Part shown: positions 1 through 64,000 of the stretch, one piece after another | Numbering within the stretch: position 1 is the stretch's first letter | Layout of the letters: every line of letters starts with the position of its first letter | Origin: Candidatus Saccharimonadales bacterium | Lineage (GTDB): Bacteria; Patescibacteriota; Saccharimonadia; Saccharimonadales; UBA10212 | DNA length: 64,000 bases | Assembly (NCBI GenBank): GCA_035758565.1 | Contig: DASTXL010000001.1 | Span: 11,242 to 75,241, forward strand | Reading direction: 5' to 3' | Notes under the pieces: model-generated | Seen by the model: only the letters and a program-made list of their open reading frames with translations | What the model was told of the DNA's origin: nothing | Databases searched by the model: none | Translations under genes and position numbers: made by a program

Positions 1-1
1 A

Positions 2-619
2 ATAAAGGTTACCTTAAAGGTTCCGGCCAATGCCACGCCGGGCGGCTATTATGGTGCCGTACGTTTTGCGCCCGTTCATGGCGGCGTGACCGGACCGTCT
101 AACCTATCTTTGACCGCCAGCGTTGGCACACTTTTCTTAATTACTGTGCCCGGCAATCTGACAGAAAAGCTTACAGCTGTTAGTTTTCAGGCTACAAAAA
201 ATGGTAACCCAGGCAGCTTCTTCAACAGCGGCCCGATAGCCGTAACTACTCGCTTAAAGAACGAAGGCAACATTCACGTTCAGCCTTTTGGCAAAATTGT
301 GGTTAAGAACACTTTTGGCAAAACGGTTTACACCGCCGAACTCAATGATACGCAGCCCCGCGGCAATGTTCTGCCAGACAGTATTAGAAAATTTAATAAC
401 CCAATCAATGTTAAGCATCTTTTAGGCAAGTACACAGTTGAAGGTAACTTTGCCTATGGCAGCAACGGTGACATAGTCAGCGTTAAAACCACTTTTTACG
501 TAATTCCTTACGTGCTAATAATCATTATCTTAGCTATTCTGTTATTCCTGATCTTTGTTCTGCCTAAGTTGATCAAAGCTTACAACCGACGAATAATCGA
601 AAAAGCCAAGAAGCATTAG
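2..619 (+). CDS. Cell-surface protein, 5' end cut by window edge (DUF916/DUF3324-like), C-terminal membrane anchor
   Basis: The frame is open from nt 2 with no stop before the listed ORF at 86. The upstream part translates to IKVTLKVPANATPGGYYGAVRF, typical of DUF916-type surface proteins. There is a hydrophobic C-terminal helix (VIPYVLIIIILAILLFLIFVL) followed by a basic tail. Confidence 0.5.
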   Translation: MKVTLKVPANATPGGYYGAVRFAPVHGGVTGPSNLSLTASVGTLFLITVPGNLTEKLTAVSFQATKNGNPGSFFNSGPIAVTTRLKNEGNIHVQPFGKIVVKNTFGKTVYTAELNDTQPRGNVLPDSIRKFNNPINVKHLLGKYTVEGNFAYGSNGDIVSVKTTFYVIPYVLIIIILAILLFLIFVLPKLIKAYNRRIIEKAKKH

Positions 620-644
620 CTAGCGGCTTAAGGCTTAAGCATAT

Positions 645-650
645 TACAAT
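645..650 (+). promoter_or_regulatory. -10 box TACAAT, 7 nt upstream of ATG 658 (leaderless-type)
   Basis: TACAAT hexamer at 645-650. GTG is at 655 and ATG at 658. No Shine-Dalgarno sequence lies between. Confidence 0.45.
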
Positions 651-654
651 ATAG

Positions 655-1548
655 GTGATGAAGCGCAGACTACTGCTTTGCCTGGTATTGGTTTCGAGCG
701 TGTTTATAGCCGCCGAGGCTTTGGCAGCGGCTCCGCCGGCTACTAATCCTCAGAATGGAGGTATTGGCGTGGGCGGTCGGATTCCTAGTTCTGCTCCAAA
801 CCAAGCCCCAACGATCACCACGCCGGCCAACGGCGCGTCATTTACTACGCTGCCAATCAGAGTTGCCGGACTTTGCAACAGCAGCTATCTAGTCGAAATT
901 TTTAAAAATAATGTGTTCTCCGGGTCCACGCAGTGTGCAAATAGCAGCTACAGTCTGCAAATCGATTTGTTTAGCGGCAAGAACGACCTGGTGGCCAAAC
1001 AGTTCGACGACCTTAATCAAGGCAGCCCGGATTCCAGCATGGTTAGCGTTAACTTCAACGACCAAATCGCTGCTTCTGGTCCGCGCATCTCTCTTACGAC
1101 TGCCTACGCCAAGCGCGGCGCCGACCCAAACGCCGAGCTTAGTTGGCCGCTTACTCTAAGCGGGGGTACGCAGCCTTACGCTGTTGAAGTCGATTGGGGT
1201 GATGGCTCGGACTCACAGCTTTTAAGCGAAAAATTCGCCGGCGATTTTAATATTTCTCACACCTACCAACAGTCTGGTAGCTACAATGTCACCATTAAAG
1301 CCTCGGATGCCAGCGAACAGGCGGCGTTCTTGCAGGTTGTGGCTATCGCTAACGGCAAACCTCAGCAGAGCACGTCAACTTCATCCGGATCTGCCAGTTC
1401 TAGTTCGAATAATAGTACTGCAGCCCAAGTCTACTGGCCGCCAATCGTGGTTTTGGCTGTTATAGTACCGGCGGCGTTTTGGCTAGGTAGCCGCCACCAG
1501 ATGTCTTCTATAAAGTCCAAACTTCGTCAAGGCAATCATCCTTTTTAG
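655..1548 (+). CDS. Secreted PKD-domain surface protein with C-terminal TM anchor
   Basis: Signal peptide MKRRLLLCLVLVSSVFIAAEALA. PKD-like motif VEVDWGDGS...HTYQQSGSYNVTIKASD. Ser-rich linker and a C-terminal hydrophobic helix. The true start may be ATG 658. Confidence 0.65.
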   Translation: MMKRRLLLCLVLVSSVFIAAEALAAAPPATNPQNGGIGVGGRIPSSAPNQAPTITTPANGASFTTLPIRVAGLCNSSYLVEIFKNNVFSGSTQCANSSYSLQIDLFSGKNDLVAKQFDDLNQGSPDSSMVSVNFNDQIAASGPRISLTTAYAKRGADPNAELSWPLTLSGGTQPYAVEVDWGDGSDSQLLSEKFAGDFNISHTYQQSGSYNVTIKASDASEQAAFLQVVAIANGKPQQSTSTSSGSASSSSNNSTAAQVYWPPIVVLAVIVPAAFWLGSRHQMSSIKSKLRQGNHPF

Positions 1549-1576
1549 CGACTCGCCTACTTTTTTCCCTTATTTT

Positions 1577-1585
1577 TGCTAAAAT
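1577..1585 (+). promoter_or_regulatory. Extended -10 promoter TGcTAAAAT, 7 nt upstream of mnmA ATG
   Basis: TGCTAAAAT at 1577-1585 and ATG at 1593. There is no SD. Confidence 0.5.
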
Positions 1586-1592
1586 AACAGAG

Positions 1593-2720
1593 ATGAAGAC
1601 TGTCTTTGTGGGCCTTTCCGGCGGAGTTGATAGCTCTGTTACTGCCGCTTTGCTTAAAGAGCAAGGCTATAACGTCGTGGGCGTTTACATGAAGAACTGG
1701 AGCCAGGACTTGCCTGGCATGCCGTGCCCGTGGCGCGAAGATTTTACCGATGCCAAGCGCGTAGCTGTCCAACTGGGCATTGATTTTAAAATGTACGATT
1801 TTGAAAAAGACTATAAACACAAAGTCGTCGATTATATGCTCGATGAGTTCAAAGCCGGCAGAACGCCTAACCCGGACATCATGTGCAATCAGGAGATTAA
1901 ATTTAAATTATTTTTGGATACCGCGCTGGAAGATGGCGCCGATCTAGTCGCAACCGGCCACTATGCCAAAACTAAAGACGGGCGGCTATTCATGGCCAAG
2001 GACGCTAATAAAGACCAAACCTATTTTTTGTATCGGGTAACCAGCGAAGCTTTAGAAAAAACGTTGTTCCCGCTGGGCGATTTGACCAAGCCAGAGGTCA
2101 GGGAACTGGCTAAAAAGTTCGGGCTGGTGACGGCCACTAAAAAAGAAAGCATGGGCATTTGTTTTGTCGGCAAAGTCGGGATTAAAGAATTTTTAATGCA
2201 GTACGCCGAGCAAAAGCCGGGCGCGATCATTGACCAAAAAGGGAGAGAAATCGGCCAGCACGACGGCGCTATTTTTTACACCATCGGCCAGCGCCATGGT
2301 CTGGAAGTTGGCGGCGGCCTGCCGTATTACGTCGTTGGTAAAGACATGAAAAAGAATGAGATTTATGTCACAACTGACCTGCAGGATGAAAAACTCTGGA
2401 GCAACCAAATCAACCTAATCGATGTTCACTGGATCGCACCTAACCCCTTAAAAGATGATACCCTGAGTAAGGTCTCACCTTACTCAGGGTTACACCCTGT
2501 GGAGGGCGGGCAGGGACTTATGGTGCGGACTCGCCACCGCGCAAAATTAATACCGGTCAAAAATCTCAAACCTCTCACAAGGTCGGGCCTTACTATAAGG
2601 CCCGACCTTGTGAGAGAGTGGACGGCCGAGATGGGAGAAGATGTCCGCGCTCTAACGCCGGGCCAATCAGCTGTCTTCTATACCGGTGTTGAAGTCTTGG
2701 GCGGCGGCATCGTTGTTTAA
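1593..2720 (+). CDS. mnmA: tRNA 2-thiouridine(34) synthase MnmA
   Basis: N-terminal PP-loop VFVGLSGGVDSSV. Conserved C-terminus ALTPGQSAVFY..LGGGIV. The whole length reads as MnmA-like. The C-terminal barrel carries two palindromic in-frame insertions (see repeats). Confidence 0.9.
   Translation: MKTVFVGLSGGVDSSVTAALLKEQGYNVVGVYMKNWSQDLPGMPCPWREDFTDAKRVAVQLGIDFKMYDFEKDYKHKVVDYMLDEFKAGRTPNPDIMCNQEIKFKLFLDTALEDGADLVATGHYAKTKDGRLFMAKDANKDQTYFLYRVTSEALEKTLFPLGDLTKPEVRELAKKFGLVTATKKESMGICFVGKVGIKEFLMQYAEQKPGAIIDQKGREIGQHDGAIFYTIGQRHGLEVGGGLPYYVVGKDMKKNEIYVTTDLQDEKLWSNQINLIDVHWIAPNPLKDDTLSKVSPYSGLHPVEGGQGLMVRTRHRAKLIPVKNLKPLTRSGLTIRPDLVREWTAEMGEDVRALTPGQSAVFYTGVEVLGGGIVV
2460..2490. repeat. Perfect 13-bp-stem palindrome inside mnmA (ACCCTGAGTAAGG tctca CCTTACTCAGGGT)
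   Basis: Read directly from the sequence. It lies in a segment that is extra relative to E. coli MnmA as I recall it. Confidence 0.9.
2572..2616. repeat. Perfect 18-bp-stem palindrome inside mnmA (CTCTCACAAGGTCGGGCC ttactataa GGCCCGACCTTGTGAGAG)
   Basis: Read directly. 45 nt equals 15 codons, in frame, encoding LTRSGLTIRPDLVRE. Confidence 0.9.
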
Positions 2721-2735
2721 TTAAGACGTTACCTC

Positions 2736-2744
2736 TGTTAAAAT
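2736..2744 (+). promoter_or_regulatory. Extended -10 promoter TGtTAAAAT, 7 nt upstream of ATG 2752
   Basis: TGTTAAAAT at 2736-2744 and ATG at 2752. Confidence 0.45.
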
Positions 2745-2751
2745 TGAACGC

Positions 2752-3090
2752 ATGAACGAACATGAGCGGGAATCCGCGCCAGAATACCCTTTAATACCAG
2801 GTAACCCCACAGAAAGACCCATAAAGCAGGGTCAAATTTGGCGACATAAGGACGGCGGAGCATATAGCATCGACGAAGTTGACGAAGAACCGCACGATAC
2901 AACATTATATGAAGCTTTCGGTATTCTTGGCAGGACTGTTCATTATACTCAACTAGATCAAGGCAGTTTTCCGCCGGGCTACAAATGGGAGAAAAATGAC
3001 CACGCTTTCGTGGGGAAGGTTATGATTAACGGACAAGAAGTAGAAATATTTACCCTAGAGCAGGATGTTGATGACAGCGCAGGAAATTAG
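2752..3090 (+). CDS. Hypothetical small acidic protein (weakly DUF1653-like)
   Basis: 112-aa ORF with a leaderless-type promoter. The motif WRHKDGGAYSI...VHYTQLD is reminiscent of DUF1653. It overlaps the alaS start by about 20 nt. Confidence 0.45.
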   Translation: MNEHERESAPEYPLIPGNPTERPIKQGQIWRHKDGGAYSIDEVDEEPHDTTLYEAFGILGRTVHYTQLDQGSFPPGYKWEKNDHAFVGKVMINGQEVEIFTLEQDVDDSAGN

Positions 3091-4990
3091 GCAGAAATAT
3101 CTGGATTATTTTAAGGATAAAGACCACGCCATTGTGCCGCGGGCACTGTTGGTGCCGCAGAACGACCCGACGACGCTATTTACCGGCTCCGGCATGCAGC
3201 CGATGATCCCGTACTTGCTGGGAGAATCACATCCTGGTGGCAAAAGGCTGGTCAATAGTCAGCCTTGCTTACGTGTCCAAGATATAGAAGAGGTGGGCAA
3301 TAGTAAACACACTACTTTTTTTGAAATGCTTGGTAATTGGAGTTTGGGCGATTATTTCAAAAAAGAACAAATCAAATACTTCAGCGACTTTATTTTTGAT
3401 GAACTAAAACTAGAGCCGGATAAGGTTTACGTAAGCTGCTACATCGGCAACGAAAAGTTCGGAATTCCGCGGGACGACGAAGCTATCGAATGTTGGCAGC
3501 AAGCTTTTAAAGAACGAGGCGTTGATGCCAAGGTGGTAGAAATCGGTGCTGCCAGCCGGGGTGCGGAAGTAGGTATGCAGGGCGGCCGGATATTCTTGTA
3601 CGACGGTAAAGAAAATTGGTGGAGCCGGAATGGTGATGAAAACGGTACGCCGGTTGGTGACCCGTGCGGCCCGGACAGCGAAGTGTTTTATGATTTTGGT
3701 GAAGAACTTCATGACGAACAGGAATGGGGCAAGGCCCATCCGGCCAGTGATTCTCCACGCTTTTTAGAAATCGGCAACAATGTGTTCATGGCTTACAAAA
3801 AAACTGTCAGCGGATTTGAAAAACTGCCAGCCACGAATGTTGACTTTGGGGCTGGCCTAGAAAGAATCGCGGCTGCAGTTAACGGCCACCACGATGTTTA
3901 CCGAATTAGCTTAATTTGGCCAATCATTGAAAAACTAGAAGAGTTATCAGGCAAGAAATACGAAAGCCACACTGAAAGTATGCGCGTAATTGCGGACCAT
4001 TTACGAGGAGCCACATTTTTGGCAGTAGATGGCGTAACACCCAGCAACAAGCAGCAGGGTTATGTCATGCGCCGCTTACTGCGCCGGGCGATCCGCTACG
4101 CTTTTGAACTAGGCATCGAGCAGGACCTGTGCGAGCAGGTGGCGCCGATAATTATTGATTTATATAAACCCGATTTTCCGGAAGTCGACGAGCGCGAAAA
4201 GCAAGTCCTTGAAGTATTTACGCGCGAAGAAAAAATTTTCCGCCAGACTCTGCGCAAAGGCCTGCTTGAATTTAATAAACTACTCGGGTCAGCTTTTCCG
4301 GCATCATATCCAATGGCAATCGGCGGCAAAAAACCACTAACGGGAGAGTTAATTTTCAGACTTTATGATACTTTCGGTTTTCCGGTGGAATTAACAAAAG
4401 AAGAGGCGTTCAAGAGAGGCATTCAAATTGCTAATGGAGCTGACGAAGACTTTGAAAAGCTGATGGAAGAACAACGCAAGCGCTCCCAGACGGCTAGCGC
4501 CGGGATGTTCAAAGGCGGCCTAGCCGACCATTCTGAGCAGGTTATTAAGTATCACACCGCCACACATTTGATGTACCAAGCGCTCAAAAATGTTTTGGGC
4601 GACCACGTCGTGCAGCGCGGCAGCAACATTACAGCCGAACGCCTGCGTTTTGACTTTAGCCACCCAGAAAAAGTCAGCCGCGAACAGCTAGACAAAGTCG
4701 AAAAAATCGTGAATGAAAAAATCGCCGAAGATTTGCCAGTCAGCTGGCAAGAAGAAAAGACCGAAGAAGCCTTCAAAAAAGGCGCGTCTGGTGCCTTTGG
4801 CGACAAATATGGCGATACGGTCAAAGTCTATACCATCGGGGATCCGGCTAAGCCGTTCAGCCGCGAAATCTGCGGCGGCCCGCATGTTGAGCACACCGGC
4901 GTGATCGGCGAAGGCGGCAAAAAATTCAAAATCATAAAAGAAGAAGGTTCTAGCGCCGGCGTCCGCCGCATCAAAGCAGTACTGCAATGA
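3065..4990 (+). CDS. alaS: Alanyl-tRNA synthetase, short form ending after the editing domain
   Basis: N-terminus MTAQEIRQKYLDYFKDKDHAIVP..LFTGSGMQP. Editing-domain motifs HTATHLM and CGGPHV. The protein ends ...SSAGVRRIKAVLQ with no C-Ala domain. The start is probably ATG 3071. Confidence 0.9.
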   Translation: MLMTAQEIRQKYLDYFKDKDHAIVPRALLVPQNDPTTLFTGSGMQPMIPYLLGESHPGGKRLVNSQPCLRVQDIEEVGNSKHTTFFEMLGNWSLGDYFKKEQIKYFSDFIFDELKLEPDKVYVSCYIGNEKFGIPRDDEAIECWQQAFKERGVDAKVVEIGAASRGAEVGMQGGRIFLYDGKENWWSRNGDENGTPVGDPCGPDSEVFYDFGEELHDEQEWGKAHPASDSPRFLEIGNNVFMAYKKTVSGFEKLPATNVDFGAGLERIAAAVNGHHDVYRISLIWPIIEKLEELSGKKYESHTESMRVIADHLRGATFLAVDGVTPSNKQQGYVMRRLLRRAIRYAFELGIEQDLCEQVAPIIIDLYKPDFPEVDEREKQVLEVFTREEKIFRQTLRKGLLEFNKLLGSAFPASYPMAIGGKKPLTGELIFRLYDTFGFPVELTKEEAFKRGIQIANGADEDFEKLMEEQRKRSQTASAGMFKGGLADHSEQVIKYHTATHLMYQALKNVLGDHVVQRGSNITAERLRFDFSHPEKVSREQLDKVEKIVNEKIAEDLPVSWQEEKTEEAFKKGASGAFGDKYGDTVKVYTIGDPAKPFSREICGGPHVEHTGVIGEGGKKFKIIKEEGSSAGVRRIKAVLQ

Positions 4991-5616
4991 GCAAAGATCT
5001 AATCGCCTCGATAGCCGGCGGTATATCAATAATTTTCGCGACTTGGGCGGCAGTGCCTTACATTCTCTCTATCTTGCGCGGCAGGACTAAGCCGCACCAA
5101 ATGACCTGGCTGGTTTTCAGCATTATGAACGGAGTAGTCTTTCTAAGCCAATACCTCAAGGGCGCCAGAGCTAGCGTGCTGCTTTATATCGTCTGGTTCT
5201 TCTCCAGCACGATTATATTTCTGCTGTCTTTAAAGTTTGGGTTGCGAAACACCTCGCGTCTGGACCGCACTTTATTTAGCTTAAGCCTGCTGACGATTGT
5301 GGCTTGGGCTTTAACCAAAAATCCGTCGGTGGCAATTTGGCTGACGGTTTTTATAGACATTTTTGCTACCAGCATGATGCTGCTCAAAATTCGCGCCCAT
5401 CCCGACTCCGAAGAAGTTTTTCCATGGATAATTGGCACGATAGCCTACATATTCACAGTAATTTCTCTTATCAATAAATCTTTCGGGATACTATATGTCC
5501 GGCCAATTTACGGACTCATATCGGAGGCCGCTATTCCGATTTATATACTTTACCTAGCTAAGACCGGCGGCCAAAGCAATAAAAAAAGGCCTTCCGGCCT
5601 CAACATTCAAGTGTGA
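4987..5616 (+). CDS. Polytopic membrane protein, unknown function
   Basis: 209 aa with about 6 hydrophobic helices. Its start overlaps the alaS stop (ATGA). Confidence 0.55.
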   Translation: MSKDLIASIAGGISIIFATWAAVPYILSILRGRTKPHQMTWLVFSIMNGVVFLSQYLKGARASVLLYIVWFFSSTIIFLLSLKFGLRNTSRLDRTLFSLSLLTIVAWALTKNPSVAIWLTVFIDIFATSMMLLKIRAHPDSEEVFPWIIGTIAYIFTVISLINKSFGILYVRPIYGLISEAAIPIYILYLAKTGGQSNKKRPSGLNIQV

Positions 5617-5620
5617 TTCT

Positions 5621-5664
5621 GAGAGGGGCGCCGGTGAAGGCGCCGCCTCTCTGCAGGATTTTTT
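5621..5664 (+). terminator. GC-rich hairpin plus T-run downstream of the 4987..5616 gene
   Basis: GAGAGGGGCGCC ggtgaa GGCGCCGCCTCTC, then TTTTTT at 5659-5664. A 7-nt gap separates stem and T-run, so it is sub-optimal. Confidence 0.4.
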
Positions 5665-5714
5665 CATCGGCCCTGCTTGGCCGGTGGAGCTAGGAGTCGG
5701 GCATCTGGTAGTTG

Positions 5715-6146
5715 TTACGCCACACGTCGGAGCGGGTTCGTGTCCTTACCTACTTGCTCGCTGTCCTCGTTCCAGAAGGAGGAGGAGGTCAGCGCGACGA
5801 ACGTCGCCAGGCCGAACACCAGGCTGGTGAGGCCGAAGACGATGTAGCCGATCCTGAAGGCGGGCACGCAGGCCATCATCTCCACGATGGAGACGATGAT
5901 GTACAACGAGAACGTGTAGCCGTTGTCCTCGACCTCGAACCAGTGCGCGACGAACCACATCAGCAGTCCGACGAACACCTCGGCGACGAGGATCCAGGCA
6001 AGCTCGCCGCTGGCTAGCGGCCAGAAGAGCTTGTCGTGCCACGGGATCTGGTAGGCCACGAAGTGGCCGATGGCGGCGCGGTAGTCGTTGACCAGCAGTG
6101 CCGCGAGAACACCCGCGAAGACGGCAGAGAAAAGCTTGAACTTCAT
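5715..6146 (-). CDS. Small 4-TM membrane protein on a high-GC islet, unknown function
   Basis: GGGAGG SD lies 7 nt upstream of ATG 6146 (MKFKLFSAVFAGVLAALL...). The protein has hydrophobic helices and GC3-rich codons. The competing frames are Arg/Pro-rich shadow ORFs. Confidence 0.6.
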   Translation of the reverse strand: MKFKLFSAVFAGVLAALLVNDYRAAIGHFVAYQIPWHDKLFWPLASGELAWILVAEVFVGLLMWFVAHWFEVEDNGYTFSLYIIVSIVEMMACVPAFRIGYIVFGLTSLVFGLATFVALTSSSFWNEDSEQVGKDTNPLRRVA

Positions 6147-6343
6147 TTGAAGCAACCTCCCTGGAGAAGTGACATTTGCCAAAGGCAAGCAAATAACTAA
6201 GTATTTAGCGATCTATCTGCCCCTGGCAATAACTAGCTCTAAGTTGTAACGTGCGTCCAACCACCTCTAGCGATTGAACGGACATATAATAGCACTTATG
6301 TTTAGTTTTGTCAATATCATAACCGCTTTCGACAAGAGTAATG

Positions 6344-6352
6344 TGCTATAAT
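6344..6352 (+). promoter_or_regulatory. Extended -10 promoter TGcTATAAT, 10 nt upstream of ftsA ATG
   Basis: TGCTATAAT at 6344-6352 and ATG at 6363. Confidence 0.5.
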
Positions 6353-6362
6353 TTAGCCGATT

Positions 6363-7667
6363 ATGCTTGATAAAGCCAAAGGGCTCACCGACCTAAAAAA
6401 CAAACTACCTAAGCCAGCCAAAAATACAAAAAGTGGGCAGGTGGGACAGTATTTGGTGGGGTTAGATATTGGCACCGAGTACGTCAAGGCGCTGGTTGGC
6501 CGGGTAGTTGGAAATGAAGTGCAAATTATTGGGGTAGGCCGCGCCCACCAAGAACTGGCCGACATGCAGGCTGGCGCCATTGCCGACATCGCCGCGGTGA
6601 CTGCTAACTGCGACAAAGCTCTAGCAATTGCCGAGCAGCAGGCGGGGGTTAGCGCCCGCACGGCTGTGATAGGAATTGCCGGCGAACTCGTCAAGGGCAC
6701 CACGAGCACGGTTCGCTTCAGCCGTAAGAACTCTACAAAGGAAATCGACGTCGACGAGATGAGCCGTATTATTGAGCTTGTCCAAGAGCGCGCCGAAGCT
6801 AAGGCTCGGCGCGATCTAGCCTGGGAATTGGGCGGCAAAAACGTAGAAGTTCGCTTAGTAAACAGCGCGCTTGTGCGCATAGATATCGATGGCTACAAAG
6901 TGACTAACCCAGTGGGCTTTCAGGGTAAAGATGTGCTGGTAGAAATGTATACCGCCTTTGCGCCAATGATTCATATTGGAGCCTTAGAGCGTACGGCTGC
7001 TGAGTTAGACCTGGATCTTCTGGCTGTGGCCGCCGAGCCATTTGCTGTAGCTCGTAGTGTGGTGGGTGACGATCCCAACGGATCGGTCAGCGCTGTTTTG
7101 ATGGATGTGGGCGGCGGTACTACCGATATTGCCGTAGTTAACGAGGGCGGCGTGGAGGGAACTAAAATGTTTGGGATTGGCGGCCGGGCTTTTACCCATG
7201 CTATCGAACGAGAATTGGATGTTGATTTTGTAAAGGCCGAAAGCCTGAAGCTTGGCCTCGATACTGGCAAGGTTAGCACGGCCCATCGGGCACCAATCGA
7301 AAAAGCTTTGAATAAAACCCTGAATGTCTGGACCAGCGGTGTAGAGTTAGCTCTAGCCGAGTTTAATAAATTAGACCATCTGCCGCACAGAGTTCTGCTT
7401 TGTGGCGGCGGTTCTAGTTTGGAAGCTTTGATGCAGCGTTTAGAAGAAAGCGATTGGTACAAAAGCCTGCCGTTTACTAAAAGGCCGGCTGTTCAGCATA
7501 TCCAACCCGATGAAGTTGTTGGCATAACAGATACTACTGGCGATATAACAGATCACACATTTATAACGGCGATGGGTTTGCTCAGAGTTGGGCTAGATAC
7601 TCTTAGTTCAGACGACAGCGATGGCGGTGGTATCCGCGGTAAACTTAACAAGGTCTTAAAAGTATGA
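6363..7667 (+). CDS. ftsA: Cell division protein FtsA (actin-like ATPase)
   Basis: Phosphate-1 motif LVGLDIGTEYVKALVG, VLMDVGGGTTDIAV, and LLCGGGSSLEAL. Length and order of motifs fit FtsA; PilM is not excluded. Confidence 0.65.
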   Translation: MLDKAKGLTDLKNKLPKPAKNTKSGQVGQYLVGLDIGTEYVKALVGRVVGNEVQIIGVGRAHQELADMQAGAIADIAAVTANCDKALAIAEQQAGVSARTAVIGIAGELVKGTTSTVRFSRKNSTKEIDVDEMSRIIELVQERAEAKARRDLAWELGGKNVEVRLVNSALVRIDIDGYKVTNPVGFQGKDVLVEMYTAFAPMIHIGALERTAAELDLDLLAVAAEPFAVARSVVGDDPNGSVSAVLMDVGGGTTDIAVVNEGGVEGTKMFGIGGRAFTHAIERELDVDFVKAESLKLGLDTGKVSTAHRAPIEKALNKTLNVWTSGVELALAEFNKLDHLPHRVLLCGGGSSLEALMQRLEESDWYKSLPFTKRPAVQHIQPDEVVGITDTTGDITDHTFITAMGLLRVGLDTLSSDDSDGGGIRGKLNKVLKV

Positions 7668-9406
7668 GCGCCGACAAGAAAATCCCACCACGTCCCAATA
7701 AGGACACTATTTATATCGATATTGATGACGAGATAACCGGCATCATCGATAAAGTCGAGGCTGCTAAAGCTAAAGTAGTGGCTTTGGTTTTGCCAAAGCG
7801 TTCTACAGCATTACAAAGCATTGTAAATATGCGCTTACTCAAGCGCAGCGCCGATAATGCCGGCAAAAATGTAGTGTTGATAACTAGCGAAGCTGCGTTG
7901 TTGCCTTTGGCTGGCGCGGCTGGACTGCACGTAGCCAAGAGTTTGACTAGCCGGCCAGAGGTTCCGCCCGGACCAGCTGGTGCTACAGCTCCGCTGCCCA
8001 CACCTGAACCCGTCGAAGAAGGCGACGCTATCAAAATAACCGACAATAGCTCGGATACAGATGGCGAGGATCTGCCGAGTAAAATCAGCTACGACAAATC
8101 TATCGGCGAGCTGGCCGAGGCGCACGATATTGAACATCCGGAGACTATTGAACTTGGCGACGAGGAAGATCCGATTGAATCGGCCGCCAAGTCTACCGAA
8201 AAGTTGCCTAAGGCGCCAAAAGATAGAGCCCTTAAAGTTCCTAACTTCGACAAATTCCGCCTGTTTTTAGGCTTGGGTATTGCCGGCCTGATCGCTTTAA
8301 TTATCTTTATTTACCTGGCAGTAACGGTGCTGCCAAAAGCAACAATCGCTATCACAACGACCTCCACTCCAGTATCGGCCAATTTTACGTTGAACGCGTC
8401 CGGTTCGGCCGGCTCATTTAATCCTGACCAAAATACTATTCCGGCATTTTCTAAAACCTCCGATCAAACCACCAATCAGACAGTACAGGCTACCGGCCAG
8501 CAAAATAATGGAGATAAAGCCTCTGGTAAAGTTACGCTGACTCAAGACCCGTGCTCGCACGCCGTAACAATTCCGGCCGGAACTGGCGTGAGTTCCGGTG
8601 GGCTAACCTTTATTACGGGCAAAACTATAACTCTATCGCCGCAAGGCTTTGACTCTTCGGGAAATATTATTTGTAGCGGCGATGTCAGCGTTACTGCTCA
8701 GCAGGGCGGATCAAAATACAATATTGCCGCCGGCTCTAACTTTGCGGTCGCCGGTTATTCTGGTGTTGTTGGCTCTAACAGCGATGCTTTCTCGGGCGGA
8801 ACAGACAATATTCAGACAATTGTTAGCCAATCTGATTTAGATAGCGTAAAGCAAAAACTAACTTCGTCATCCAGCTCTGACAATTATGCTAAGAACTTCG
8901 AGAATCAGCTCAGCCAGCAGGGTTACTACGTGCTAACCTCAACACTTAAGCAAAGCGATCCAGTCGTATCGGCTAGTCCGGCTGTTGGTCAGCCAGCCAG
9001 CAATACCACCGTTACTGCCAAAGTAACCTACACGGTACTGGCGGTTAAGCAGAACGATCTTAAAGCCGCTATTAGCAACGCGCTTAGCGACCAGATTGAT
9101 AAGTCCAAGCAGAAACTTGACGACGACACCGTTCTTAAAGACGCTGATATTACGGTGGCTAACCAGACATCAGACACCAGTGCGGTTTTGAGCGTATCAG
9201 AAAACACCTCAGCGGTGCCGCTAATTGATGCGACTTCTGTTAAGCAGCAGTCTATGGGCAAAAAATCTGGCGATATAACCTCGAGCATTAGTGCTGTGCC
9301 TGGCGTCAAAAACGTTACTGTTAAACTAAGTCCGTTCTGGGTGTCTAAAGTACCGAAAAAACCTAACAAGGTAACCGTAACAATTCAACACATTAATGGA
9401 AGCTAA
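7664..9406 (+). CDS. Bitopic membrane protein translationally coupled to ftsA, unknown function
   Basis: ATGA overlap with the ftsA stop. It has a ~95-aa cytoplasmic N-domain, an acidic/Pro linker, one TM helix (LFLGLGIAGLIALIIFIYLAVTVL) and a ~350-aa Ser/Thr-rich outside domain. Confidence 0.6.
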   Translation: MSADKKIPPRPNKDTIYIDIDDEITGIIDKVEAAKAKVVALVLPKRSTALQSIVNMRLLKRSADNAGKNVVLITSEAALLPLAGAAGLHVAKSLTSRPEVPPGPAGATAPLPTPEPVEEGDAIKITDNSSDTDGEDLPSKISYDKSIGELAEAHDIEHPETIELGDEEDPIESAAKSTEKLPKAPKDRALKVPNFDKFRLFLGLGIAGLIALIIFIYLAVTVLPKATIAITTTSTPVSANFTLNASGSAGSFNPDQNTIPAFSKTSDQTTNQTVQATGQQNNGDKASGKVTLTQDPCSHAVTIPAGTGVSSGGLTFITGKTITLSPQGFDSSGNIICSGDVSVTAQQGGSKYNIAAGSNFAVAGYSGVVGSNSDAFSGGTDNIQTIVSQSDLDSVKQKLTSSSSSDNYAKNFENQLSQQGYYVLTSTLKQSDPVVSASPAVGQPASNTTVTAKVTYTVLAVKQNDLKAAISNALSDQIDKSKQKLDDDTVLKDADITVANQTSDTSAVLSVSENTSAVPLIDATSVKQQSMGKKSGDITSSISAVPGVKNVTVKLSPFWVSKVPKKPNKVTVTIQHINGS

Positions 9407-9806
9407 CGAATACATCGGTGTCGATGTGGGCAAGGCTCGGACCGGTTTGGCCCGAGGTTCAAGATTGGCTCGACTGGCAGAAACCCTGAAAACGGTGCCT
9501 ACAGAACAGGCAATAGCCGAAATTGAAAAACTGGCCAATAAAAACCTGGCCGGCGTAGTTGTGGGCCTGCCCCGCAACCTAAAAGGTGAGGACACCGAGC
9601 AAACCAAGTGGGTGCGCGACTGGGTGGATTCGGCCAAGCAAAAAATCAATGCAACCTTCTATTGGCAAGACGAAGCTTTAACTAGTAAGTTGGCCGAGGC
9701 CAAGATACTTGCTGGAGGGACGGTTAACAACGTTGACTCGTTGGCGGCCCAGATTATCTTGCAAGACTTCTTTGATAGTCCAGAGAGTTTGAGGGTAGTT
9801 TGTTAA
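9396..9806 (+). CDS. ruvX: Putative pre-16S rRNA nuclease / Holliday junction resolvase-like RuvX (YqgF)
   Basis: IGVDVGKARTGLA and VVGLPRNLKGEDTEQT, typical YqgF motifs. 136 aa. Confidence 0.8.
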   Translation: MEANEYIGVDVGKARTGLARGSRLARLAETLKTVPTEQAIAEIEKLANKNLAGVVVGLPRNLKGEDTEQTKWVRDWVDSAKQKINATFYWQDEALTSKLAEAKILAGGTVNNVDSLAAQIILQDFFDSPESLRVVC

Positions 9807-9809
9807 GTT

Positions 9810-10859
9810 ATGGGTAAGTATAAGCTTGAAAACAAGAAAAGGCGTTGGCTGAGTTGGCCTTTGATTATCGCCCTAATAATTATATTGTCACTTATCGGTA
9901 TTGGGGTTGTTAGGATAACTTATTTAGATAACCTTAAACCGGTTTCTAGTTCTACTAACACCGTTGCCTTTACGGTGGAGTCGGGCTGGGGAGCTGATCA
10001 AATTGCCGCAGCTTTGCAAAACCAAGGACTTATTAGAAGCGCCAAAGCCTTTAAGAACTATGTCACTACCAAGGAGTTTAGAACAAATCTGCAGGCGGGC
10101 ACGTATGTATTGAGTCCGTCAATGAGCGTTCAGCAAATTGTTGCCAAGATGGTTAATGGTGAGGTGGCCAAAAACCTGCTGACTATTTTGCCGGGCAAAC
10201 GTTTAGACCAGATAAAAGCCGCCTTTTCCAAAGCTGGCTATTCTGATGCCGAGATCGCTACAGCTTTTAATCCAGCAAGCTACTTGGGCGATTCAGCCCT
10301 GGCCGGCTTGCCGAGCGGCGCTAGCCTGGAAGGCTACCTGTATCCGGATTCCTTCCAAAAATTATCGGACACTCCAGCCGAAACAATCGTGAAAGAATCT
10401 ATCGACGAGATGGGCGCCCATTTGACGCCAACAATAAAGCAAGGCTTTGCCGATCACGGGCTAACGACGTATCAAGGAATAACTTTGGCCTCGATTGTTG
10501 ATCAAGAAACTGACGACCCAAATTACGAACCTACCGTCGCGCAGGTTTTTTTGAAGCGCTTAAGCCAAAATATGCCGCTGCAATCTAATGTAACGGCTAA
10601 TTATGCTGCGGACGTTGCCGGTGTGGCTCGCAACGTGAACATTAATTCGCCATATAACACTTATCTGCAACCGGGTTTGCCGCCGGGGCCAATTGGCAAC
10701 GTTACAGACACCGCACTCAGGGCCGTGGCTTTTCCGTCCAACACCGACTATCTGTACTTTATTGCTGGCGACGATAATAAAATTCACTTTTCTCACACCG
10801 AGCAAGAGCACGAACAAGCCATCGACCAATATTGCCAGAAAAAATGCGCTCAACCGTAG
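9810..10859 (+). CDS. mltG: Endolytic murein transglycosylase MltG (YceG-like)
   Basis: N-terminal TM helix, then EGYLYPDSF, LASIVDQET and PYNTY..GLPPGPIGN motifs. Confidence 0.85.
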   Translation: MGKYKLENKKRRWLSWPLIIALIIILSLIGIGVVRITYLDNLKPVSSSTNTVAFTVESGWGADQIAAALQNQGLIRSAKAFKNYVTTKEFRTNLQAGTYVLSPSMSVQQIVAKMVNGEVAKNLLTILPGKRLDQIKAAFSKAGYSDAEIATAFNPASYLGDSALAGLPSGASLEGYLYPDSFQKLSDTPAETIVKESIDEMGAHLTPTIKQGFADHGLTTYQGITLASIVDQETDDPNYEPTVAQVFLKRLSQNMPLQSNVTANYAADVAGVARNVNINSPYNTYLQPGLPPGPIGNVTDTALRAVAFPSNTDYLYFIAGDDNKIHFSHTEQEHEQAIDQYCQKKCAQP

Positions 10860-10898
10860 TGGCTGGCTCGGTCCCAAGGTGGACGCCACTTACATGTT

Positions 10899-10907
10899 TG
10901 GTATAAT
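10899..10907 (+). promoter_or_regulatory. Extended -10 promoter TGgTATAAT upstream of the LysM/CHAP gene
   Basis: TGGTATAAT at 10899-10907. The first in-frame start listed is TTG 10931. Confidence 0.4.
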
Positions 10908-10930
10908 AAAGAGCGTTGCAAACACCTTAA

Positions 10931-12076
10931 TTGGTCAAGGAGCAACTCATTCGTAAATCGATTTTGAAATCTGTTAAGATGCCACAACTTGAAGGGATGG
11001 GAACCATTCCTAGGTTTAGTCCGTCTAAGCTTAATAAGCGTGCCCGTCGCCAATTGATCAGGCGTAGCCTAATAGCCGGCAACGTCTTATTGCTGGTTTT
11101 GGTTGGTAGTTTCGTATTTTATAACCGTTCGGCGAGTCAAACTGTGCGAGCCAGCACCCTAAACAGTGCTACCGCTACAGCGTCTATGTCGTCTGATCCG
11201 CTTGATCAGCTGTCTTCGTCGCAAATTGCTTTAACTGCAGCCCAAATGGCCGGCTTGCCGGAGCTACCAGCAATTAAAAACACCGCTGATTCAGATAGTT
11301 TATTGCTTGCAGTAGTGCCGAATGATTCAACTGCTCTGGCTAAGCCACAAATTGTGGCTACGGCCGAAAAGTCTAAAGCCGATATCATAACCTACATAAC
11401 TCAGCCCGGCGATACTGTTTCTGCTTTAGCGACAAAATTTGGGGTTACGGCCGATAGTATTAAATGGTCCAACAACATAACAAGTGATTCACTAGGAGCT
11501 GGTGTCAAACTATTTATTCCACCCGTTAACGGTCTTGTATATAAGGTTAAGTCTGGCGATACGCCGGCCAGTCTGGCCACAAGATTCCAAGCCGATCAGA
11601 GCGATATTGTTATTTACAATGATGCCGAGATTAATGGTTTGACACCAGGTGAGCTGATTATTATACCTAACGGTAAGCAGCCAGCCCCAGTAGTTAGTTA
11701 CTATAGCTACAACATCTCAAGCGGATTTGCCTGGGGAAGTGGCGCTATTTATGGAGAAAATGGTTACGATTTTGGCGAATGTACCTGGTATGTGGCCACC
11801 CAAATATCGGTGCCAGCTAACTGGGGCAATGCTAATACTTGGGCTGCTGGTGCTAGGGCGAGCGGCTGGACAGTTAGCCCTACGCCTACTGCCGGCGCCA
11901 TAGCTCAAACGCCCTACGGGGGCGGAGGCTTTGGTCACGTTGGAATTGTAGTGGCTGTTCAGGGCGATCAGGTAGAAATCCGTGACATGAACAACTACGG
12001 CGACGGCGGCGGCTGGGATAGAGTAGGTCAAGGCTGGGTGCCAATCTCTACCTATCCAAACTACATAACTCGCTAG
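10931..12076 (+). CDS. Peptidoglycan hydrolase with 2 LysM domains and a C-terminal CHAP domain
   Basis: TM helix, then LysM repeats (YITQPGDTVSALATKFGV; YKVKSGDTPASLATRF). CHAP-like C-terminus (GECTWYVA...GFGHVGIVVAV). The start codon is uncertain. Confidence 0.75.
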   Translation: MVKEQLIRKSILKSVKMPQLEGMGTIPRFSPSKLNKRARRQLIRRSLIAGNVLLLVLVGSFVFYNRSASQTVRASTLNSATATASMSSDPLDQLSSSQIALTAAQMAGLPELPAIKNTADSDSLLLAVVPNDSTALAKPQIVATAEKSKADIITYITQPGDTVSALATKFGVTADSIKWSNNITSDSLGAGVKLFIPPVNGLVYKVKSGDTPASLATRFQADQSDIVIYNDAEINGLTPGELIIIPNGKQPAPVVSYYSYNISSGFAWGSGAIYGENGYDFGECTWYVATQISVPANWGNANTWAAGARASGWTVSPTPTAGAIAQTPYGGGGFGHVGIVVAVQGDQVEIRDMNNYGDGGGWDRVGQGWVPISTYPNYITR

Positions 12077-12099
12077 CTAGCGATAAATTAAAGACAAGC

Positions 12100-12105
12100 T
12101 ATAAT
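12100..12105 (+). promoter_or_regulatory. -10 box TATAAT, 8 nt upstream of obg ATG
   Basis: TATAAT at 12100-12105 and ATG at 12114. No SD. Confidence 0.45.
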
Positions 12106-12113
12106 TCTAAGTA

Positions 12114-13394
12114 ATGTTTGTTGATAGAGTTGAAGTAGATATCCAGGCCGGCGACGGTGGGGATGGAGCCGTTAGCTTTAGGCATGAAAAGTTTGTCGAT
12201 CGCGGAGGCCCGGACGGCGGCGACGGTGGTAGTGGCGGTGACGTAGTGTTGGTAGCTAGTCGCAATCAAAATACACTGGCCGCTTTTCGTTATCAAAAAT
12301 TGCTTAAGGCCGAGAATGGCGAGCCGGGCAGCAAACGCCGACGTCACGGCAAGAACGCCTCGTCCCTAGAAGTAAAAGTGCCGGTGGGCACAGTAGCTAC
12401 CACTAAAGATGGCAAGGTGCTTGCTGATCTCACAGAGGACGGCCAAAGGCAAATTATAGCCCACGGTGGCCAAGGCGGCTTTGGTAACGCTCATTTTGTG
12501 AGTTCAACTCGCCAGGCCCCACGAGTTGCCGAAAAAGGCGAAAAAGGCGAAGTACTTGATGCGATCTTGGAACTGAAAATGATTGCCGACGTAGGCATCA
12601 TAGGCTTGCCTAACGCTGGCAAATCTACTCTTTTGTCGGTAGTTAGTAACGCGCGTCCGGCCATCGCCGATTATCCATTCACCACGCTTACTCCAAACTT
12701 AGGAGTGGTTGATATTGATGGCAAGCATAGTTTATTGCTGGCTGATATCCCAGGGCTGATCGAGGGGGCCAGCCAAGGCAGAGGGCTGGGTGATGAGTTT
12801 TTGCGCCACGTTGAGCGCACCAGCGTGCTACTCCATCTACTAGACGTTTACAGCCAAGATATTGCCGCCGATTATAAAACCATCATGCAAGAGCTGGCTG
12901 CCTACAAGGTGGATTTATCTAAGCTGCCGCAGATTGTAGCTTTGAGCAAGATTGAGGGTATGGACAAAAAAGAGGTTGAGCAAAAGCTAAAACAACTTAA
13001 AGAAATTGTTCCATCTGGCACTAGTACGGCGGCTGTTTCAAGCGTTAGCGGCGACGGCGTTCAAGCCTTGCTAAGAACAGTACAAAAACAGGTAGAGAAA
13101 ACTAATGCTAAGGCTAAGGCAATTGAGAGTAAAAAGCCGCACCTACCGATTATCGGTTTGCGTGGAGAAAATGAAGCTTGGCGCGTCGAAAAAACCATAG
13201 ACGGGTTTACCGTGCGTGGCCGCAAAATCGAACGTTTTGCCCGCCGAACCCGATTTGGCGAAGAACACTCAGAAGAGCGGCTGCGTGACATTATGCGCAA
13301 GATGGGCATAATGCGCGAGCTCGGCCGCCAGAACATAGAAGCCGGGCAGACGGTAATCTTTGGAGATCCCGAAATCGGTAGAATTGAGTACTAA
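12114..13394 (+). CDS. obg: GTPase Obg
   Basis: MFVDRVEVDIQAGDGGDGAVSFRHEKF..GGPDGGDGGSGG (Obg fold). G1 motif GLPNAGKST. C-terminal OCT-like domain. Confidence 0.92.
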   Translation: MFVDRVEVDIQAGDGGDGAVSFRHEKFVDRGGPDGGDGGSGGDVVLVASRNQNTLAAFRYQKLLKAENGEPGSKRRRHGKNASSLEVKVPVGTVATTKDGKVLADLTEDGQRQIIAHGGQGGFGNAHFVSSTRQAPRVAEKGEKGEVLDAILELKMIADVGIIGLPNAGKSTLLSVVSNARPAIADYPFTTLTPNLGVVDIDGKHSLLLADIPGLIEGASQGRGLGDEFLRHVERTSVLLHLLDVYSQDIAADYKTIMQELAAYKVDLSKLPQIVALSKIEGMDKKEVEQKLKQLKEIVPSGTSTAAVSSVSGDGVQALLRTVQKQVEKTNAKAKAIESKKPHLPIIGLRGENEAWRVEKTIDGFTVRGRKIERFARRTRFGEEHSEERLRDIMRKMGIMRELGRQNIEAGQTVIFGDPEIGRIEY

Positions 13395-13636
13395 TGGGCG
13401 CCGAAGACGAAGACAGAATAATCGAAGATGCCAGGTTTTCATTAGAGTTGACCGAAATGGGTCCTGCTATTGAGGCGGCGATTGATACGGCAACAGAAAG
13501 CACCGATCGGCAAGAAGTTGCAGAATTATTCTGGGAGATAGGAAGAATGTGTCTGATAAAAGGCGAAGCAATTGGAATAAATAGGTTTATTGACTCTGTT
13601 AAGGCTGCGCTGGAAAAGAAAGAAGAGGGCCAATGA
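13394..13636 (+). CDS. Hypothetical small acidic protein, coupled between obg and sbcB
   Basis: TAATG overlap with the obg stop and ATGA overlap with the sbcB start. 80 aa, no recognisable motif. Confidence 0.45.
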   Translation: MGAEDEDRIIEDARFSLELTEMGPAIEAAIDTATESTDRQEVAELFWEIGRMCLIKGEAIGINRFIDSVKAALEKKEEGQ

Positions 13637-15093
13637 CCTCTTTTTATTTTTTTGACCTTGAGACTAGCGGTTTTAGGGCCCGCGCCGACCGCATCATGCA
13701 ATTCGCTGGCCAGCGAACAGATAAAGATTTAAATCCAATTGGTGAGCCGGACAATATTCTTATTAAATTAACCGATGATGTATTGCCGCAGCCGGACGCC
13801 ATTTTGGTAACTGGCATCACGCCGCAAGCTACCCGCTCTGAAGGGATAAGTGAGGCTGAGTTTTTGCAATATTTTACCAGCAAGATTGTTAAGCCAGACA
13901 CGATAATGGTCGGCTATAATAACTTGCGCTTTGACAACGAGTTTATTCGTTTTACTTTGTGGCGCAACTTTTATGATGCTTATGAGTGGAGTTGGAAAAA
14001 CGGTTGTTCTACCTGGGATATGCTCGACGTTGTTCGCATGACTCGGGCGCTCCGGCCAGACGGCATTAAGTGGCCGTTCGCGCCAGATGGCAAACCGAGT
14101 AATAAGCTAGAGTTTTTGTCGGCCGTCAATAAACTAGAACACGCTAATGCCCACGATGCTCTTAGCGATGTTAACGCCACAATTGATGTAGCCCGATTAA
14201 TCAAGCAAAAACAACCTAAACTTTTTGACTATCTTTTAAACCATCGCAGCAAAAAAGATATTGAGCCGCTAGTTACCAGTGGCCGGCCATTTATCTATAC
14301 CAGCGGCCGCTATCCAGGTGATTGGGAAAAAACAACAATTGCCGTGATGGTAGCGCCTCATCCAGATAGGCAAGCAGCTTTGGTTTATGACCTTAGGATC
14401 GACCCGGATGAGTTCAAAGATTTGTCGCCGGCTGAGCTGGCCGAACGCTGGCAGGCGCGCGGTGAGGACGCGCCGTATTTTCCGGTCAAGGTACTGACTT
14501 ACAATAAATGTCCGGCGGTTGCGGGTGATCTGCGGGTCGTCGACAAGAAAACCGAGGAACGGTTAAAGTTGCACATGGAGCTTATCGAAAACCATTTGGC
14601 AAAACTGCGCAAAATAGAAGATTTTGGCGACAAACTAGCTGAGTCTCAAAGATTGATTAGTCAGAAATTCGAACAGCAAGCTTTAAAAGTGGAGGCTCCG
14701 GCCACGGACAGCTTTGCTACTGCCCTTAAAGCTGACAGCGCGCTTTACGATGGATTTATAAATGATGCCGATAAAACTAAGATGAGTGTCGTGAGGGCTG
14801 CAGACGCCAATGAACTTGTGGATTTGAGTTTGGATTTTAGCGACGAACGCCTAAAAGAGCTGCTGCCACTTTATAAAGCACGGAACTATCCCTCGAGTTT
14901 AACACCAGAGGAGCAGGAGTGGTGGGAACAATTCAGGCACCGCCGTCTCATAGATGGTGGTGAAAAATCTCAGGCAGCAAGCTACTTTAAGCGCCTAGGC
15001 GAGCTCGCCGAGCAACCAGGACTAACCGCTGAACAAGGCTACTTACTGGAAGAGCTGCAGCTTTACGGACAATCGGTTCTGCCCAGCACCTAG
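13633..15093 (+). CDS. sbcB: Exodeoxyribonuclease I
   Basis: DEDDh exonuclease motifs FYFFDLETSGF and NLRFDNEF, plus HDALSDV. The ~480-aa length is typical of ExoI. Confidence 0.85.
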   Translation: MTSFYFFDLETSGFRARADRIMQFAGQRTDKDLNPIGEPDNILIKLTDDVLPQPDAILVTGITPQATRSEGISEAEFLQYFTSKIVKPDTIMVGYNNLRFDNEFIRFTLWRNFYDAYEWSWKNGCSTWDMLDVVRMTRALRPDGIKWPFAPDGKPSNKLEFLSAVNKLEHANAHDALSDVNATIDVARLIKQKQPKLFDYLLNHRSKKDIEPLVTSGRPFIYTSGRYPGDWEKTTIAVMVAPHPDRQAALVYDLRIDPDEFKDLSPAELAERWQARGEDAPYFPVKVLTYNKCPAVAGDLRVVDKKTEERLKLHMELIENHLAKLRKIEDFGDKLAESQRLISQKFEQQALKVEAPATDSFATALKADSALYDGFINDADKTKMSVVRAADANELVDLSLDFSDERLKELLPLYKARNYPSSLTPEEQEWWEQFRHRRLIDGGEKSQAASYFKRLGELAEQPGLTAEQGYLLEELQLYGQSVLPST

Positions 15094-15129
15094 AGTTAAT
15101 TAAGAAATCGCATATATTATCTTTATCTT

Positions 15130-15363
15130 TTGTATAGTTCAAAAAACAAAAAATATTATGTAGGCACGACTCCAGATCTAAAGAAGCGATTTCTATCTCA
15201 TAACGCGGGCAAGAATATCTCTAAGAAAGATGGTGTGTCGTGGAAGCTAGTATGCTACGAAGCTTACCCAACCAAAGCCGATGCCACGAATAGAGAACGG
15301 CGCTTAAAACAATACGGTCAAGCTCTGCGGCAGCTAAAGGCTCGAATAACTTTGGTCGATTAA
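15130..15363 (+). CDS. GIY-YIG nuclease family protein (start uncertain)
   Basis: KYYVGTTPDLKKRFLSHN ... ERRLKQ. The in-frame upstream codons read IYYLYLL and look like the first GIY strand, but have no canonical start. The listed start is TTG 15130. Confidence 0.6.
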   Translation: MYSSKNKKYYVGTTPDLKKRFLSHNAGKNISKKDGVSWKLVCYEAYPTKADATNRERRLKQYGQALRQLKARITLVD

Positions 15364-15586
15364 CTCTAGGTGCTGGGTCTGCCGGCAAATTAGTGGCGAT
15401 CGGAAACGAAAAACTATGCAGCCGGCTGAGCTGAACAAATTCTTGTTTAATGATAATTTTTGGCCGGCGGCTAGAAACCGCGACATATGAAAAAACTAGC
15501 ACCAAAACGCTCAACACTATTTCGTTGAAAGTGATTTGGAAGTTGGTGCCAGGAATTAAGCCTAGAACTAAAAAGAAGTTGAGCAT
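15221..15586 (-). CDS. Possible small membrane protein ORF, antisense-overlapping the GIY-YIG gene 3' end
   Basis: GGAGGG SD lies about 10 nt upstream of ATG 15586. The N-terminus has two hydrophobic helices. The C-terminal 143 nt overlap another gene, so the real extent is doubtful. Confidence 0.25.
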   Translation of the reverse strand: MLNFFLVLGLIPGTNFQITFNEIVLSVLVLVFSYVAVSSRRPKIIIKQEFVQLSRLHSFSFPIATNLPADPAPRVNRPKLFEPLAAAELDRIVLSAVLYSWHRLWLGKLRSILASTTHHLS

Positions 15587-15715
15587 ATTATCTCAACCCT
15601 CCGCCTTTAACATTGCTTCTAGGGCAAATTCTACAACTTTATTGCTAATTTATCAATAAGATTTAGATCTCGGCGTCAAAAAAGCCAGACACTGGAAAAA
15701 TCTCTTAAAAATCTG

Positions 15716-15721
15716 TATAAT
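15716..15721 (+). promoter_or_regulatory. -10 box TATAAT (preceded by TG), 11 nt upstream of uvrA ATG
   Basis: TGTATAAT at 15714-15721 and ATG at 15733. Confidence 0.45.
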
Positions 15722-15732
15722 CATTTAGCTAA

Positions 15733-18543
15733 ATGAATGAGTTTATAAGGGTGCAAGGTGCGCGCGAGCATAACCTTAAAGATATCTCGCTGGATATCCC
15801 GAGAGGCAAGCTCGTAGTAATTACCGGTTTGTCGGGTTCTGGCAAGTCCAGCCTTGCTTTTGACACGATTTACGCCGAAGGCCAGCGCCGCTATGTTGAA
15901 TCCTTAAGCGCCTATGCCCGGCAGTTTTTGGGGCTGATGGAAAAGCCGGACGTTGATCAGATAGACGGTCTTAGCCCAGCCATTTCGATCGACCAAAAAA
16001 GCACCTCGCGCAACCCGCGTAGCACGGTCGCGACGGTCACCGAGATTTACGATTATTTGCGTCTGCTTTTTGCGCGAATCGGGATTCCTCATTGTCCAAT
16101 AGACGGCTTGCCAGTAACTCGGCAAACAACTAACGCGGTGGTTGACCAAATCACGGCTGGCGAAGCTAACGCTCGGCTGATGATCTTAGCACCAATAGTG
16201 ATTGATAAAAAAGGCGCTTTTGAGCACGTTCCAGAACAGTATATGCGCGCTGGTTTTGCTCGCGCTCGAGTTGACGGCGTTGTTTATGCATTAGACGAAT
16301 TTCCAACGCTTGATAAAAAGTACAAACACCGCATCGAAATTGTTGTCGATCGAGTAGTGAACGACAAAAGCAATCGCGGTCGGCTAACGCAGAGCGTTGA
16401 GCAGGCTTTTGATATTGCCGATGGCATTTTGACAATCAATAACGCGGATACCAACCAAGACAAGCAATATAGTCTGCGCTATGCTTGTCCGAATCACCCG
16501 GATGTTGCCATTCCGGAACTAGAGCCGCGCACATTTAGCTTCAATAGTCCGCATGGTGCTTGCCCAGTTTGTACCGGTTTAGGCTCTCGGCTAGAAGTAG
16601 ATCCCGAGCTGGTTATTCCTAACGGTCGACTAACAATTGCCGAAGGCGCCATCCGTCCGTATAACCGAATCAACGTGGATAACTGGTATATGAAAAAGCT
16701 GCAGGCCGTAGCGGATAAGTACGGTTTTTCTTTGCACGTGCCAACGAGTGAGTTAACCCAGGATCAACTCGATAAAATCATGTATGGTACCGGCAATGAA
16801 ACCTTCCGCGTAAATATTGGAATTGGCCGTAGTTTTAATACAACCTATGAAGGCGTTGTGCCGAACTTGGAGCGCCGCCATAAAGAAACTGAGAGCGATT
16901 TTATACGTCGTGACATAGAGCGTTATATGCAAGAGCGTCCATGTCACGCCTGCGGCGGCAAACGTCTAAAGCCAGAAGTTTTGGCGGTAACAGTTGCCAA
17001 CAAATCCATTATGGATATTTGCGAAATGAGTATTGACGACAGTATGGAGTTTTTCAATAGTATTCAACTTACGGAAACCCAAAAGCAAATCGCCAAACAA
17101 ATTCTTAAGGAAATTTGTGCGCGGTTAAGCTTTTTGCAAGACGTTGGCCTCAATTATTTAACTCTGCTCAGAAGTGCCGTAAGTTTATCCGGCGGCGAGG
17201 CTCAGCGTATTCGCTTGGCTACACAAATCGGCAGCGGACTTCAAGGCGTACTTTATGTTTTAGACGAGCCCAGCATCGGCTTGCACCAGCGCGATAATGA
17301 GCGCTTGCTTAATACGTTGCGCCGACTGAGAGACCTTGGTAACAGCGTTCTGGTCGTGGAGCACGATGAAGAGACGATCCGTACTGCCGACCATCTAATT
17401 GACATTGGTCCAGGCGCCGGAGTCCATGGTGGCCACGTAGTAGCTACCGGAACACCGGCTCAAGTAACGAAGATCAAAAAATCTGTCACTGCCCAATATT
17501 TGAACGGCGATAAAAAAATTGCGATGCCCAAAAACAGGCGAAAAGGCAACGGCAAAAGCTTAGTTATTAAAGGTGCCCGCGAAAACAACTTGAAAAATAT
17601 TGACGTTGAGATTCCGCTTGGTGAGCTGGTGGTTGTTAGCGGCGTTTCCGGTTCCGGCAAGTCAAGCTTAATTAATGACATTTTGGCCAAAGAACTTAGT
17701 GCCCGACTCATGCGCGCCCAGGCGGTGCCTGGTCGCCATGACGACATTGAAGGCATCAAGAATTTGGATAAAGCGATAGTTATCGATCAATCGCCGATCG
17801 GACGTACGCCACGCTCCAACCCAGCCACTTATACCGGCGTATTTACGCCCATTCGCGAATTATTTGCCCAAATGCCCGAAGCCAAACTACGCGGTTATAC
17901 GCCGGGCCGCTTTAGCTTTAATGTTAAGGGCGGTCGCTGTGAAAACTGTTCTGGCGACGGTGTAATCAAAATCGAAATGCACTTTTTGCCAGATGTTTAT
18001 GTGGCTTGTGAAGTCTGCCATGGCAAACGATACAACCGCGAAGCTCTAGAGATTCACTATAAAGGTAAAACCATTAGCGACGTGTTAGATATGACCTGCG
18101 AACAAGGCCTGGAATTTTTTGAGAACATTCCCGCTATTGCCCGCAAATTGCAAACACTAGTTGATGTGGGGTTGGGATATATAACGCTTGGTCAACCGGC
18201 TACCACGCTGTCTGGCGGTGAAGCCCAACGTATAAAACTGGCCAGCGAATTATCTCGTCGACCCACCGGGCGCACGCTTTATATCTTAGACGAGCCAACA
18301 ACTGGCTTGCACATGGCTGATGTTGATAAACTCTTGAATGTTTTGCACGCGTTGGTCGACGCGGGCAATAGCATGGTGGTGATTGAACACAACTTAGATG
18401 TAATTAAAAACGCCGATCACATTATCGACATGGGTCCTGAAGGTGGTGCGGCGGGGGGCCAAATAGTGGCCACTGGCACCCCGGAGCAAATAGCCAAGGC
18501 TAGCAATAGCTTCACCGGCCAGTTCCTCAAAAAAATGCTCTAA
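15733..18543 (+). CDS. uvrA: Excinuclease ABC subunit A
   Basis: Two ABC modules ([22 protein letters not shown]; LSGGEAQRI twice) and zinc-finger Cys clusters. 936 aa. Confidence 0.95.
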
Positions 18544-19194
18544 CTATTTTTTGAATAAGTAGCGTAGTTCGGTGCGCAAATTGCGCATGAGTTCACGGCG
18601 GCGGCTGCCGCTTCTAAAGATTTCAATCAGAACGGTGCCGCTAGTTATTACCATAGCCAAAACAACCAACAGGACAATGTAATGGTCCAGGTTTGGCACG
18701 CGCCGGCCAACCCAGTAAGCAGCCAGCGTAACAATAACCGACCAAGCTACGCCTCCTAAAATGTTGTAGACCAAAAACTTGCGTTTATCCATGCGGCCCA
18801 TGCCGGCTACTAGCGGCACAACGGTGCGGACAACCACTATAAAGCGGGCAAAAATGACAGTTTTGCGACCGTGTTTAGCAAAGAAGTTTTCGGTTCGCTC
18901 TAAATATTCTTTTCTAAAAAGCCCGTCTTCACGCTGGAAAAACTTGGGACCAGCCCGATATCCAATTTGGTAGCCGCTCTGATATCCCAAAATAGCGGCA
19001 ACTGCAGCAACGGGCAATATGGCGGCCAGCGGTAGCTTGCCCTCGGCGGCTAGCACGCCCGCTGCAATTAGAAGAGTGTCGCCCGGTAAAAAGAAACCAA
19101 TCAATAGCCCGGTCTCGGCAAAAACAATCAGTCCAATTAAAAGCAAACCGCCGATTTCACTACCAGTTTGCAGGAGGTGGTTGACGTTAAGCAT
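18544..19194 (-). CDS. DedA family membrane protein
   Basis: FAETGLLIGFFLPGDTLLIAAG motif and multiple TM helices. The start is moved to ATG 19194 (MLNVNHLL) to avoid overlapping the rplY promoter. The stop abuts the uvrA stop with zero spacer. Confidence 0.75.
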   Translation of the reverse strand: MLNVNHLLQTGSEIGGLLLIGLIVFAETGLLIGFFLPGDTLLIAAGVLAAEGKLPLAAILPVAAVAAILGYQSGYQIGYRAGPKFFQREDGLFRKEYLERTENFFAKHGRKTVIFARFIVVVRTVVPLVAGMGRMDKRKFLVYNILGGVAWSVIVTLAAYWVGRRVPNLDHYIVLLVVLAMVITSGTVLIEIFRSGSRRRELMRNLRTELRYLFKK

Positions 19195-19266
19195 CGCCCT
19201 AATTGTATCAGTAAAAGCTTGAGAATTTGTTATAATAAGCGTAGCAAAAAGGGAGTATTTGTTTTC

Positions 19267-19941
19267 ATGACCGATATTGATCAACCGTTAGTGTTAACCA
19301 ACCGCCAAACTGTAGGCAAGGGCCTGAATAGCCTCCGTGGCGATGGTTTAGTTCCGGGCGTAATTCACAACCATGGTGAGCAGTCGGTGCACATTAGTGT
19401 ACCAGCTAGCGACCTAGTTCGTTTTTATCGCGAAGCTGGCAAGCATCATCCGCTCAATTTGAACGTCGGCTCCCAGAAATTTTTAGCACTCATTAAAGAC
19501 GTGCACTACAATCCGGTCAAGCGCCGTCCGGACCACGTAGTCTTTCAGGCTATCCGCCAAGACGAAAAGGTAGAAGCCGAAGTTCCAGTTCGCCTTGAGG
19601 GTGAAATCCCTGCCGAAAAAGTCGGCTTAATGGTCTTGCATCAACTAGACGCCGTGCAAATTGAGGCATTGCCAAAGGATTTGCCGGACGAACTTATCGT
19701 GGATGCTACCAAGCTAGCTGAACTTCACGACAAATTAACAGTCGCCGACGTCCGGGTTCCAAGCGGTGTGACCATTCTGACTGACGCCGAACATCCAATT
19801 GCCACGGTTGTTGAAACCAAAGCTATGATGAGTGAAGAGGCAGAATCTGAAGCCGGCGAAACCGCCGAAGGCGAGGGTGAAACTGGCAACGAACCAGCTG
19901 CCGCCGAAGCCGCCGGCCAAGAGTCGACTGACAATAAGTAG
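19267..19941 (+). CDS. rplY: 50S ribosomal protein L25 / general stress protein Ctc
   Basis: RGDGLVPGVIHNHGE..., HPLNLNVG, DVHYNPVKRRPDHVVFQ, and an acidic C-terminal tail. GGGAG lies upstream of ATG 19267. Confidence 0.85.
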   Translation: MTDIDQPLVLTNRQTVGKGLNSLRGDGLVPGVIHNHGEQSVHISVPASDLVRFYREAGKHHPLNLNVGSQKFLALIKDVHYNPVKRRPDHVVFQAIRQDEKVEAEVPVRLEGEIPAEKVGLMVLHQLDAVQIEALPKDLPDELIVDATKLAELHDKLTVADVRVPSGVTILTDAEHPIATVVETKAMMSEEAESEAGETAEGEGETGNEPAAAEAAGQESTDNK

Positions 19942-20034
19942 TTCTTTTCAAAGAACCAAATATTTATCTACTTTGTATCGACAAAGTAGCAAAACGACCG
20001 GGCTGCGTTTGAACCGGATTGAAGTTACGTAAAA

Positions 20035-20125
20035 CAAAATCTGCGCCAAAAGAACTCTCCTCGGTCGGCCCCTCGCCTTATTTACAGGAGATTCGGGACT
20101 GACTTTTGGCTGGACTCAGATTTTG
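20035..20125. ncRNA. Candidate structured RNA domain 1 (three nested helices), strand and identity unknown
   Basis: CAAAATCTG 20035-43 pairs with CAGATTTTG 20117-25. GCCAAAAG 20045-52 pairs with CTTTTGGC 20103-10. TCTCC 20056-60 pairs with GGAGA 20087-91. Confidence 0.25.
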
Positions 20126-20177
20126 CTTTCCATAATTCATCTGTTCAAGCCGATGCCCGGACCCATTCATTCCTTAT

Positions 20178-20321
20178 TTTCGAGACTCGAGCCAACTGAG
20201 TAAACGAGCGAATAACTAAAAGTCTGAAGCGAGGGCTGTCTGAGGCGCCAAACCGCAAGTTCCGCAGACTTCACTTTTAGTTATGAAGCGAGAGGACAGC
20301 GTGTTAGCGAATGTCTCGAGA
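20178..20321. ncRNA. Candidate structured RNA domain 2 (long-range helices and an internal direct repeat)
   Basis: TTTCGAGAC 20178-86 pairs with GTCTCGAGA 20313-21. ATAACTAAAAGT 20212-23 pairs with ACTTTTAGTTAT 20273-84. GCTGTC 20235-40 pairs with GACAGC 20295-300. TGAAGCGAG(G/A)GG occurs twice. Confidence 0.25.
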
Positions 20322-20362
20322 GTTTTGCCCAACTTTGGCGGCACAAAGTTGGAAAATATTGG

Positions 20363-22135
20363 CTATTCTTCTAAGAATCCACCAGATTGGCGCGACCACA
20401 ATTTAGCGTAAACGCCTTTATGGCCCAGAAGTTCTTTGTGCGAGCCTTGTTCTACGATTTTCCCATTATCCAAAACTACTATTCGATCCATGTGTTGGAT
20501 GGTGCTCAAGCGGTGGGCAATTACAATTGCGGTGCGGCCTTCCATTAGCTTCCATAGAGCGTCTTGGATCAACTTCTCGCTTTCAGAATCCAGGGCGCTG
20601 GTGGCTTCGTCGAGAACCAGAATAGGAGCGTTTTTGATCATGGCTCTGGCAATAGCTACGCGCTGGCGTTGGCCGCCAGAAAGTTTTACACCGCGCTCGC
20701 CGACCATTGTGTCATAACCTTGCGGCAAATCCTTGATGAACTCGTGAGCGTGAGCAGCTTTAGCGGCTTTGATGATTTCCGCTTGGCTAGCGTCGGGTTT
20801 GCCATAGCCAATGTTCTCGGCGATGCTTCGATGGAATAGCAGCGGTTCTTGCGGTACGTAGGCGATGTGGGAGCGCAAATCTTCCTGGGTCGCATCGCAT
20901 ATGTTAGTGTCGTCAATTAGTATTTGCCCGCCCTGAATGTTCATGAAACGCAGGATTAGTTTGGTGACGGTTGTTTTGCCACCGCCGCTATGACCAACGA
21001 GCCCGACTTTTTTGCCGCCGGGGACCGTAAAGCTTAGGTCCGGTAGAACTACGCGGCTCTTATTATCGGCATAACCAAATCGGACGTGATCGAATACAAT
21101 CGAACCATTTTTAATATTAATTTTTTCGGGATTTTCAGGATCTTGAACTTCTGGTTTTAGTTCCAGAATTTCTGTCATTTCACCAGCATCGCCCAAAGCT
21201 TTGTTTATGTTTCGGACCACGCGGCCAAACTGCCACAGCCGGCCCGAAATTGCGGAAGTGTAAGAAATGGCCAAAACCAAAACACTGACTTTGGTGTGAA
21301 AATGCGTTATCGCCAAAAGCCCAGCCCCAAAAGCAATAATATTAATCGTTGCCGTCATGCTGTGACTCATAATTTCCGTTTTCATGGCGTAGCGGAACAA
21401 CTTGATTGAGGCGTCGTACTTTTCGTTCGTTACTTTTTTGAATCTATTAAGTTCAAGTTTTTCTGAGGCGAAAGTACTAATGGTATTGACGTTGGTAATA
21501 GCGTCGGCCAGCACGGCCGTTTGGTCGCTTTGACGCGCAGCTTCGCGGCGATTGTACGGAACTTGCCCGCGCGCTCGGCGATAAATTATCGAAAGATAGG
21601 TAACGCTGACGAGAGTTAGTACGGCCGCATAAGCTGGAGAAGCAAATAGCAAGAAAATTATCGAGGCGATAATGGTGGCTAAACCGCTGGTTATATCCCA
21701 AATAAGGCTGTCCATCAAAGTCTCGTAAGAGTTAATAAAGCGATTTGTTTGAGTCACCAAGGCACCGCCGAAATGATTAGTATGGAACCGGTAGCCAAGG
21801 TTTTGGATAAAATCGAACACGCGATTAGCGATATCGCGCATAACCTTGACTTCGTAGAGCCAAACACAAATGACTTGTGTTCTCCACAAAACAACACCCG
21901 CAAGCATAAAAGCCGCGTAAGCAATCAGATAACCGGATAAGTCCGAGAACTGAAGCTGCCCGCCAGTGCTATAAACATTTTGCAAAGTATTAAAAGCCTT
22001 AGCGATGATGAACGGCGGGACAATATCTTGGATGATTACGGCAGCGGCCGCACCGAAAACGCCGGCGAAGAATAGCCACCGGTAAGGTTTGGTGTGTAGC
22101 CAATATTCCTTAACTGTAAGTTTAGTTGTTGACAT
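20363..22135 (-). CDS. ABC exporter, fused permease/ATPase (MsbA/multidrug-type)
   Basis: Six-TM N-domain. Walker A GHSGGGKTT, signature LSGGQRQRVAIARA, Walker B ILVLDEATSALD. Confidence 0.9.
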   Translation of the reverse strand: MSTTKLTVKEYWLHTKPYRWLFFAGVFGAAAAVIIQDIVPPFIIAKAFNTLQNVYSTGGQLQFSDLSGYLIAYAAFMLAGVVLWRTQVICVWLYEVKVMRDIANRVFDFIQNLGYRFHTNHFGGALVTQTNRFINSYETLMDSLIWDITSGLATIIASIIFLLFASPAYAAVLTLVSVTYLSIIYRRARGQVPYNRREAARQSDQTAVLADAITNVNTISTFASEKLELNRFKKVTNEKYDASIKLFRYAMKTEIMSHSMTATINIIAFGAGLLAITHFHTKVSVLVLAISYTSAISGRLWQFGRVVRNINKALGDAGEMTEILELKPEVQDPENPEKINIKNGSIVFDHVRFGYADNKSRVVLPDLSFTVPGGKKVGLVGHSGGGKTTVTKLILRFMNIQGGQILIDDTNICDATQEDLRSHIAYVPQEPLLFHRSIAENIGYGKPDASQAEIIKAAKAAHAHEFIKDLPQGYDTMVGERGVKLSGGQRQRVAIARAMIKNAPILVLDEATSALDSESEKLIQDALWKLMEGRTAIVIAHRLSTIQHMDRIVVLDNGKIVEQGSHKELLGHKGVYAKLWSRQSGGFLEE

Positions 22136-22138
22136 AAT

Positions 22139-22155
22139 CGCGGCCTCCTGCCGCG
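22139..22155 (-). promoter_or_regulatory. GC hairpin presenting the ABC exporter SD (AGGAG) in its 5-nt loop
   Basis: Minus strand reads CGCGGC AGGAG GCCGCG. The 3' arm ends 3 nt before ATG 22135. Confidence 0.4.
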
Positions 22156-22200
22156 AGTGTTCTTAATTGTTTAGAAAATTTTTTGGGTTTGCTTTGAGAG

Positions 22201-22248
22201 TTAAAGGCCAAGAGCGGCCTGGTCAAAGTTGATTTTTAGTGTTTCCAT
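22201..22248 (-). CDS. Candidate 15-aa leader peptide (METLKINFDQAALGL) upstream of the ABC exporter
   Basis: AAAGGAG SD lies 7 nt upstream of ATG 22248 and the stop is TAA at 22201-03. It sits 65 nt upstream of the exporter start. Confidence 0.3.
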   Translation of the reverse strand: METLKINFDQAALGL

Positions 22249-22336
22249 TTAGCCGCTCCTTTCTACCTTTAAATTAATAATGCTAAAGTTAAGGTTAACA
22301 CAAGGGTTCGACCTCTTACAAACAGATTAGCAAGAA

Positions 22337-22345
22337 TGTTATAAT
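22337..22345 (+). promoter_or_regulatory. Extended -10 promoter TGtTATAAT, 7 nt upstream of trhO GTG
   Basis: TGTTATAAT at 22337-22345 and GTG at 22353. A possible -35 TTACAA lies 18 nt upstream. Confidence 0.5.
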
Positions 22346-22352
22346 TAACAGA

Positions 22353-23246
22353 GTGGAGAAAATAATTCTTTATTATAAATTCGTGCCGGTTGCCGATCCG
22401 GAGACGGTGATGCATTGGCAAAAAACTTTGGCCGGTGATTTAGGTTTGCGTGGCCGGATTTTGATTAGCAAGCATGGAATTAACGGCACTTTGGGCGGTG
22501 ATGTTGAAGCTTTGAAAAGCTACGTCAAAGCCATGAATCTGCACAGCTCGTTTAAGAATATTAAATACAAGTGGAGCGACGGCGGAGTGAGTGATTTTCC
22601 ACGTTTGAGCGTTAAAGTTCGTGACGAAATTGTAACTTTTGGCGTGCCGGAGGAAATCAAAGTTGATGAATCCGGAGTAGTCGGCGGCGGCAAGCACTTA
22701 AAGCCGCACGAGGTCCACAAATTAGTCAAAGAGCGGGGCGAAGAAGTTGTATTTATGGATGGCCGCAACGCTTATGAGGCAGCGATTGGCAAGTTCAAAA
22801 ACGCCAAGGTTCCGAATACCCGCACAACTCGCGACTTTATTAAGGAGCTGGAAAAACCAGAGTATAAAGAGCTGAAAGATAAGCCGATTGTTACTTACTG
22901 CACCGGGGGTATCCGCTGCGAAATTCTTTCGACGCTCATGAAAAACCGTGGATTTAGCGAGGTATATCAAATCGATGGCGGCATTGCCAAATATGGAGGA
23001 GTCTATGGTGATGATGGTTTTTGGGAAGGCAAGATGTATGTTTTTGATAAGCGTATGAAAGTTACTTTCTCTGACAAGTCAAAAGACATTGGCCAGTGCG
23101 TGCACTGTGAATCTAAAACCAGCAATTACGAGAACTGCGCGCTAAAATCCTGCAATAATCTGGTTTTAATTTGTGAAGATTGTTTGCAGAATGATACTAC
23201 TTGCAGCACCAGATGTGCCCAAGAGCTAGCTGCTCAAGCAGTTTAA
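22353..23246 (+). CDS. trhO: Rhodanese-domain tRNA uridine(34) hydroxylase TrhO (UPF0176/YceA)
   Basis: ILYYKFVPV...GRILISKHGINGTLGG. Rhodanese active site YCTGGIRCE. C-terminal Cys cluster. Confidence 0.8.
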   Translation: MEKIILYYKFVPVADPETVMHWQKTLAGDLGLRGRILISKHGINGTLGGDVEALKSYVKAMNLHSSFKNIKYKWSDGGVSDFPRLSVKVRDEIVTFGVPEEIKVDESGVVGGGKHLKPHEVHKLVKERGEEVVFMDGRNAYEAAIGKFKNAKVPNTRTTRDFIKELEKPEYKELKDKPIVTYCTGGIRCEILSTLMKNRGFSEVYQIDGGIAKYGGVYGDDGFWEGKMYVFDKRMKVTFSDKSKDIGQCVHCESKTSNYENCALKSCNNLVLICEDCLQNDTTCSTRCAQELAAQAV

Positions 23247-23255
23247 TTTTTATTT

Positions 23256-24776
23256 ATGAATAAAGCTATTGAAGCAAAACTTAAAGACTTGCCGCCGCGG
23301 CCCGGCGTTTATTTTCATAAAGACGCCAGCGGAGCCATTATTTACATTGGTAAAGCGGCGAGCTTGCGCAACCGTGTCAGGCAGTACTTTCAGCAAAGCC
23401 GATATCGGGATCCAAAAACTGACATTTTAGTTAACGAAATCGCTGACATTGATTGGACGGAGGTTGAGACTGAAGCCGACGCGCTGTTTCTAGAGGCGGA
23501 ACTAGTGCGACGATACATGCCGCGCTTTAATATTTTGCTTCGCGACGACAAAAGCCAACTTTATGTGCGCATTGATATCAAAAGCGATTACCCAACAGTC
23601 ACTTTAGTTCGTCGGCCGCTGGACGACGGTGCCGAATATTTCGGTCCGTTTATTAATAGTCTGGCGATTAAAAAAGCTTTGCGTTATTTGCGCCGGGCTT
23701 TTCCGTACGCCACCAGCCGGCCGGTTGGAGCTAAGCGCGCCAATCTTCATTATCATCTTGGACTTGATCCAGGCCTGGAAGAAGGACGAACCAGCCTAGA
23801 AGACTATCGTGCCAATTTGCGCAAGCTAATGCTGTACTTGCACGGCAAGCGCGTAGCGTTGGTGCGTGATATTGAACGCGATATGAAAGCGGCGGCTAAG
23901 GCCCAAGATTTTGAAAAGGCGGCAAAATTGCGTAATCAGCTTTTTTCGCTGCAACAACTTAATCGGCAAATTCTATTTGGCGACCGCGAATTGCAGGACG
24001 CCGCTAAAGACGAAGCCTTAAGCGGCCTAGGGCTTTTGCTTGGCTTGACGGCTCCGCCGCGCCGCATCGAGGGCTTTGATATATCTCATATGCAGGGCAC
24101 CGATACGGTTTCCAGTATGGTGGTCTTTGACAGCGGCGTGCCTAATAAAACGGCTTACCGCAAGTTTAAAATGCGATTAGCCGGCAACGATGATTTTGCT
24201 CACATGGCCGAGACGGTAGCGCGCCGTTTACGTGAAGACAACCGCAAAAAGTGGGGCGTTGCCGACCTAATGCTAATAGATGGCGGTAAAGGCCAGCTCT
24301 CCGCGGCCCTAAACGCACGCAATATGGCCGGTTTGACCAAAATTCCGATGGTGGGCTTAGCCAAGCGCGAAGAAGAAATTATTATCAGCCGCGAGGGCAG
24401 TCTGCCGGGTATCGATATCACTGCCGTTATCAATTGCGCCACCAAGTTAGGAGCTTACGTCTCTGATTCAGACAACTACCTTTCTATTTTACTGCCCAAG
24501 GATTCGCCGATAGTTAAACTGCTGCAACGCATTCGCGACGAGTCTCATCGTTTTGCCGTTAGCTATCACACGGTGCTTAAGCGGGGCCGCCAAACTATGA
24601 GCCTGCTTGACGAAGTGCCCGGAGTTGGACCTTTAACGCGCAAAAAACTTATCAAATCTTTTGGCTCTGTGCGTGGTGTGTCGACTGCCAGCCAAGCAGA
24701 AATCGCTGCAGTGATTGGCGCCAAAAAAGCGGCTATTTTAAAACAGCATTTGGATGATCGCGATGTTAAAGCCTGA
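23256..24776 (+). CDS. uvrC: Excinuclease ABC subunit C (compact, 506 aa)
   Basis: GIY-YIG N-domain (PGVYFHKDASGAIIYIGKAASLRNRV), a UVR-like helix (FEKAAKLRNQL), an RNase H-like endonuclease domain, and a C-terminal HhH (VPGVGPLTRKKLI). Confidence 0.88.
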   Translation: MNKAIEAKLKDLPPRPGVYFHKDASGAIIYIGKAASLRNRVRQYFQQSRYRDPKTDILVNEIADIDWTEVETEADALFLEAELVRRYMPRFNILLRDDKSQLYVRIDIKSDYPTVTLVRRPLDDGAEYFGPFINSLAIKKALRYLRRAFPYATSRPVGAKRANLHYHLGLDPGLEEGRTSLEDYRANLRKLMLYLHGKRVALVRDIERDMKAAAKAQDFEKAAKLRNQLFSLQQLNRQILFGDRELQDAAKDEALSGLGLLLGLTAPPRRIEGFDISHMQGTDTVSSMVVFDSGVPNKTAYRKFKMRLAGNDDFAHMAETVARRLREDNRKKWGVADLMLIDGGKGQLSAALNARNMAGLTKIPMVGLAKREEEIIISREGSLPGIDITAVINCATKLGAYVSDSDNYLSILLPKDSPIVKLLQRIRDESHRFAVSYHTVLKRGRQTMSLLDEVPGVGPLTRKKLIKSFGSVRGVSTASQAEIAAVIGAKKAAILKQHLDDRDVKA

Positions 24777-25947
24777 TTTTTTTGCCAACAACCGAGCCAA
24801 GCTTAGAGCCGCCTTTCCAGACGACAAGTTATTTTTATTTACGGCTAACTTAGCAACGCAGCGTACCGAATCCAGCACTTATAAATTTCGCCAAAACAAC
24901 AACTTTTGGTATTTGACCGGAATCAGCGAGCCAAATGTTCTGCTTTTGATGGACGGCGACAAAGAGTTTTTGGTATTGCCCGAACTTGACGAAGTACAGC
25001 TGCTTTTTGGCGGGGCTATTAACAAAGAAAGATTGAGCCAAGTTTCCGGCGTAGATAGCTTCTTGACTGACGCCGAGGCTCGAAACAGGATTTCTGGCCG
25101 CAATCGTGTTGTGACATTAGTGCCGCTACCCGCTTTTAATCCAAGCGAAAACTCGTTCAGCAATCCCGCCGAACGCCGGCTAACTGACCGCATTAAAAGA
25201 ACGTTGCCCAAGCCCGATATTATTGACGCGCGTCCGGTAATAGCCAAAATGCGCTCCATTAAGCAGGATGCCGAGATTCAGGCTATAAAGGCCGCGATAA
25301 AAATTTCTACGGTTGCCTTTAAAAAGATCGAGCAGGGAATTGATGGCTTTAAAAACGAGAAAGACATTGAACGGCTTTTGAGCGCCGAGTTCGCCCTGGC
25401 TGGAGCCGAGCACGCCTATGATCCAATTGTTGCTAGTGGCATAAACGCCTGCACGCTTCACTATAATGCCAATAGTCAGCCGCTATCATCTGGCCGAGCT
25501 GTGCTGATTGATGCCGGCGCCGAACTTAATAATTACGCGGCTGACATCACCCGGACTTATTTTGTTGGTAAGTCATCTATCCGCCAGCAAGAGATTTATC
25601 GAGCAGTCGCCGAAATTAAAAAGTTCGCTCTCGGCCAGCTAAAGGCAGGCCTAGCTTGGCGCGACTATGAGCTGGCTAACTTGGACTTTGCAGCCGAAAA
25701 ACTGCATGAACTCGGCGTAATTAAAGAAAAGGACCGCAAACTAGCTCGCCGCTATTATCCGCATGCCACCAGCCATTCGCTGGGACTGGAAGTCCATGAT
25801 GTCGGCATTGACCACGGGCAGTCTCTGCAGGCCGGCATGGTAATTACCGTTGAGCCGGGCCTTTACATTAAGGAAGAACAAATCGGCGTCCGGCTAGAAG
25901 ACGATGTGCTTATCACCCACCAGGGCATAGTTAACCTGGCTAATTAA
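24754..25947 (+). CDS. M24B Xaa-Pro aminopeptidase/dipeptidase
   Basis: Metal ligand motifs LIDAGAELNNYAADITRT, HSLGLEVHD, VITVEPGLY and RLEDDV. Confidence 0.85.
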   Translation: MIAMLKPDFFANNRAKLRAAFPDDKLFLFTANLATQRTESSTYKFRQNNNFWYLTGISEPNVLLLMDGDKEFLVLPELDEVQLLFGGAINKERLSQVSGVDSFLTDAEARNRISGRNRVVTLVPLPAFNPSENSFSNPAERRLTDRIKRTLPKPDIIDARPVIAKMRSIKQDAEIQAIKAAIKISTVAFKKIEQGIDGFKNEKDIERLLSAEFALAGAEHAYDPIVASGINACTLHYNANSQPLSSGRAVLIDAGAELNNYAADITRTYFVGKSSIRQQEIYRAVAEIKKFALGQLKAGLAWRDYELANLDFAAEKLHELGVIKEKDRKLARRYYPHATSHSLGLEVHDVGIDHGQSLQAGMVITVEPGLYIKEEQIGVRLEDDVLITHQGIVNLAN

Positions 25948-25971
25948 GTACTTATCTAGCCCGCTGTAAAT

Positions 25972-25980
25972 TGTTACAAT
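25972..25980 (+). promoter_or_regulatory. Extended -10 promoter TGtTACAAT, 7 nt upstream of ATG 25988
   Basis: TGTTACAAT at 25972-25980 and ATG at 25988. Confidence 0.45.
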
Positions 25981-25987
25981 AATAGGT

Positions 25988-26359
25988 ATGACAAAGCACC
26001 TCCTGACCCGCTTTTTGTTGCGCTGGGCTGTGTCTAGCTTGGGTCTTTTTATTGCTGCCGGTATTCTAGGCGACAACAACTTTGGAATTGGTGATAATTT
26101 CACCGGTCAGGTTTTGATAGCTGGTCTTGTTCTGTCGATAGTCAACATGGCCATTAAGCCGTTTTTAATTATTTTGTCTTTTCCGGCGATTGTCTTAAGC
26201 CTCGGACTATTCATGTTGATAGTTAACGGTGCAGTTATTTTGCTAGCTAGCTGGATAGATAACGCAATTTATGTACGCAACTTTGGCGTGGCTATCGTTG
26301 TTGGCATAATTTTGGGCTTGGTTAATTTTTTAGTAACGCGGATTTTGGAGGATAAATAA
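25988..26359 (+). CDS. Small 4-TM membrane protein (phage holin family 4 / DUF360-like)
   Basis: 123 aa, four hydrophobic helices, N-terminus LLRWAVSSLGLFIAAGIL. Confidence 0.5.
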   Translation: MTKHLLTRFLLRWAVSSLGLFIAAGILGDNNFGIGDNFTGQVLIAGLVLSIVNMAIKPFLIILSFPAIVLSLGLFMLIVNGAVILLASWIDNAIYVRNFGVAIVVGIILGLVNFLVTRILEDK

Positions 26360-26360
26360 A

Positions 26361-26576
26361 GTGAGTGCCTGGAATTATATAACAATCGTCAGTGTAGTTT
26401 TGCTAACCATTTTAATTTTGGTCCAGACTCGCGGGGCGTCTTTGGGAGCCGGCTTAGGTGGCGGCAGCGAGGTGAATACAGTTCGCCGCGGTTCAGATAA
26501 AACCCTGCACCAACTGACCATTATCATGGTATTCGTCTTTGGGGCGAGCATCATAGTCGGCATAGTGGCTAAATAG
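26361..26576 (+). CDS. secG: Preprotein translocase subunit SecG
   Basis: 71 aa, two TM helices separated by a Gly-rich loop (LVQTRGASLGAGLGGGSE), then KTLHQLTIIMVFVF. Confidence 0.7.
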   Translation: MSAWNYITIVSVVLLTILILVQTRGASLGAGLGGGSEVNTVRRGSDKTLHQLTIIMVFVFGASIIVGIVAK

Positions 26577-26600
26577 GTCTTTTTAAAGGGTGGCAGATTT

Positions 26601-28394
26601 TTGATGAGAGGTATCGATCAAGCAACTAAACGCCGCTTTAAGCGCAGCTTCCGCCAAAAACGTCGGAATACGTTAGAGTCTGTTTATCAAGCTGACGATA
26701 AAATTGAGAAATTACTCATTCGTCGCTTTGATCGGCTAGTTTACGTGCGCCGATTTGTATTCTTGTGGATCCTAATTTTTGCCGTTATGATTTTGATTAC
26801 CATTGGTCAAATTCGTGGCCTGTCTGCTTACTACCAAACGCTCAAACCAATTCCCGGCGGCTTATACACCGAAGGTTTACTGGGTAACTTCACCAATGCC
26901 AATCCGCTGTTTGCTACCGGCGCGGCCGACACGGCTGTTTCGCGACTGGTTTTTTCTGGCCTTTTTAAGTACGACGCCTCTAATAATTTAGTTGGTGCTT
27001 TAGCTACCGGCTACGACTTAGATGCTTCACAAAAAGTTTACACCGTGCACTTGCGTCACGGGGTTACCTGGCAAGACGGCAAACCATTCACGGCCGACGA
27101 CGTAGTCTACACATACAGCACGATCCAAAATATCAATGCTCAATCAGCGCTTTATAGCAGTTGGCAGGGCATAAATGTTATCAAAAAAGATAACTACACC
27201 GTAGTGTTTCAGCTGCCCGATGCACTGAGCTCTTTTCCTTATTCGCTAACCAACGGCATTGTGCCCAAGCATCTGTTAAATAAAATCCCGCTCGAGCAGC
27301 TTAGAAGCGCGCCGTTCAACACCGATCCAGTCGGCACCGGCCCCTTTGTTTGGAAGTATGTAGAGGTTACCGGCAGCACAGTTGATTCACGCCAACAACG
27401 CATTAGTTTTTCGGCCAACTCTAAATACTGGGGGGGTAAACCAAAGCTCGATGGCTTAAGTCTGATTACCTTCAATGGCGACGATCAGATGATTAGCGCT
27501 TTTGAAAAGAAACAGCTTAATGCCATGAGTGGTCTAGATACCGTACCGCCCGAACTCGCCAGCGATAACTCGGTCCAAGTTTATAACACCCCGCTAACCA
27601 CTGCGGTCATGGCCTTTTATAATAATTCCAAGCCGGCGCTAAATGATGTTAATGTGCGCAAAGCTTTGTCCGCTGGGGTTGATCGTGGGCGGTTGGTTAA
27701 TCTATTGGGCTCACCGGTTAAGCTTGTAGATGAACCATTGCTAAAAGGCCAATTAGGCTATGATCCAAAGGCTGCCGAACCGGCTTACAGTATTAGCTCG
27801 GCGGACAATTACTTTAAGCAAGCCGGTTACACCAAGGGTGGCGATGGCTTGTGGCAGAAGGGCGGCCAGCCGCTGGAGTTGACTATTAGTGCCCAAAACA
27901 CTGCTAACTACACTCATGTTGCGGAGTTCTTGCAAGAGCAGTGGAACAAGCTTGGTGTCAAAATTAACATCAATTACTACAGCAGCGATGATTTGCAAAC
28001 TTCAATAATTGGCGGCCACGATTACGACATTTTGCTTTACGGCGTCAGCATTGGAGTTGATCCAGACGTGTTTGCTTATTGGGATAGTTCCCAGGCGAGC
28101 CTAACTAGCCAAGGTCATCTGAACCTGAGCGAGTATAAATCCAAGGCCGCCGATACGGATATCGAAGCTGGCCGTACCCGTTCAGATCCAACAATTAGGG
28201 CGGTGAAGTATAGAGCTTTTGATGCTCAATGGGCTAGCGATATGCCAGCCCTGGGACTTTATCAGCCAAACTATCTATACGTAACCCGCGGGCCGGTATT
28301 TAACTATGAGCGCAAAGCCGACAATTTTTCTAGCGACCGTTTCTACAATGTGGCCGATTGGGAGATCCGCCAGCAGCGAGTCACTAACCCTTAA
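26601..28394 (+). CDS. ABC transporter substrate-binding protein, family 5 (peptide/nickel type), membrane-anchored
   Basis: N-terminal TM anchor. HGVTWQDGKPFTADDVVYTY is characteristic of the SBP_bac_5 family. 597 aa. Confidence 0.8.
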   Translation: MMRGIDQATKRRFKRSFRQKRRNTLESVYQADDKIEKLLIRRFDRLVYVRRFVFLWILIFAVMILITIGQIRGLSAYYQTLKPIPGGLYTEGLLGNFTNANPLFATGAADTAVSRLVFSGLFKYDASNNLVGALATGYDLDASQKVYTVHLRHGVTWQDGKPFTADDVVYTYSTIQNINAQSALYSSWQGINVIKKDNYTVVFQLPDALSSFPYSLTNGIVPKHLLNKIPLEQLRSAPFNTDPVGTGPFVWKYVEVTGSTVDSRQQRISFSANSKYWGGKPKLDGLSLITFNGDDQMISAFEKKQLNAMSGLDTVPPELASDNSVQVYNTPLTTAVMAFYNNSKPALNDVNVRKALSAGVDRGRLVNLLGSPVKLVDEPLLKGQLGYDPKAAEPAYSISSADNYFKQAGYTKGGDGLWQKGGQPLELTISAQNTANYTHVAEFLQEQWNKLGVKININYYSSDDLQTSIIGGHDYDILLYGVSIGVDPDVFAYWDSSQASLTSQGHLNLSEYKSKAADTDIEAGRTRSDPTIRAVKYRAFDAQWASDMPALGLYQPNYLYVTRGPVFNYERKADNFSSDRFYNVADWEIRQQRVTNP

Positions 28395-28450
28395 GCATTG
28401 CCTCTTTTGCCCATCTGTAATAAAATTACCTCTGTTACCGAAAAAATTGT

Positions 28451-28526
28451 GGCGCTTTAGCTCAGTTGGTAGAGCAGAGGCCTGAAGAGCCTTGTGTCCC
28501 CAGTTCGAGTCTGGGAGGCGCCACCA
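28451..28526 (+). tRNA. tRNA-Phe (GAA)
   Basis: Cloverleaf folded by hand: acceptor GGCGCTT/AGGCGCC, anticodon loop CTGAAGA, T-loop TTCGAGT, encoded CCA. Confidence 0.9.
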
Positions 28527-28637
28527 GCTTAAATCGTGACCTCGGCTTCCGTAGTTTTGCCAAAAACTACTTCCAGCCTTCGCACGTTTTTACGCTTACC
28601 AATTTTGCAAAATATTGTCGCGCAGAACTTTGCAAAA

Positions 28638-28713
28638 TTGAGAGGAGCAACGTAGCCGGAAATCGTAGCTTTTGCCGTCAGGCAAAACAAGACATAGGCG
28701 CCAGTTGTGACGT
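28638..28713 (+). repeat. tRNA-upstream module U, copy 1 (homologous to 48811..48891)
   Basis: GAGAGGAGCAACGTAGC...TAGCTTTTGCCgtcaGGCAAAACAAGAC aligns with GGGAGGAGAAGCTTAGC...GAAGCTTTTGCCggttatcaGCAAAACAAAAC. Both end 13-22 nt before a tRNA 5' end. Confidence 0.6.
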
Positions 28714-28800
28714 GGGCGGATGGCGGAATTGGTAGACGCGCTACCTTGAGGTGGTAGTGTCCGCAAGGACGTGGAGGTTCAAGTCCTCTTTCGCCCACCA
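28714..28800 (+). tRNA. tRNA-Leu (GAG), class II with long variable arm
   Basis: Acceptor GGGCGGA/TTCGCCC, anticodon loop TTGAGGT, variable arm TGTCCGCAAGGACGT, T-loop TTCAAGT, encoded CCA. Confidence 0.9.
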
Positions 28801-28836
28801 CCGTTGTCGAACAAGACAACAAACTCAAACCAACCA

Positions 28837-28860
28837 CCTCTGTAACAGAGGCCTTTTTTG
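28837..28860 (+). terminator. Rho-independent terminator after the tRNA-Phe/Leu pair
   Basis: CCTCTG taa CAGAGG followed by CCTTTTTTG. Confidence 0.7.
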
Positions 28861-28898
28861 GTTTGATGCCTAGTTGTTGGTGTTGTCGAATACGCGCT

Positions 28899-29465
28899 TT
28901 AGACCTTGGCCTCATCAGTTCGTGCAACGAGTTCATCTACTGTCTCGTCTACAGAATGGCTAGACGTGTCCAGCCACAATCCAATGCGTGGCGTGTGATT
29001 AGCAAACAGATCGTGCAATTGCTGAACTGAGAAATGGTCGTAACCGTTGGTGCGACGGTGCTCTTCTCTAGTCTGTATCGATGTCAGTGAGGGGAGCAGG
29101 CAGACGACGTACAGCGGGCGGCTCTTCACGAGCCTCGAGTACTCAATGAGGTATTCGCCTGCGATGACATCTTCAAGCACTACGGTGAAACCTTGCTTGA
29201 AGTATGAGTCAGCGGCCATTGCGCCCAGCTCATATCGAAGTCGGAGTTGTGTCAGAGCTTCTGGTGATGGTTCTGGTGTCATATCGGCCCTGCCGGAGAC
29301 GATATGCCGCCGGAATGAGTCGCCCTCAATATGAACGCCCTGCTCGAATCTCTGCGCTAGGCGTTCAGCGACTGTCGATTTACCGGCTGCCGATGGGCCA
29401 GTAATAAGGAAGACCGCCGGCTCAGGGGGCTGTTCGTACATACGTTCGATTGTCTCACAGCTCAC
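28899..29465 (-). CDS. P-loop kinase (AAA_33 / zeta-toxin-like / CPT-like phosphotransferase family)
   Basis: Walker A FLITGPSAAGKST and VHIEGDSFRRHI, resembling the zeta/AAA_33 D-x-F-R motif. G+C is moderately raised (about 52-62% per line). GTG start, no SD. Confidence 0.6.
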   Translation of the reverse strand: MSCETIERMYEQPPEPAVFLITGPSAAGKSTVAERLAQRFEQGVHIEGDSFRRHIVSGRADMTPEPSPEALTQLRLRYELGAMAADSYFKQGFTVVLEDVIAGEYLIEYSRLVKSRPLYVVCLLPSLTSIQTREEHRRTNGYDHFSVQQLHDLFANHTPRIGLWLDTSSHSVDETVDELVARTDEAKV

Positions 29466-29672
29466 ACACTATGAGAAGATGTTGTCAAGAAGGGCATCAA
29501 ACGGTTAAGCTATCTAGAGGGTTGGCTTCCGCCGGTCTGTCTTAACTCTTTGCGGCCCCGGTCGCTCGTGGATGAGTTCTAGGAAGGACAGGAGGTCGGC
29601 CAGGGGTTCCGGCGGGTTTGAAAGATGCCCAGTTAGGACCACCAACAGGATATGGATTTTACCTCCGTATTT

Positions 29673-29681
29673 TGATAAAAT
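29673..29681 (+). promoter_or_regulatory. Extended -10 promoter TGaTAAAAT for the tRNA-Val/Gly pair
   Basis: TGATAAAAT at 29673-29681, 23 nt upstream of the tRNA-Val 5' end. Confidence 0.45.
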
Positions 29682-29704
29682 ACTTCGGTTAATGTTGACG
29701 ACCC

Positions 29705-29781
29705 GGGCGCTTAGCTCAGTTGGCTAGAGCATCTCGTTTACACCGAGAGGGTCGGGGGTTCGAGTCCCTCAGCGCCCACCA
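29705..29781 (+). tRNA. tRNA-Val (UAC)
   Basis: Acceptor GGGCGCT/AGCGCCC, anticodon loop TTTACAC, T-loop TTCGAGT, encoded CCA. Confidence 0.9.
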
Positions 29782-29782
29782 A

Positions 29783-29859
29783 GCGGGTGTAGCTCAGTTG
29801 TTTAGAGCGCTTCCTTGCCAAGGAAGAGGCCAGGGGTTAGAGTCCCCTCACCCGCACCA
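29783..29859 (+). tRNA. tRNA-Gly (GCC)
   Basis: Acceptor GCGGGTG/CACCCGC, anticodon loop TTGCCAA, T-loop TTAGAGT, encoded CCA. It starts 1 nt after tRNA-Val. Confidence 0.88.
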
Positions 29860-29865
29860 CGCATC

Positions 29866-29985
29866 AGCTAATTACGGCCAAACTAGAAAAACGCGCAATC
29901 AAGTGGCGCGTTTTTAGTTTGGCCTTCATTGCTGCTGCTTTTCCCCGCAAAGCCCACTAGCGTTCGGTCTTTGCGGGGACCCCAA
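29866..29985 (+). repeat. tRNA-downstream module D, copy A (two hairpins)
   Basis: CTAATTACGGCC, then a ~20-bp stem GGCCAAACTAGAAAAACGCGC / GCGCGTTTTTAGTTTGGCC with loop AATCAAGTG, then TTTTCCCCGCAAAG...CTTTGCGGGGACCCC. It aligns with 49025..49157 and partly with 39606..39715. Confidence 0.75.
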
Positions 29986-30098
29986 AACAGTCTGAAGTTT
30001 ATTGATCGGGCGCACCGTTTCAACTTACATCCGGTGTAGTAGGCCTCATGAGACAAAATATGTCATTTTACAGATTGAAATAAAGGTTTCAACCTTTC

Positions 30099-30107
30099 TG
30101 GTAAAAT
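30099..30107 (+). promoter_or_regulatory. Extended -10 promoter TGgTAAAAT, 6 nt upstream of ATG 30114
   Basis: TGGTAAAAT at 30099-30107 and ATG at 30114. Confidence 0.45.
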
Positions 30108-30113
30108 TTTGTT

Positions 30114-30575
30114 ATGGCAGATTGGGTAAAAATAGTCCTGACGGCTGCAGTTACTCTTATTGGGGGCACTATTCTTTTTGGCGTTAGTGAAGTTGTCAAA
30201 GTACTCGTACTAGCTCCATTACAAAAATTTAAAGCACATGTACAGTTAACATTGGATAGAATTGATTTTTACGCAAACCGTATCACTAACCCATTCTCTG
30301 AAAATCCCACTGATGATGAGCGTCGGCTAATGGCTCAAATTCAAGCAGACTTACGATCGGCGGCGACTGGCTTAAGTTCTACGTATGTTACGATTTCGCT
30401 CCGCAAAGTATTGATTAAACTGAAGATTATTCCAAAACAAGAGGCTATTACAAAGGCTTACGGTGCCTTAATGTATTTATCAAACTCACTCCTAGTCCGT
30501 GGTCATATGGATGAAGCCGACAACCCGAGGAACAATCATGCTAAGATTGAAGAAATAAAAGCCGCTTTGTTATAA
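30114..30575 (+). CDS. Hypothetical membrane-anchored helical protein (low-GC islet)
   Basis: 153 aa with an N-terminal TM helix (IVLTAAVTLIGGTILFGV). About 37-42% G+C. No recognisable motif. Confidence 0.5.
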   Translation: MADWVKIVLTAAVTLIGGTILFGVSEVVKVLVLAPLQKFKAHVQLTLDRIDFYANRITNPFSENPTDDERRLMAQIQADLRSAATGLSSTYVTISLRKVLIKLKIIPKQEAITKAYGALMYLSNSLLVRGHMDEADNPRNNHAKIEEIKAALL

Positions 30576-30618
30576 CAATACTTACGGTCTGCTCAACACA
30601 AGAGTATCATCATATTTA

Positions 30619-31215
30619 ATGGCTGTTCGAATCACCCGGATCGCCTCCATTAAAGGAGATACCAAAAAAGTAACCCTAAAGGGTGTTCTTATAGATTGGG
30701 ATAGGACGGGTAGATACGATGCTGGAATGTTTAATGAACCTGAGTATGGATATATTTTGTCAGACGAAACAGGCTCCATTAAGGTAGCGCCCTTTCATGG
30801 CAATGTTGGGTATGAATACGAAATTACAGGGGAGGTCATTGGCAGCGGTGAGTATGCCACACTTTATAATCCAGAAGTAATTAGCCATGACGACAAACCT
30901 GACCTCCACAGATACCAGGCGAAGTACGAAGTGTACAACCCAGTTGGGGAAAGTCCATTTGCAAGGATGGTAGCAAAAGAAAAAGCACGAGAAGAAGAGG
31001 AAGAAAAGCAGCGGAAGATTTTGATTATTGGAGGTGTCATTCTGGTTGGCATATTGTTCTGGTGGTTTGCTTTACACAACGGCGGACACGCTACCGCTAT
31101 CTGTAACGACGGCCATACTAGCTATAGTAGGCATCATAGTGGTACATGTTCGGACCATGGCGGTGTACAAGAATGGCTGGACGGCTCGGATGGTTCAGCT
31201 AGTAATAATCAATAA
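30619..31215 (+). CDS. DUF3761-like protein with beta-rich N-domain and one TM helix
   Basis: The C-terminal motif CNDGHTSYSRHHSGTCSDHGGVQEW matches the C-x-DG-x-S-x-S...GTCS-x-HGGV signature I recall for DUF3761. It also has a charged EEEEEKQRK segment and a TM helix. Confidence 0.55.
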   Translation: MAVRITRIASIKGDTKKVTLKGVLIDWDRTGRYDAGMFNEPEYGYILSDETGSIKVAPFHGNVGYEYEITGEVIGSGEYATLYNPEVISHDDKPDLHRYQAKYEVYNPVGESPFARMVAKEKAREEEEEKQRKILIIGGVILVGILFWWFALHNGGHATAICNDGHTSYSRHHSGTCSDHGGVQEWLDGSDGSASNNQ

Positions 31216-31262
31216 AGTTACACTTTCACGAACGGTGCTGCACCAAGATGACACTTAGAAGA

Positions 31263-31286
31263 GCTCCCTTATTTGGGAGCATTTTT
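31263..31286 (+). terminator. Rho-independent terminator between convergent genes
   Basis: GCTCCC ttattt GGGAGC followed by ATTTTT. Confidence 0.6.
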
Positions 31287-31309
31287 GTAAATTCAACTTT
31301 GCGGAACCA

Positions 31310-32185
31310 CTAGAGTTTGGGTGCTGTTTTGTTAACCTCTTTTAGTTTGCTAAGAATTGCTTGCAATAATTCAGATGTACCTGCAGCAATGACATATCTA
31401 TTCCAGTGGCTGTCTGGCTTGGTGTAATCAAGGGCCTTACCATCTATATCACTCATGACGCCGCCGGCCTCGGTGAGGATGGCCTGCGCGGCTAAGGTAT
31501 CCCATTTTCCTGCCCTTGTGCTAGTTTGCATAGCAACGTCCGCTTCCCCCGCTGCGATTAGCCCAATTTCACCCCCAAAACATGCTTCCGGAAATGCATT
31601 TTTAAAGCCGAGCCCAGCTACCGCGGCATCTAGCGGGCGAACATCTTTTTGTAGCATATTGCGTCCAGCTAAAATCGCTTCAGAAATATCAGTTATCCGG
31701 CGTACCCTTAATTGCTCAGTGATACCGTCTTTAATCCTGAATGCTCCTTTGCCAGCTTCGGCGTAATACCATTCATTACGAAAAGGTAAATAGACAACCC
31801 CAAGCATAGGTTTACTTTTTTCACACAAGCCTATCATTACTCCCGGAGTATCGCGTCCGGCTACGAAGCCTTTGGTATCGTCGAGCGGATCTACCATCCA
31901 AACACGACGTTCGTAGGAACTTGGTTGCAAAGGATTTTCTTCACTCAATATCTCATCGTTTGGAAATTCCTTACCGATTCCTTTGCGCAATAGATCGTCT
32001 GACTCTCTATCGGCTATGGTTACCGGGTCAAATTCGTCTCTTTTATAATCCACACTAAAGCTGGTGCCGTGATACTTCTTAAGGATCTCACCAGCTTGTT
32101 CCGCTAGCTGCATAGCTTTAGTGAGCTCTGCAGACATAGTTTTTTGATTACCCGTTGTCTTTTCTCTGGGAGGATTATCATCCAT
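31310..32185 (-). CDS. Inositol monophosphatase family / 3'(2'),5'-bisphosphate nucleotidase (CysQ-like)
   Basis: DPVTIADRESD, WMVDPLDDTKGF and GKWDTLA motifs of the IMPase/FIG family. The start may be ATG 32137. Confidence 0.8.
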   Translation of the reverse strand: MDDNPPREKTTGNQKTMSAELTKAMQLAEQAGEILKKYHGTSFSVDYKRDEFDPVTIADRESDDLLRKGIGKEFPNDEILSEENPLQPSSYERRVWMVDPLDDTKGFVAGRDTPGVMIGLCEKSKPMLGVVYLPFRNEWYYAEAGKGAFRIKDGITEQLRVRRITDISEAILAGRNMLQKDVRPLDAAVAGLGFKNAFPEACFGGEIGLIAAGEADVAMQTSTRAGKWDTLAAQAILTEAGGVMSDIDGKALDYTKPDSHWNRYVIAAGTSELLQAILSKLKEVNKTAPKL

Positions 32186-32276
32186 AAGGTTAAGTATACC
32201 CTTAGTCAGGTTACTTAATAATCACACAGTAGGTTCGCTTTCTAGGTGTAAAATAGCTTGTATATAGGAGTGTTGT

Positions 32277-32879
32277 ATGAGAAAAATAGTTGTTATATCA
32301 ATGATAAGTCTGGATGGGGTCATGCAAGCGCCGGGCGGGCCTAAGGAAGATACCAGCGGTGGCTTTAAGCTGGGCGGCTGGACCTGGCCGTATTCGGATA
32401 AAATCTCGCAGAAAATCTATAAGGACGAATTCAGCGGTGAGTACGACCTGCTGCTTGGCCGTAAGACCTACGACCTATGGGTGAATTATTGGCCAAAACA
32501 GAAAGGGCCGATAGCTGACCCATTTAATAAAGCTACAAAATACGTTGTTTCGCACCATGGTGATGGCCTGACCTGGGAAAAATCCGTATTGATTGACGGC
32601 GATGTAGTAGCCAAGCTAAAAGAGTTAAAAAGCCAGCACGGACCAATGCTCTACGTACAAGGCAGCGGCAATATGATCCAGACTTTGCTTAAAAACGATT
32701 TGGTAGACGAGTTGTGGCTGCGGATTTACCCGTTAACGCTGGGCAGCGGCAAGAAGCTGTTCGCCGAAGGCACCATACCAGCGGCATTTAAGCTGACAGA
32801 CTTCAAAACCAATTCAAAAGGCATTATCTTTGCCTACTACAAAAAAGCTGGCGAAGTTAAGACGGGCACAGTCGTTTAA
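32277..32879 (+). CDS. Dihydrofolate reductase-like (RibD C-terminal domain) family protein
   Basis: MRKIVVISMISLDGVMQAPGGP... and LRIYPLTLGSGKKLF are typical of YwjB/RibD_C family proteins. Confidence 0.7.
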   Translation: MRKIVVISMISLDGVMQAPGGPKEDTSGGFKLGGWTWPYSDKISQKIYKDEFSGEYDLLLGRKTYDLWVNYWPKQKGPIADPFNKATKYVVSHHGDGLTWEKSVLIDGDVVAKLKELKSQHGPMLYVQGSGNMIQTLLKNDLVDELWLRIYPLTLGSGKKLFAEGTIPAAFKLTDFKTNSKGIIFAYYKKAGEVKTGTVV

Positions 32880-32916
32880 GCTAAAACTCTATTGCCAAAG
32901 CGGTTATACTTAGTTT

Positions 32917-33282
32917 ATGTATATTGCTAATTTAAAAGTGCCAAAGGATCCGCGAGCTGCGCGCATATTAACACAGGCCGGATTAGTAGCCGTATTTTTG
33001 TACGCCGGTATTTCTCAGCTGCAAAAACCGTACGACTGGACTTATTACGTACCTAGTTTTATTCATTCTCTATCGCTTACAACGCTAGTTAAGGTCTTGG
33101 CTGTTTACGAACTGGTGCTGGTAGTTTGGCTGCTGAGCGGAAAATATTTAAAACTAGCCGGACTGCTATGTGCCTTAACTTTCGGCGGCATAATAGCGGT
33201 TAATCTGCACCAGCTTATAACTACATTCAGAGATATAGGCTTATTATTCATGGCACTGGCGCTGATCCTGCTGGCAGACTAG
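32917..33282 (+). CDS. Small 4-TM membrane protein (DoxX-like?)
   Basis: 121 aa with four hydrophobic helices. Only weak resemblance to DoxX. Confidence 0.4.
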   Translation: MYIANLKVPKDPRAARILTQAGLVAVFLYAGISQLQKPYDWTYYVPSFIHSLSLTTLVKVLAVYELVLVVWLLSGKYLKLAGLLCALTFGGIIAVNLHQLITTFRDIGLLFMALALILLAD

Positions 33283-33381
33283 TTTGTTAAACCTCGCTTA
33301 AACTAACATCCGTCCCCTTTGACAACTCTCCTAGCAAGGCATAAGCTTTAGGTGTATAGACTTGAATCAAAAAGGATCATT

Positions 33382-33993
33382 ATGCGAAAACAAATAACAA
33401 AAATCGGACTTATTAGTCCTATCATAGCGCTAGTCGCATTTATCAGTGCACTAGCTTTTGCCCTGCCGCCACAAGCTAGCGTACACGCGCAAGCTGCAAA
33501 TTCTAATAGTAGTGCAGGGGGTTCTGGTCGTGCGTCGGCTGCTCAGGCAAACGCCCAAACACGCCTAACCGACGCCAAGCTTAAAGCTTGCCAAAATCGC
33601 GAAGCAGCCATTAACAACATAATGACTCGAATTAACACACGTGCTCAAAAGCAGTTAAATCTATTCGACACCATTGCCGCTCGGGTAGAAAATTTTTACA
33701 CCACCAAAGGCAATACCGCAGACAACTATGATCAATTGGTAGCTGCTGTGAACAGTGCCAAAAGCCAAGCCCAAACTGACCTATCAACACTGCAGGGCAG
33801 CAGCACTTTTAGCTGTGATGGGAATAATCCTAGAGGAGCGGTTACAGCTTTTCAGGATTACTTAAAGACAGAAATAACAGATCTGCAAAACTATCGCTCA
33901 ACTGTCAAAAGTCTGATCTTCACAGTTGCTCAAGCTAATGGTGTAACTGTTTCGGATTCAAATCAGTCAACCACACAAGGAGGGCAACAATAA
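33382..33993 (+). CDS. Secreted alpha-helical protein, unknown function
   Basis: AAGGA SD lies 6 nt upstream of ATG 33382. Signal peptide MRKQITKIGLISPIIALVAFISALAFA. The rest is a Q/A/N-rich helical region. Confidence 0.55.
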   Translation: MRKQITKIGLISPIIALVAFISALAFALPPQASVHAQAANSNSSAGGSGRASAAQANAQTRLTDAKLKACQNREAAINNIMTRINTRAQKQLNLFDTIAARVENFYTTKGNTADNYDQLVAAVNSAKSQAQTDLSTLQGSSTFSCDGNNPRGAVTAFQDYLKTEITDLQNYRSTVKSLIFTVAQANGVTVSDSNQSTTQGGQQ

Positions 33994-34298
33994 TGAAAAG
34001 CAAATCGCAATCAGGCTCCATAGTAGAACTGGTTTTGGTGGTAGTTGTTCTTGCGGTAATTGCCGGTGCGGGTTATCTTGTCTGGCACAAACACAACCAA
34101 AACAAGCCATCTACCACAGCTACAGCAGCTACTTCGTCTTCTGCTAGCGACCAGTCTGCGGCGGTGACTACCCCAACTGCGCCGCAGGTTAATAACGCAT
34201 CGGATCTACAGAGTGCTATGCAGGCGCTCGATCAGACAGATATAACAGCAGGCAACTCAGACAGCTCACAGCTTTCTAGCCAATCCAGCGGTTTCTAA
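33993..34298 (+). CDS. Small membrane-anchored Ser/Thr/Ala-rich protein (possible pilin-like N-terminus)
   Basis: ATAATG overlap with the upstream stop. N-terminus KSQSGSIVELVLVVVVLAVIAGAG resembles a class III (prepilin) signal, but the Glu spacing is off by one. Confidence 0.45.
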   Translation: MKSKSQSGSIVELVLVVVVLAVIAGAGYLVWHKHNQNKPSTTATAATSSSASDQSAAVTTPTAPQVNNASDLQSAMQALDQTDITAGNSDSSQLSSQSSGF

Positions 34299-34339
34299 AG
34301 ATATTCGCGGCTACGAACAATTCGCAGTATGATTAGCTC

Positions 34340-34840
34340 ATGAGCGAGCGGTTAGTTTTGCAACCACCAGAAATAATCAAGGTTGAGGGTTTGCTAATTT
34401 TCTTGGCCGGCCCAATCCAGGGCGCATCTAACTGGCAACCTGTAGCCGCTGGCAAAATTCACGGTATAGACCCGAGCATAGCAGTGGCCTCGCCGCGCCG
34501 AGATTATCCAGAGGGTACTTTTGTATACGAAAAACAAGTCGATTGGGAAACATACTATTTGCGCCGGGCAGGCCGCCTCGGCGTGGTATCTTTTTGGCTA
34601 GCCGCCCAGGCAGAAGAAACACCAGGCCGGGCTTACGCTCAAACCACACGCTTCGAGCTTGCCGAGTGGAAGATGAAGCACGAGCACGAGGGCGCCAAAA
34701 TCACCATCGGCATAGAAGAAGGTTTTGGCAATGCGCGCTACATCCGCCGCCGGTTCGAGCAGGATTGCCCAGAGGTTAAGATAGCCGACACACTCGAAGA
34801 AATGTGTCAAAACGCGGTTGATTTGGCTCAGGCTGCTTAG
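34340..34840 (+). CDS. Nucleoside 2-deoxyribosyltransferase-like protein
   Basis: LLIFLAGPIQGASNWQ ... TRFELAEW is reminiscent of Nuc_deoxyri_tr2-type proteins. Weak call. Confidence 0.4.
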   Translation: MSERLVLQPPEIIKVEGLLIFLAGPIQGASNWQPVAAGKIHGIDPSIAVASPRRDYPEGTFVYEKQVDWETYYLRRAGRLGVVSFWLAAQAEETPGRAYAQTTRFELAEWKMKHEHEGAKITIGIEEGFGNARYIRRRFEQDCPEVKIADTLEEMCQNAVDLAQAA

Positions 34841-36171
34841 TTATTGAGAACAGGCATAGGGACGGGCATAGGCTTAACGTAGTAATTCGGGCCAAAAACG
34901 GCCCTGTCGCCTGAGGTCATATTTACCGACGGCACGTTTGGCGAATAGACCGTAACAACCATGTTGTACGTATCTGGTATGCACCAATTAGGGCAGTTGC
35001 GGTGCCAGTCAAAGTTGGTCGAATCAATAGTGAGTACGCCATCTTTTACATTGGTTTTAATGGCGCCAACATTAGCGTTGTCAAAGTACTGCAGGCTCAC
35101 AGAATAGTTGTTCGCGGTCTGAAAGTTCACGCTGGCGTTCTGGCCATTCACCACTACGCTACTAAATGATTTGAGTGGTCGGACTACGGTGTGCAGATGG
35201 GCGTTGTAGCGGTCGCGCACGTTCGGCACGGTATCGGCTGCCAAAGCTCCGCCGCCAACTAGGCCGATTAGTGTTAATCCAACTAGCACACCGGTAATCC
35301 AGCCGCGAATTGGCCACTTGCGCCTAAACACCGCCATGCCAAACAGTATTATGAATATTCCCATCATGGTGCCTACAAAACCGGCCAAATAAACTAGCAA
35401 GTGCTCTTTAAGACCAACAGGGAAGAGGTTGTCGTAAACAACATTGCCGTGCACTGCTAGGTAAACTCCGCAGAATGCCAGGCCAATCAGTATCACTAGG
35501 CCCCACAGCGTAAGGCCAATGCCAATTATTTTTACGATTAGGCTAAAGATGCCGTTCACGCCGTCGCGCACGCGACTGGCGGGTTCGGCCAGGTTGCCGC
35601 TGGCCCGATGAACGGTGCCTTTGACATCGGCACGCTCCACCACTTCCTTCAGACTTTCTACGGTTATCGGTTTACCGGCCATTTGCAGTCGGTCGCTGCT
35701 AGTTTTGGCTTCCGGAACCAACAGCCACAATACGATATAAAGCAGAATACTGCCGCCCCAGGCAAAGGTGCCGATTATAAATAAGATTCTTATAAGCAAT
35801 GCGTCAACGCCAAAGTAGGCGGCTATGCCGCTAGCCACGCCCGCTACCCAGGCTTTAGATGGGTCACGGAACAAGCGCCGTTCGCTTGGTGCGTTGGCGT
35901 GGGTTTTGGCTGAACTATCGTCTTCTTTAAAATCTTTGGGGTCGCCCAGCTGTTCTTTTAGGTTCTTAACGTCGGCTGGCAAAATTACTTTGTCGCCGGT
36001 TACGCCGCGTTCGCTTAGCAGCTCGGCCAGGCGTAGCTCGACTTCGTCGGCAACGTCGTCATCGTCAACTTGCTTAGCAATGGCGTCTAGATAGGCGCGC
36101 AGTTCTTTTTGAGCAGCTATGGATATAGTGAACGCCTGTCGGCCGAGGTGTACTTTGGTTACTTCATTCAT
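34837..36171 (-). CDS. PspC-domain membrane protein
   Basis: RLFRDPSKAWVAGVASGIAAYFGVDALLIRILFII (PspC domain), several further TM helices, and a beta-rich C-terminal domain. It overlaps the padR stop. Confidence 0.8.
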   Translation of the reverse strand: MNEVTKVHLGRQAFTISIAAQKELRAYLDAIAKQVDDDDVADEVELRLAELLSERGVTGDKVILPADVKNLKEQLGDPKDFKEDDSSAKTHANAPSERRLFRDPSKAWVAGVASGIAAYFGVDALLIRILFIIGTFAWGGSILLYIVLWLLVPEAKTSSDRLQMAGKPITVESLKEVVERADVKGTVHRASGNLAEPASRVRDGVNGIFSLIVKIIGIGLTLWGLVILIGLAFCGVYLAVHGNVVYDNLFPVGLKEHLLVYLAGFVGTMMGIFIILFGMAVFRRKWPIRGWITGVLVGLTLIGLVGGGALAADTVPNVRDRYNAHLHTVVRPLKSFSSVVVNGQNASVNFQTANNYSVSLQYFDNANVGAIKTNVKDGVLTIDSTNFDWHRNCPNWCIPDTYNMVVTVYSPNVPSVNMTSGDRAVFGPNYYVKPMPVPMPVLNN

Positions 36172-36517
36172 TTTTAGAACCTTTCTCGAGAGTATTAATT
36201 GATGCGTGAAGTCGATGATAAGTAGTTTTTAAATCTGCTAATAATTTCTTGCCGTCGTCAGTCAGCCAGTAGTATTTGCGCGGTGGGCCTTGTTCGCTTT
36301 CTTGCCATTCATAGGCTAACAAATCGTCTTTAGCTAGTCTGTTAAGCAAAGGGTAGAGCGTGCCTTCTACTACAATCAGCTCGGCCGCGCGCAGGGAACG
36401 AATGATCTCGCTGGTATAGACCTTGCCGTCTTTTAATAGCAGCAGAACGCAGTAAACAAGCATGCCTTTACGCATCTGCACTTCGGACTGATCAACTAGG
36501 TTGCTACTTTCGTTCAT
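36164..36517 (-). CDS. PadR family transcriptional regulator
   Basis: LLLLKDGKVYTSEIIRSL...VEGTLYPLLNRLAKDDLL..W...PRKYYWLTDDG, a canonical PadR wHTH. Confidence 0.88.
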   Translation of the reverse strand: MNESSNLVDQSEVQMRKGMLVYCVLLLLKDGKVYTSEIIRSLRAAELIVVEGTLYPLLNRLAKDDLLAYEWQESEQGPPRKYYWLTDDGKKLLADLKTTYHRLHASINTLEKGSKNE

Positions 36518-36556
36518 ATACTACTATGCTATACAAGGTAGTATGCATTGTCAACA
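36518..36556 (-). promoter_or_regulatory. padR promoter (-35 TTGACA) with overlapping inverted repeat ATACTAC-N13-GTAGTAT (candidate PadR operator)
   Basis: The minus strand reads TTGACA (36554-36549), a -10-like TAGCAT/TATAGC, and ATG at 36517. The inverted repeat arms are at 36518-24 and 36538-44. Confidence 0.45.
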
Positions 36557-36694
36557 CAATACTAATGTTCTTTTTCAAGAGTACATTCTTGCCGGAACAA
36601 AATGGAGCAAATTAAGAATCATGAAGAAGAATTGCAAATGTCTTTAGCGCCGCTCAAAAAAGACTCACTCCAAAGTCGAGAGATGCCGCGAGCT

Positions 36695-37036
36695 TCAATT
36701 TTGGTTTTGGCGGCTGACTTCTTCGGAAATTTGTTTGATTTTTTCTAAGCGACTCTGCCAAAGCTGCGAAGCCCGGTAGAGTTCGCTGGCAGCGTTGTCT
36801 AGTTCTTTAAGCTGCACGTTGAACCTAACTTCTTTGCCTGCTTGCCTGGAAGTTACCAACCCTGCCTGCTTAAGCACGGACAAATGTTTCGCGATCGCCT
36901 GCCGGCTGATTGTCATCTGTCTCGCTAAGCCGCTGGCTGTAGCTTCGCCGCCGCTCAGCAGAGCTTCAATCAGCCTGCGGCGGCTGGGTTCAGAAATGGC
37001 GAACCATAGGTTCTCGTTGAAGGTTGAGGCTTGCAT
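36695..37036 (-). CDS. ArsR/SmtB family transcriptional regulator
   Basis: FAISEPSRRRLIEALLSGGEATASGLARQMTISRQAIAKHLSVLKQAGLV. The start is set at ATG 37036, directly after the upstream stop. Confidence 0.85.
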   Translation of the reverse strand: MQASTFNENLWFAISEPSRRRLIEALLSGGEATASGLARQMTISRQAIAKHLSVLKQAGLVTSRQAGKEVRFNVQLKELDNAASELYRASQLWQSRLEKIKQISEEVSRQNQN

Positions 37037-37037
37037 T

Positions 37038-37463
37038 TTATTCGGTTTCCGCGAGCTGCTTGATGTGCCCCGTAAAGTGGCCCCAGCCAGAAATGTGCTT
37101 GCCAAACAGGCTTTTCTTTTGCTCGTCGCTGAACAGCTGTTCGCCGTAGCCGCTTTCCGTCAAATGGAGTTTGGTGCCTTCGGCGTCTTTCGATAGCTTG
37201 AATTTGACCAAGGTTTTTTGGCCTACGCTGCGGGTTTCTTCATCTGGCGCGATCCAGGTGAAAGAGAACAGCTTTGGCTCATCAAGCTCAATAACTTCCA
37301 TTGGGCAATCCCCGAATTTGTCCCAACCAACGGTGCCTTTGCCGCCAGGCCGTAAATCAACTATGGCTCTGTCGCCGAACCATTGGGCAGGGTCGGTCAC
37401 CACCTTCCAAACAGTCTCAATCGGCGCGTTAATAGTTATTTCGCAATCAATTTTGTCGTCCAT
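37038..37463 (-). CDS. SRPBCC / AHSA1 (Activator of Hsp90 ATPase homolog 1-like) domain protein
   Basis: ITINAPIETVWKVVTDP..W. 141 aa. This is the classical ArsR-AHSA1 gene pair. Confidence 0.75.
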   Translation of the reverse strand: MDDKIDCEITINAPIETVWKVVTDPAQWFGDRAIVDLRPGGKGTVGWDKFGDCPMEVIELDEPKLFSFTWIAPDEETRSVGQKTLVKFKLSKDAEGTKLHLTESGYGEQLFSDEQKKSLFGKHISGWGHFTGHIKQLAETE

Positions 37464-37481
37464 CTTTAAATCCTTACTTTA

Positions 37482-37530
37482 TGCAACCAATTGTTGCACA
37501 TTATAATTTATATTGCAACGATTACTGCAA
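37482..37530. promoter_or_regulatory. Divergent promoter region with TGCAA/TTGCA palindromes (candidate ArsR-family operators)
   Basis: TGCAAcCAATTGtTTGCA at 37482-37498 and TTGCA-N8-TGCAA at 37513-37530. They are flanked by TATAAT boxes at 37502-07 and 37533-38. Confidence 0.4.
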
Positions 37531-37532
37531 GG

Positions 37533-37538
37533 TATAAT
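37533..37538 (+). promoter_or_regulatory. -10 box TATAAT, 6 nt upstream of ATG 37545
   Basis: TATAAT at 37533-37538 and ATG at 37545. Confidence 0.45.
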
Positions 37539-37544
37539 CAGAGC

Positions 37545-37820
37545 ATGAAGTCGAATTTTAGGTGGTTGGCAAAAATAGCTCTTATAACAATAGCGATATT
37601 GCTGGTGCCGCTGGTTGCTATGCAGTTTAGTGACTCGGTGGATTGGAGTGTTGGTGATTTTGTGGTTGCGGCTGTGCTCTTGTTTGCCACAGCGCTGGCG
37701 CTTGATTTGGTAATAGCAAAAATCCAAGATCAAAAGCGCAAAATTATGGCCGTGGGCTTGTTGGCGGCGGCATTTCTGTTTGTTTGGGCCGAACTGACTG
37801 TTGGAGTATTTGGAGACTAG
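37545..37820 (+). CDS. Small 3-TM membrane protein
   Basis: MKSNFRWLAKIALITIAILLVPLV... 91 aa from the ATG placed 6 nt after TATAAT. Confidence 0.5.
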   Translation: MKSNFRWLAKIALITIAILLVPLVAMQFSDSVDWSVGDFVVAAVLLFATALALDLVIAKIQDQKRKIMAVGLLAAAFLFVWAELTVGVFGD

Positions 37821-37896
37821 ATAATTATAAAAGCGTATCCGCTGCGAGGAGGCTCCTTGGTAGGAGCCGTCACTCGCGGCGGACTGCTCACTGCTG

Positions 37897-38610
37897 TCAC
37901 TCGTGCACAACGACCGTCGTGCCGCGAGGCAGACGGTTGATGTAGCGCGCATACGACATCGACGGGATGTGGATGCACCCATGGCTGGGGAACAGCCCGT
38001 CGTAGTGCAGGCACTGGCCGCCGTTGAAGCAGGCGGCGTAGGGCATCGGCGCGTTGTTGTACTCGCGCGATACGAAGTCCGGCCCGAACTTGGCGTAGAT
38101 GTGGAACACGCCGTCGTGGGTCGTGTACTGCACGCCATCGATGTTGCCGGCGTAGGCCACCGGTGTGCTGAGTGCCACCGTGACATTCTTGGTCACGGGG
38201 TTGAGACGCAGCACCGAGACGATGGCCGGCGACTTGCTCGCATCTACCGCCCAGCCGCTTTGGCGAGCGGCACTGATGGCCGTCTGGCTGATGTAGCTGG
38301 GCAGCCGTTCGACAGTTGCCTCGCTCCTCAGCTTGTTCCACTGGCTGCTGCCGACGACGATCCAGCCGGTGGGCCGGTAGCCCTCGGCCTTCTGCCAGCG
38401 TTGCAGGCCCGACATGGTGAGCGGGCCGAACGCGCCGTCGAACGCGCTGCCGTAGTAATCGGCGTGCACGTTCATGTGCAGGTCTTGCTGCAGCACGGTA
38501 ACGGACGAGCCGTTGCTGCCGGGCTGCAGCCTGGCGGGCGAGGCCGCTAGGGACGAGTTGGCGCAAATGGCCGCGACCAGGGTCGCAGCCGCCATAGCGA
38601 TGAGCCTCAT
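37897..38610 (-). CDS. L,D-transpeptidase (YkuD domain) with N-terminal PG_binding_1 domain; high-GC islet
   Basis: Signal peptide MRLIAMAAATLVAAICANSSLAA. PG-binding motif VTVLQQDL...DGAFGPLTMSGLQRWQ. YkuD motifs MPYAACFNGGQCLHY and SHGCIHIP. AAAGGAG SD upstream. About 67% G+C. Confidence 0.75.
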   Translation of the reverse strand: MRLIAMAAATLVAAICANSSLAASPARLQPGSNGSSVTVLQQDLHMNVHADYYGSAFDGAFGPLTMSGLQRWQKAEGYRPTGWIVVGSSQWNKLRSEATVERLPSYISQTAISAARQSGWAVDASKSPAIVSVLRLNPVTKNVTVALSTPVAYAGNIDGVQYTTHDGVFHIYAKFGPDFVSREYNNAPMPYAACFNGGQCLHYDGLFPSHGCIHIPSMSYARYINRLPRGTTVVVHE

Positions 38611-38717
38611 AGACCCCTAAACTCCTTTCCGGATCGTAATGGACCTATGACTTAGCTGTTTTACCATAAAAATTCATTGTTGGCAATAAAATAACAGATT
38701 AGGCAAGGCCGCTAGCG

Positions 38718-38723
38718 TATAAT
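38718..38723 (+). promoter_or_regulatory. -10 box TATAAT, 6 nt upstream of GTG 38730
   Basis: TATAAT at 38718-38723 and GTG at 38730. Confidence 0.45.
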
Positions 38724-38729
38724 TAAAAG

Positions 38730-39116
38730 GTGCAAGCTTACAAAAACTTCCGGCCGTTTACTGAACTCGAGGCGTGGGGATTATTCCGCTTGGCGGCGCT
38801 GGCCGAAGCGGCTGGATGGACAATTTTAATAATTGGCATTTTGTTCGAAAAATACATTGTACCGGGCAATGTAGTATCCGTACCTTTGGCCGGCAGTGTT
38901 CACGGGACTCTATTTCTTATTTATATAGCTGCCGTGGTCGTTCTTTCACCCAGCCAGGACTGGAGCCTACGCCAGACTTCAATTGCCGGCATTGCCAGTG
39001 TGCCGCCATACGGTTCGCTAGTGTTTGAGCAATGGGTCGCCCACGACCGCCGCAAATTAAACCTTAAACAATCGGTATTTTTGCTAAGCTACCGCCAGCT
39101 TGTAGACGAAAGCTAG
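38730..39116 (+). CDS. DUF3817-like integral membrane protein
   Basis: FRLAALAEAAGWTILIIGILFEKY...GSVHGTLFLIYIAAV. 128 aa, 4 TM helices. Confidence 0.6.
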   Translation: MQAYKNFRPFTELEAWGLFRLAALAEAAGWTILIIGILFEKYIVPGNVVSVPLAGSVHGTLFLIYIAAVVVLSPSQDWSLRQTSIAGIASVPPYGSLVFEQWVAHDRRKLNLKQSVFLLSYRQLVDES

Positions 39117-39122
39117 GCAATC

Positions 39123-39156
39123 AAAATTCCCGCCTAATATCTTAAGCGGGAATTTT
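39123..39156. terminator. Bidirectional rho-independent terminator
   Basis: AAAATTCCCGC ctaatatcttaa GCGGGAATTTT lies between convergent genes. The A-run and T-run are part of the stem flanks. Confidence 0.7.
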
Positions 39157-39178
39157 ACTTAACCCTCTTGCAAGAGAA

Positions 39179-39388
39179 TTAGCGGCGCCGAGTTGAAGCG
39201 CGGCGGGTGCTACTAGTGCTACGAGCAGCGTTACCGTTGCTGGCAGCTGCAGACGTGCTGCGGCCAGTGCCGGTGGTTGGAACAGTGCTAAGCACGCGAA
39301 TAGCCAATGCCAATACCAGCAAAACTACCGCCATGCCCAAAATGAATGCGCCGAGGCCGAGTGGCTGGCTCCAATCCCATACTCCCAT
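39179..39388 (-). CDS. Small single-TM protein with basic Ser/Thr/Arg-rich tail
   Basis: AGAGGGA SD lies upstream of ATG 39388 (MGVWDWSQPLGLGAFILGMAVVLLVLALAIRVL...). Confidence 0.45.
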   Translation of the reverse strand: MGVWDWSQPLGLGAFILGMAVVLLVLALAIRVLSTVPTTGTGRSTSAAASNGNAARSTSSTRRASTRRR

Positions 39389-39467
39389 GGTTTTCCCTCT
39401 ACCCACCACATTAAGTACTAATAGTTTTAAGATAGCCTGCATAGGTTAAAGTTGCAACATCTTAAGG

Positions 39468-39473
39468 TATAAT
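39468..39473 (+). promoter_or_regulatory. -10 box TATAAT upstream of tRNA-Cys, followed by a two-hairpin leader
   Basis: TATAAT at 39468-73. Hairpins CTGGTATT/AATACCAG (39477-98) and CATTGG/CCAATG (39499-517) precede the tRNA 5' end at 39526. Confidence 0.4.
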
Positions 39474-39525
39474 TGACTGGTATTGTTTTAAATACCAGCA
39501 TTGGAAACTTACCAATGCCGACCAT

Positions 39526-39599
39526 GGCGCGATGGCCGAGGAGTTAGGCAAGGGTCTGCAAAACCCTGTACACGAGTGCGAATCTCGTTCGCGCCTCCA
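39526..39599 (+). tRNA. tRNA-Cys (GCA)
   Basis: Acceptor GGCGCGA/TCGCGCC, anticodon loop CTGCAAA, discriminator U (typical for Cys), T-loop TGCGAAT, encoded CCA. Confidence 0.85.
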
Positions 39600-39605
39600 C
39601 GCAAG

Positions 39606-39715
39606 AACTAATTACGACCCCGCTCTTTTTGGCTACTTGATTGCCAAAAAGAGCGGGGTCTTGCATTGTCCTTGCTTTTCCGTTTGCTTTATCCTAAAAG
39701 CTCGCGGGTTATAAT
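39606..39715 (+). repeat. tRNA-downstream module D, copy C (perfect 18-bp hairpin and shared promoter block)
   Basis: CTAATTACGACC, then GACCCCGCTCTTTTTGGC tacttgatt GCCAAAAAGAGCGGGGTC, then CTTGCTTTTCC..., then AAGCTCGCGGGTTATAAT. That last block is identical to copy B. Confidence 0.7.
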
Positions 39716-39721
39716 TAAAAA

Positions 39722-40126
39722 ATGGTTAGGCGGTTAGCAGGTTGTATTATTACCAATGTCCATGGCCGGGTTTTGTTGATTCACCGTAACACGCCGCGTC
39801 TTTCGCAATGGGAGCTGCCAGGCGGCAAGGTTGAAGAAAACGAGTCAGCGGCACAGGCCGCTACCCGTGAAGCCTTAGAGGAAGTCAACCTTGTAGTTGA
39901 GGGTTTAGAAGAAGTTGGAGCTACCGAATTCGGAGACAACGGGTACGATTGGCACTACACTTGGTTTAGGCCTTCTCGAGTTACCGGCGATTTAAAGTTG
40001 ATGGAAAAGACATTTGATGACATTCGTTTTATAAACATTCTCTCTGGCGAAGTTGAAGATAAAGTTCTTTCTCCGAATGTCGTAGCGATTATCAAGGCAT
40101 TAAAAAACAAGCAATTCCATCTATAA
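39722..40126 (+). CDS. NUDIX hydrolase
   Basis: Nudix box GGKVEENESAAQAATREALEEVNL. ATG lies 6 nt after TATAAT (39710-15). Confidence 0.85.
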   Translation: MVRRLAGCIITNVHGRVLLIHRNTPRLSQWELPGGKVEENESAAQAATREALEEVNLVVEGLEEVGATEFGDNGYDWHYTWFRPSRVTGDLKLMEKTFDDIRFINILSGEVEDKVLSPNVVAIIKALKNKQFHL

Positions 40127-40131
40127 ATTTG

Positions 40132-40137
40132 TATAAT
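40132..40137 (+). promoter_or_regulatory. -10 box TATAAT upstream of tRNA-Leu(UAA)
   Basis: TGTATAAT ends at 40137 and the tRNA 5' end is at 40153. Confidence 0.4.
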
Positions 40138-40152
40138 GATTTATCAGGAAAC

Positions 40153-40238
40153 GGGCGAGTGGCGGAATTGGTATACGCTGCGGACTTAAAATCCGTTGCC
40201 GATAAGGCTTGAGGGTTCGAGTCCCTCCTCGCCCACCA
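40153..40238 (+). tRNA. tRNA-Leu (UAA), class II
   Basis: Acceptor GGGCGAG/CTCGCCC, anticodon loop CTTAAAA, long variable arm, T-loop TTCGAGT, encoded CCA. Confidence 0.9.
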
Positions 40239-40278
40239 AATTAAAGCCGGCTCTCTAGTCGGTTTTAATTTTATTTTT
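40239..40278 (+). terminator. Terminator hairpin after tRNA-Leu(UAA), overlapping the stop of the convergent gene
   Basis: AAATTAAAGCCG gctctctagt CGGTTTTAATTT followed by TATTTTTG. Confidence 0.55.
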
Positions 40279-40515
40279 GTTTCTTCTGCGTTCGGCGTAA
40301 GAGCTCAGACCACGCAGGGCAACAACCGCCCAAACCACGTTTATGGCAACGCTTATATAGGCCCTGTAATGAATTTGGTAAATGCCAGCCATCACTGCTC
40401 CGACTAGATTATCGAGCTCGTACCAAAATGATTTTCCGGTCCAGCGGCCGATGGATATTCTATAAAAGCCCAGCAGGATTAGCAGCGCCCCAATTAATCC
40501 AAGGACTGTATACAT
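40255..40515 (-). CDS. Small 3-TM membrane protein
   Basis: 86 aa with hydrophobic helices and a basic tail. Its start lies 1 nt from the stop of the upstream oxidase gene, which suggests coupling. Confidence 0.5.
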   Translation of the reverse strand: MYTVLGLIGALLILLGFYRISIGRWTGKSFWYELDNLVGAVMAGIYQIHYRAYISVAINVVWAVVALRGLSSYAERRRNKNKIKTD

Positions 40516-40516
40516 A

Positions 40517-42145
40517 TTAACTTCTAGGTAGGTGCTCGTGATTGCGCACCGAATAGTCGCTGCGCATTATGGCGCGTACTTGTTCTGTATTGGCGGTTTT
40601 TACACCAGGGTTAAGCAAATTGTGCGGATCAAAGATGCGCTTAGTGGTCAGAATCAGCTTGTACATGTCGTCGCCCAAAGCGGCTCGTAAATAAGGCGCG
40701 CGAACACGGCCATCGCCGGCCCCAGCGCTGATACTGCCACCGGCCTTAAGAGCTGCCGCATACAAAGTGTCTTGAATTTTAAATAGTTTCTGGCGGTCGC
40801 CAACTTGGGCGAGATCCAAAATTGGGTGCATGCGCACAATACCGCTACCGGCTTGTCCCCATATGGCTGCCGGTTGGTCGGCTTGAACGTAAACTTTTTC
40901 TGCTGCGCGCATAAAGTCAACCAAGCGGTCGATCGGTACGGCAATATCTTCAGCCACCGGCACGGCGCGCCGGGGCCCATAAACGTGATTAACTAGCGAC
41001 GACACACTGTGTCGAACTTTCCAGATAGACTGTTGCTCTTCTGGCGTGTCGGCAACTTTGCAATAACCACCATATTTATCGACCAGCTTTATTAGATTCT
41101 TGGCATCTTTCTTTTGCTGGCCGTCGCGGTGCTCGTCGAACTCAATGAACAAGTGAATAGCGGCGCTAGTTAGACCGAGGGCGTTATGCAGTTGGCTTGG
41201 ATTTATTTTGCTAACCTGCTCTAAGGCCTGCTTATTAACCATATCAAGCAGGCTGGGTTTGAGGTTCAAAATCTCTGGCAGCATGTCGGCAAAATCGTTC
41301 AAATTATTTAGGCTGACCATGGCAAGAGTAGTGGTCGGCGTGTGACTGACAACCTTTAGACTTGCCTCTGTAATAATGCCCAAAGAGCCTTGCGAACCGA
41401 CAAACAGAGGAGTTAAATTGAAGCCGTCTTTAGTTTTTACCTTGTCGAGGTTGTAGCCGGCAGAAACATATTGAGTTTGCTTTTGGCTGGCATAGTTGCT
41501 TATGGGGCTGGCGTTTTCTTCGAGCAATTTGTCCAGCGCCCGGTAGACTTCGCCTTCAAAATTCGATTGGCCCATTTTGCGGTTAAGTTCGCGCTTACTT
41601 AACGGGCCAGTTTCGATAATTTCGCCGTTGGCTAAAACCACGCGCAGGTTTTGGACGAAGCGCAAAGTATCGCCGTATTTAACCGATTTTTCGCCAACGG
41701 CGTTGTTGGCGATGCCGCCGCCGAGTGTAGCATAAGACGCAGAGGCAGGGTAGACGGGCAGAAACAACCCGTGCGTGTAAAGAGTTTGCTGCAGCTTGTC
41801 GTAGCTAACCCCCGGTTCAACAGTGACGAACTCTTTTTTGGGATCAAGCGCTAAGATGCGGTTCATGTGAGCGGTCATCGCTAGCAAAATGCCGCCGCCG
41901 ATGGCCGCGCCAGAGGTGTCGCTGCCGCCGCCGCGAGCAGTTATGGGCAGGCCGCGCTCGCGCTCGGCCAGCTGCCAAGAAAATCGAGCGGTTTTGCGCA
42001 CGTCATCTTCTGTGCGCGGGTAAACCACCATAGCCGGCGCCATTCTAAGTATACTGGCATCATAGGCAAAATGCCGCCGCGCCTCGGGGCTAACAGTGAC
42101 CTCCCCCGTCAAATGTTCCTGTAAATATTGAGCAACCTTACTCAT
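40517..42145 (-). CDS. FAD-linked oxidase (GlcD / D-lactate dehydrogenase family)
   Basis: FAD_binding_4-type N-domain (VVYPRTEDDVRKT..., RGGGSDTSGAAIGGGILL) and a C-terminal FAD-oxidase_C region. The start is set at ATG 42145 (MSKVAQYLQEHL). Confidence 0.8.
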   Translation of the reverse strand: MSKVAQYLQEHLTGEVTVSPEARRHFAYDASILRMAPAMVVYPRTEDDVRKTARFSWQLAERERGLPITARGGGSDTSGAAIGGGILLAMTAHMNRILALDPKKEFVTVEPGVSYDKLQQTLYTHGLFLPVYPASASYATLGGGIANNAVGEKSVKYGDTLRFVQNLRVVLANGEIIETGPLSKRELNRKMGQSNFEGEVYRALDKLLEENASPISNYASQKQTQYVSAGYNLDKVKTKDGFNLTPLFVGSQGSLGIITEASLKVVSHTPTTTLAMVSLNNLNDFADMLPEILNLKPSLLDMVNKQALEQVSKINPSQLHNALGLTSAAIHLFIEFDEHRDGQQKKDAKNLIKLVDKYGGYCKVADTPEEQQSIWKVRHSVSSLVNHVYGPRRAVPVAEDIAVPIDRLVDFMRAAEKVYVQADQPAAIWGQAGSGIVRMHPILDLAQVGDRQKLFKIQDTLYAAALKAGGSISAGAGDGRVRAPYLRAALGDDMYKLILTTKRIFDPHNLLNPGVKTANTEQVRAIMRSDYSVRNHEHLPRS

Positions 42146-42271
42146 ACCGATTAGTAAGTATAATAGCACGCTACCCTTGTCAGCGACCGGTTGGCTCACG
42201 TACAATTGGTCTAGCCAAAAGTCGAAGCTCTTGCCGAAAGGGGCAGAACGAGACGGCGTAAACTCCGGCGA

Positions 42272-42358
42272 GGGGATGTGGTGAAATTGGTATACACGCT
42301 ACGTTCAGGACGTAGTGGGCTTACGCCCGTGAAGGTTCAAGTCCTTTCATCCCCACCA
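42272..42358 (+). tRNA. tRNA-Leu (CAG), class II
   Basis: Acceptor GGGGATG/CATCCCC, anticodon loop TTCAGGA, long variable arm, T-loop TTCAAGT, encoded CCA. A TAAACT hexamer ends 7 nt before the mature 5' end. Confidence 0.9.
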
Positions 42359-42362
42359 TGAA

Positions 42363-42397
42363 AATATGACTATCTTTGATGGTCATATTCTTATTTT
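42363..42397 (+). terminator. Terminator hairpin after tRNA-Leu(CAG)
   Basis: AATATGAC (11-nt loop) GTCATATT followed by CTTATTTT. Confidence 0.5.
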
Positions 42398-42422
42398 GAG
42401 GACAGCTTGAACCTTCCCACAT

Positions 42423-42450
42423 AAAAAGACCAGCAAAGCTGGGCTTTTTT
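42423..42450. terminator. Bidirectional terminator (A-run, CCAGC aaa GCTGG, T-run)
   Basis: AAAAAGACCAGCAAAGCTGGGCTTTTTT sits directly after the stop of the minus-strand carboxypeptidase gene. Confidence 0.6.
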
Positions 42451-42454
42451 ATTT

Positions 42455-43645
42455 TCAAAAATGTGTCAGGCGCCAGGTTATCGGCGGTTTCGGTACGTCT
42501 GTTTTTAGAATAACGCCGCTTGAAGCGGTGGTTGTGCCGCTAGATAATTGAACAGTGCCCACATTCTGACCTTTTGTAGCCGGCGTTTTGATAGGTTTAA
42601 TATTTTCTTTAACACTCGGGGTCTTATCTTTCCAGACCAGCATTTTTACGTCTTTGGTGGCGATCGCTTGATAGGTTTTGCCCCACTTGGTTTTATATGT
42701 AGCTACTACTTGTCCGGCCTTGACCGGTTCGACTAGCGTAAAGTTAGCATCAACATTTTTGATAATTGTTTGGCTATCTGATAATGCGCTCGATAGGTCC
42801 GGATCACCAACCACGGCACCAATAATTGTTTTGGTTTGGCCGTCTATGGTGTGTTTGGCGGCAAACATAAAACAGCCGCCGGCTTGGTCGGTGTTGCCGG
42901 TTTTAATGCCAACAATTCCGTCGCTGCCCAAAATGCTGTCCGAAACATTATAGATAGTGCCAAAAGCCGGTGAGTCAGCCACTCGCTGGCTGACAAGGTC
43001 GGCTATAACCGGATTGCCCATAGCTGCATAAGCGAGTTTGAACAAGTCGCTGGCTGTAGAAACGGTTTGTGGCGAAAACCCGCTAGCGTCAGAAACGGTG
43101 GTGCCGGTCATGCCCAAACTTTTTACGTAGCTATTGGCGTAGGTAGTGTAGGTGCTAATTGAGCCAAACTGCCAGATTGCTAAAGAATCGGCGATATTAT
43201 TGGCGCTCGGCAGCATCATGGCCTGCAAGGCCTGGTATTCGGTTATTTGCTGGCCGGCAGTTACTGGTACCAGCGAGCCGTCTTCGGCGGCATATTTTTG
43301 ATAAATAGCCACGTCATTGTCTGTCAAAGTTATAGTCGGGCCTTGCTCGCCAGATTTTAAAGGACTTTTTTGCAAGACGCTCAGGGCCGTAATTACTTTG
43401 GCGATGCTGGCGATCGGTGCCGGAGTCTGCTGGCCATGAATGGCGAGCAGACCGTCTTCTGTTGTGCCCAAAGCCATTTGGCCACTGGGCCAGGGCAGGC
43501 TTGCGGCAGCAGGCTTGGGTGTATCCAAGCTAGCCAGACTGGCGCTTGTTTGCGCAAACGGCCGGGTCAGATTAAAAACTTCAATAACAATGATAATTAT
43601 CAGCGCTAAGGCGATAGTGTACCGGAGCAACTTTTGTTTAGTCAT
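42455..43645 (-). CDS. D-alanyl-D-alanine carboxypeptidase (S11, PBP5/6-like)
   Basis: SxxK (ASIAKV), SxN (PSANN) and KTG (IKTGNT) motifs in the correct order. N-terminal TM/signal anchor. Confidence 0.85.
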   Translation of the reverse strand: MTKQKLLRYTIALALIIIIVIEVFNLTRPFAQTSASLASLDTPKPAAASLPWPSGQMALGTTEDGLLAIHGQQTPAPIASIAKVITALSVLQKSPLKSGEQGPTITLTDNDVAIYQKYAAEDGSLVPVTAGQQITEYQALQAMMLPSANNIADSLAIWQFGSISTYTTYANSYVKSLGMTGTTVSDASGFSPQTVSTASDLFKLAYAAMGNPVIADLVSQRVADSPAFGTIYNVSDSILGSDGIVGIKTGNTDQAGGCFMFAAKHTIDGQTKTIIGAVVGDPDLSSALSDSQTIIKNVDANFTLVEPVKAGQVVATYKTKWGKTYQAIATKDVKMLVWKDKTPSVKENIKPIKTPATKGQNVGTVQLSSGTTTASSGVILKTDVPKPPITWRLTHF

Positions 43646-43694
43646 TACTTACTAGAATACACTCTAAGCTTAAAGCTCGCTTTAAGCTTAGAAC

Positions 43695-43703
43695 TGCTAT
43701 AAT
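43695..43703 (+). promoter_or_regulatory. Extended -10 promoter TGcTATAAT upstream of lemA (this gene has an SD: AAGGAG)
   Basis: TGCTATAAT at 43695-43703, AAGGAG at 43712-17, ATG at 43723. Confidence 0.5.
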
Positions 43704-43722
43704 TAAGGTGTAAGGAGTAGAA

Positions 43723-44295
43723 ATGGTAGCAGTAATTATAGTTCTGGTCGTCATCGCCGTAATTCTTATAAGTATCGGTGTGCTATATAACGGCTTGGTC
43801 CGTTCCAAAGTTCGTGTTGATGAAGCCTGGAGCGATATAGAAGTTCAGCTTAAGCGGCGCTATGATCTTATTCCTAATCTAGTTAATACCGTGAAGGGTT
43901 ACGCCACTCACGAAAAGTCAGTTTTTGAAAACGTATCCAAAGCTCGGACTCAAGCTCTAAGTGCAAAGACTGTTGGCGAAGCCGCCAAGGCCGATAATCA
44001 ATTCCAGCAAGCTATGAAGAGCTTGTTTGCCGTAGCCGAGGCCTATCCGCAATTGCGCGCCAGCGAAAACTTTCAGCAGTTGCAAGAAGAAGTTACCGAT
44101 ACAGAAGACAAAATTCAGGCGTCCCGACGCTTTTATAATGGCGCGGTCCGAGACTTTAATATAAAGATTAAGGTTTTTCCAACTAACATGTTTGCCCGGC
44201 ACCTTGGCTTTAGTCAGCCGCGCGAATTCTTTGATGTTGACGCTGACCAGCAGGATGAAATTAAAGAGCCTGTCAAAGTAGACTTTTCTAAATAG
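43723..44295 (+). CDS. lemA: LemA family protein
   Basis: N-terminal TM helix, then YNGLVRSKVRVDEAWSDIEVQLKRRYDLIPNLV, a canonical LemA motif. Confidence 0.88.
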   Translation: MVAVIIVLVVIAVILISIGVLYNGLVRSKVRVDEAWSDIEVQLKRRYDLIPNLVNTVKGYATHEKSVFENVSKARTQALSAKTVGEAAKADNQFQQAMKSLFAVAEAYPQLRASENFQQLQEEVTDTEDKIQASRRFYNGAVRDFNIKIKVFPTNMFARHLGFSQPREFFDVDADQQDEIKEPVKVDFSK

Positions 44296-44307
44296 GGTGT
44301 AGTCGTA

Positions 44308-45180
44308 ATGTACGAGCAAATTAGCAGTAACAAGCGCCGCACAGTTTTTCTGATGTTCTTCTTTTTGGTGCTCCTTTGGGCAATTGCTTTTGCGATCAGC
44401 AAAGCCACCGGCCAGCCGGGGTTGTTGTTTACCGTCGGCCTTTTTAGTCTAATTTACGCGGGCTTTAGTTATTTTTTTGGAGCCAAAATGGCCCTGGCCG
44501 TGAATGGCGCCAAAGAAATTACTAAAAAAGATGATCCGCGCTTATGGCGAACAGTTGAGAACTTGGCAATCACCGACGGTTTGCCAATGCCGCGAGTTTA
44601 TATAATGAACGATCCATCACCTAACGCTTTTGCTACTGGCCGCGACCCGAATCATTCGGTGGTTTGTGCTACCACTGGCCTGCTGCAAGTCATGAACGAC
44701 ACCGAGCTAGAAGGAGTTATAGCTCACGAGCTTGGCCATGTTAAAAATTATGATATTAGAGTTAATACGCTAGCTTTTGCGCTGGCTGGCATCATCAGCA
44801 TGATTGCCGATTTCTTTTTGCGATTCACCTTTTGGGGAGGCGATAGGCAAGAACGCGAGAACAACCAGCTGGCCTTTATTATCGCCATCGTGGCCGCTAT
44901 TTTAGCGCCAATTGCCGCCATGCTTTTGCAGTTAGCCATTAGCCGCCGCCGCGAATATTTAGCCGATGCCACCGGCGCGCTGACTACCCGATATCCGGAA
45001 GGCCTGGCCAGCGCTTTGGAAAAAATAGAAAAAACGGGCAGTGTTTTGCGCAAACAAAATACTTCTACGGCTCACATGTTCTTTGCTAACCCGCTTAAAG
45101 GCCACAGTGTTGCCGGGCTTTTCAGCACTCATCCGCCGATTGAAGAGCGTATACGAGTCCTGCGCGAAATGGAGCTCTAA
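44308..45180 (+). CDS. htpX: Zinc metalloprotease HtpX (M48)
   Basis: HELGHVKNYD zinc motif, four TM helices, and C-terminal FSTHPPIEERI. Confidence 0.9.
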   Translation: MYEQISSNKRRTVFLMFFFLVLLWAIAFAISKATGQPGLLFTVGLFSLIYAGFSYFFGAKMALAVNGAKEITKKDDPRLWRTVENLAITDGLPMPRVYIMNDPSPNAFATGRDPNHSVVCATTGLLQVMNDTELEGVIAHELGHVKNYDIRVNTLAFALAGIISMIADFFLRFTFWGGDRQERENNQLAFIIAIVAAILAPIAAMLLQLAISRRREYLADATGALTTRYPEGLASALEKIEKTGSVLRKQNTSTAHMFFANPLKGHSVAGLFSTHPPIEERIRVLREMEL

Positions 45181-45205
45181 GCGCGCTATTTACCTCTGTT
45201 TGGGG

Positions 45206-45211
45206 TATAAT
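45206..45211 (+). promoter_or_regulatory. -10 box TATAAT, 7 nt upstream of ATG 45219
   Basis: TATAAT at 45206-45211 and ATG at 45219. Confidence 0.45.
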
Positions 45212-45218
45212 ATTAGTA

Positions 45219-48201
<2,983 letters not shown>

Positions 48202-48202
<1 letters not shown>

Positions 48203-48759
48203 TGGCAGATGTAACTTTTATAACCGGCAATGCTAAAAAGGCAGAATTCATGGCCAAATACTTAGATCATCCAATTGACCATCAAAAGTTGGATTTGGAT
48301 GAATTGCAATCATTAAATTCCAGAGAAATTGTGGAACACAAAGTTCGGCAAGCCTACGAGAAGATAGGAAAACCAGTCTTGGTTGAAGACATTAGCTTTA
48401 CTATGGATTGCCTTGGTGGCAAATTGCCGGGCCCGTTCATTAAGTGGTTTATAGAAACTATGGGATTTGAAGAAATCTGCAGATTGTGCGATGGCACTGG
48501 TCAGCGTGGGGCGACAACCTCTGTATGCTTCGCTTATTTTGACGGCGAGCGTCTAGAGTTTTTCGAAGGCTCATTGCGCGGTAGCATTCCCGATCACCCT
48601 CGCGGTGATGATGGTTTTGGCTTTAACGGGATTTTTATACCAGAGGGGCAAGATAAGACCAATGCCGAAATGAACGAAGAAGAAACCGCCAAATACAGTC
48701 TGCGCACAAGCACGGTCTACCCACAGATCAAAAAATTCCTGAGCGAAGTTGATAAATAA
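48202..48759 (+). CDS. rdgB: Non-canonical purine NTP pyrophosphatase (HAM1/ITPase family)
   Basis: VTFITGNAKKAEF... and VEDISF. 185 aa. ATAATG overlap with the ligA stop. Confidence 0.75.
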
Positions 48760-48810
48760 GTTAATTCTTAAGCCAAAATTTTAAAGCGGGTAGCTACTCA
48801 CCGTTTGAGA

Positions 48811-48891
48811 TTTTGGGAGGAGAAGCTTAGCACTAGGTTGAAGCTTTTGCCGGTTATCAGCAAAACAAAACTTCTGCGTAAGCTTCGACGA
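48811..48891 (+). repeat. tRNA-upstream module U, copy 2 (homologous to 28638..28713)
   Basis: See copy 1. It also contains three AAGCTT sites and the GCTTTTGCC...GCAAAAC hairpin. Confidence 0.6.
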
Positions 48892-48918
48892 GGGGACATA
48901 GCTCAGTTGGCTAGAGCT
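48892..48918 (+). pseudogene. tRNA 5' fragment (acceptor 5' strand and D-arm only), Ala-like
   Basis: GGGGACATAGCTCAGTTGGCTAGAGCT nearly matches the first 27 nt of tRNA-Ala(GGC) at 50265. There is no anticodon arm, T arm or 3' acceptor strand. It is followed by the palindrome TACTATAGTA. Confidence 0.7.
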
Positions 48919-48942
48919 ACTATAGTAAAATGTGGAGCGTAT

Positions 48943-49018
48943 GGGGCGTTAGCTTAGCTGGTAAAGCGCCTGTGTCGCACACAGGAGACCATCGGTTCGA
49001 ATCCGATACGCTCCACCA
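48943..49018 (+). tRNA. tRNA-Ala (CGC)
   Basis: Acceptor GGGGCGT/ACGCTCC with the G3:U70 Ala identity pair, anticodon loop GTCGCAC, T-loop TTCGAAT, encoded CCA. Confidence 0.88.
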
Positions 49019-49024
49019 CGTCAG

Positions 49025-49157
49025 AATTCGCTTCGACCAAACGACAAAAAAGCGCAAACAAGTGGCGCTTTTTTCATTTGGTCTTCGCAGCTCTTCCTTT
49101 TCCCCACAAATTCAAAATTTGCGGGGACCCCATAAGCTCGCGGGTTATAATATTTCT
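49025..49157 (+). repeat. tRNA-downstream module D, copy B (two hairpins and a promoter block)
   Basis: GACCAAACGACAAAAAAGCGC aaacaagtg GCGCTTTTTTCATTTGGTC, then TTTTCCCCACAAAT..ATTTGCGGGGACCCC, then AAGCTCGCGGGTTATAAT (-10 at 49146-51). Confidence 0.75.
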
Positions 49158-49502
49158 ATGATTGCTATCAAACGAGTTTACGAAGTAAAAAGCAAAGACG
49201 ACGGGTATCGTGTGCTGGTAGATCGGCTATGGCCGCGGGGCGTTAGTAAAGAAAAAGCGGCTTTGGATCTATGGATGAAAGACGTCGCGCCTAGTGATGG
49301 TTTACGCAAATGGTTCAACCACGACCCGGCCAAATGGGAAGAATTCGAAAAAAGGTATAAAGAAGAGTTAAAAAATAATGACGATTTGCTCGAGCAACTC
49401 AAAAATTTGGAAAAAGAACACAAGAAATTAACCTTGCTTTACAGCGCGCACGACGAGGAGCATAACCAGGCGATTGTCCTAGCCGATGTGCTTAAATCTT
49501 AA
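49158..49502 (+). CDS. DUF488 family protein (YeaO-like)
   Basis: IKRVYE...GYRVLVDRLWPRGVSKEKAALDLWMKDVAPS..LRKWFNHDP. ATG lies 6 nt after TATAAT. The longer listed ORF (from 48930) runs through tRNA-Ala. Confidence 0.8.
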   Translation: MIAIKRVYEVKSKDDGYRVLVDRLWPRGVSKEKAALDLWMKDVAPSDGLRKWFNHDPAKWEEFEKRYKEELKNNDDLLEQLKNLEKEHKKLTLLYSAHDEEHNQAIVLADVLKS

Positions 49503-50190
49503 AGAAATTAGCTAAATAATTCAGCTCTTCCTGGTAGCGCTCCAGATTTATAGAACCCAGACTTTCCAGAATGATTGGCTTCGAGCGGTCTTTGATAAGA
49601 TTTATAACTTGATCTTGCTTGGTGTCAGCTAGCAAAGTGTGCGGCAAGTTAGTACCGCCAAAGCCGCTCAAATGATATTGCCGCAGTCTTGGCGCGAAAG
49701 CTTCATAAAGTTCATCGCCCAGCTTTAACGACGGGTCGTTGGTCAAAACATGGTTAACATCAAATGTCCAGCCAGCGTTTGGCAGCTCGTCAAACACTTT
49801 CTTTAGGTCTTTTGGGGATTGCCCAAAATCTTTTTGCCAGTCCATATTCTCAGCGCAGATTTGCTCCCCAAACTCATCGGCCAGCCATCGAAAGTCAGTA
49901 TTTTTTGGATGAAACGTAAGATTCTGCGCGTTAATTTCATCTATTAATTTATGCAAGGCTTTGTTCAGCTCAGCGTCATTATCGGCTTCTTTTAAATAAG
50001 GAAGATGAATGGTCCGGTATTCAAATTGATTTATGATGTCTAGGTGTTTCGGCCACTCTTCTATGATTCGCGGAACTATCTGGAGCTGGATTGCTCTGCA
50101 GCCAGCCTCTAACATTCCATTTAGTAGGGCTGGAGCATCCGGCCTTTTTAGCCCAGCCATGCTCACAGAAAAACCAAAGTTCAAATTCAC
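49492..50190 (-). CDS. TIM-barrel protein (xylose isomerase-like / AP endonuclease 2 family?)
   Basis: 232 aa. The alternating beta/alpha pattern and HLP...H...E..D signature are weakly reminiscent of sugar phosphate isomerase/epimerase folds. Low-confidence function. Confidence 0.35.
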   Translation of the reverse strand: MNLNFGFSVSMAGLKRPDAPALLNGMLEAGCRAIQLQIVPRIIEEWPKHLDIINQFEYRTIHLPYLKEADNDAELNKALHKLIDEINAQNLTFHPKNTDFRWLADEFGEQICAENMDWQKDFGQSPKDLKKVFDELPNAGWTFDVNHVLTNDPSLKLGDELYEAFAPRLRQYHLSGFGGTNLPHTLLADTKQDQVINLIKDRSKPIILESLGSINLERYQEELNYLANFFKI

Positions 50191-50241
50191 AAGCTAATTA
50201 TACAGTAGGGTTTAATGCTAGATTTACAGATATAAATTGGT

Positions 50242-50247
50242 TATAAT
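50242..50247 (+). promoter_or_regulatory. -10 box TATAAT upstream of tRNA-Ala(GGC)
   Basis: GGTTATAAT ends at 50247 and the tRNA 5' end is at 50265. Confidence 0.45.
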
Positions 50248-50264
50248 AGGCGGGTTCAAAGCGA

Positions 50265-50341
<77 letters not shown>

Positions 50342-50357
50342 TTTTTAAAAGGAAATT

Positions 50358-50615
50358 ATGAGAGAAATACTGGCTGATTTTGACGTAAACGCCGATGGTT
50401 CTGGTTATACATATGGCGGCGAACTTGCAGACGGCTCTGTGCAGTCCGAAGCGCTGGCTCAAAGACCCAGGCTTGAAGAGCGCGTTTTTGCCGTTCCTTT
50501 TTTACCCGTAAGATTAGGTGAGCCAATATTGCCGGCCAAGAGAAATTCGTCCCTAGAGATTTACGATGGTGACAAGGGCCAGTCAGAGCACAACTTTATA
50601 GGTCGAGTCGACTAA
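50358..50615 (+). CDS. Hypothetical small protein
   Basis: AAGGA SD upstream. 85 aa, no recognisable motif. Confidence 0.4.
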   Translation: MREILADFDVNADGSGYTYGGELADGSVQSEALAQRPRLEERVFAVPFLPVRLGEPILPAKRNSSLEIYDGDKGQSEHNFIGRVD

Positions 50616-50653
50616 CTCGTCCTATTTTTAAAGCGCGCGGTAAAATAACCTTA

Positions 50654-50857
50654 ATGTTTTATAAAATTATTTTTGTTTTGTTAGCTGCGTTCTGCTTTTT
50701 GCATATATATCGTGATTATCTCCAGATTAAATACGGCTATAACTCTTGGTTTACTAAATTAGGCCACGTCTGGGATAGGCCGCAATATGAAAAGCACGGC
50801 ATGGTCATATTCTTTCTACTGGGTTGTTTATTTAGCTTTTTGGCGGTGCATTTATGA
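50654..50857 (+). CDS. Small 2-TM membrane protein
   Basis: 67 aa with two hydrophobic helices. The stop overlaps the start of the pseudouridine synthase gene (ATGA). Confidence 0.45.
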   Translation: MFYKIIFVLLAAFCFLHIYRDYLQIKYGYNSWFTKLGHVWDRPQYEKHGMVIFFLLGCLFSFLAVHL

Positions 50858-51555
50858 GGCTAAACGCATATTTAGCTCGAGCGGGCGTGGCTAGCCGAAG
50901 AGGTGCAGACCGGCTTATCAAGGCTGGGCGCGTTAAAGTTAATGGTCGACTTGGCCAATTAAACTCTGAAATCTCAGATAACGATCAAGTCGAACTCGAT
51001 GGTAAAGAGATAAGCCTACAAGAGCTCCGCTATATTTTATTAAACAAGCCAGTTGGCTATGTTACGACTCTAAAAGATGAAAAGAGTCGTCGAAAAGTAA
51101 CAAACTTAATAGATATTTCCGAACGCGTGGTTCCGGTGGGGAGGCTAGATTACAACACCAGCGGAGCACTGCTTTTAACTAATGACGGGGGGCTGGCTCA
51201 CAAGCTAATGCATCCGAGCCATGAGATAGATAAGGTTTACGAAGCTAAAGTCGAGGGAACGATAACCCAAGAAAAACTTAACAAGTTAAGTGATGGTATT
51301 GAATTGGAAGACGGTGTCACGGCGCCAGCTAGAACGCAAAAACTGTCCGATAATAAAATTGAACTTATTATTCACGAAGGCCGCAACCATCAGGTTCGGC
51401 GCATGCTGGCAGCCGTGGATTTATGTGTCAAAAAGCTGCACCGCAGCCAATACGGGCCCTTGACCCTTGGAGGCTTAAAGCCAGGACAGTGGCGATACCT
51501 TACGCCGAATGAAGTCTTAGAGCTTAAGAATTTTGACAAAATCGCAACTCCTTAG
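50854..51555 (+). CDS. rRNA pseudouridine synthase (RsuA/RluB family) with S4 domain
   Basis: S4 domain RLNAYLARAGVASRRGADRLI. Catalytic GRLDYNTSGALLLTNDG. HQVRRML. Confidence 0.88.
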   Translation: MRLNAYLARAGVASRRGADRLIKAGRVKVNGRLGQLNSEISDNDQVELDGKEISLQELRYILLNKPVGYVTTLKDEKSRRKVTNLIDISERVVPVGRLDYNTSGALLLTNDGGLAHKLMHPSHEIDKVYEAKVEGTITQEKLNKLSDGIELEDGVTAPARTQKLSDNKIELIIHEGRNHQVRRMLAAVDLCVKKLHRSQYGPLTLGGLKPGQWRYLTPNEVLELKNFDKIATP

Positions 51556-51686
51556 CACGGTCTTGCTAAGAAGTTGGTTTTATGATTTAATAGTAACGCT
51601 CTAGTGTAGGTTAAGCAGAATACGGTTTGGGCGATCTGGAGTGCCTTGTATTCCTGTGGAAACAGAAATCGACCAAGGAGGATGTG

Positions 51687-54600
51687 GTGAAATTCCACAC
51701 CGGATGGCGGCCCAAGGTCGCCTGGCTCGTGGTTGCCGCGGCAGTTCTGCTGCTTGCGGCCACCGTCAGCGGTTCCGCCAGGGCGGATGCCCCGGCGACC
51801 GTGTACGTCAACTCGGCCTGGAGTTCGGTGGCCAACGGGGATGACCCGGACGGCACCGGCCCGGCCACGGCCATGGGCACGGACGCGTTCAGCAACCTGC
51901 CCGATGCCGAGGCGGCGCTCGCCGACCACGGCACCATGTACACGAAGGGCACGTTCGATGCCTCGGACATCGCCCTGAACAAGCCGTTCACGCTGGACGG
52001 CCAGGGCGAGACCGAGCTCGACGTGTCCGCCGGCAGTTCGCCGGTGAACGCGCTCGACATCACGTCGGACGACGTGACGGTCACGGACGTCCACATCGTC
52101 GGGCCGGCCGCCGGGACGAGTTACCTCAGCTTCAGTTGGGGCAGCGACATCACGCGCGGCATCACCGTCGCGCAGGGCGTCACCGGGTTTGCGATCACGA
52201 ACAGCGTGATCGAGGGCCTGCGCAACGACATCCTGATCGACGGCCGCAACAGCACCGGCTCGGTGACGGGCAACACGATCGACGACTCCAAGTCGGCGAT
52301 CTCGGTGCAGTACACCGACGGCACGGGCCTGACCATCAACGACAACCAGGACGGCCAGTACGGCAACGAGTGGGACCTGAACCTGCACCTGAACGGGAAC
52401 TACGACGGTTCGACCACCCACTCCAACCCGTACCCGGGCGGCGCGGCGCCGGACGATGTCCAGCAGCACCTGCTGGACCTCAGCTCGGCCAACGACGGCT
52501 GGTCCGTTCAAGACCAGGCGTACACGTCGCACAACCGCACGGTGGCCTACGTCAGCACGTCCGGATCGTCGAGCAACCAGGGCAGCCCCCTGAACCAGCT
52601 CAGCACGATCCAGGCTGGCGTGGACGCCGTCGTGAAGACCGCCACGGTCCACGTCGCGGCCGGCACCTACGCGGGACAGGTCAAGATCAGTAAGGACCTG
52701 AACCTGCAAGGGGCCGGCACGGGCAGCACCACGCTGCAGGCGGCGGCCTCGATGCCGTCGTTCACGATCAACGGCTCGGCGCACTCGCCGGTCGTGGCCG
52801 TGGACGGTGCCAAGGTCACCATCAGCAACCTGACCGTTGACGGCAACGGCCAGGGCAACAGCAACGGCCGGTTCAACGGGATCGGCGGTTCCAACGCCGA
52901 CCTGACCATCGACGATGTGTCAGTCATTCACGTCCGCAACAACCCGCTCGATGGGGTGCAAAGCGGCGTAGGCATCTACGACTACAACACCGATGGCTCG
53001 AGCCGGACGGTGAAGGTCGAGAACTCGACCATCGCCGACTACCAGAAGGGCGGCGTCGTGCTGTCAGGCTCCGGTCTGACCGCCGACGTCGAGAACGTCA
53101 CCGTGACGGGCGCCGGGCAGACCAGCCTGACTGCCCAGAACGGCATCCAGGTCAGCTACGGCGCGTCGGGCACCGTCACCGGCAGCACGGTGAGCGGCAA
53201 CTACTGCACGCTCGCCAACTCCGGCGACAACTGCACGGCCGACCCGGCCGGCAGTGATCCGAACGCCGACGGTGCGGCGGGCATCCTGCTATACCAGGCA
53301 GGCTCCGTCGAGGTCGGCGATAGCACGGTGAGCAACAACCAGTACGGCATCTGGAGCGTGGGCAGTTCTTCGCTGAACATCCACGACAACCAGGTGAGCA
53401 GTTCGGGCTCGACGAGCTCGGGCGTCGCCGTCTGGAACCAGGACCAGTGGTCCAGTTCCGCAACAGCGACCTCGGGGAGCATCACCGGCAACACCCTGAG
53501 CGGCATGGGCTACGGGCTGCTGATCCGCGACTACAACGGATCGAACGCCCCGACCGTGACCGCTCACGGCAACCAGATCACCGGCAATACCGTGCCGGCG
53601 GCGAGCAACACCAGCTTCGACGCCACTGGCAACTGGTGGGGTTCGGTCTCTGGGCCGGGTACGCTCACGGACGTGACGACCAAGCCCTGGGCGACGGACG
53701 CCTCGTTCAACACCCAGAGCAACAACGCCGACCTGACGAACCTGAGCCTGTCAGCCGGTACGCTGAACCCCGCGTTCAGTGCCGGTACGACGGACTACCA
53801 GGCCAGCGTCGACAACAACACGTCGAGCGTCAGCGTCAGCTGCTCGGCCAACCCCGGCGCAACCGTGTCCGGGTGCGGCAGCTCGGCCCTGTCGGTGGGG
53901 AACAACGTGGTCGCCATCACGGTGACGTCGGCCGACGCTTCGGTGTCCAAGACGTACAACGTGGTCGTCAACCGCGCGTCGGCTCCGTCCTCGGGCGGAG
54001 GCGGCAACACCGGTGGCGGCGGTACGCCGCCGCCCACCACGACCAGCACGCCTCCGACGGTGACGACGTCGCCTGACGGGAGCGTGACCCACACGGCGCC
54101 GGCGGACCAGTTCGGTGTCGTGAGCGTGACGACGCCCGCAGCGGCGGGCACGAACAAGTCCGAGTCGCTCTCGGTGATCTGGGGTGCCGGCACGTTCGGC
54201 ACCACCAGCGACCCGGTGGCGGTGAACTGCAAGCCCATCCCGGTGGGCTCGCAGAGCAACAACAGCAGCTACCGGTTCGCCGATCAGGTCGTGAGCATCA
54301 CGGCCGAGCTGAACGGCAACCCGATCACGCAGCTGTCGGCCCCGCTGGAGATCGTCTTCTCCAGCCCGGGGGAGGGGTTCGTCCCCTCGTACTCGCACGA
54401 CGGGGTGCACTTCACCAACATCCCGCTGCTCACCCGTCCGCCGGATCTGCCGGCGGGCCAGGCGGACGGCTACTACGTCGATGACAACGGGCGCTACCAC
54501 GTGCTCACGCGTCACCTGACGATCTTCCGCCTGATGGACGGCACGCCGCCGACCGCGTCGAAGCTCAAGATCCGCCCCACGAAGAAGTGGCTGCGGGCGA

Positions 54601-54842
54601 GCTGGAGCGCGTCGCACGACAACATCGGCGTCGTCAGCTACATCGTGTACCGCAACGGTCACGGCTACCGCGTGTCCAAGCACACGTACATCCCCCTCCT
54701 CCTGCGGGCGGGCAAGTACGTGGTTCGTGCCCGTGACGCGGCGGGCAACCTCAGCAAGCCGTCGGCGACCGTCACGGTTGTCCGCGTCCGGGTCACCCGG
54801 CACGGCAAGCACTCCACGGTCCTTCAGGTGAAGAAGGGCTGA
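51687..54842 (+). CDS. Large secreted beta-helix surface protein (PbH1-like repeats, cadherin-like beta-sandwich, G/P/T linker, FN3-like C-terminus); high-GC island
   Basis: AAGGAGG at 51675-81, then GTG 51684/51687. Signal peptide KVAWLVVAAAVLLLAATVSGSARA. Beta-helix repeats (NSVIEGLRNDILIDG, GNTLSGMGYGLLIRD, HGNQITGNT). ADLTNLSLSAGTLNPAFSAGTTDYQASV. GGGGNTGGGGTPPPTTTSTPPTVTT. DNIGVVSYIVYRNG. About 65-67% G+C. Confidence 0.7.
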   Translation: MKFHTGWRPKVAWLVVAAAVLLLAATVSGSARADAPATVYVNSAWSSVANGDDPDGTGPATAMGTDAFSNLPDAEAALADHGTMYTKGTFDASDIALNKPFTLDGQGETELDVSAGSSPVNALDITSDDVTVTDVHIVGPAAGTSYLSFSWGSDITRGITVAQGVTGFAITNSVIEGLRNDILIDGRNSTGSVTGNTIDDSKSAISVQYTDGTGLTINDNQDGQYGNEWDLNLHLNGNYDGSTTHSNPYPGGAAPDDVQQHLLDLSSANDGWSVQDQAYTSHNRTVAYVSTSGSSSNQGSPLNQLSTIQAGVDAVVKTATVHVAAGTYAGQVKISKDLNLQGAGTGSTTLQAAASMPSFTINGSAHSPVVAVDGAKVTISNLTVDGNGQGNSNGRFNGIGGSNADLTIDDVSVIHVRNNPLDGVQSGVGIYDYNTDGSSRTVKVENSTIADYQKGGVVLSGSGLTADVENVTVTGAGQTSLTAQNGIQVSYGASGTVTGSTVSGNYCTLANSGDNCTADPAGSDPNADGAAGILLYQAGSVEVGDSTVSNNQYGIWSVGSSSLNIHDNQVSSSGSTSSGVAVWNQDQWSSSATATSGSITGNTLSGMGYGLLIRDYNGSNAPTVTAHGNQITGNTVPAASNTSFDATGNWWGSVSGPGTLTDVTTKPWATDASFNTQSNNADLTNLSLSAGTLNPAFSAGTTDYQASVDNNTSSVSVSCSANPGATVSGCGSSALSVGNNVVAITVTSADASVSKTYNVVVNRASAPSSGGGGNTGGGGTPPPTTTSTPPTVTTSPDGSVTHTAPADQFGVVSVTTPAAAGTNKSESLSVIWGAGTFGTTSDPVAVNCKPIPVGSQSNNSSYRFADQVVSITAELNGNPITQLSAPLEIVFSSPGEGFVPSYSHDGVHFTNIPLLTRPPDLPAGQADGYYVDDNGRYHVLTRHLTIFRLMDGTPPTASKLKIRPTKKWLRASWSASHDNIGVVSYIVYRNGHGYRVSKHTYIPLLLRAGKYVVRARDAAGNLSKPSATVTVVRVRVTRHGKHSTVLQVKKG

Positions 54843-54952
54843 AGCTGGGAGTAAGACCCAGCAATTGGCTAGGCGCATCCTAGATCTACTGGCTCCCCCA
54901 TGGAAGGGTGAGACGGTAGGTCGCTAGAAGATGTGACTCGCCAAAGCACTAC

Positions 54953-54997
54953 CCCCCGGTTCGACTGCAAGGATGCAGTCTGGGCCGGGGGCTTTTT
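54953..54997 (+). terminator. GC-rich rho-independent terminator of the high-GC island gene
   Basis: CCCCCGG..GACTGCA agga TGCAGTC..CCGGGGG followed by CTTTTT. Confidence 0.75.
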
Positions 54998-55023
54998 AGT
55001 TTTAAATTGATATACTTAAGCTT

Positions 55024-56280
55024 ATGAAAAAACTAGCCCGGCAAATTGTAGCCGCCATCCTGGCCTGGCAAGTTCGGCGCCTGCAAAAGAAAAATAATTT
55101 TAAAGTAGTTGCCGTGGCTGGCAGTATCGGCAAAACTAGCACAAAGTTTGCTATTGCTAATGTGCTCTCGGCGGGCTTACGGGTGCGTTATCAAGAAGGT
55201 AATTATAACGATTTGGTAACTGTGCCGCTGATTTATTTTGGTCGCCCGGAACCAAGCCTGTTCAATCCACTGGCCTGGCTAAGCGTATTCATAAAGAACG
55301 AAATTCAACTGTTTAAACCCTGTCCTTACGATGTAGTGGTTGTAGAAGTAGGCACAGATGCGCCAGGTCAAATCATCCAATTTAAAAAGTTTCTAAAGGC
55401 CGAAATTGCCGTAGTTACAGCTATCACACCCGAGCACATGGAGTTTTTTGAAGATCTGAATGCAGTTGCCGTTGAAGAGTTAAGCATCTCCCAGATGGCC
55501 AGCCTAACTTTGCTAAATAAAGATTATGATCACGCTACCCAAACCGATGGTGCCCTAACTTACGCGATAAACCAGCCGGCTGATTTTCAGATGAGCAACA
55601 TTCAATTCAGTAAGTCTGGTTGCGACTTTGATGTGCTGGCTGGCGGTAAAAAAATATTCAAAGCCGAACACGAAGCTTTTGCCGAGCCTCAACTCTATGC
55701 AATTCTGGCTGCAGTCGCCGTAGCCTATAAACTTGGGCTAGATAGCCAAACAATTCAACAAGGTTTGAGCAATATTCAGCCAGTGGCTGGCCGAATGCGT
55801 CGCCTGCCCGGTATTAATAGATCGACAATTATCGATGATACCTATAATGCCAGCCCAGAAGCAGTTAGCGCTGCACTAAAAACCCTGTATCGCCTGCCAG
55901 CTTCGCAAAAAATCGCCATTTTGGGCAATATGAACGAACTGGGTAAATTTTCTAAAGCGGCACACGAAGAGGCTGGCCAATTTTGTGACCCCAAGCAACT
56001 AGATTTAGTAGTCACGATTGGTCCAGACGCTAATAAATATTTGGCTCCGGCTGCCGAAGCCAATGGTTGCACAGTTAAAGTCTTCGATGATCCATATTCG
56101 GCCGGCGAGTTTGTCAAATCTCAAGTCAAAAAAGGCGCGTTAATCCTTGCCAAGGGCTCGCAAAACAAAGTCTTTGCCGAAGAAGCGATAAAAATTTTGC
56201 TGACTAACCCAGAAGACGCTTCGAAGCTAGTGCGCCAGTCGAAGTATTGGCTAGAAGTAAAAAGGAAGAATTTTAAATGA
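55024..56280 (+). CDS. murF: UDP-N-acetylmuramoyl-tripeptide--D-alanyl-D-alanine ligase
   Basis: Mur ligase P-loop VAGSIGKTSTK and DDTYNASPEAVSAAL, typical of MurF. It is adjacent to ddl. Confidence 0.85.
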   Translation: MKKLARQIVAAILAWQVRRLQKKNNFKVVAVAGSIGKTSTKFAIANVLSAGLRVRYQEGNYNDLVTVPLIYFGRPEPSLFNPLAWLSVFIKNEIQLFKPCPYDVVVVEVGTDAPGQIIQFKKFLKAEIAVVTAITPEHMEFFEDLNAVAVEELSISQMASLTLLNKDYDHATQTDGALTYAINQPADFQMSNIQFSKSGCDFDVLAGGKKIFKAEHEAFAEPQLYAILAAVAVAYKLGLDSQTIQQGLSNIQPVAGRMRRLPGINRSTIIDDTYNASPEAVSAALKTLYRLPASQKIAILGNMNELGKFSKAAHEEAGQFCDPKQLDLVVTIGPDANKYLAPAAEANGCTVKVFDDPYSAGEFVKSQVKKGALILAKGSQNKVFAEEAIKILLTNPEDASKLVRQSKYWLEVKRKNFK

Positions 56281-57170
56281 AGGTCGTAGTACTGGGTGGC
56301 GCAATTTCGCCAGAGAGGCAAGTTTCGTTAAGGTCCGCTAAGGCCGTAGCCGAGGCTGCAAAGGCTGCCGGTTTTGAGGTTGTCGAAGCTGATCCCGCCG
56401 ACGGTCTAGATGTATTGGATGATTTGAGCGACGCTGTTGTATTACCAATTTTGCACGGCAAATATGGTGAAGACGGAACTATCCAAAAAGAACTAGAGGC
56501 TCGGGGCCTTAAGTATTTAGGGTCGGATAGCGCTGCATCAATAGCCTGTTTCGATAAATGGACTACCCGGCTAGAGCTAATTAACGCCGGTATACCAATG
56601 GCTGAAGCAGCGCTAGTTGACGAAAAAAGCTACATAGGGCATCCGCTCACCAAAGTTCATCACGTGTTGAAAATCGTGCACGGCGGATCGAGTATCGGCA
56701 CGTTAGTGGTTCGCAAAGACGGGGACGAAGACGAACAGGAGGTTAGCGAAATTTTTGCTATGGAAGATAAGGCGGTACTGGAAAAATTAATAGAAGGCAC
56801 CGAAATAACCGTGCCGGTTCTGGATGGTCAGGCTTTGCCGGTCATAGAAATTATTCCGCCGGTAGACGAAGAATTTGATTACGACAACAAATACAATGGC
56901 AAAACCCAGGAGCTCTGCCCGCCTAAAAACGTATCTGCGATAGTGCAAAACAAAGCTCAGTCTTTAGCTGAAAAAGTTTATAAAGTTATGGGCGCCCGAC
57001 ACCTGGCGCGCGTGGATATGATGGTCGATGCCGACAACAATATTTTTGTACTAGAAATAAACACTATGCCCGGCCTGACCGATCAGAGTCTGTTTCCGAA
57101 GTCTGCCAAGGTTGCCGGCATGACTATGCCGGAGCTTGTTAAGAAGTTTATCGAGCTAGCGAGCCACTAG
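56277..57170 (+). CDS. ddl: D-alanine--D-alanine ligase
   Basis: MKVVVLGGAISPERQVSLRSA, PILHGKYGEDGTIQ, and ATP-grasp C-terminus LEINTMPGLT. ATGA overlap with murF. Confidence 0.9.
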   Translation: MKVVVLGGAISPERQVSLRSAKAVAEAAKAAGFEVVEADPADGLDVLDDLSDAVVLPILHGKYGEDGTIQKELEARGLKYLGSDSAASIACFDKWTTRLELINAGIPMAEAALVDEKSYIGHPLTKVHHVLKIVHGGSSIGTLVVRKDGDEDEQEVSEIFAMEDKAVLEKLIEGTEITVPVLDGQALPVIEIIPPVDEEFDYDNKYNGKTQELCPPKNVSAIVQNKAQSLAEKVYKVMGARHLARVDMMVDADNNIFVLEINTMPGLTDQSLFPKSAKVAGMTMPELVKKFIELASH

Positions 57171-57221
57171 GTCAAAACGCCTAGACTTATATAAGTACCC
57201 AGCTGTTTTTATGCTGGGCTT

Positions 57222-58418
57222 ATGAGTAACTTAGAATTCGATCCAGTTCTATCACCAAATAACCAGGAGTATCCGCGAGCCGCAGAAATTGTGCGTAACC
57301 TGTTGGCGCCTCAGCCGGTAATTATCGGCATAGAAGGCGGGCCATGTGGCGGCAAAACAACCTTAACCGAGCAAATCGTGGCCGAAGCCGAAAGTCGCGG
57401 CCAGCCGGTTTACGTTTTGCCAGAAGTTGCTACCAAGCACATACTTAAACTCCACGAACAAGGTTTTAGCATTCCAGAGCTTGCCGCCAACGACCGCGAA
57501 GGTTACTTGGCTTTCCAAATGGCTGTGCTCGGCGACATAAACCAAAGACTAATTAGCGCCAAAAAAGAATTCGCCGGTACTGACACGTTAATATTGAGTG
57601 ATCGTTTGAGTAATCGCCCATACATTACAGGCGAAGAATACGAAGAGCTTTGCCGTCGGCTGGGTTATGGCCCGAATGAGGTCATTCAAAACCATGTAGA
57701 CAAAGTTATTTACCTACCGAGCGTGGCTAAGGTAGCGCCAGAACTTTACGGGGAGCTTCAACTAACAAATACGGCGCGTTACGAAACGCTAGACCAGGCG
57801 ATAGCTACTTGCGATCGTACGTTGTCCAGCGTGGCCGCTCATCCGGAACTACATATAGTCGCTGATGGCCAGGATTTTGACGCCAAAATGCGGCGGGCCA
57901 AAAATTTGGCGTTCGATAATCAAAATGAATATGAAACCAAATGGCGGCCAGCAGATGAAGTGGAATTGGTCGAATGGATCAAGGCCAAACAAAAAGCTGG
58001 CGAAGTTCTAAACTCTATAGAAATCGGCCAAAGTTATCACCGCTTGCCCGACGGCACAACCTATAGACTGCGGGCTGGCACTGGCAGCGATGGCCAGGAT
58101 TTTTATCACTTTACAGTAAAGCAAAGGCATGAGTATGGTAGCAGGGAGATTAACCGCATCATAACCGAGCAGCAATATCAGACTTTGGCCGATCAACCAT
58201 GTCAAGGCTGGTTGTTCAAAAAACGCTTCGTCGTTTTAGATAACTGGCAGGTTTGGCACTGCGATTTCATCATGGACGGGGATGAAGGCTTCTGGATAGT
58301 CGAGGCTGAAGTTACGTGCCCCGAAGAGATTGATAATATTCAGTGCCCAGTGGCAATGGTTGATGCCAATTATTTTAAAACCGAAGACTATGCCAGCAGA
58401 AATCTTCCACGACGCTAA
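57222..58418 (+). CDS. Fusion protein: P-loop NTPase/kinase (AAA_28/NadR-kinase-like) with a C-terminal CYTH (triphosphate tunnel) domain
   Basis: Walker A GIEGGPCGGKTT. The C-terminal half begins with the CYTH signature ExExK (NEYETKW, nt 57927) and has YRLRAG and a terminal IVEAEV strand. Confidence 0.55.
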   Translation: MSNLEFDPVLSPNNQEYPRAAEIVRNLLAPQPVIIGIEGGPCGGKTTLTEQIVAEAESRGQPVYVLPEVATKHILKLHEQGFSIPELAANDREGYLAFQMAVLGDINQRLISAKKEFAGTDTLILSDRLSNRPYITGEEYEELCRRLGYGPNEVIQNHVDKVIYLPSVAKVAPELYGELQLTNTARYETLDQAIATCDRTLSSVAAHPELHIVADGQDFDAKMRRAKNLAFDNQNEYETKWRPADEVELVEWIKAKQKAGEVLNSIEIGQSYHRLPDGTTYRLRAGTGSDGQDFYHFTVKQRHEYGSREINRIITEQQYQTLADQPCQGWLFKKRFVVLDNWQVWHCDFIMDGDEGFWIVEAEVTCPEEIDNIQCPVAMVDANYFKTEDYASRNLPRR

Positions 58419-58468
58419 ACGGCCTATGCTTGCAAAGCTTAACCTTAGCGTTCATCCTGAAAGTGAGT

Positions 58469-59149
58469 ATGGACCGCCCGCTTGAGCACCACATCCAGCG
58501 CAGCATTATTGTGAGGCTGTCTTTGGCTGAAACTTTGCGCTTTTCGGATTTGAAGCCGGCCAGCCTCGAAAATAACCATTTTATGTACCATTTAAACCGG
58601 CTGATAAAAGACGGCTTGGTCGAAAAACGCGATAATTTGTATGCTCTCGCACCGGCTGGTTTGACTTATGTAGATCTGCTTAGCTACAAAAACCGCCGGC
58701 CAAGACATCAGCCCAAATTAATCGCAATTTTGGTTGTTCAAAATAAAAACGGTGATTATCTGTTGGCCCAACGCCACGTCCAGCCTTATTACGGTTACGC
58801 GATGTTGCCAAGCGGCAAGCAGCATTTTGGCGAAAGCCCGTTTGAGCATGCTGCCCGTGAAGCGAAGGAAAAGACCGGTCTAGCCATCAAGCTCGCTCAC
58901 CGTGGTTACGTGAATGTAAAAATATCTAAAGGTGACCATATAATCAGCCATGTTGCAGCGCATGTTTTTAGCGGCAAGCTCAACGATCAAGGTGCTATCA
59001 AGCAGGGCGACGAGCGGTTTAAGCTCTTCTGGCAGCCAAAAAACGAGCTTGATAAAGTCAAACTTATGCCCGGCACACTTGAAATTATCGAGCTGGTTAG
59101 CAAAAACCAAACAACATTTTTTGAATCTTTAGAATATCAGCTTGCTTGA
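58469..59149 (+). CDS. Winged-helix DNA-binding domain fused to a NUDIX hydrolase domain (NrtR-like content, reversed domain order)
   Basis: N-terminal wHTH (IQRSIIVRLSLAETLRFSDLKP...MYHLNRLIKDGLVEK). Nudix box GKQHFGESPFEHAAREAKEKTGL. The start is set at ATG 58469. Confidence 0.65.
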   Translation: MDRPLEHHIQRSIIVRLSLAETLRFSDLKPASLENNHFMYHLNRLIKDGLVEKRDNLYALAPAGLTYVDLLSYKNRRPRHQPKLIAILVVQNKNGDYLLAQRHVQPYYGYAMLPSGKQHFGESPFEHAAREAKEKTGLAIKLAHRGYVNVKISKGDHIISHVAAHVFSGKLNDQGAIKQGDERFKLFWQPKNELDKVKLMPGTLEIIELVSKNQTTFFESLEYQLA

Positions 59150-59164
59150 TATACTATTTAACAG

Positions 59165-62100
59165 ATGAAGCGATACAATCCCAAAGAGATTGAGCCAAAA
59201 TGGCAGAGTGTTTGGCGCGAATCCGGCATTTATAAAACGGACATGAGTCGTACCAACGATAAGTTTTATGTAATTCCGATGTTGCCGTACCCGTCCGGCG
59301 ATTTGCACATTGGCCATTGGTATAACTTTGCTCCAACAGATACAGTCGCGCGCTTTCGCCGCATGCTGGGGCAGAACGTTTTCACGACCGTTGGCTTTGA
59401 TGCGTTTGGTTTGCCAGCCGAAAACGCGGCGATTAAACGCGGCATTCAACCGGCAGTCTGGACTTACGGCAATATCGCCACTATGACCAAGCAGCTGGAG
59501 CAAATTGGGGCCAGCTACGATTGGGGCCACAGCTTAGCCACTTGCAAGCCGGATTATTATCACTGGAATCAGTGGCTGTTTTTGCAACTTTATGAAAGGG
59601 GCTTAGCTTACCGCGCCAAAAGGGTAGTTAACTGGTGCCCCAAAGATCAGACGGTGTTAGCCAACGAGCAAGTTGTTGGCGAAGAGAACGTTTGCGAGCG
59701 CTGCGGCACGCCGGTTGTTCAAAAAGAACTAGAACAATGGTTCTTTAAGATCACCAACTATGCCGACCGCCTGCTGGACGATTTGGAAACTGTTGATTGG
59801 CCGGCCAAGGTCAAAACCATGCAGGAAAACTGGATTGGCAAAAGCAAAGGCGCCCTGATCGATTTTGAAGTGGCTAAATCTGATGCTCATAGCTCAGAAA
59901 AGCACAAGGAAGAGCCGAAGTGCGGACAAAGCGGTACAAAAGCGTACCGCGGAGAGAGCACTGGAGGATCTGACGCGGTGATTGCTGAGAGTGCCGGCAG
60001 TGTTTCCGGCTCTGCCGGAAAGCAGGACGGCACGGCTATGAGCGTCAGGGTTTTCACTACCAGGCCGGATACGATTTACGGTGCGACTTATATGGTCCTG
60101 GCGCCCGAACATCCGCTGGTGCTAAAAATCACCAGTGACGAATGCCGCGAGCGGGTTGAAAATTATATCGAAGAAACTAAGCGTAAAACCGAGCTGGAAA
60201 GAAAGGAAGGCGAAAAGCATAAAACAGGAAGCTTTACTGGTGCTTATGCCATCAACCCGGCAACCAAGAAAAAGATTCCGATCTGGATTGCTGATTATGT
60301 ACTGGCGAGCTACGGTACCGGTGCAATTATGGCGGTACCGGCGCACGACGAACGCGACTGGGAATTTGCTAAAAAGTTCGACCTGGACATCCAGCCGGTT
60401 GTGGCGCCAATTGTGACCGACAAAGATCATCCGCCCAGGAGCGACAAAGAAAACACTCAGCGCAACGTGGCTATGTGTTTGGTTAAGCATCCTAAAAACG
60501 ATGAGATCATTACTTTAAAATGGCCTAAGTTTGGCTGGCGCGGCTTGGTAACCGGCGGCGTAGAAAAAGGCGAAGATTTAATCGAAGCCGCCGAGCGCGA
60601 AATCACAGAAGAAACCGGCTATAAAAACATGAAGCTGGTCGGCCGCGTACCTTATCCGATTAATTCGCTGTTTTACGCCGAGCACAAAGACGTTAACCGT
60701 GATGTGTTTATGAACATCATGATGTTTGAACTGACCGACTTAGAACAAGTGGCTACCAAAAAAGAAGCTCACGAAGATTTTGAAGCTGAGTGGTGGCCAT
60801 TAAATAAAATTAGCGAGCTATGGCCAGTGTCTGAGCTAGAGTATATTATCGCCTGGCTAAAAAACGGCGACCAAGCTTATGCTGGCGAAGGTACCATGAT
60901 AAATTCCGGTAAATACGACCGCATGAGCTCGGCCGAAGCTCGGGAAAAAATCGTTGCCGATCTAGAAAAAGAAGGCATTGCCAAAGAGCAAACTAACTAC
61001 AAGTTGCGCGATTGGCTGATTAGCCGCCAGCGCTACTGGGGCACGCCGATTCCAATAATTTACTGTAACGACTGCGGCATGCAGACAGTGCCGGAAAAAG
61101 ACTTGCCGGTTATTTTGCCAGAAGATGTTGAATTCACGCCGACTGGACGCAATCCTTTGCTGGATAGACCAGACTTTGTTGGTACAACTTGTCCGAATTG
61201 CGGCAAACCAGCCAAGCGCGAGACCGACACCATGGATACTTTTGTCGATTCCAGCTGGTACTTCCTGCGCTATCTGGATAACAAAAATGATAAAGCGGCT
61301 TTTGATACAGAGCTAATTAACAAATGGATGCCGATGGACCACTACATTGGCGGTATCGAACACGCTATCTTGCACTTGCTATATGCCCGATTTGTCACTA
61401 AATTCTTGCACGATGAACATGGCCTAAATTTTGAAGAACCGTTCCGAAAATTAACCAATCAAGGTTTAATTTTGGGCCCTGACGGTCAAAAAATGAGCAA
61501 AAGCAAGGGTAACGTGATTAATCCGGACGAGCAGGTGACAGGTTACGGCGCCGACAGCCTACGGCTTTATTTAATGTTCATGGGTCCTTACGATCAAGGC
61601 GGGCCGTACTCTTTGGGTGGTATCGCCGGTACGCGCCGGTTCCTGGACCGCATTTGGACTTTGGTTGGCGAGTTTTTGGAAGCCCCAGCCGAAGCCAAAT
61701 CTAATATTAGCGAGACGGCTTTAATGGCTGCTACCCACCGTACTATTAAAAAAGTTACCCAAGACTTAGAAAAGCTGGGCTTTAACACCGCGATTGCTGC
61801 CATGATGAGCCTGGTTAACGAGCTATATAAACAAAAAGCGGCTAATGGTATCAGCCAAACTCCTGCCTGGCGCCAAAGCTTAGAAAGTTTAATTCAGTTG
61901 CTGGCGCCATTCGCGCCGCATATCACCGAAGAAATGTGGCTCGACATGGGCCATGAAGAATCGATCCATGTATCTAATTGGCCACTGTGGGACGAGAAGC
62001 TAGCCAAAGAAGAAATGATAACCCTGGCTGTTCAAATCAACGGCAAAGTCCGGGCTCAAATTACAGTTTCGGCCGACGCTAGCGAACAAGAAATCGTATC

Positions 62101-62194
62101 CGAAGCCAGGGAAGAAGCCGAGGAATATCTTGTCGGAAAAGAAGTCAAAAAAATAATCTACGTCCCTGGCCGCCTAGTTAGCTTAGTAGTCTAG
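59165..62194 (+). CDS. leuS: Leucyl-tRNA synthetase carrying two large in-frame insertions (low-complexity insert and NUDIX domain)
   Basis: HIGH (PYPSGDLHIGHWYNF), editing domain (VFTTRPDTIYGATY; AVPAHDERDWEFAKKF), LRDWLISRQRYWGTPIP, KMSKS (QKMSKSKGN). 1009 aa. Confidence 0.93.
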   Translation: MKRYNPKEIEPKWQSVWRESGIYKTDMSRTNDKFYVIPMLPYPSGDLHIGHWYNFAPTDTVARFRRMLGQNVFTTVGFDAFGLPAENAAIKRGIQPAVWTYGNIATMTKQLEQIGASYDWGHSLATCKPDYYHWNQWLFLQLYERGLAYRAKRVVNWCPKDQTVLANEQVVGEENVCERCGTPVVQKELEQWFFKITNYADRLLDDLETVDWPAKVKTMQENWIGKSKGALIDFEVAKSDAHSSEKHKEEPKCGQSGTKAYRGESTGGSDAVIAESAGSVSGSAGKQDGTAMSVRVFTTRPDTIYGATYMVLAPEHPLVLKITSDECRERVENYIEETKRKTELERKEGEKHKTGSFTGAYAINPATKKKIPIWIADYVLASYGTGAIMAVPAHDERDWEFAKKFDLDIQPVVAPIVTDKDHPPRSDKENTQRNVAMCLVKHPKNDEIITLKWPKFGWRGLVTGGVEKGEDLIEAAEREITEETGYKNMKLVGRVPYPINSLFYAEHKDVNRDVFMNIMMFELTDLEQVATKKEAHEDFEAEWWPLNKISELWPVSELEYIIAWLKNGDQAYAGEGTMINSGKYDRMSSAEAREKIVADLEKEGIAKEQTNYKLRDWLISRQRYWGTPIPIIYCNDCGMQTVPEKDLPVILPEDVEFTPTGRNPLLDRPDFVGTTCPNCGKPAKRETDTMDTFVDSSWYFLRYLDNKNDKAAFDTELINKWMPMDHYIGGIEHAILHLLYARFVTKFLHDEHGLNFEEPFRKLTNQGLILGPDGQKMSKSKGNVINPDEQVTGYGADSLRLYLMFMGPYDQGGPYSLGGIAGTRRFLDRIWTLVGEFLEAPAEAKSNISETALMAATHRTIKKVTQDLEKLGFNTAIAAMMSLVNELYKQKAANGISQTPAWRQSLESLIQLLAPFAPHITEEMWLDMGHEESIHVSNWPLWDEKLAKEEMITLAVQINGKVRAQITVSADASEQEIVSEAREEAEEYLVGKEVKKIIYVPGRLVSLVV
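59885..60043. repeat. Inverted-repeat-bounded, hairpin-rich 159-bp in-frame insertion in leuS
   Basis: GCTCATAGC (59885-93) and GCTATGAGC (60035-43) flank it. Internal hairpins are GCGGTAC/GTACCGC (59931-50) and TTTCCGGC tct GCCGGAAA (60003-21). It encodes about 50 low-complexity residues between FEVAKSD and MSVRVFTTRPDT. Confidence 0.8.
60404..60874 (+). other. NUDIX hydrolase domain embedded in LeuRS (residues ~414-570)
   Basis: Perfect Nudix box GGVEKGEDLIEAAEREITEETGY at nt 60554-60622. It is flanked by beta-strand-like segments (RNVAMCLVKHP..IITLKW; VFMNIMMFELT). Confidence 0.75.
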
Positions 62195-62314
62195 GGGAAG
62201 AGCAGCCCGACAAAATGTATTCCATTTTGCCGGCGCGATGAGAAACCCGCTTGCGGGTGTCTCATAAGGCGAAGCCGCATCTACGTCCCTGGCCGCCTAG
62301 TTAGCTTAGTTGTC
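62156..62314 (+). repeat. Direct duplication of the leuS 3' end (32 nt identical, 36 nt with one mismatch) flanking a two-hairpin insert
   Basis: ATCTACGTCCCTGGCCGCCTAGTTAGCTTAGT occurs at 62156-62187 and 62279-62310. Hairpins between are CGACAAAATG/CATTTTGCCG (62208-32) and ATGAGAAACCCGC/GCGGGTGTCTCAT (62238-65). The copy offset is 123 nt, or 41 codons. Confidence 0.85.
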
Positions 62315-62348
62315 GTTGGCTAAAGTTGTTTTTAAGAGGTAGATAAGC

Positions 62349-62354
62349 TATAAT
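62349..62354 (+). promoter_or_regulatory. -10 box TATAAT upstream of rpmF (SD-led)
   Basis: GCTATAAT ends at 62354. AAGGAG lies 10 nt upstream of ATG 62406. Confidence 0.45.
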
Positions 62355-62405
62355 CTAGCCAAGCTACAAAGGCAAAATAATCCCGAAATAAGGAGTAAAT
62401 ATTTC

Positions 62406-62555
62406 ATGGGTAAACCCAAAAAACGAACTAGTTCCCGCCGCAGCGGCAGCCGCCGCAGCCACTTGGTATTAAAGCTGGCCCGCCGCGTTAACGGCCTCAG
62501 CCCGGTAAAAGCTACTGTTGGCACCAAAAAGATTGGTAAAACCGCCTCAAAATAA
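62406..62555 (+). CDS. rpmF: 50S ribosomal protein L32 (Cys-less form)
   Basis: 49-aa ORF not in the supplied track: MGKPKKRTSSRRSGSRRSHLVLKLARRVN... It matches the L32 N-terminal K-R-R-T-S-x-x-R-x-x-x-R-R-x-H pattern and has a good SD. Confidence 0.6.
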   Translation: MGKPKKRTSSRRSGSRRSHLVLKLARRVNGLSPVKATVGTKKIGKTASK

Positions 62556-62796
62556 AGCTAGACCTTAGGTAGCCCAAAGTAAAACATAAGTTATACTGGA
62601 TAGAGGCCCAGTAAAAGGAAGATTAACAACATGGCAACAGGAATCCATTCCGCCGCTCACTTTCGGGCTGCAACCCCAACCTTTGGGCTGCAGAATCCAT
62701 TTTGCGCGTCGATGTACCTACGGGTACACCTTCTTGCAAAAATGGCTTCTTCGCTTCCAAACATTGGGTCTTCACCTTGCGAAAGGAGCAGACGAA

Positions 62797-63258
62797 ATGG
62801 CTTCTAATCGTCACTTAGGTCGGATAGTCGCCCTGCAAACTCTGTACGAGCAGGATTTTCGGCGCGAGTGTCAAGACGAGACCTTTGATCTTACCGAAGT
62901 AATGGCTCGCAACATAAGTCGTTACGATGAGATGATTGACGATAAGGACTTCATCGAACAATTGGTTCATGGTGTCGATAAGAAAGAGAAAGAGTTGGAT
63001 GATACTATCCGGCCCTTGGCGCCAGAATGGCCCATTGAGCAAATAGCCCGCATGGACCGTGTTATCTTGCGTATCGGCGCTTATGAACTGTTGTTTGAAA
63101 AAGACGTTCCGCCTAAGGTTGTAATCAATGAAGCTGTCGAACTAGCCAAAGCATTCGGCGGCGACAATTCCTCGAAATTCATCAACGGCGTTTTAGGTAG
63201 TGTTTTGCGTCAAAAAGAAGGCGAGCCTGCCGAAGCGCCACAACCCCAAAAGGACTAA
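62797..63258 (+). CDS. nusB: Transcription antitermination factor NusB
   Basis: GAAAGGAG SD upstream of ATG 62797. [13 protein letters not shown]..., [12 protein letters not shown] and [17 protein letters not shown]. Confidence 0.85.
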
Positions 63259-63269
63259 GAAGAATTAAG

Positions 63270-63773
63270 ATGAAAAGACCAAAGCCAATCGCCGGCTTTA
63301 AAAAACTTGTGCATCGGCCTGGTATTCAGGAAGTTGTCCGCGAGCCAACCGCCGGCGGTATTGTTTACCGGCCAAGCAAAAAAAATCCTCAAACTGTCGA
63401 AATCCTACTAATCCAAGACAGCAAGGGTCGCTGGACCATTCCAAAAGGCCATATCGAAGAGGGTGAAACTGCCCGCCAGACCGCCCAGCGCGAAATTACC
63501 GAGGAAACCGGTCTAAAAGAGATGCAAGTGCTTGATTGGCTTGGCAAAATTAATTTTCGGTATCGCCGGGGCAACAGTCTGGTGCTGATGACTACCGAAA
63601 TCTTTTTAGTCAAAGCCCAGGGCAACACCGACGAAGTTAAGCCCGAAAAATGGATGACCAGTTTGGGTTGGCTGCCGGCTACCGATGCGCTTGAAAAAAT
63701 CGAATACGAAGACATCGGTAAGCTGATTTTGATAGCATTAAAGAAAATTAGAACGAATAATCAGGAGAAATAA
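63270..63773 (+). CDS. NUDIX hydrolase
   Basis: Nudix box PKGHIEEGETARQTAQREITEETGL. 167 aa. Confidence 0.85.
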   Translation: MKRPKPIAGFKKLVHRPGIQEVVREPTAGGIVYRPSKKNPQTVEILLIQDSKGRWTIPKGHIEEGETARQTAQREITEETGLKEMQVLDWLGKINFRYRRGNSLVLMTTEIFLVKAQGNTDEVKPEKWMTSLGWLPATDALEKIEYEDIGKLILIALKKIRTNNQEK

Positions 63774-63780
63774 CTGACCA

Positions 63781-64000
63781 ATGGACGTTAGTAAATACCA
63801 AGCTTTCGCCGACGATAAGTTCGGCGGAATAGCTAATATCAATCTGTTAATCACCGCCTTTACCCACCGCTCCTATATCAACGAGCACAAAAAGACCGCT
63901 GCCGCTCACAATGAGCGTCTAGAGTTTTTGGGCGACGCGGTACTTGAATTAGTTGTCACCGAATTTTTGTATGGCAACTATTCTGAGCCAGAAGGCATTT
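63781..64000 (+). CDS. rnc: Ribonuclease III, 3' end cut by window edge
   Basis: ATG 63781. FTHRSY and the RNase III signature [16 protein letters not shown]. The ORF is open to the end of the window. Confidence 0.85.

Follow-up and report, generated by a model that had tools for sequence, protein, structure and literature searches.

A lineage-specific family of palindromic elements immediately downstream of tRNA genes in a Candidatus Saccharimonadales bacterium

Background

What are the long palindromes that follow several tRNA genes in the genome of a Candidatus Saccharimonadales bacterium: ordinary terminators, mobile repeats, attachment sites or something else? In a 64 kb stretch of this genome, the whole of which is referred to here as the window, three related elements of approximately 90-140 bases are each found 3' of a tRNA gene. 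An earlier note, made by reading the sequence, described them as two-hairpin modules that were more than generic terminators, one of them having its hairpin loop inverted between unchanged flanks, and suggested that they might be mobile or recombining cassettes carrying a leaderless-type promoter for the following gene or, alternatively, attachment or recombination sites.

Results

Three related elements abut tRNA 3' ends

Homologues of LigA, Nudix and DUF488 assign the window to Candidatus Saccharimonadales (TM7/Saccharibacteria), and its Nudix and DUF488 proteins have 100% identical counterparts on an NCBI MAG contig. Nine tRNA genes are identified in the window by ARAGORN. Copy A of the element follows tRNA-Gly(GCC) (29783-29859, forward strand; also identified through Rfam), the co-transcribed partner of tRNA-Val (29705-29781); copy C follows tRNA-Cys(GCA) (39526-39599, forward strand); and copy B follows tRNA-Ala(CGC) (48943-49018, forward strand), which, according to a tRNA alignment, is an allele divergent from those of all relatives. 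In each case, the left edge of the element is the first base after the tRNA CCA (29860 in A, 39600 in C and 49019 in B), such that the three loci originally proposed are retained with boundaries that start 6 nt earlier than first described.

The copies have blocks of sequence in common. CTAATTACGRCC is present at 29868 in A and 39608 in C, at an offset of +9 from the tRNA end in both; the 14-mer TTTGCGGGGACCCC is common to A (29970) and B (49118); and the 18-mer AAGCTCGCGGGTTATAAT is found in C (39698) and B (49134), with no third site in the 64 kb window when three mismatches are allowed. The motif AAWCAAGTR has three sites on the two strands of the window, at 29897 (+), 49056 (+) and 39634 (-), all of which are loops of the modules. 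All of the sequence features listed for the three loci in the earlier note, shared blocks included, are therefore present. BLAST comparisons within the window align A and B over 38 nt at 87% identity (E 1e-4) and over an exact 15 nt (E 0.007), and B and C over an exact 18 nt (E 1e-4), finding no copy beyond these three.

A covariance model was trained on two sequences only, copy C and the orthologous copy from a sister strain (Logan SRR12170513), which has 92-96% nucleotide identity to the window in conserved genes. This leave-out model recovers both A (29860-29948; 66.2 bits, E 3e-15) and B (49019-49107; 34.4 bits, E 1e-6) at full length, with the remaining hairpins and terminators of the window scoring no more than 17 bits; reverse-strand matches to the palindromic copies themselves score 59.8, 20 and 12.4 bits. 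A second model, built from A, B, C and the sister copy of C and run with filters off, finds nothing else in the 64 kb window, to which all the figures given here for copy number and association with tRNA genes refer.

It might be supposed that these are unrelated, generic terminators flanked by A and T that are alike by chance, since hairpins with A- and T-runs also occur behind other tRNA genes of the window, yet those trailers are not members of the family. The BLAST E-values, the leave-out scores of A and B, the pair counts described below, the identical 18-mer and 14-mer blocks and the common register relative to the tRNA end refute a chance resemblance, which we regard as almost certainly the wrong reading. 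At the level of sequence, the three copies are a real paralogous family, with a similarity beyond chance and better than that expected of A/T-flanked terminators, and the initial impression of something more than a generic terminator is borne out by the recovery of A and B well above all other hairpins. The trailer of tRNA-Phe (28527-28595) forms a similar three-tier hairpin; it is detected by neither model and is not counted here. Two long perfect palindromes lying close together at 2460-2490 and 2572-2616, with stems of 14 bp and 21 bp and 3-nt loops, are unrelated in sequence to the tRNA trailers (no more than 18 bits with both models).

Searches of wider collections were also made. With Rfam 15, only tRNAs pass at gathering and permissive thresholds, and nothing better than E 0.1 is found over the modules. 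Exact scans with AAGCTCGCGGGTTATAAT gave three matches among GTDB representative genomes and two, both in coding sequence, among JGI metagenomes; as all five lie in unrelated DNA with no tRNA nearby and are chance matches, the block is lineage-specific. The four-sequence model finds no member of the family in 70 kb of sequence from eight relatives' loci rich in tRNA genes.

Structure of the module

The alignment of A, B, C and the sister copy of C, from the first base after CCA to TTTTCC, is nearly free of gaps over its 90 columns. RNA folding pairs the 5' block (CGCA..CTAAT) with the spacer downstream of hairpin 1 (ATTG..TGC), and therefore the 5' block, hairpin 1 and the spacer constitute one long hairpin of approximately 80 nt. 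Its 29 bp are arranged in two tiers, the outer helix being separated by an internal loop from the inner one, which has 18-19 pairs and a bulge of 2 nt and is capped by a 9-nt loop (AAWCAAGTG). TTTTCC directly follows the closing helix in all four aligned sequences. The two-hairpin description thus requires amendment, in that a second hairpin does exist in A and B while 'hairpin 1' is the inner part of this longer structure. Standard pairs occupy 93% of cells in the alignment, a proportion that falls to 40-51% once the 3' partners are displaced by 1-3 columns; both sides have changed at 16 of the 29 pairs, and none of 500 shuffles matches the observed pairing or covariation. Folds that begin at the base after CCA have stabilities of -37 to -60 kcal/mol (z -5 to -9), copy A reaching -60.4 kcal/mol (z -7.5), and overall the folds are far more stable than those of shuffled sequences (z -4.1 to -9.0).

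All three long hairpins lie on the forward strand and are supported by folding and the alignment. That of copy A (29860-29944; further supported by pair counts and model matches) has its outer helix at 29861-29872 / 29928-29938, its inner helix at 29876-29896 / 29906-29924, the loop AATCAAGTG in forward orientation at 29897-29905 and TTTTCC at 29939-29944. In copy C (39600-39681; sequence and pair counts), the outer helix is formed by 39601-39612 / 39665-39675 and the inner helix is a perfect 18-bp palindrome (39616-39633 / 39643-39660) around the loop TACTTGATT (39634-39642), the reverse complement of the family loop, with TTTTCC at 39676-39681. Copy B (49019-49103; sequence and model match) has an inner helix at 49035-49055 / 49065-49083, a weak outer helix at 49020-49031 / 49087-49097, the loop AAACAAGTG at 49056-49064 and TTTTCC at 49098-49103.

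A short pyrimidine-rich spacer separates the long hairpin from the second, G+C-rich hairpin (CCCCRCAAA..TTTGCGGGG), which is present in A and B with loops of different lengths and is half deleted in C. From sequence and folding, it comprises TTTTCCCCGCAAAG...CTTTGCGGGGA with a CCCCAAAA flank in A (29939-29987, forward strand) and TTTTCCCCACAAA..TTTGCGGGGA with CCCC in B (49098-49131, forward strand); the alignment suggests that only the 3' arm survives in C, as a degenerate remnant (GTTTGC..ATCCTAAA; 39682-39697, forward strand). The similarity between A and B stops after the CCCCAAAA flank, and A has no promoter block. Given this and the degeneracy of the second hairpin in C, B is the complete form, A and C being truncated in different parts. 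No T-run is found behind the second hairpin on either strand.

Sequences resembling the second hairpin, TTTTCCCCACAAAG..CTTTGCGGGGA(G)CCCC, were seen in intergenic positions between structural genes of G+C-rich tailed-phage contigs (L028 3490-3522, L030 6059-6091, L031 3949-3981 and L029 2458-2490). The likeness extends to flanking bases outside the search pattern, two scrambled control patterns gave no matches, and no tRNA lies near these sites; the resemblance may be one of convergence.

In A and B, a run of five or six T follows the inner GCGC core, whereas in C TTTTCC is the sole U-tract and the inner stem, with its T-run on the 5' arm, departs from a canonical terminator core. The U-tract is short, at four U. 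The long hairpin and U-tract would most likely terminate transcription of the tRNA unit intrinsically and provide the structure for its 3' processing. In common with intrinsic terminators of tRNA operons, a stable hairpin closed by G+C pairs directly follows the last tRNA and is succeeded by a U-run, and the extension of A-tract and U-tract in A and B is typical of strong or bidirectional terminators. By contrast, a two-tier hairpin of approximately 80 nt and 29 bp is far longer than usual, and the module also differs in its conserved 9-nt loop, in the presence of one family at three unrelated tRNA genes and in the linkage to a second hairpin and promoter block.

Inversion of the loop in copy C

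Comparison with the sister strain allows the reversed loop of copy C to be interpreted. The sister copy is identical in its flanks on both sides, and its inner hairpin reads AAATTTTTCGGC-AATCAAGTG-GCCAAAAAAT, giving it the loop of copy A in forward orientation. Over the inner 27-31 nt, the window and sister copies align with a score of 14 in reverse complement and 3 in the forward direction, and their loops agree at 8 of 9 positions in reverse complement as against 2 of 9 forward. The inversion within unchanged flanks that had been noticed by comparing paralogues is therefore a genuine one, as judged against the orthologue. The stem in the window is a perfect 18-bp palindrome; in the sister copy it is interrupted by a bulge and a C-A mismatch.

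Template switching between inverted repeats has been documented to invert the intervening spacer or loop and homogenise the arms (PMC8604942), and such inversions have been described for the hairpins of RNA genes, including bacterial ones (PMC8794818). With the sister loop forward and its stem imperfect, the flip and the perfect palindrome in the window look like the outcome of an inversion of this type. Copy C shares with these quasipalindrome mutations (PMC8794818, PMC8604942) the inversion of the loop, the unchanged flanks, the preserved loop length and the arms made complementary, and differs from them in no respect, although they account for the flip and not for the origin of the family. 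Because the element is a long palindrome, it would be prone to such events, and a template-switch mutation may both have inverted the loop and perfected the stem of C. This is the simplest explanation and requires no function for the flip, which is best regarded as a by-product of mutation at the palindrome.

The same process bears on how the stems are read. As template switching can generate double changes in a stem, the covariation proves a conserved palindrome, not necessarily selection for RNA pairing, and the double changes could result from homogenisation of the arms at the DNA level instead.

Conservation of the loop and the possibility of a trailer RNA

The loop is better preserved than the stems, being identical at 9 of 9 positions between A and the sister copy of C and at 8 of 9 in B despite changes to 16 of the 29 stem pairs, a pattern that may point to a function dependent on the loop sequence, for which a plain terminator would have no use. 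It is conceivable, although rather improbable in our judgement, that the hairpin acts through this loop as a functional RNA or protein-binding structure released by RNases, for instance as a sponge RNA of the 3' external transcribed spacer (3'ETS) type or a protein decoy, termination being secondary. The module's duplex, at least 20 bp long, is of a type that RNase III cuts; as the element begins exactly one base after CCA, maturation of the tRNA 3' end would itself free it. Correia elements are cut by RNase III (PMC10969869), and in Escherichia coli the external transcribed spacer 3' of a tRNA can serve as a regulatory RNA, an example being 3'ETS-leuZ, which is mentioned in PMC6191717. The trailer of that system likewise includes a tRNA operon terminator and could be freed by tRNA processing; the likeness to the module is no more than an analogy.

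The reversed loop of copy C weighs against this possibility, as an inversion destroys any reading of the loop at the RNA level and the copy nevertheless persists. Furthermore, no complementary target for the loop is found elsewhere in the 64 kb window, no Rfam family matches the element, and the family is absent from the 70 kb of relatives' sequence with the same flanking genes.

A promoter block shared by copies B and C

The 18-mer common to B and C lies immediately ahead of a gene in both. In C (AAGCTCGCGGGTTATAAT, 39698-39715, forward strand), its -10 sequence stops 6 nt short of the start codon, ATG, of a NUDIX gene (39722-40126, forward strand), and in B the identical block (49134-49151, forward strand) has its -10 ending 6 nt before the ATG of a DUF488 gene (49158-49502, forward strand). 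Both genes were identified by domain scans and matches to database proteins, with equal-length proteins agreeing on the start codons. The block consists of 12 nt abutting TATAAT, and the arrangement of TATAAT, 6 nt and ATG at both genes leaves too little space for a Shine-Dalgarno sequence; no hexamer resembling a -35 precedes the module -10. Among window ORFs of at least 80 codons, TANAAT occurs 5-8 nt before the start in 14 cases, compared with 0-7 in the other 4-nt spacing classes, which suggests that many genes of this organism have leaderless starts; TAAAAT and 6 nt likewise precede the ATG of the gene that follows module A. As strong promoters in the window are often of the form GGT(T)ATAAT, part of the shared 18-mer is constrained by promoter function.

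The proposal that the identical block provides a leaderless-type promoter thus gains support from the confirmed start codons, and the 12-nt block with TATAAT 6 nt before the start codon would, in B and C, act as the promoter of a leaderless mRNA. Derivation of the promoter block from a tRNA T-arm (GCGGGTTATAAT compared with GCGGGTTCGAAT), and of the second hairpin of B from an anticodon arm, were both considered and dropped, the stems being too long and no partial tRNA signal being present. A further promoter at 50627-50646 (AAAGCGCGCGGTAAAAT) bears a weak likeness to the block that is not conserved at the orthologous promoter in L014.

Module-free sites in relatives

The comparison of orthologous tRNA loci, advocated in the earlier note, finds sites without the module at all three positions. 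At locus A, a relative whose flanking genes have approximately 70% nucleotide identity to those of the window (L004) has tRNA-Gly followed by 13 nt, a plain 11-bp terminator and then the same conserved non-coding block as in the window. At locus C, the order tRNA-Cys, Nudix, tRNA-Leu(TAA) is kept in L032 (Nudix 54% identical in amino acids), and the Nudix ATG is 5 nt past CCA. At locus B, L015, L016 and L014 have tRNA-Ala(CGC) followed, after 19 or 35 nt with a Shine-Dalgarno sequence, by DUF488, while in L004 and L010 tRNA-Ala(CGC) is on the other strand. The sister strain has module C and lacks module B, its DUF488 being 94% identical in amino acids. Compared with these relatives, in which the downstream gene lies directly against the tRNA or behind a plain terminator, the module is an insertion that would add a transcriptional stop and, in B and C, also a fresh start between the tRNA and its neighbour.

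These alignments also reveal other features of the loci. The non-coding block after locus A (29998-30100 in the window; 1960-2055 on the reverse strand of L004) is roughly 85% identical as estimated from the alignment, with a mean column identity of 79% across all 148 columns and only approximately 70% identity in the flanking coding sequence; it has no Rfam match and could be an unannotated small RNA or regulatory region. After the simple terminator of tRNA-Ala(CGC) in L004 and L010, a G+C-rich non-coding stretch of approximately 130 nt is conserved between the two (L004 12020-12165, L010 13150-13300), with no convincing Rfam match. The Nudix and DUF488 genes of relatives start 5-35 nt after the tRNA CCA (L032 523-604, L015 4647-4745, L014 1-96), and with the 5-nt gap of L032 processing of the tRNA 3' end would itself yield a nearly leaderless mRNA.

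Replacement of a tRNA gene at locus B

The history of copy B can be reconstructed from its junctions. The window and L015 are collinear from Ham1 through an upstream element as far as nucleotide 26 of the tRNA (48917), and collinearity resumes at 49145-49153. The left-hand side ends in a 26-nt 5' stump of the ancestral tRNA-Ala(CGC) (48892-48917, forward strand), of which 24 of 26 positions are identical to the sister and L015 allele. There follows a 227-bp replacement segment (48918-49144, forward strand; boundaries from BLAST against L013, L015, L016 and L014 and from the tRNA alignment) that contains the promoter-like TAGTAAAAT (48923-48931), a new tRNA-Ala(CGC) allele unlike that of any relative, and module B, and from 49145 onward the window is again orthologous to the sister strain. 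The stump and the new allele within this segment imply that B arrived as part of the replacement of a tRNA gene. As the sister strain has TAAAAT, 6 nt and ATG at the right junction, this junction falls at the upstream edge of a pre-existing -10, and at locus B only 12 nt of the shared 18-mer, AAGCTCGCGGGT, are certainly derived from the module.

Discussion

Spread of the family

A number of these observations would be expected of a non-autonomous mobile element, similar to MITEs or the pneumococcal SPRITE, that inserted just past tRNA 3' ends and was mobilised in trans by an enzyme whose gene lies elsewhere in the genome. The left junction is the same at three unrelated tRNAs, the sites are empty in outgroups at all three loci, copy B is polymorphic in its presence between close strains, the core is palindromic and the family is confined to a species-level lineage; moreover, SPRITE demonstrates that terminator-like repeats can proliferate (PMC3049150). 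Against this, B came with a promoter and a whole new tRNA gene, which is a replacement and not a simple insertion, and comparison with the empty sites of L004, L015, L014 and L032 reveals no target-site duplication at the junctions. The full module has no terminal inverted repeats, its first approximately 85 nt being palindromic and its ends unrelated; only three copies occur in 64 kb, with none away from tRNAs; a scan of ORFs between 26 and 55 kb revealed no transposase domain; and A, B and C are mosaics differing by the loss of blocks, as would be anticipated of old, recombining and decaying copies. We consider mobility of this kind unlikely, albeit a possibility to be taken seriously. Of the idea of a mobile or recombining cassette, then, the recombining part is upheld by the empty sites, the polymorphism of B and the 227-bp replacement, whereas autonomous mobility is not.

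The position of the modules at tRNA 3' ends, and the tRNA stump at locus B, also recall the attachment sites or scars of integrative elements that target tRNA genes. In addition, the 3' end of tRNA-Leu(TAA) is duplicated in the sister strain, the two copies flanking approximately 145 nt, which suggests that tRNA ends are recombination hot spots in this lineage. The stump at locus B is, however, the 5' part of a tRNA gene with a complete new tRNA behind it, unlike the direct repeat of a tRNA 3' end that an integrase leaves behind, and no direct repeats bracket A, B or C. The downstream DUF488 and Nudix genes are syntenic in relatives that lack the module, and hence are not island cargo, and the domain scan of ORFs from 26 to 55 kb gave no integrase. 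Searches of phage collections returned only tRNA-level or chance matches: BLAST with the locus B cassette matched only in its tRNA-Ala part, and the 11 matches to the hairpin 1 core and loop in a scan of viral contigs are G+C-rich, have no A/T-run flanks or nearby tRNAs and are consistent with chance. That the modules are att sites, as one alternative in the earlier note had it, is accordingly very improbable.

On balance, the elements are probably a lineage-specific, recombining family of tRNA-trailer terminators, with a leaderless promoter in addition, and not att sites. Under this reading, copies would spread and be reshuffled by DNA recombination together with tRNA genes, requiring no machinery of their own.

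Other elements beside tRNA genes

A second conserved element, separate from the module and approximately 125-135 nt long, directly precedes tRNA genes, its end coinciding exactly with their 5' ends. It is found in the window at 28586-28720, 42150-42278 and 48760-48898 and in relatives at L011 586-728, L013 307-444 (reverse strand), L015 4519-4653 and L010 6105-6242 (reverse strand), abutting tRNA-Leu(GAG), -Leu(CAG), -Leu(TAA) and -Ala(CGC) in genomes with nucleotide identities down to approximately 70%. RNAalifold predicts 35 pairs, with double changes in 18 of the 35, and a five-copy model finds two more members, both abutting tRNA-Leu(CAG); there is no Rfam match. Upstream of tRNA-Leu(TAA), it is present in the sister strain and absent from the window. 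As its first palindrome overlaps -35-like sequences (TTGCAA/TTGTCA), it may be part promoter or operator DNA and part tRNA leader. One could speculate that this element and the trailer module are both mobile cassettes specific to the flanks of tRNA genes, which insert at their borders, rewire transcription, render co-transcribed genes leaderless and release RNAs that act through their loops; we think there is only a slim chance that this is correct.

The duplication at tRNA-Leu(TAA) in the sister strain consists of the last approximately 18-20 nt of the gene (L011 ~788-807), directly repeated approximately 145 nt downstream (~951-970). Between the repeats lie a new terminator hairpin and G+C-rich DNA, and the arrangement, which the window lacks, has the appearance of a minor scar left by integration or duplication at the 3' end of a tRNA gene. 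Elsewhere in the window, the region at 51627-54842 (52-55 kb) has a G+C content of 56-66% in a genome of 48% and is covered by an ORF of 1071 codons, in which beta-helix and cadherin-like domains and short direct repeats are found.

Relationship to known repeats and biological significance

The closest described elements are the pneumococcal SPRITE (PMC3049150) and promoter- or terminator-bearing MITEs such as the Correia elements, which can supply both promoters and terminators (PMC10969869). These too are species-restricted repeats of less than 200 bp located just downstream of genes, with a long duplex and U-rich tract that give them the appearance of an oversized terminator, and the module resembles SPRITE in having a duplex of at least 18 bp (the inner 18-19 bp plus the outer helix), a U-rich tail and a lineage-restricted distribution. 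It differs in that no more than three copies are known, each placed precisely at the 3' end of a tRNA gene, in its lack of terminal inverted repeats, target duplications and a linked IS, and in that one copy, B, demonstrably moved with a tRNA gene.

The family would open no long-standing question unless it proved to be mobile or its trailer RNA functional. It nevertheless provides clean natural examples both of the inversion of a hairpin loop between close strains and of the replacement of a tRNA gene by a short cassette. It also carries a warning for annotation, in that 'conserved' loops and compensatory changes in palindromes can come from template switching at the level of DNA and not from selection on RNA. 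Finally, the Nudix and DUF488 genes, which abut a tRNA gene and are presumably co-transcribed with it in relatives, are here separated from it by a putative terminator-plus-promoter module of approximately 120-140 nt, suggesting that a very small, host-dependent bacterium can rewire expression beside its tRNA genes.

Follow-up and report, generated by a model that had tools for sequence, protein, structure and literature searches.

A GC-rich single-gene islet in Saccharimonadales encoding a predicted secreted L,D-transpeptidase-type enzyme, probably acquired from high-GC bacteria

Results

The islet and its borders

The window analysed in this study is a stretch of 64,000 nucleotides from a Candidatus Saccharimonadales bacterium. 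At 37897..38610 on its minus strand, the list of open reading frames contains a coding sequence for a protein of 237 aa (stop codon included in the coordinates), hereafter the Ldt gene. The first-pass annotation had described this gene as a compositional islet of about 67% G+C by hand count, and both the reading frame and the composition confirm a single-gene, high-GC islet, although the measured G+C content is 65.4% (GC1/2/3 = 0.58/0.50/0.88), compared with 49.1% for the whole window. A likelihood scan with two breakpoints, together with a sliding-window profile, delimits the islet at 37840..38593 (no strand), with 66.0% GC inside the segment and 47.4% outside, and the segment consists of the Ldt coding sequence and a terminator hairpin. 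GC3 exceeds 0.7 in only three of the approximately 63 called genes, namely the Ldt gene, 5715..6188 (minus strand) and 51627..54842 (plus strand). The GC3 of 0.88 in the Ldt gene therefore stands against 0.34-0.61 in the remaining 60 genes, and the gene for ribosomal protein L25 (19168..19941) is ordinary in this respect (0.50). A deviation of this sharpness is what the composition of a horizontally acquired island is expected to show. The shadow ORFs that had been reported over the Ldt gene are also present, three in number (37479..38186 and 37817..38566 on the minus strand, 37903..38550 on the plus strand), and they are expected because the gene offers few AT-rich stop codons.

The Shine-Dalgarno sequence AAAGGAG reported earlier is read at 38622..38628 (minus strand), 11 nt upstream of the ATG. 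Between the Ldt gene and the convergent gene 37491..37820 (plus strand), RNA folding gives a GC-rich hairpin followed by a U-rich tract at 37837..37884 (minus strand), which is a probable intrinsic, bidirectional terminator; its stability is -38.4 kcal/mol (z = -4.5 against shuffles), and none of 200 shuffled sequences was equally stable. A simple promoter and terminator scan returned nothing for the Ldt gene and did not flag the hairpin. Neither mobility genes, as had already been stated, nor convincing att sites or direct flanking repeats were found within 36.8-39.6 kb, so that the mobility signature of an island is absent from this interval. The nearest tRNA gene (Cys, 39526-39599) lies 0.9 kb from the Ldt gene with native genes in between, the neighbouring genes encode a small transmembrane protein and a DUF3817 protein, and no phage genes were seen nearby. 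The islet is best explained as one gene that is functional and is served by a ribosome-binding site and a terminator of its own.

Domains, fold and active site of the product

The earlier reading of the product, as a predicted signal peptide followed by PG_binding_1 and YkuD-fold domains, is upheld. A Sec signal peptide is predicted from the sequence at approximately residues 1-23 (MRLIAMAAATLVAAICANSSLAA; 38542..38610, minus strand), where the n-region is basic and both a hydrophobic core and an AxA-like site can be recognized; residues 1-22 of the structural model have a pLDDT below 50, and the N-terminal MK/MR and hydrophobic stretch are conserved in the family alignment. The PG_binding_1 domain (PF01471) covers residues 34-91 (38338..38511, minus strand), contains DGAFGPLTMSGLQRWQ, and scores 26.9 bits against the Pfam cut-off of 23. 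It is matched by 32 of the 34 family members, it forms a three-helix bundle in the model (helices at 35-45, 63-75 and 89-97), and it aligns by profile to the PG-binding domains of 4lpq, 4xxt and SleB. PHROG endolysin families match residues 20-107, on the PG-binding module only.

The YkuD-fold catalytic domain occupies approximately residues 118-237 (37900..38259, minus strand) and is identified by Foldseek and by a weaker match to Pfam PF03734. The hmmscan check proposed for both domains was clear for PF01471; for PF03734 the window protein gave a match (E 1.2e-3, 19.9 bits) that falls just under the cut-off of 23.4. All 34 family members match YkuD at E<=0.01, the best at 2.1e-7, and NCBIfam yielded only partial subfamily matches far under the cut-offs. 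The AlphaFold (AF2) model, with a pLDDT of 88.8, is matched by Foldseek with a probability of 1.0 to 4lpq, 5bmq, 1y7m and 1zat (YkuD and Ldtfm are among the matches) and to many LdtMt2 entries. Its catalytic fold superposes on solved L,D-transpeptidases with an rmsd of ~3 A over ~130-140 columns, and the YkuD beta-sandwich is present.

The catalytic motif S209-H210-G211-C212-I213-H214 (37969..37986, minus strand) was located by alignment, including an HMM alignment to 4lpq. Across the 34 sequences, S209, H210, G211, C212, H214, H202 and D204 are invariant, the family-wide form of the motif being SHGC(I/V)H, and His202, the putative partner of Cys212, precedes it by 10 residues. H202 and SHGC align with the His and SHGC of 4lpq and 5bmq, which gives the arrangement of a Cys in (S/T)xGC with an upstream His. 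The beta-sandwich fold and the Cys-His site in (S/T)xGC are features that the window protein has in common with YkuD-family L,D-transpeptidases. According to the canonical consensus, the motif reads phiGphiHG(S/T)-X10-(S/T)XGCphiR(M/L) (PMC12729407). The window protein, with GQCLHYD-GLFP-SHGCIHIP, does not have this motif in full: HYD replaces HG(S/T), His replaces Arg after Cys-phi, and the His-to-Cys distance is 10 rather than ~16. LdtMt2 likewise departs from the consensus Arg, and we treat the departure as subfamily variation and not as exclusion from the YkuD family.

Among solved structures with both domains, the closest are 4lpq (Xylanimonas cellulosilytica) and 5bmq (Stackebrandtia nassauensis), from organisms that we take to be Actinomycetota. 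They have the same domain order and fold as the window protein model (Foldseek E 3e-11 and 1e-9, probability 1.0), and the SHGC motif and catalytic His are aligned, but the identity is only 20-23%. Compared with 4lpq, the loop from His to SHGC is 4 residues shorter and CIH replaces CVR. Because the YkuD score is under the Pfam cut-off and the catalytic loop is non-canonical, transpeptidase activity is a prediction, and the product is best described as a predicted secreted L,D-transpeptidase-type enzyme. The enzyme belongs to a well-known family, of which it is a divergent member, and GenBank already lists it accordingly: the identical protein carries the NCBI annotation 'L,D-transpeptidase family protein [Candidatus Saccharimonadales bacterium]'.

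Orthologous islets in Saccharimonadia

Approximately 34 orthologues with 41-73% identity occur in related genomes, two of these proteins being named Saccharimonadales by NCBI, and the closest homologues (up to 73% identity) are all in Saccharimonadales-type genomes. The picture of a gene sitting alone as a recent private import does not survive this result. The first-pass annotation had named closest homologues in CPR genomes of similar GC as the finding that would speak against its reading; the homologues do lie in CPR genomes, but the flanks have lower GC and the orthologues are themselves GC-rich islets. The Ldt gene has a higher GC content than its flanks in all 22 other lower-GC contexts; the difference ranges from +1.5 to +17.7 GC points and reaches at least +8 points in 19 of them. 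A recent acquisition would be strain-specific and have a near-identical donor copy, whereas this islet is present in 22 related contexts.

The core genes that flank the orthologues are 44-88% identical to the genes of the window, and the Ldt identity tracks them: 62% for Ldt against 46-87% for the flanking core genes in locus L003, 65% against 60-88% in L019, and 44% against 44-71% in L006. The divergence of the Ldt gene is similar to that of the flanking core genes. Its genomic position varies, because it adjoins Mur ligase/LeuRS in L006 and L041, lies near an FAD oxidase and Band_7 in L001 and L003, and lies near an amylase in L022 and L025. The DUF3817 gene adjoins the Ldt gene both in the window and in the distant L039, which hints at long residence at one locus and fits poorly with separate imports. 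Homologues of the proteins of the other two islets (5715..6188 and 51627..54842) were not found in the orthologue loci examined, and for the 1071-aa protein of these islets there are just two close homologues, neither of which makes a donor clear. Deep members of the Ldt family are lipoproteins tethered to the membrane of the producer, and members of the clade of the window combine a predicted Sec signal with a PG-binding domain and lack a membrane anchor.

At the codon level, dN/dS between the Ldt gene and its orthologues is ~0.3 with dS of 0.7-1.9, values that indicate purifying selection. Synonymous changes from GC to AT outnumber those from AT to GC in three comparisons (17:4, 13:0 and 18:3), an excess that is barely beyond the parsimony artefact in simulation (~2.3:1 at equilibrium). 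Deep branches with saturated-looking synonymous sites still carry the GC excess; simple amelioration would be expected to remove it, and its persistence counts against the account of an import. Residual synonymous codon identity is 0.16-0.23 for Ldt and 0.03-0.07 for core genes, and the control against ancient high-GC relatives ranges from -0.12 to +0.31; we do not claim a younger coalescence of the Ldt alleles than of the genomes.

Relatives in high-GC genomes

Relatives with 40-47% identity over the whole mature protein are found in Actinomycetota-like contigs of 69-74% GC, in which their composition is native. P0036 is 47% identical over residues 28-237 and lies in a 69% GC contig with a GC3 of 0.87, compared with 0.86-0.89 in its neighbours; P0073 is 40% identical and lies in a 74% GC contig with a GC3 of 0.93. 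The best matches of their flanking genes are in Streptomyces, Rhodococcus, Mycobacterium and Microbacteriaceae. The taxon of P0036 is assigned from such weak matches, and the taxonomy of L042 and L043 is based on weak matches of flanking genes to PLSDB plasmids. Full-length matches place ~70 clusters in the family. Searches of 5.8 billion clusters and 1.84 billion representatives gave nothing in a high-GC context with more than 47% identity, so that no donor or host can be named from them.

In the family tree, a neighbour-joining tree with modest support and with most leaves lacking genomic context, just 1 bootstrap in 100 recovers the Saccharimonadia-type members as a monophyletic group, and the high-GC members are interleaved among them. 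The identity of P0036 to the clade of the window (49%) exceeds that of the deep Saccharimonadia branches (32-44%), and P0073 is nearest to the group of L039 (45%). As far as this neighbour-joining tree goes, the family shows the incongruent phylogeny of an island, with relatives native in a putative donor group. The Actinobacteria-type source proposed earlier is accordingly made plausible by the native relatives and the interleaved tree, but it has no representative above 47% identity. Dormibacterota were also considered as donors, on account of 12 loci with SHGC(V/I)HIP in a genome scan, and rejected: in these proteins the N-terminus is long and helical, PG_binding_1 is lacking and the His-Cys loop is long, and they are 29-35% identical over the catalytic domain only.

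Discussion

Horizontally transferred genomic islands ameliorate toward the composition of the recipient. The Ldt islet resembles compositional islands in its sharp GC and GC3 deviation, in its relatives native to high-GC genomes and in its interleaved phylogeny; it differs from them in that it is a single gene that lacks an integrase, a tRNA-borne att site and flanking repeats, and in that it is conserved throughout a clade and is not strain-specific. We consider it rather likely that the Ldt gene was acquired long ago from high-GC bacteria and was then kept in a clade of Saccharimonadales, where its product would remodel peptidoglycan cross-links. The family would be common to two groups, native in composition in high-GC, Actinomycetota-like soil bacteria and always GC-richer than its surroundings in soil Saccharimonadia, and it would have passed from the former to the latter, probably more than once for the family as a whole. 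We infer this direction from composition. An Actinomycetota-like, high-GC donor group is plausible from the relatives found, and for the Ldt family, as distinct from the other two islets, repeated single-gene imports with at least two exchanges are plausible as well. The copy in the window may have entered the ancestor of the Saccharimonadales clade or spread within the clade, rather than entering this genome alone, and since then it would have been retained under purifying selection with only partial loss of its foreign composition.

Several other histories can explain a GC-rich gene at this position. A recent and private import from the current actinobacterial host of the organism would account for the sharp GC step exactly at the borders of the Ldt gene, for a GC3 of 0.88 similar to that of native high-GC relatives, and for the possession of its own Shine-Dalgarno sequence and terminator. 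However, orthologous islets with 61-73% identity and core-gene-like divergence exist in many related Saccharimonadales genomes, the synonymous divergence between orthologues is large, and nothing above 47% identity occurs in a high-GC context among the same 5.8 billion clusters and 1.84 billion representatives; this explanation is already largely refuted, and we regard it as very unlikely. An assembly chimera or a contaminating high-GC fragment, which the abrupt GC change in a MAG-derived contig might suggest, is hardly credible, because the borders enclose a complete gene with its Shine-Dalgarno sequence and terminator inside a 483 kb contig, and islets of the same kind, with flanks of Saccharimonadales type on either side, are found in independent assemblies from NCBI, JGI, ENA and Logan. 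A phage endolysin remnant has a similarly negligible probability and was rejected: the PHROG matches to residues 20-107 cover the PG-binding module only, a search of 2.9 million viral contigs gave no relative, and a protein with a Sec signal peptide lies here in surroundings devoid of phage genes. More deserving of attention, yet still unlikely, is a native Saccharimonadia gene whose GC-rich codon usage is kept up by an active process, either biased repair or selection on expression or mRNA, with the high-GC bacteria as recipients. The GC excess in 22 of 22 other contexts, deep saturated branches included, the DUF3817 adjacency common to the window and L039, and a parsimony polarity close to the equilibrium artefact all agree with it. 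Nevertheless, the signature is confined to 3 of ~63 genes and is lacking in a ribosomal protein gene, the composition is native in the high-GC contigs, the position in the genome varies between relatives, and GC-to-AT changes still predominate.

A further alternative concerns the target of the enzyme, which may act on the peptidoglycan of the host at the attachment site, as a stem-peptide-editing effector of the L,D-transpeptidase or L,D-carboxypeptidase type, and not on the wall of the epibiont. The Sec signal and PG-binding domain with no membrane anchor in the clade of the window, the relatives in Actinomycetota-like genomes, and a protein evolution faster than that of core genes (dN/dS ~0.3, with a core dN that is similar but a core dS that is saturated) are consistent with such a role. 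Moreover, antibacterial T6SS effectors that have a YkuD fold and act by L,D-carboxypeptidase or exchange reactions have been described (bioRxiv 10.1101/2020.02.18.954545). Like them, the window protein would be an exported YkuD-type enzyme that could edit the peptidoglycan of a neighbour, an analogy of function only; it differs in having a Sec signal instead of a T6SS route and no recognized immunity gene. No immunity-like gene was recognized next to the Ldt gene, where the small transmembrane protein and the DUF3817 protein are encoded, and the deep members of the family are lipoproteins tethered to the membrane of their producer. We regard a role against the host wall as possible but doubtful.

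Under the preferred account of acquisition followed by retention, the product is predicted to be exported by the Sec pathway and to bind peptidoglycan via its N-terminal PG_binding_1 domain, and the Cys/His active site of the C-terminal YkuD-fold domain would perform L,D-transpeptidase-type chemistry through a thioester on Cys212. Its likely function would be the remodelling of stem-peptide cross-links in the wall of the epibiont itself, through 3-3 cross-linking or a similar reaction of the L,D-transpeptidase or L,D-carboxypeptidase type, and tetrapeptide donors could plausibly be supplied by the S11 D,D-carboxypeptidase encoded nearby (42455..43645).

A bolder joint reading, which we offer only tentatively, is that this small family has repeatedly served as a medium of gene exchange between Actinomycetota-like hosts and their Saccharimonadia epibionts, on at least two separate occasions. 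According to this proposal, the gene would land in variable 'cargo' slots, such as the one beside the Mur-ligase/LeuRS block, its GC excess would be kept throughout a clade by repeated replacement from high-GC sources or by selected foreign codon usage, and the epibiont would make or edit a host-type 3-3 cross-linked wall at the contact site.

Conclusions

The transfer account is plausible but conventional: the islet is genuine and would, as an instance of gene transfer, be fairly ordinary. The literature searched contained no paper on L,D-transpeptidases or GC islets of Saccharibacteria. Saccharibacteria are obligate epibionts, natural transformation has served for genetics in cultivated members, and to our knowledge the hosts of most of the soil lineages are not known. 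A gene for a cell-wall enzyme with a high-GC compositional mark is a concrete and testable lead, and the Ldt islet bears both on gene flow from host to epibiont and on how Saccharibacteria build or modify peptidoglycan. If the family does prove to be a recurrent medium of exchange, such islets could help to identify the hosts of soil Saccharimonadales that have not been cultured.

Results

The G+C content of the window is 49.1% overall and exceeds 60%, in sliding 500-nt windows, in only three stretches (approximately 5.6-6.1, 37.8-38.7 and 51.6-55.0 kb). According to a crude call of about 63 genes in the window, GC3 lies between 0.34 and 0.61 in all but three of the genes, at 5715..6188 on the minus strand (GC3 0.86), 37897..38610 on the minus strand (0.88) and 51627..54842 on the plus strand (0.92). 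The second is the L,D-transpeptidase-family gene (Ldt), whose ORF has 65.4% G+C and GC1/2/3 of 0.58/0.50/0.88. A two-breakpoint likelihood scan bounds the GC-rich block at 37840..38593 (66.0% vs. 47.4% outside), which comprises the Ldt coding sequence and a downstream hairpin. This hairpin (-38.4 kcal/mol, z = -4.5) lies just 3′ of the stop codon and is followed by a U-rich tract.

The first-pass annotation had described a GC-rich islet with its own gene, its own Shine-Dalgarno sequence and shadow ORFs in three other frames, and each of these features is confirmed. The AAAGGAG sequence lies 11 nt 5′ of the ATG, and the three shadow ORFs are to be expected because AT-rich stop codons are scarce; the true frame is identified by a GC3 well above GC2, by the homologues and by purifying selection. 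The ORF list gives a protein of 237 aa, and the GenBank/NCBI model one of 232 aa that starts at Met6, both candidate starts falling within 38593..38610. Because an MK/MR N-terminus is kept across the family, and because of the Shine-Dalgarno position, the sequence favors Met1 at 38610 as the start.

The encoded protein has a predicted export signal, a peptidoglycan-binding module and a YkuD-fold active site with intact Cys and His under purifying selection. In the proposed hmmscan check, PG_binding_1 matched residues 34-91 above the cut-off (26.9 vs. 23 bits). The YkuD match (residues 162-235, E 1.2e-3) scored 19.9 bits, just under its cut-off of 23.4. Each of the 34 aligned family members matches YkuD at E<=0.01 (best 2.1e-7). 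PG_binding_1 is matched by 32 of the 34. In an AlphaFold2 model computed from the family alignment (mean pLDDT 88.8), disorder is confined to residues 1-22, the presumed signal peptide. The top Foldseek matches in the PDB are the two-domain L,D-transpeptidases 4lpq (Xylanimonas, E 3e-11) and 5bmq (Stackebrandtia, E 1e-9). These two and the LdtMt2, Ldtfm and YkuD structures ranked after them, which number in the dozens and align at an rmsd of about 3 A across some 135 columns, all reach probability 1.0. H202, D204, S209-H210-G211-C212 and H214 are invariant in the family. In a profile alignment, H202 and the SHGC motif align with the catalytic His and SHGC of 4lpq, but the loop between them is 4 residues shorter. 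Compared with the L,D-transpeptidase consensus phiGphiHG(S/T)-X10-(S/T)XGCphiR(M/L) (PMC12729407), the family has HYD in place of HG(S/T), His in place of Arg, and a His-to-Cys spacing of 10 residues where the consensus has about 16. Because of these departures, we consider the family, as judged by alignment, to be a divergent YkuD-fold subfamily with intact catalytic residues.

GenBank already has an identical protein, encoded on a 483 kb contig and named 'L,D-transpeptidase family protein [Candidatus Saccharimonadales bacterium]'. A search of 5.8 billion clusters yielded no more than about 34 homologues, with identities of 41-73%. Genomic context was fetched for part of these. The loci contain orthologues of the window genes for UvrC, SecG, SBP_bac_5, FAD oxidase, M48 peptidase, LemA, RibD_C, Mur ligase, Ddl, LeuRS and NusB; because these are 44-88% identical, the loci represent Saccharimonadia-type genomes at approximately genus-to-order distance. 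Identity of Ldt to the window copy follows that of the flanking orthologues: 62% vs. 46-87% in locus L003, 65% vs. 60-88% in L019, 66-67% vs. 57-67% in L001, and 44% vs. 44-71% in L006.

The Ldt homologue is richer in GC than its flanks in each of the 22 other lower-GC contexts, by +1.5 to +17.7 points and by at least +8 in 19; therefore, the islet is not peculiar to the window genome. GC3 is 0.76-0.90 in close relatives (flanks 46-54% GC), 0.52-0.61 in the deep branches L031, L032, L034 and L037 (40-48% identity, flanks 40-46% GC), and 0.67 vs. 0.36-0.58 in neighboring genes in L039 (37% identity). An assembly chimera is very unlikely as the source of the islet because independent NCBI, JGI, ENA and Logan assemblies share the arrangement.

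The location of Ldt differs from relative to relative. A DUF3817 gene adjoins it in the window (38730..39116, plus strand) and in the distant L039 (9379-9732), the two membrane proteins being 36% identical. Ldt lies beside a Mur-ligase/LeuRS block in L006 and L041, close to genes for FAD oxidase, an ABC transporter and Band_7 in both L001 and L003, and close to an alpha-amylase gene in L022 and L025. The L001 copy has an IS1595 transposase 3.7 kb upstream and a BrnT/BrnA toxin-antitoxin pair downstream (5448-6311, 12188-12695), and a restriction-modification system and GmrSD lie upstream of the L039 copy (1-5057). The gene tends to be located in accessory regions. In the window, tRNA-Cys (39526-39599), tRNA-Leu(taa) (40153-40238) and tRNA-Leu(cag) (42272-42358) lie 0.9-3.7 kb from the islet, and a 12-nt inverted match between the Ldt 3′ end (37898-37909) and tRNA-Cys (39567-39578) is probably due to chance.

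The gene at 51627..54842 (67% GC) encodes a secreted beta-helix and cadherin-like surface protein of 1071 aa with only two close homologues (56-57%) and patchy resemblance (40-55%) to hemagglutinin-like proteins of Proteobacteria and to 'peptidoglycan-binding' proteins of Patescibacteria. It lies directly upstream of the Mur-ligase/Ddl/LeuRS/NusB block, and in L006 (5612-10675) and L041 (1-5154) an Ldt-family gene fills the slot beside this block, and this slot may be a place for variable 'cargo'. The product of 5715..6188, likely starting at Met codon 15 of the listed ORF, is a small, multi-pass membrane protein without a Pfam family. As the first-pass annotation had proposed, all three islands encode envelope proteins. 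Further GC3-rich genes occur near the Ldt copies of relatives (L003 7100-11471, L023 3518-8064, L020 3391-4760, L001 3459-4088), including Band_7 genes (0.76 and 0.82), a sortase gene (0.76) with an adjacent gene (0.70), and several genes for hypothetical proteins. Mosaic composition may be a common trait of the clade.

Discussion

Searching 1.84 billion representatives with a profile added about 40 full-length family clusters, several with leader sequences rich in Ala/Arg/Gly/Pro. Among the high-GC relatives, P0036 is 47% identical to Ldt over the full mature length (residues 28-237); its contig has 69% GC, and its GC3 (0.87) is in line with that of neighboring AMP-binding, acyl-CoA dehydrogenase, TetR and SDR genes (0.86-0.89). 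P0073 (40% identity, GC3 0.93) adjoins GAF-ANTAR regulators on a 74% GC contig. The flanking proteins best match Streptomyces, Rhodococcus and Mycobacterium (about 40-42%), and the GAF-ANTAR protein matches Microbacteriaceae, Streptomyces and Rhodococcus at 42-48% (88 records, nearly all Actinomycetota), which suggests that both contigs derive from Actinomycetota. P0036 averages 49% identity to the window's clade, more than any deep Saccharimonadia branch has to it (32-44%), and P0073 is nearest to the L039 group (45%). Saccharimonadia-type members formed a clade without P0036 and P0073 in only 1 of 100 neighbor-joining bootstraps. Dormibacterota loci from a genome scan were rejected as donors, being generic YkuD proteins of other architecture, and no donor was identified.

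The first-pass annotation regarded Ldt as a host-type single-gene import, one of several. Its origin is plausibly foreign, from a high-GC and probably Actinomycetota-related source, since P0036 and P0073 are compositionally native in their contigs, and exchange within the family was probably repeated; however, with homologous islets in 22 other contexts, at up to 73% identity, the gene has long been resident throughout the clade and is not a lone, private and recent import. The simplest account would be transfer from high-GC bacteria to Saccharimonadia, probably at least twice, with the window copy descending from an acquisition older than the diversification of its clade.

Orthologues have dN/dS of about 0.3 and NG86 dS of 0.7-1.9. 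At conserved residues, synonymous codons are shared only slightly more often than under a null that preserves codon usage (e.g., 0.64 vs. 0.53), and deeper pairs cannot be told from this null. Polarized synonymous changes (GC->AT vs. AT->GC) number 17:4, 13:0 and 18:3, compared with a simulated parsimony artefact of about 2.3:1 at equilibrium. The residual synonymous signal is 0.16-0.23 for Ldt, 0.03-0.07 for core genes compared between the same pairs of genomes, and -0.12 to +0.31 in a control against ancient high-GC relatives. The GC excess may persist through slow amelioration, through spread within the clade or through active maintenance of GC-rich codons. Translational selection seems unlikely because GC3 is ordinary in 60 of the 63 genes, including that of ribosomal protein L25.

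Ldt would perform L,D-transpeptidation, or L,D-carboxypeptidation/exchange, on peptidoglycan stem peptides, and its putative substrate is most simply the wall of the producer itself. An S11 D,D-carboxypeptidase encoded 4 kb away (42455..43645, minus strand), with an orthologue also close to Ldt in L003, could plausibly provide tetrapeptide donor stems. That the enzyme acts instead on the host wall is speculation: the form in the window's clade is soluble, secreted and relatively fast-evolving, and antibacterial effectors with the YkuD fold have been described (bioRxiv 10.1101/2020.02.18.954545), but the deep-branching members of the family are lipoproteins that stay anchored to the producing cell, and none of the Ldt neighbors was recognized as an immunity-like partner. 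The deep-branch enzymes of L006 (9833-10675), L036 (578-1609) and P0044 have a lipobox (LTAC or LTGC) and then a linker rich in Pro/Ser/Thr, which marks them as predicted membrane-tethered lipoprotein forms, unlike the soluble form of the window's clade. A phage-lysin origin was rejected: PHROG endolysin families match the PG-binding module alone, and a search of 2.9 million viral contigs gave no relative. As an enzyme, Ldt adds a new and divergent member to a family that is already known, and GenBank labels it as L,D-transpeptidase family.

Follow-up and report, generated by a model that had tools for sequence, protein, structure and literature searches.

A Nudix hydrolase domain nested in the CP1 editing domain of a Saccharimonadales leucyl-tRNA synthetase

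In a Saccharimonadales bacterium (Patescibacteria/CPR), the bacterial-type leucyl-tRNA synthetase (LeuRS) houses, with near certainty, a complete and catalytically equipped Nudix hydrolase domain in a surface beta-hairpin of CP1, its editing domain. The gene lies in the window, i.e., the whole stretch of 64,000 nucleotides that we analysed, and its product is 100% identical to GenBank HEU5004532.1 (P0153) from a Candidatus Saccharimonadales MAG. The initial annotation had proposed a complete Nudix domain within an otherwise intact LeuRS, and the proposal is borne out by a PF00293 match above the cut-off, a canonical Nudix box, and a fold predicted with high confidence. Our best guess, held with a probability of about 0.4, is that the insert is a tethered small-molecule pyrophosphohydrolase clearing Ap4A-type by-products. 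The features of the gene are listed below.

59165..62194, + strand: leuS, bacterial-type leucyl-tRNA synthetase, 1009 aa (ORF, TIGR00396, accession match)
59306..59317, + strand: HIGH, class I synthetic-site signature, aa 48-51 (motif position)
aa 222-227, + strand: NWIGKS motif of LeuRS (motif position)
59876..60031, + strand: site A, low-complexity stretch at the CP1 N-terminal entry, ~aa 238-289, only in the window copy
60029..60403, + strand: CP1 editing domain, N-terminal part, aa 289-413 (PF13603; aligns to Thermus residues 237-362)
60056-60073, + strand: TTRPDT, threonine-rich motif of CP1, aa 298-303 (motif position)
60338-60358, + strand: PAHDERD motif of CP1, aa 392-398 (motif position)
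60404..60868, + strand: Nudix hydrolase domain arising from the CP1 beta-hairpin, aa 414-568 (PF00293, Thermus alignment, model, Foldseek)
60554..60622, + strand: Nudix box GGVEKGEDLIEAAEREITEETGY, aa 464-486 (canonical GX5EX7REUXEEXGU with all catalytic Glu)
60671..60700, + strand: subfamily signature F-Y-A-E-H-K-D-V-N-R, 3' of the box, aa 503-512 (38-insert alignment)
60869..61000, + strand: CP1 editing domain, C-terminal part, returning to the catalytic body, aa 569-612 (Thermus alignment)
aa 615-626, + strand: RDWLISRQRYWG landmark of LeuRS (motif position)
61490..61504, + strand: KMSKS loop, aa 776-780 (motif position)

The open reading frame was found as first described, and its landmarks follow in the order given there (HIGH, NWIGKS, TTRPDT, PAHDERD, Nudix box, RDWLISRQRYWG, KMSKS). 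TIGR00396 (leuS_bact) matches the whole protein at 1030.8 bits (cut-off 548.4) in three stretches with the inserts between them, and the best Foldseek matches for the LeuRS model are the T. thermophilus, E. coli, and N. gonorrhoeae enzymes (E 1e-87 to 1e-70). The host enzyme appears intact, because its synthetic and editing residues are all invariant in an alignment of 70 LeuRS sequences: H48, G50, and H51 of HIGH; K776, M777, and K779 of KMSKS; and T298, T299, R300, D302, T303, D395, R397, and D398 of CP1. PF13603 matches CP1 at 211 bits, with aa 289-422 covering profile positions 18-149 of 185. Beyond the insert, aa 569-639 match Thermus residues 374-444 in the HMMER alignment, and the C-terminal part of CP1 is modelled as a strand (576-578), a helix (589-602), and a strand (606-612). 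Site A measures 65 aa in the window LeuRS versus 14 aa in most homologues, and is predicted to be disordered (pLDDT <50 at aa 242-247 and 254-289). A 14-nt inverted repeat (59880-59893 / 60035-60048) flanks the site A stretch.

The borders of the Nudix insert are sharply defined. In HMMER alignments to 1h3n/2bte, aa 413 corresponds to T. thermophilus LeuRS residue 362 and aa 569 to residue 374, almost exactly the limits first proposed (60404..60874, aa 414-570). The hairpin loop thus comprises 155 residues, compared to 11 in Thermus (363-373), 7 in the S. pneumoniae CP1 domain, and mostly 8-13 (maximum 42) in close homologues lacking the Nudix domain. The initial annotation had put the loop of E. 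coli-type enzymes at about 20 residues; the reference LeuRS that were checked have 7-13, and its point of a far longer loop stands. PF00293 matches the whole LeuRS at 47.7 bits (E 2.1e-12, aa 440-556) and the insert segment alone at 52.3 bits (E 7.5e-14), where the gathering cut-off is 21.1 bits; the profile search recommended for residues ~414-570 was therefore significant. The recommended structure prediction likewise yielded a discrete Nudix fold in the CP1 hairpin, with pLDDT of 91-97 for the insert in the full LeuRS model and 95.2 (pTM 0.88) in an AF2 domain model. The modelled insert has a Nudix-type arrangement of strands and helices, with the box on helix 472-484, and matches many Nudix structures in Foldseek with probability 1.00.

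Judged from its residues, the insert is apparently a catalytic Nudix domain. The window copy has E470, R478, E479, E482, and E483 as catalytic residues of the box. An alignment of 38 diverse inserts shows E479, E483, G464, G465, and G485 without variation and R478 and E482 conserved to at least 90%; of the 118 site-B copies described below, 95 have a canonical box and 110 (93%) retain ExxEE. The conservation of E479, E483, R478, and E482 and the general retention of ExxEE suggest purifying selection on Nudix catalysis. The signature downstream of the box has the consensus F-x-A-x-H-K-x-x-N-R in the same 38 inserts, with N511 invariant and K508 at least 90% conserved (N94 and K91 in the insert alignment, whose numbering plus 417 gives protein numbering).

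The window enzyme is one of many. Of 413 cluster representatives (50% identity) that matched, the best 150 contain at least 118 Nudix copies at the same LeuRS site (site B), and 37 species-representative genomes encode a LeuRS with Nudix at this site; the carriers are nearly all labelled Patescibacteria. In some LeuRS there are two or three Nudix copies, which occupy other sites within CP1 or adjoining it; some carry a serine hydrolase at a second CP1 site. The Nudix sites that were mapped all belong to CP1, the connective polypeptide, or their immediate surroundings (aa ~198-683 of the window LeuRS), and no mapped copy lies within LeuRS aa 1-197 or 684-1009. The insert is missing from 66 of the 119 closest LeuRS homologues, about half, so its function is either dispensable or supplied in trans.

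The Nudix cassette and the LeuRS core have separate histories, with many gains, losses, duplications, and exchanges of the cassette. LeuRS cores that are 79-84% identical bear six different insert states, and their inserts are 21-36% identical or absent, with identity dropping sharply precisely at the domain borders. Because such similar cores carry divergent inserts or none, the insert behaves like an exchangeable cassette. Fitch parsimony on the LeuRS-core tree gave 37 insert-state changes (minimum 11; random labels 47.7), and presence or absence alone requires at least 14 changes in 70 sequences. Additionally, insert types 6 and 10 form a coherent subset in which two box residues change together: the Glu of Gx5E is replaced by Q, and the Arg of RE by A, T, M, or N.

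Two further Nudix genes lie close to leuS in the window.

58430..59149, + strand: winged-helix + Nudix protein, 239 aa, ending 15 nt upstream of leuS (ORF, Pfam)
63270..63773, + strand: stand-alone Nudix gene, 167 aa, in a nusB-Nudix-rnc-rpsP block (Pfam, pairwise identity, synteny)

The upstream gene is distant from the LeuRS insert (24% identity) and has no counterpart beside leuS in the other loci fetched. The gene at 63270..63773 had been suggested as the paralog from which the insert was captured, a view that we reject. Its similarity to the insert amounts to 40% identity restricted to 52 residues around the Nudix box, and it is a conserved syntenic gene with 55-77% identical orthologues across Saccharibacteria, one of which adjoins an insert-free LeuRS. 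The insert has far closer relatives among the LeuRS inserts of other genomes (47-56% identity) and in a free-standing Patescibacterial Nudix family (44% identity to P0038).

Sequence comparison places the insert, with near certainty, in a mainly Patescibacterial Nudix subfamily that comprises free-standing proteins of ~160 aa and in-frame LeuRS cassettes, with the signature GG[IV]ExGE...A.REhxEETGY...F[YF]AxHKxxNR...W. The free-standing relatives are abundant in Patescibacteria (profile E down to 1e-50), and P0038, P0279, and P0291 are annotated as 'NUDIX hydrolase' or 'MutT'. Type-10 inserts are 54-60% identical to the free-standing P0279 and P0306, and P0279 shares their N-terminal lead-in segment and variant box. 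For 33 of 54 inserts, the nearer relative is a free-standing Nudix and not another insert type. Several free-standing relatives occur in a conserved HAD-phosphatase - Nudix - cupin - DUF4015 neighbourhood with leuS not nearby, whereas one is located 2 nt upstream of an insert-bearing leuS. The same module also interrupts a GatA amidase. The HAD-phosphatase/cupin context, set against an Ap4A function, hints at general nucleotide or NDP-sugar salvage.

The novelty of the architecture has to be qualified. Full-text literature searches found no published description of a LeuRS-Nudix architecture. However, the architecture is common, with hundreds of relatives in databases that carry automatic PF00293 matches, and the Nudix-bearing proteins are named solely 'leucine--tRNA ligase' or 'class I tRNA ligase family protein'. 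What is lacking is an account or functional study of it; the architecture itself is already public in sequence databases.

The reading that we prefer, clearance of Ap4A-type by-products, starts from established synthetase chemistry, in which an aminoacyl-adenylate reacts with ATP to form Ap4A. LeuRS would charge and proofread tRNA(Leu) in the usual way, while the Nudix domain would act as an autonomous Mg-dependent small-molecule hydrolase held beside the adenylate-forming and acceptor-end region. It would split the diphosphate linkage in adenine-containing nucleoside-diphosphate-X compounds, most likely dinucleoside polyphosphates (Ap4A, Ap3A, and similar) arising from enzyme-bound aminoacyl-adenylate that reacts with ATP or ADP. 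Tethering could ensure that hydrolase and synthetase are made 1:1 and that clearance is local, in organisms that have minimal genomes and salvage nucleotides. We infer the enzymatic activity, the substrate class, and the benefit of tethering, whereas the domain, its fold, the conserved catalytic residues, the insertion site, the distribution, and the cassette behaviour are demonstrated. Hints at the substrate come from the following comparisons. The best PDB profile match of the insert is the Lupinus Ap4A hydrolase 1F3Y (E 3.8e-9, profile positions 15-86 only), and the invariant R433 of the insert aligns with the second residue of YRRNVG at the N-terminus of that enzyme. Fold neighbours include the Aquifex Ap4A hydrolase 3I7U (TMt 0.77, rmsd 3.0 A, 19% identity) and E. 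coli RppH (TMt 0.65-0.70), and the Thermus Ap6A hydrolase and M. tuberculosis Rv2985 are also at the top by TM-score and rmsd. Generic Nudix enzymes (MTH1, NUDT5, AtNUDT7) reach Foldseek scores almost as good as those of the ApnA hydrolases and RppH, to which the insert is <25% identical. All 54 copies from Saccharimonadales are acidic, with pI 5.2 and a net charge of -8, and this uniform acidity favours a small-molecule ligand over RNA. The confinement of all mapped copies to CP1 and its surroundings is a further point in favour of the Ap4A reading.

Several points restrict the Ap4A reading. The similarity to ApnA hydrolases and RppH is weak, and about half of the closest LeuRS homologues do without the insert. 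LeuRS is not known as a strong producer of Ap4A. Hydrolysis of aminoacyl-adenylates, which the initial annotation had also envisaged, is chemically improbable for a Nudix enzyme because they contain no diphosphate linkage. The use of several insertion sites and the replacement of cassettes argue against precise channelling.

A role in biological conflict is a doubtful alternative to Ap4A clearance. CP1, a binder of the tRNA 3'-terminal adenosine, and Nudix would together detoxify or sense nucleotide analogues or nucleotide-linked damage aimed at tRNA or translation, for example viperin-type ddhNTPs or ADP-ribosyl and pyrophosphoryl adducts on acceptor ends, and the cassette would diversify through an arms race with phages, hosts, or competitors. 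The extreme cassette turnover (37 Fitch changes on the LeuRS-core tree), the sharp identity breaks at domain borders, the six insert states on 79-84% identical cores, the up to three Nudix copies per LeuRS, and the serine hydrolase at a second CP1 site in some enzymes are consistent with such a role, although the turnover could be neutral swapping of equivalent modules. Further evidence comes from a stand-alone 'mini-CP1 + Nudix' family (P0327/P0332 plus at least five further 50% clusters), whose members are always paired with a 279-aa protein and surrounded by Abi_2, restriction-enzyme fragments, SLFN_AlbA_2, TnpV, integrase, and relaxase. At locus L091, the pair directly adjoins a prokaryotic viperin (PADLOC pVip, E 4.5e-47), and CYTH/class IV adenylate-cyclase models match the partner weakly, below threshold. 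However, this defence- and mobile-island evidence comes from a derived stand-alone family in organisms of GC 25% and not from the LeuRS insert itself, which has no match in PADLOC-DB v2 at E <= 0.01 and no relatives in the viral contig collection. It is quite unlikely that the insert is, more specifically, a fast-swapped guard of translation in which CP1 and Nudix destroy analogues or adducts aimed at acceptor ends or the synthetase, with the mini-CP1-Nudix protein exapted from it. The island context of the CP1-fragment + Nudix family, like the HAD-phosphatase/cupin context of the free-standing relatives, points to chemistries other than Ap4A hydrolysis.

It is also unlikely that Nudix is a passenger engaged in general nucleotide housecleaning or salvage (NDP-sugar, ADP-ribose, aberrant NTP), chemically unlinked to LeuRS, with the CP1 loops simply tolerating insertions in an essential gene that is highly expressed. 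The abundance of the subfamily as free-standing ~160-aa proteins (profile E to 1e-50), their HAD-phosphatase - Nudix - cupin - DUF4015 setting away from leuS, the closeness of 33 of 54 inserts to free-standing enzymes (54-60% for type-10 with P0279/P0306), the several insertion sites in use, and the interruption of a GatA amidase by the same module all fit a passenger. In contrast, the hosts are overwhelmingly LeuRS, and the mapped sites are confined to CP1 and its surroundings while the other surface loops of an 800-aa enzyme stay empty. A free-standing relative 2 nt upstream of an insert-bearing leuS also argues against a mere passenger, and the persistence of the CP1-fragment + Nudix unit as an independent protein family suggests that the CP1/Nudix pairing itself is selected.

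We give little credence to an RppH-like or decapping activity on the 5' end of the LeuRS-held tRNA (5'-triphosphate, NAD, or Np4 cap), near the CP1-bound 3' end. The best matches by sequence or fold include RppH, the mRNA-decapping Nudix AvrM14, and NUDT12; RNA pyrophosphohydrolase models are the top NCBIfam Nudix matches, and the site in or beside CP1 would by inferred geometry be near the acceptor end. CYTH, a fold to which RNA triphosphatases belong, is matched weakly by the partners of the stand-alone form. However, the RppH models (NCBIfam PRK00714) score 23.7-26.4 bits, about five-fold under cut-offs of 116-118, the acidic inserts (pI ~5.2, net charge -8) are ill suited to RNA binding, and tRNAs in these organisms are not known to keep 5'-triphosphates or caps. 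With multiple sites in use, the domain is also unlikely to keep one geometry relative to the tRNA 5' end.

A nucleotide sensor or structural add-on that tunes CP1 movement, editing, or partner binding without turnover is very improbable. CP1, the host domain, rotates during the LeuRS cycle, and the paired box changes of types 6 and 10 would fit a domain without catalysis. Against this, the box of the window copy is fully canonical, ExxEE is kept in 93% of copies, and genuine free-standing enzymes such as P0279 share the variant box, which is therefore a mark of a subfamily rather than of decay. A chimeric assembly or an intein-like element removed from the mature protein has nothing beyond general possibility in its favour and is practically excluded: the in-frame architecture recurs in 37 species-representative genomes, in at least 118 site-B copies, and in hundreds of independent assemblies, which dismisses misassembly in practice; no direct or inverted repeats flank the insert, whose GC3 equals that of the rest of the gene; and the intein reading was rejected since the junctions (..QPVV/APIV.. 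and ..DQAY/AGEG..) lack the Cys/Ser/Thr and His-Asn residues of inteins, with no Hint-type Pfam match and a Nudix fold.

LeuRS is among the best-studied translation enzymes and a drug target, and its CP1 editing domain is a textbook inserted domain. In a 2026 domain-insertion survey, CP1 was always the inserted partner and never the host in 213 events (PMC13114784). Here, CP1 is the host of a second enzyme across the Patescibacteria/CPR radiation, and a single synthetase can contain up to three Nudix copies. If Nudix clears Ap4A-type products, an aminoacyl-tRNA synthetase would be fused to a hydrolase of its own side product, an arrangement of which we know of no description, with a bearing on the control of alarmone-like dinucleotides in minimal cells. 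If it serves in conflict, a defence or counter-defence function would be embedded in an essential translation enzyme; as a guard of translation, it would place an immune or counter-immune function inside an essential aminoacyl-tRNA synthetase. Cassette-like exchange within an essential gene is an unusual evolutionary phenomenon, and the insert marks a natural permissive CP1 site for protein engineering and provides a lineage marker for CPR LeuRS.

The window LeuRS is 33-39% identical (Foldseek E 1e-87 to 1e-74) to canonical bacterial LeuRS (T. thermophilus 1H3N/2BTE, E. coli 4AQ7/4ARC, N. gonorrhoeae 7NU4) and shares with them the Rossmann fold with HIGH and KMSKS, CP1 after ZN1, the anticodon-binding and C-terminal domains, and the threonine-rich motif and Asp of editing. 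It differs in having a 155-residue Nudix domain for the 11-residue Thermus loop and a 51-residue disordered stretch at the CP1 entry. With NudH-type enzymes (1F3Y, 3I7U, Thermus Ndx1 1VC8, Rv2985 9CXX, RppH 4S2W), the insert shares the fold and the complete GX5EX7REUXEEXGU box; unlike them, it has its own F[YF]AxHKxxNR signature, is acidic, and is embedded in another enzyme. Free-standing Patescibacterial Nudix proteins (~160 aa) belong to the same subfamily, at 44% (P0038) to 60% (P0279, type-10) identity, but are encoded by independent genes that are usually not beside leuS. The IleRS with an N-acetyltransferase (NF040702, ileS_w_GNAT) represents the same concept, a class I synthetase joined to a small-molecule-modifying domain, whereas host, guest fold, and chemistry differ and the inserted parts are not homologous; NF040702 is among the NCBIfam matches of the window LeuRS via the synthetase part.

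Ap4A made by aminoacyl-tRNA synthetases is degraded by separate hydrolases, as with LysRS and NUDT2 in animals and RppH and ApaH in bacteria. This axis may be a functional analogue of LeuRS-Nudix, with two proteins where LeuRS-Nudix would be a single polypeptide. Inteins and in-frame mobile insertions resemble the insert in presence/absence polymorphism, precise borders, host-independent history, and location in a conserved region of an essential protein. Unlike inteins, the insert has no splicing residues and no Hint or homing-endonuclease domain; it keeps its own catalytic motif and is expected to remain in the mature LeuRS.

The leuS gene encodes a leucyl-tRNA synthetase (LeuRS) with a Nudix domain inserted in its CP1 editing domain. 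The protein scores 1030.8 bits against the NCBIfam equivalog model of bacterial LeuRS (TIGR00396; cut-off 548.4), and the landmarks that the initial annotation had read in their usual order were all located, from HIGH through KMSKS:

59165..62194, + strand: leuS, uninterrupted open reading frame, 1009 aa
aa 48-51: HIGH, class I landmark
aa 222-227: NWIGKS, LeuRS landmark
aa 298-303: TTRPDT, editing landmark
aa 392-398: PAHDERD, editing landmark
aa 464-486, nt 60554-60622: Nudix box GGVEKGEDLIEAAEREITEETGY, a perfect GX5EX7REUXEEXGU
aa 615-626: RDWLISRQRYWG, LeuRS landmark
aa 776-780: KMSKS, class I landmark

The synthetic and editing residues are invariant over aligned homologues with and without the insert, and judged by its sequence the LeuRS itself looks fully functional. 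Upstream of the Nudix domain, the profile of the LeuRS editing domain (PF13603) is matched over just positions 18-149 of 185. The protein is identical to GenBank HEU5004532.1, recorded as a 'class I tRNA ligase family protein' of a Candidatus Saccharimonadales MAG; its relatives appear under that same name or as 'leucine--tRNA ligase', with Nudix seen solely as an automatic Pfam hit. Elsewhere in the window, nine tRNA genes on the + strand at 28451-50341 include three for tRNA-Leu (GAG, TAA, CAG).

The insert is a discrete domain with well-defined borders. Pfam NUDIX matches aa 440-556 of the whole protein at 47.7 bits (E 2.1e-12) and the segment delimited in the initial annotation at 52.3 bits (E 7.5e-14), both above the gathering cut-off of 21.1, and the box described there as textbook agrees with the consensus throughout. 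HMMER alignment to Thermus thermophilus LeuRS equates aa 413 with residue 362 and aa 569 with residue 374, so that 155 residues stand where T. thermophilus has 11 and the S. pneumoniae CP1 domain has 7; these borders confirm the insertion and the accuracy of the coordinates first proposed for it. A full-length AlphaFold2 model built from the 70-sequence alignment has a mean pLDDT of 87.4, with 91-97 over the Nudix segment, and a separate model of aa 400-590 reaches 95.2 (pTM 0.88). In Foldseek, the full-length model matched the LeuRS of T. thermophilus, E. coli and N. gonorrhoeae at E 1e-87 to 1e-74, and the insert model matched many Nudix structures at probability 1.00, in keeping with the discrete Nudix fold anticipated from the sequence. 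The modelled insert exits CP1 after strand 413-418 and re-enters at strand 576-578, which places it, in prediction, as a domain nested in a beta-hairpin of CP1, CP1 being itself inserted in the Rossmann fold. An intein was rejected because the junction residues and the fold do not fit one. A DNA-level search of the insert borders found no flanking direct or inverted repeats, and GC3 is 0.52 in the insert and 0.52-0.60 over the remainder of the gene; transposon-like or recently imported DNA was rejected on this evidence, and by these measures the window's own copy is not a recent import.

Nudix-bearing LeuRS proteins occur in many species representatives. With the insert and short LeuRS flanks as query, HMMER returned 413 proteins at E ≤ 1e-3 (213 at E ≤ 1e-10) from 1.84 billion representatives clustered at 50% identity. 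Among the best 150 of these 413, 118 copies lie at the CP1 hairpin that holds the window insert (aa 413/570; site B), with a fully canonical box in 95 and ExxEE retained in 110. When one genome per GTDB species was scanned with one peptide pattern, 39 loci among the matches listed re-matched the insert. Thirty-seven of them place the Nudix within LeuRS at site B, hence in at least 37 species representatives; the two exceptions are a fragment with the Nudix at site A, the CP1 entry at window aa ~238-289 (L001), and a 135-aa ORF without a LeuRS match (L028). Most record labels of the re-matching loci are Saccharibacteria, Paceibacteria/Parcubacteria, or Moranii-, Jorgensen-, Kaiser-, Lipton- or Adlerbacteria. 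A few MAGs with such a LeuRS are labelled Tenericutes, Bacilli, Gammaproteobacteria or Nanoarchaeia (L012, L014 with GC 0.29, L022 and L018); L018 is probably mis-binned, because its nusB is Saccharibacteria-like (58% identical). In L001 (GCA_018263615.1, VZQX01001491.1, 696-3212), leuS is split into at least five short ORFs, the Nudix follows directly after NWIGRSTGAEISFEI, and the majority of the other called genes on the contig are also short fragments. Nudix is present in 53 of the window protein's 119 best full-length homologues (median length 962 aa) and absent from the other 66 (811 aa); the Nudix-free members of the 70-sequence alignment mostly have 8-13 residues at site B. On window coordinates, Nudix copies map to aa ~198-223, ~290 (site A), 413/570, 601-604, 634-641 and 666-683, with the great majority at site B and none in aa 1-197 or 684-1009. 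LeuRS-like proteins hold one copy in 169 cases, two in 11 and three in 2, and Pfam agrees.

Site A receives other sequences as well. Relatives hold a Nudix or a serine-hydrolase/alpha-beta-hydrolase domain (PF06821/PF12697) there, the latter in some with and in others without a site-B Nudix. In the Saccharimonadales LeuRS P0154, P0169, P0249 and P0267, whose site A corresponds to window aa 226-290, this domain of ~190 aa adds a hydrolase of another kind inside the editing domain. The window protein has at site A a low-complexity stretch of ~51 residues (KSDAHSSEKHKEE...GSAGKQDG; aa ~238-289, nt 59876-60031), predicted to be disordered, missing from 69 of 69 aligned homologues and flanked by a 14-nt inverted repeat (59880-59893 / 60035-60048, 93% complementary). 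A decayed serine-hydrolase domain was rejected as its identity, BLASTP similarity being confined to the conserved LeuRS flank. In a GatA-type amidase fragment (P0003; L083, 15-1010), a like Nudix stands immediately ahead of Amidase profile position 225 of 445, which implies that the glutaminase subunit of the tRNA-dependent amidotransferase is interrupted internally; the N-terminal part of the amidase falls outside the 1.4-kb contig.

Comparison of core (LeuRS without the insert) and insert leads us to conclude that gain, replacement and loss of the Nudix module have occurred repeatedly. Over 778 core columns, the cores closest to the window's (79-84%; P0159, P0154, P0161, P0158, P0157, P0156, P0163, P0155) belong to proteins whose insert is absent or just 21-36% identical, and the nearest inserts (47-56%; P0268, P0270, P0265, P0258, P0243, P0202, P0191) are found with the most distant cores (56-68%). 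Sliding-window identity in the closest-core group is 80-95% in the core and drops abruptly to 10-45% from aa ~400 to ~575, and in the similar-insert group it stays level at 50-60% through core and insert. When realigned separately, 54 inserts fell into 11 types, with similar divergence rates of insert and core within a type and a jump between types; 186 pairs combine core identity >75% with insert identity <35%. Parsimony on a neighbour-joining core tree with 12 states (the 11 types and 'none') required 37 steps (36-39 in 50 bootstrap trees), compared with a minimum of 11 and 47.7 for randomised labels, and presence or absence alone required 14. The best match outside the own type is a free-standing Nudix, not another LeuRS insert, for 33 of the 54 inserts, and type 10 inserts are 54-60% identical to P0279/P0306 versus 39-43% to other types. 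Because homologues entered the set on their overall similarity to the window protein, the global core/insert correlation can be biased and its Spearman value may be inflated; such Berkson-type selection was rejected as the cause of the anticorrelation because of the discordant pairs (core 80%/insert 25% vs core 56%/insert 56%) and the sharp border breaks. Exchange probably proceeded by recombination via the very conserved flanks ..AVPAHDERDxEFAKK.. and ..GEGxLINSGKYDG... Beyond the insert, the entire leuS gene of Saccharimonadales seems mosaic or xenologous in its history. Judged by neighbouring genes (NusB 73% vs 77%; Nudix 76% vs 71%), the genomes of L003 (P0270) and L082 (P0159) are about equally near the window's, and their LeuRS cores are 56% and 84% identical to the window core, respectively.

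By its conservation pattern the insert forms a Nudix subfamily of its own, kept under purifying selection. Across 38 diverse inserts from site B, the residues G464, G465, E479, E483, G485, R433, N511 and W543 never vary, R478, E482, T484, K508 and L523 reach at least 90% conservation, and the signature F[YF]AxHKxxNR follows the box. The insert profile matches many free-standing ~160-aa Patescibacteria proteins, at E down to 1e-50. Types 6 and 10, a coherent subset, share paired box changes (Q for the E of Gx5E; A, T, M or N for the Arg of RE). Since genuine genes for free-standing proteins, P0279 among them, have this variant too, it marks a subfamily and not decay. Capture of a paralog from the neighbouring Nudix gene at 63270..63773, as first proposed, was not borne out: the two are 40% identical over 52 residues around the box, and the neighbour is a conserved syntenic orthologue within a nusB-Nudix-rnc-rpsP block (orthologues 55-77% identical across Saccharibacteria), which also adjoins the insert-free leuS of P0159, the closest LeuRS homologue (core 84%). 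The upstream winged-helix-Nudix gene (58430..59149) was likewise rejected as the source, at 24% identity over 139 residues. Its 239-aa product matches Pfam NUDIX, and DUF7347 below its cut-off; the gene stops 15 nt short of leuS, with which it probably shares an operon, and no counterpart was found beside leuS in the other fetched loci. Saccharibacteria keep the gene order leuS - nusB - Nudix (167 aa) - rnc - rpsP both with and without the LeuRS insert (window 62683-63773; L082 7932-8902; L002-L004, L062, L065, L071, L074), and the nusB ORF as listed has a TTG start ~38 codons 5' of the likely start (MASNRHLGR...).

An ApnA-type pyrophosphohydrolase is the best explanation of the insert, at a probability of about 0.4: a putative autonomous enzyme that would be held beside the adenylate and acceptor-end region of LeuRS. 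The best PDB profile match is Lupinus Ap4A hydrolase (E 3.8e-9), where R433 aligns on the second residue of the N-terminal YRRNVG, followed by the mRNA-decapping effector AvrM14 and an uncharacterised E. faecalis Nudix. By TM-score and rmsd, the best fold neighbours are Aquifex Ap4A hydrolase (TMt 0.77, 3.0 Å), E. coli RppH, Thermus Ap6A hydrolase and M. tuberculosis Rv2985, with MTH1, NUDT5 and AtNUDT7 scoring near them and all at ≤ 24% identity. An RppH orthologue is dismissed, since the NCBIfam RppH models give 24-26 bits against cut-offs of 116-118. All 54 Saccharimonadales copies are acidic (median pI 5.2, net charge -8), and an RNA end fits this less well than a small-molecule substrate. 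Ap4A and Ap3A arise from the enzyme-bound adenylate, the established link between aminoacyl-tRNA synthetases and Nudix substrates; this chemistry, the ApnA-type similarities and the acidity together favour the assignment. Of the roles suggested initially, Ap4A clearance is plausible, and clearance of aminoacyl-adenylates is unlikely because they have no diphosphate bond. Against tight mechanistic coupling to LeuRS stand the absence of the insert from half of the close homologues, the several insertion sites in use, the interchangeable cassettes and the mostly HAD-phosphatase - Nudix - cupin - DUF4015 context of free-standing relatives, away from leuS. Some link is favoured by every mapped insertion site lying in or beside CP1 and by the free-standing P0038, 2 nt upstream of a leuS that carries an insert too. 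A general neighbourhood link between free-standing Nudix genes and leuS was rejected: it is seen for P0038 and not for P0291, P0285, P0324 or P0279.

Cassette turnover would also suit a conflict-related role of the LeuRS insert, which we consider unlikely, and a stronger 'translation-guarding' version of it, which is more doubtful still. The insert itself has no PADLOC match and no relative was found by search in the viral contig collection, and a known defence protein and a phage origin were both rejected on these results. What speaks for conflict besides the turnover is a set of stand-alone 'mini-CP1 + Nudix' proteins of ~277 aa from the profile search (P0327, 66 cluster members; P0332, 73; further clusters P0127, P0086, P0135, P0121, P0084), with a canonical Nudix between degenerate CP1 segments at the same site as in LeuRS:

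mini-CP1 equivalence: IEKPELIYGATALML = TTRPDTIYGATYMVL
mini-CP1 equivalence: VPLHNRQDYELSLKYDLP = VPAHDERDWEFAKKFDLD
mini-CP1 equivalence: FEGDGIIVSKD = YAGEGTMINSG

On contigs of 25% GC, this gene is followed by one for a 279-aa protein at every locus with a complete downstream gene; in L091 the partner weakly matches a class IV adenylate-cyclase/CYTH model (TIGR00318, 31.6 bits vs cut-off 57.95). The pair neighbours Abi_2, restriction-enzyme fragments, SLFN_AlbA_2, TnpV, integrase and relaxase, and its flanks in L091 are occupied by another protein with weak CYTH resemblance and by a prokaryotic viperin (PADLOC pVip, E 4.5e-47). We regard the pair as a candidate for an uncharacterised module of defence or nucleotide chemistry. 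Its loci are L091 (4409-7509) and L092-L096, with a variant radical-SAM protein also next to the L091 pair. In the window, 57222-58418 encodes a 398-aa protein with an N-terminal AAA_28 nucleoside/nucleotide-kinase-like P-loop and a C-terminal half (~180 aa) whose 'EYETK' and 'IVEAEV' motifs are, by eye, reminiscent of CYTH triphosphate-tunnel enzymes. This half has no Pfam or PDB match and no similarity to the L091 CYTH-like proteins; a CYTH identity, with the ExExK-like 'EYETK' as its sole hint, was rejected for want of Pfam, PDB and BLASTP support.

The Nudix-in-LeuRS architecture is widespread and has an unusual evolutionary mode. The initial annotation had suspected it to be novel: the full-text literature searched held no description of it, but it is common in databases as automatic Pfam hits. 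Nudix hydrolases are a well-known superfamily, and like the window LeuRS, the IleRS with a GNAT domain (NCBIfam model) is an aminoacyl-tRNA synthetase bearing an accessory enzyme domain; since both elements are known, the combination is not categorically new. A 2026 survey of domain insertions reported '100% insertion behavior' and 'zero instances of host function' for PF13603 over 213 events (PMC13114784). The LeuRS editing domain was thus never a host in that survey, whereas the CP1 domain of the window LeuRS is one.
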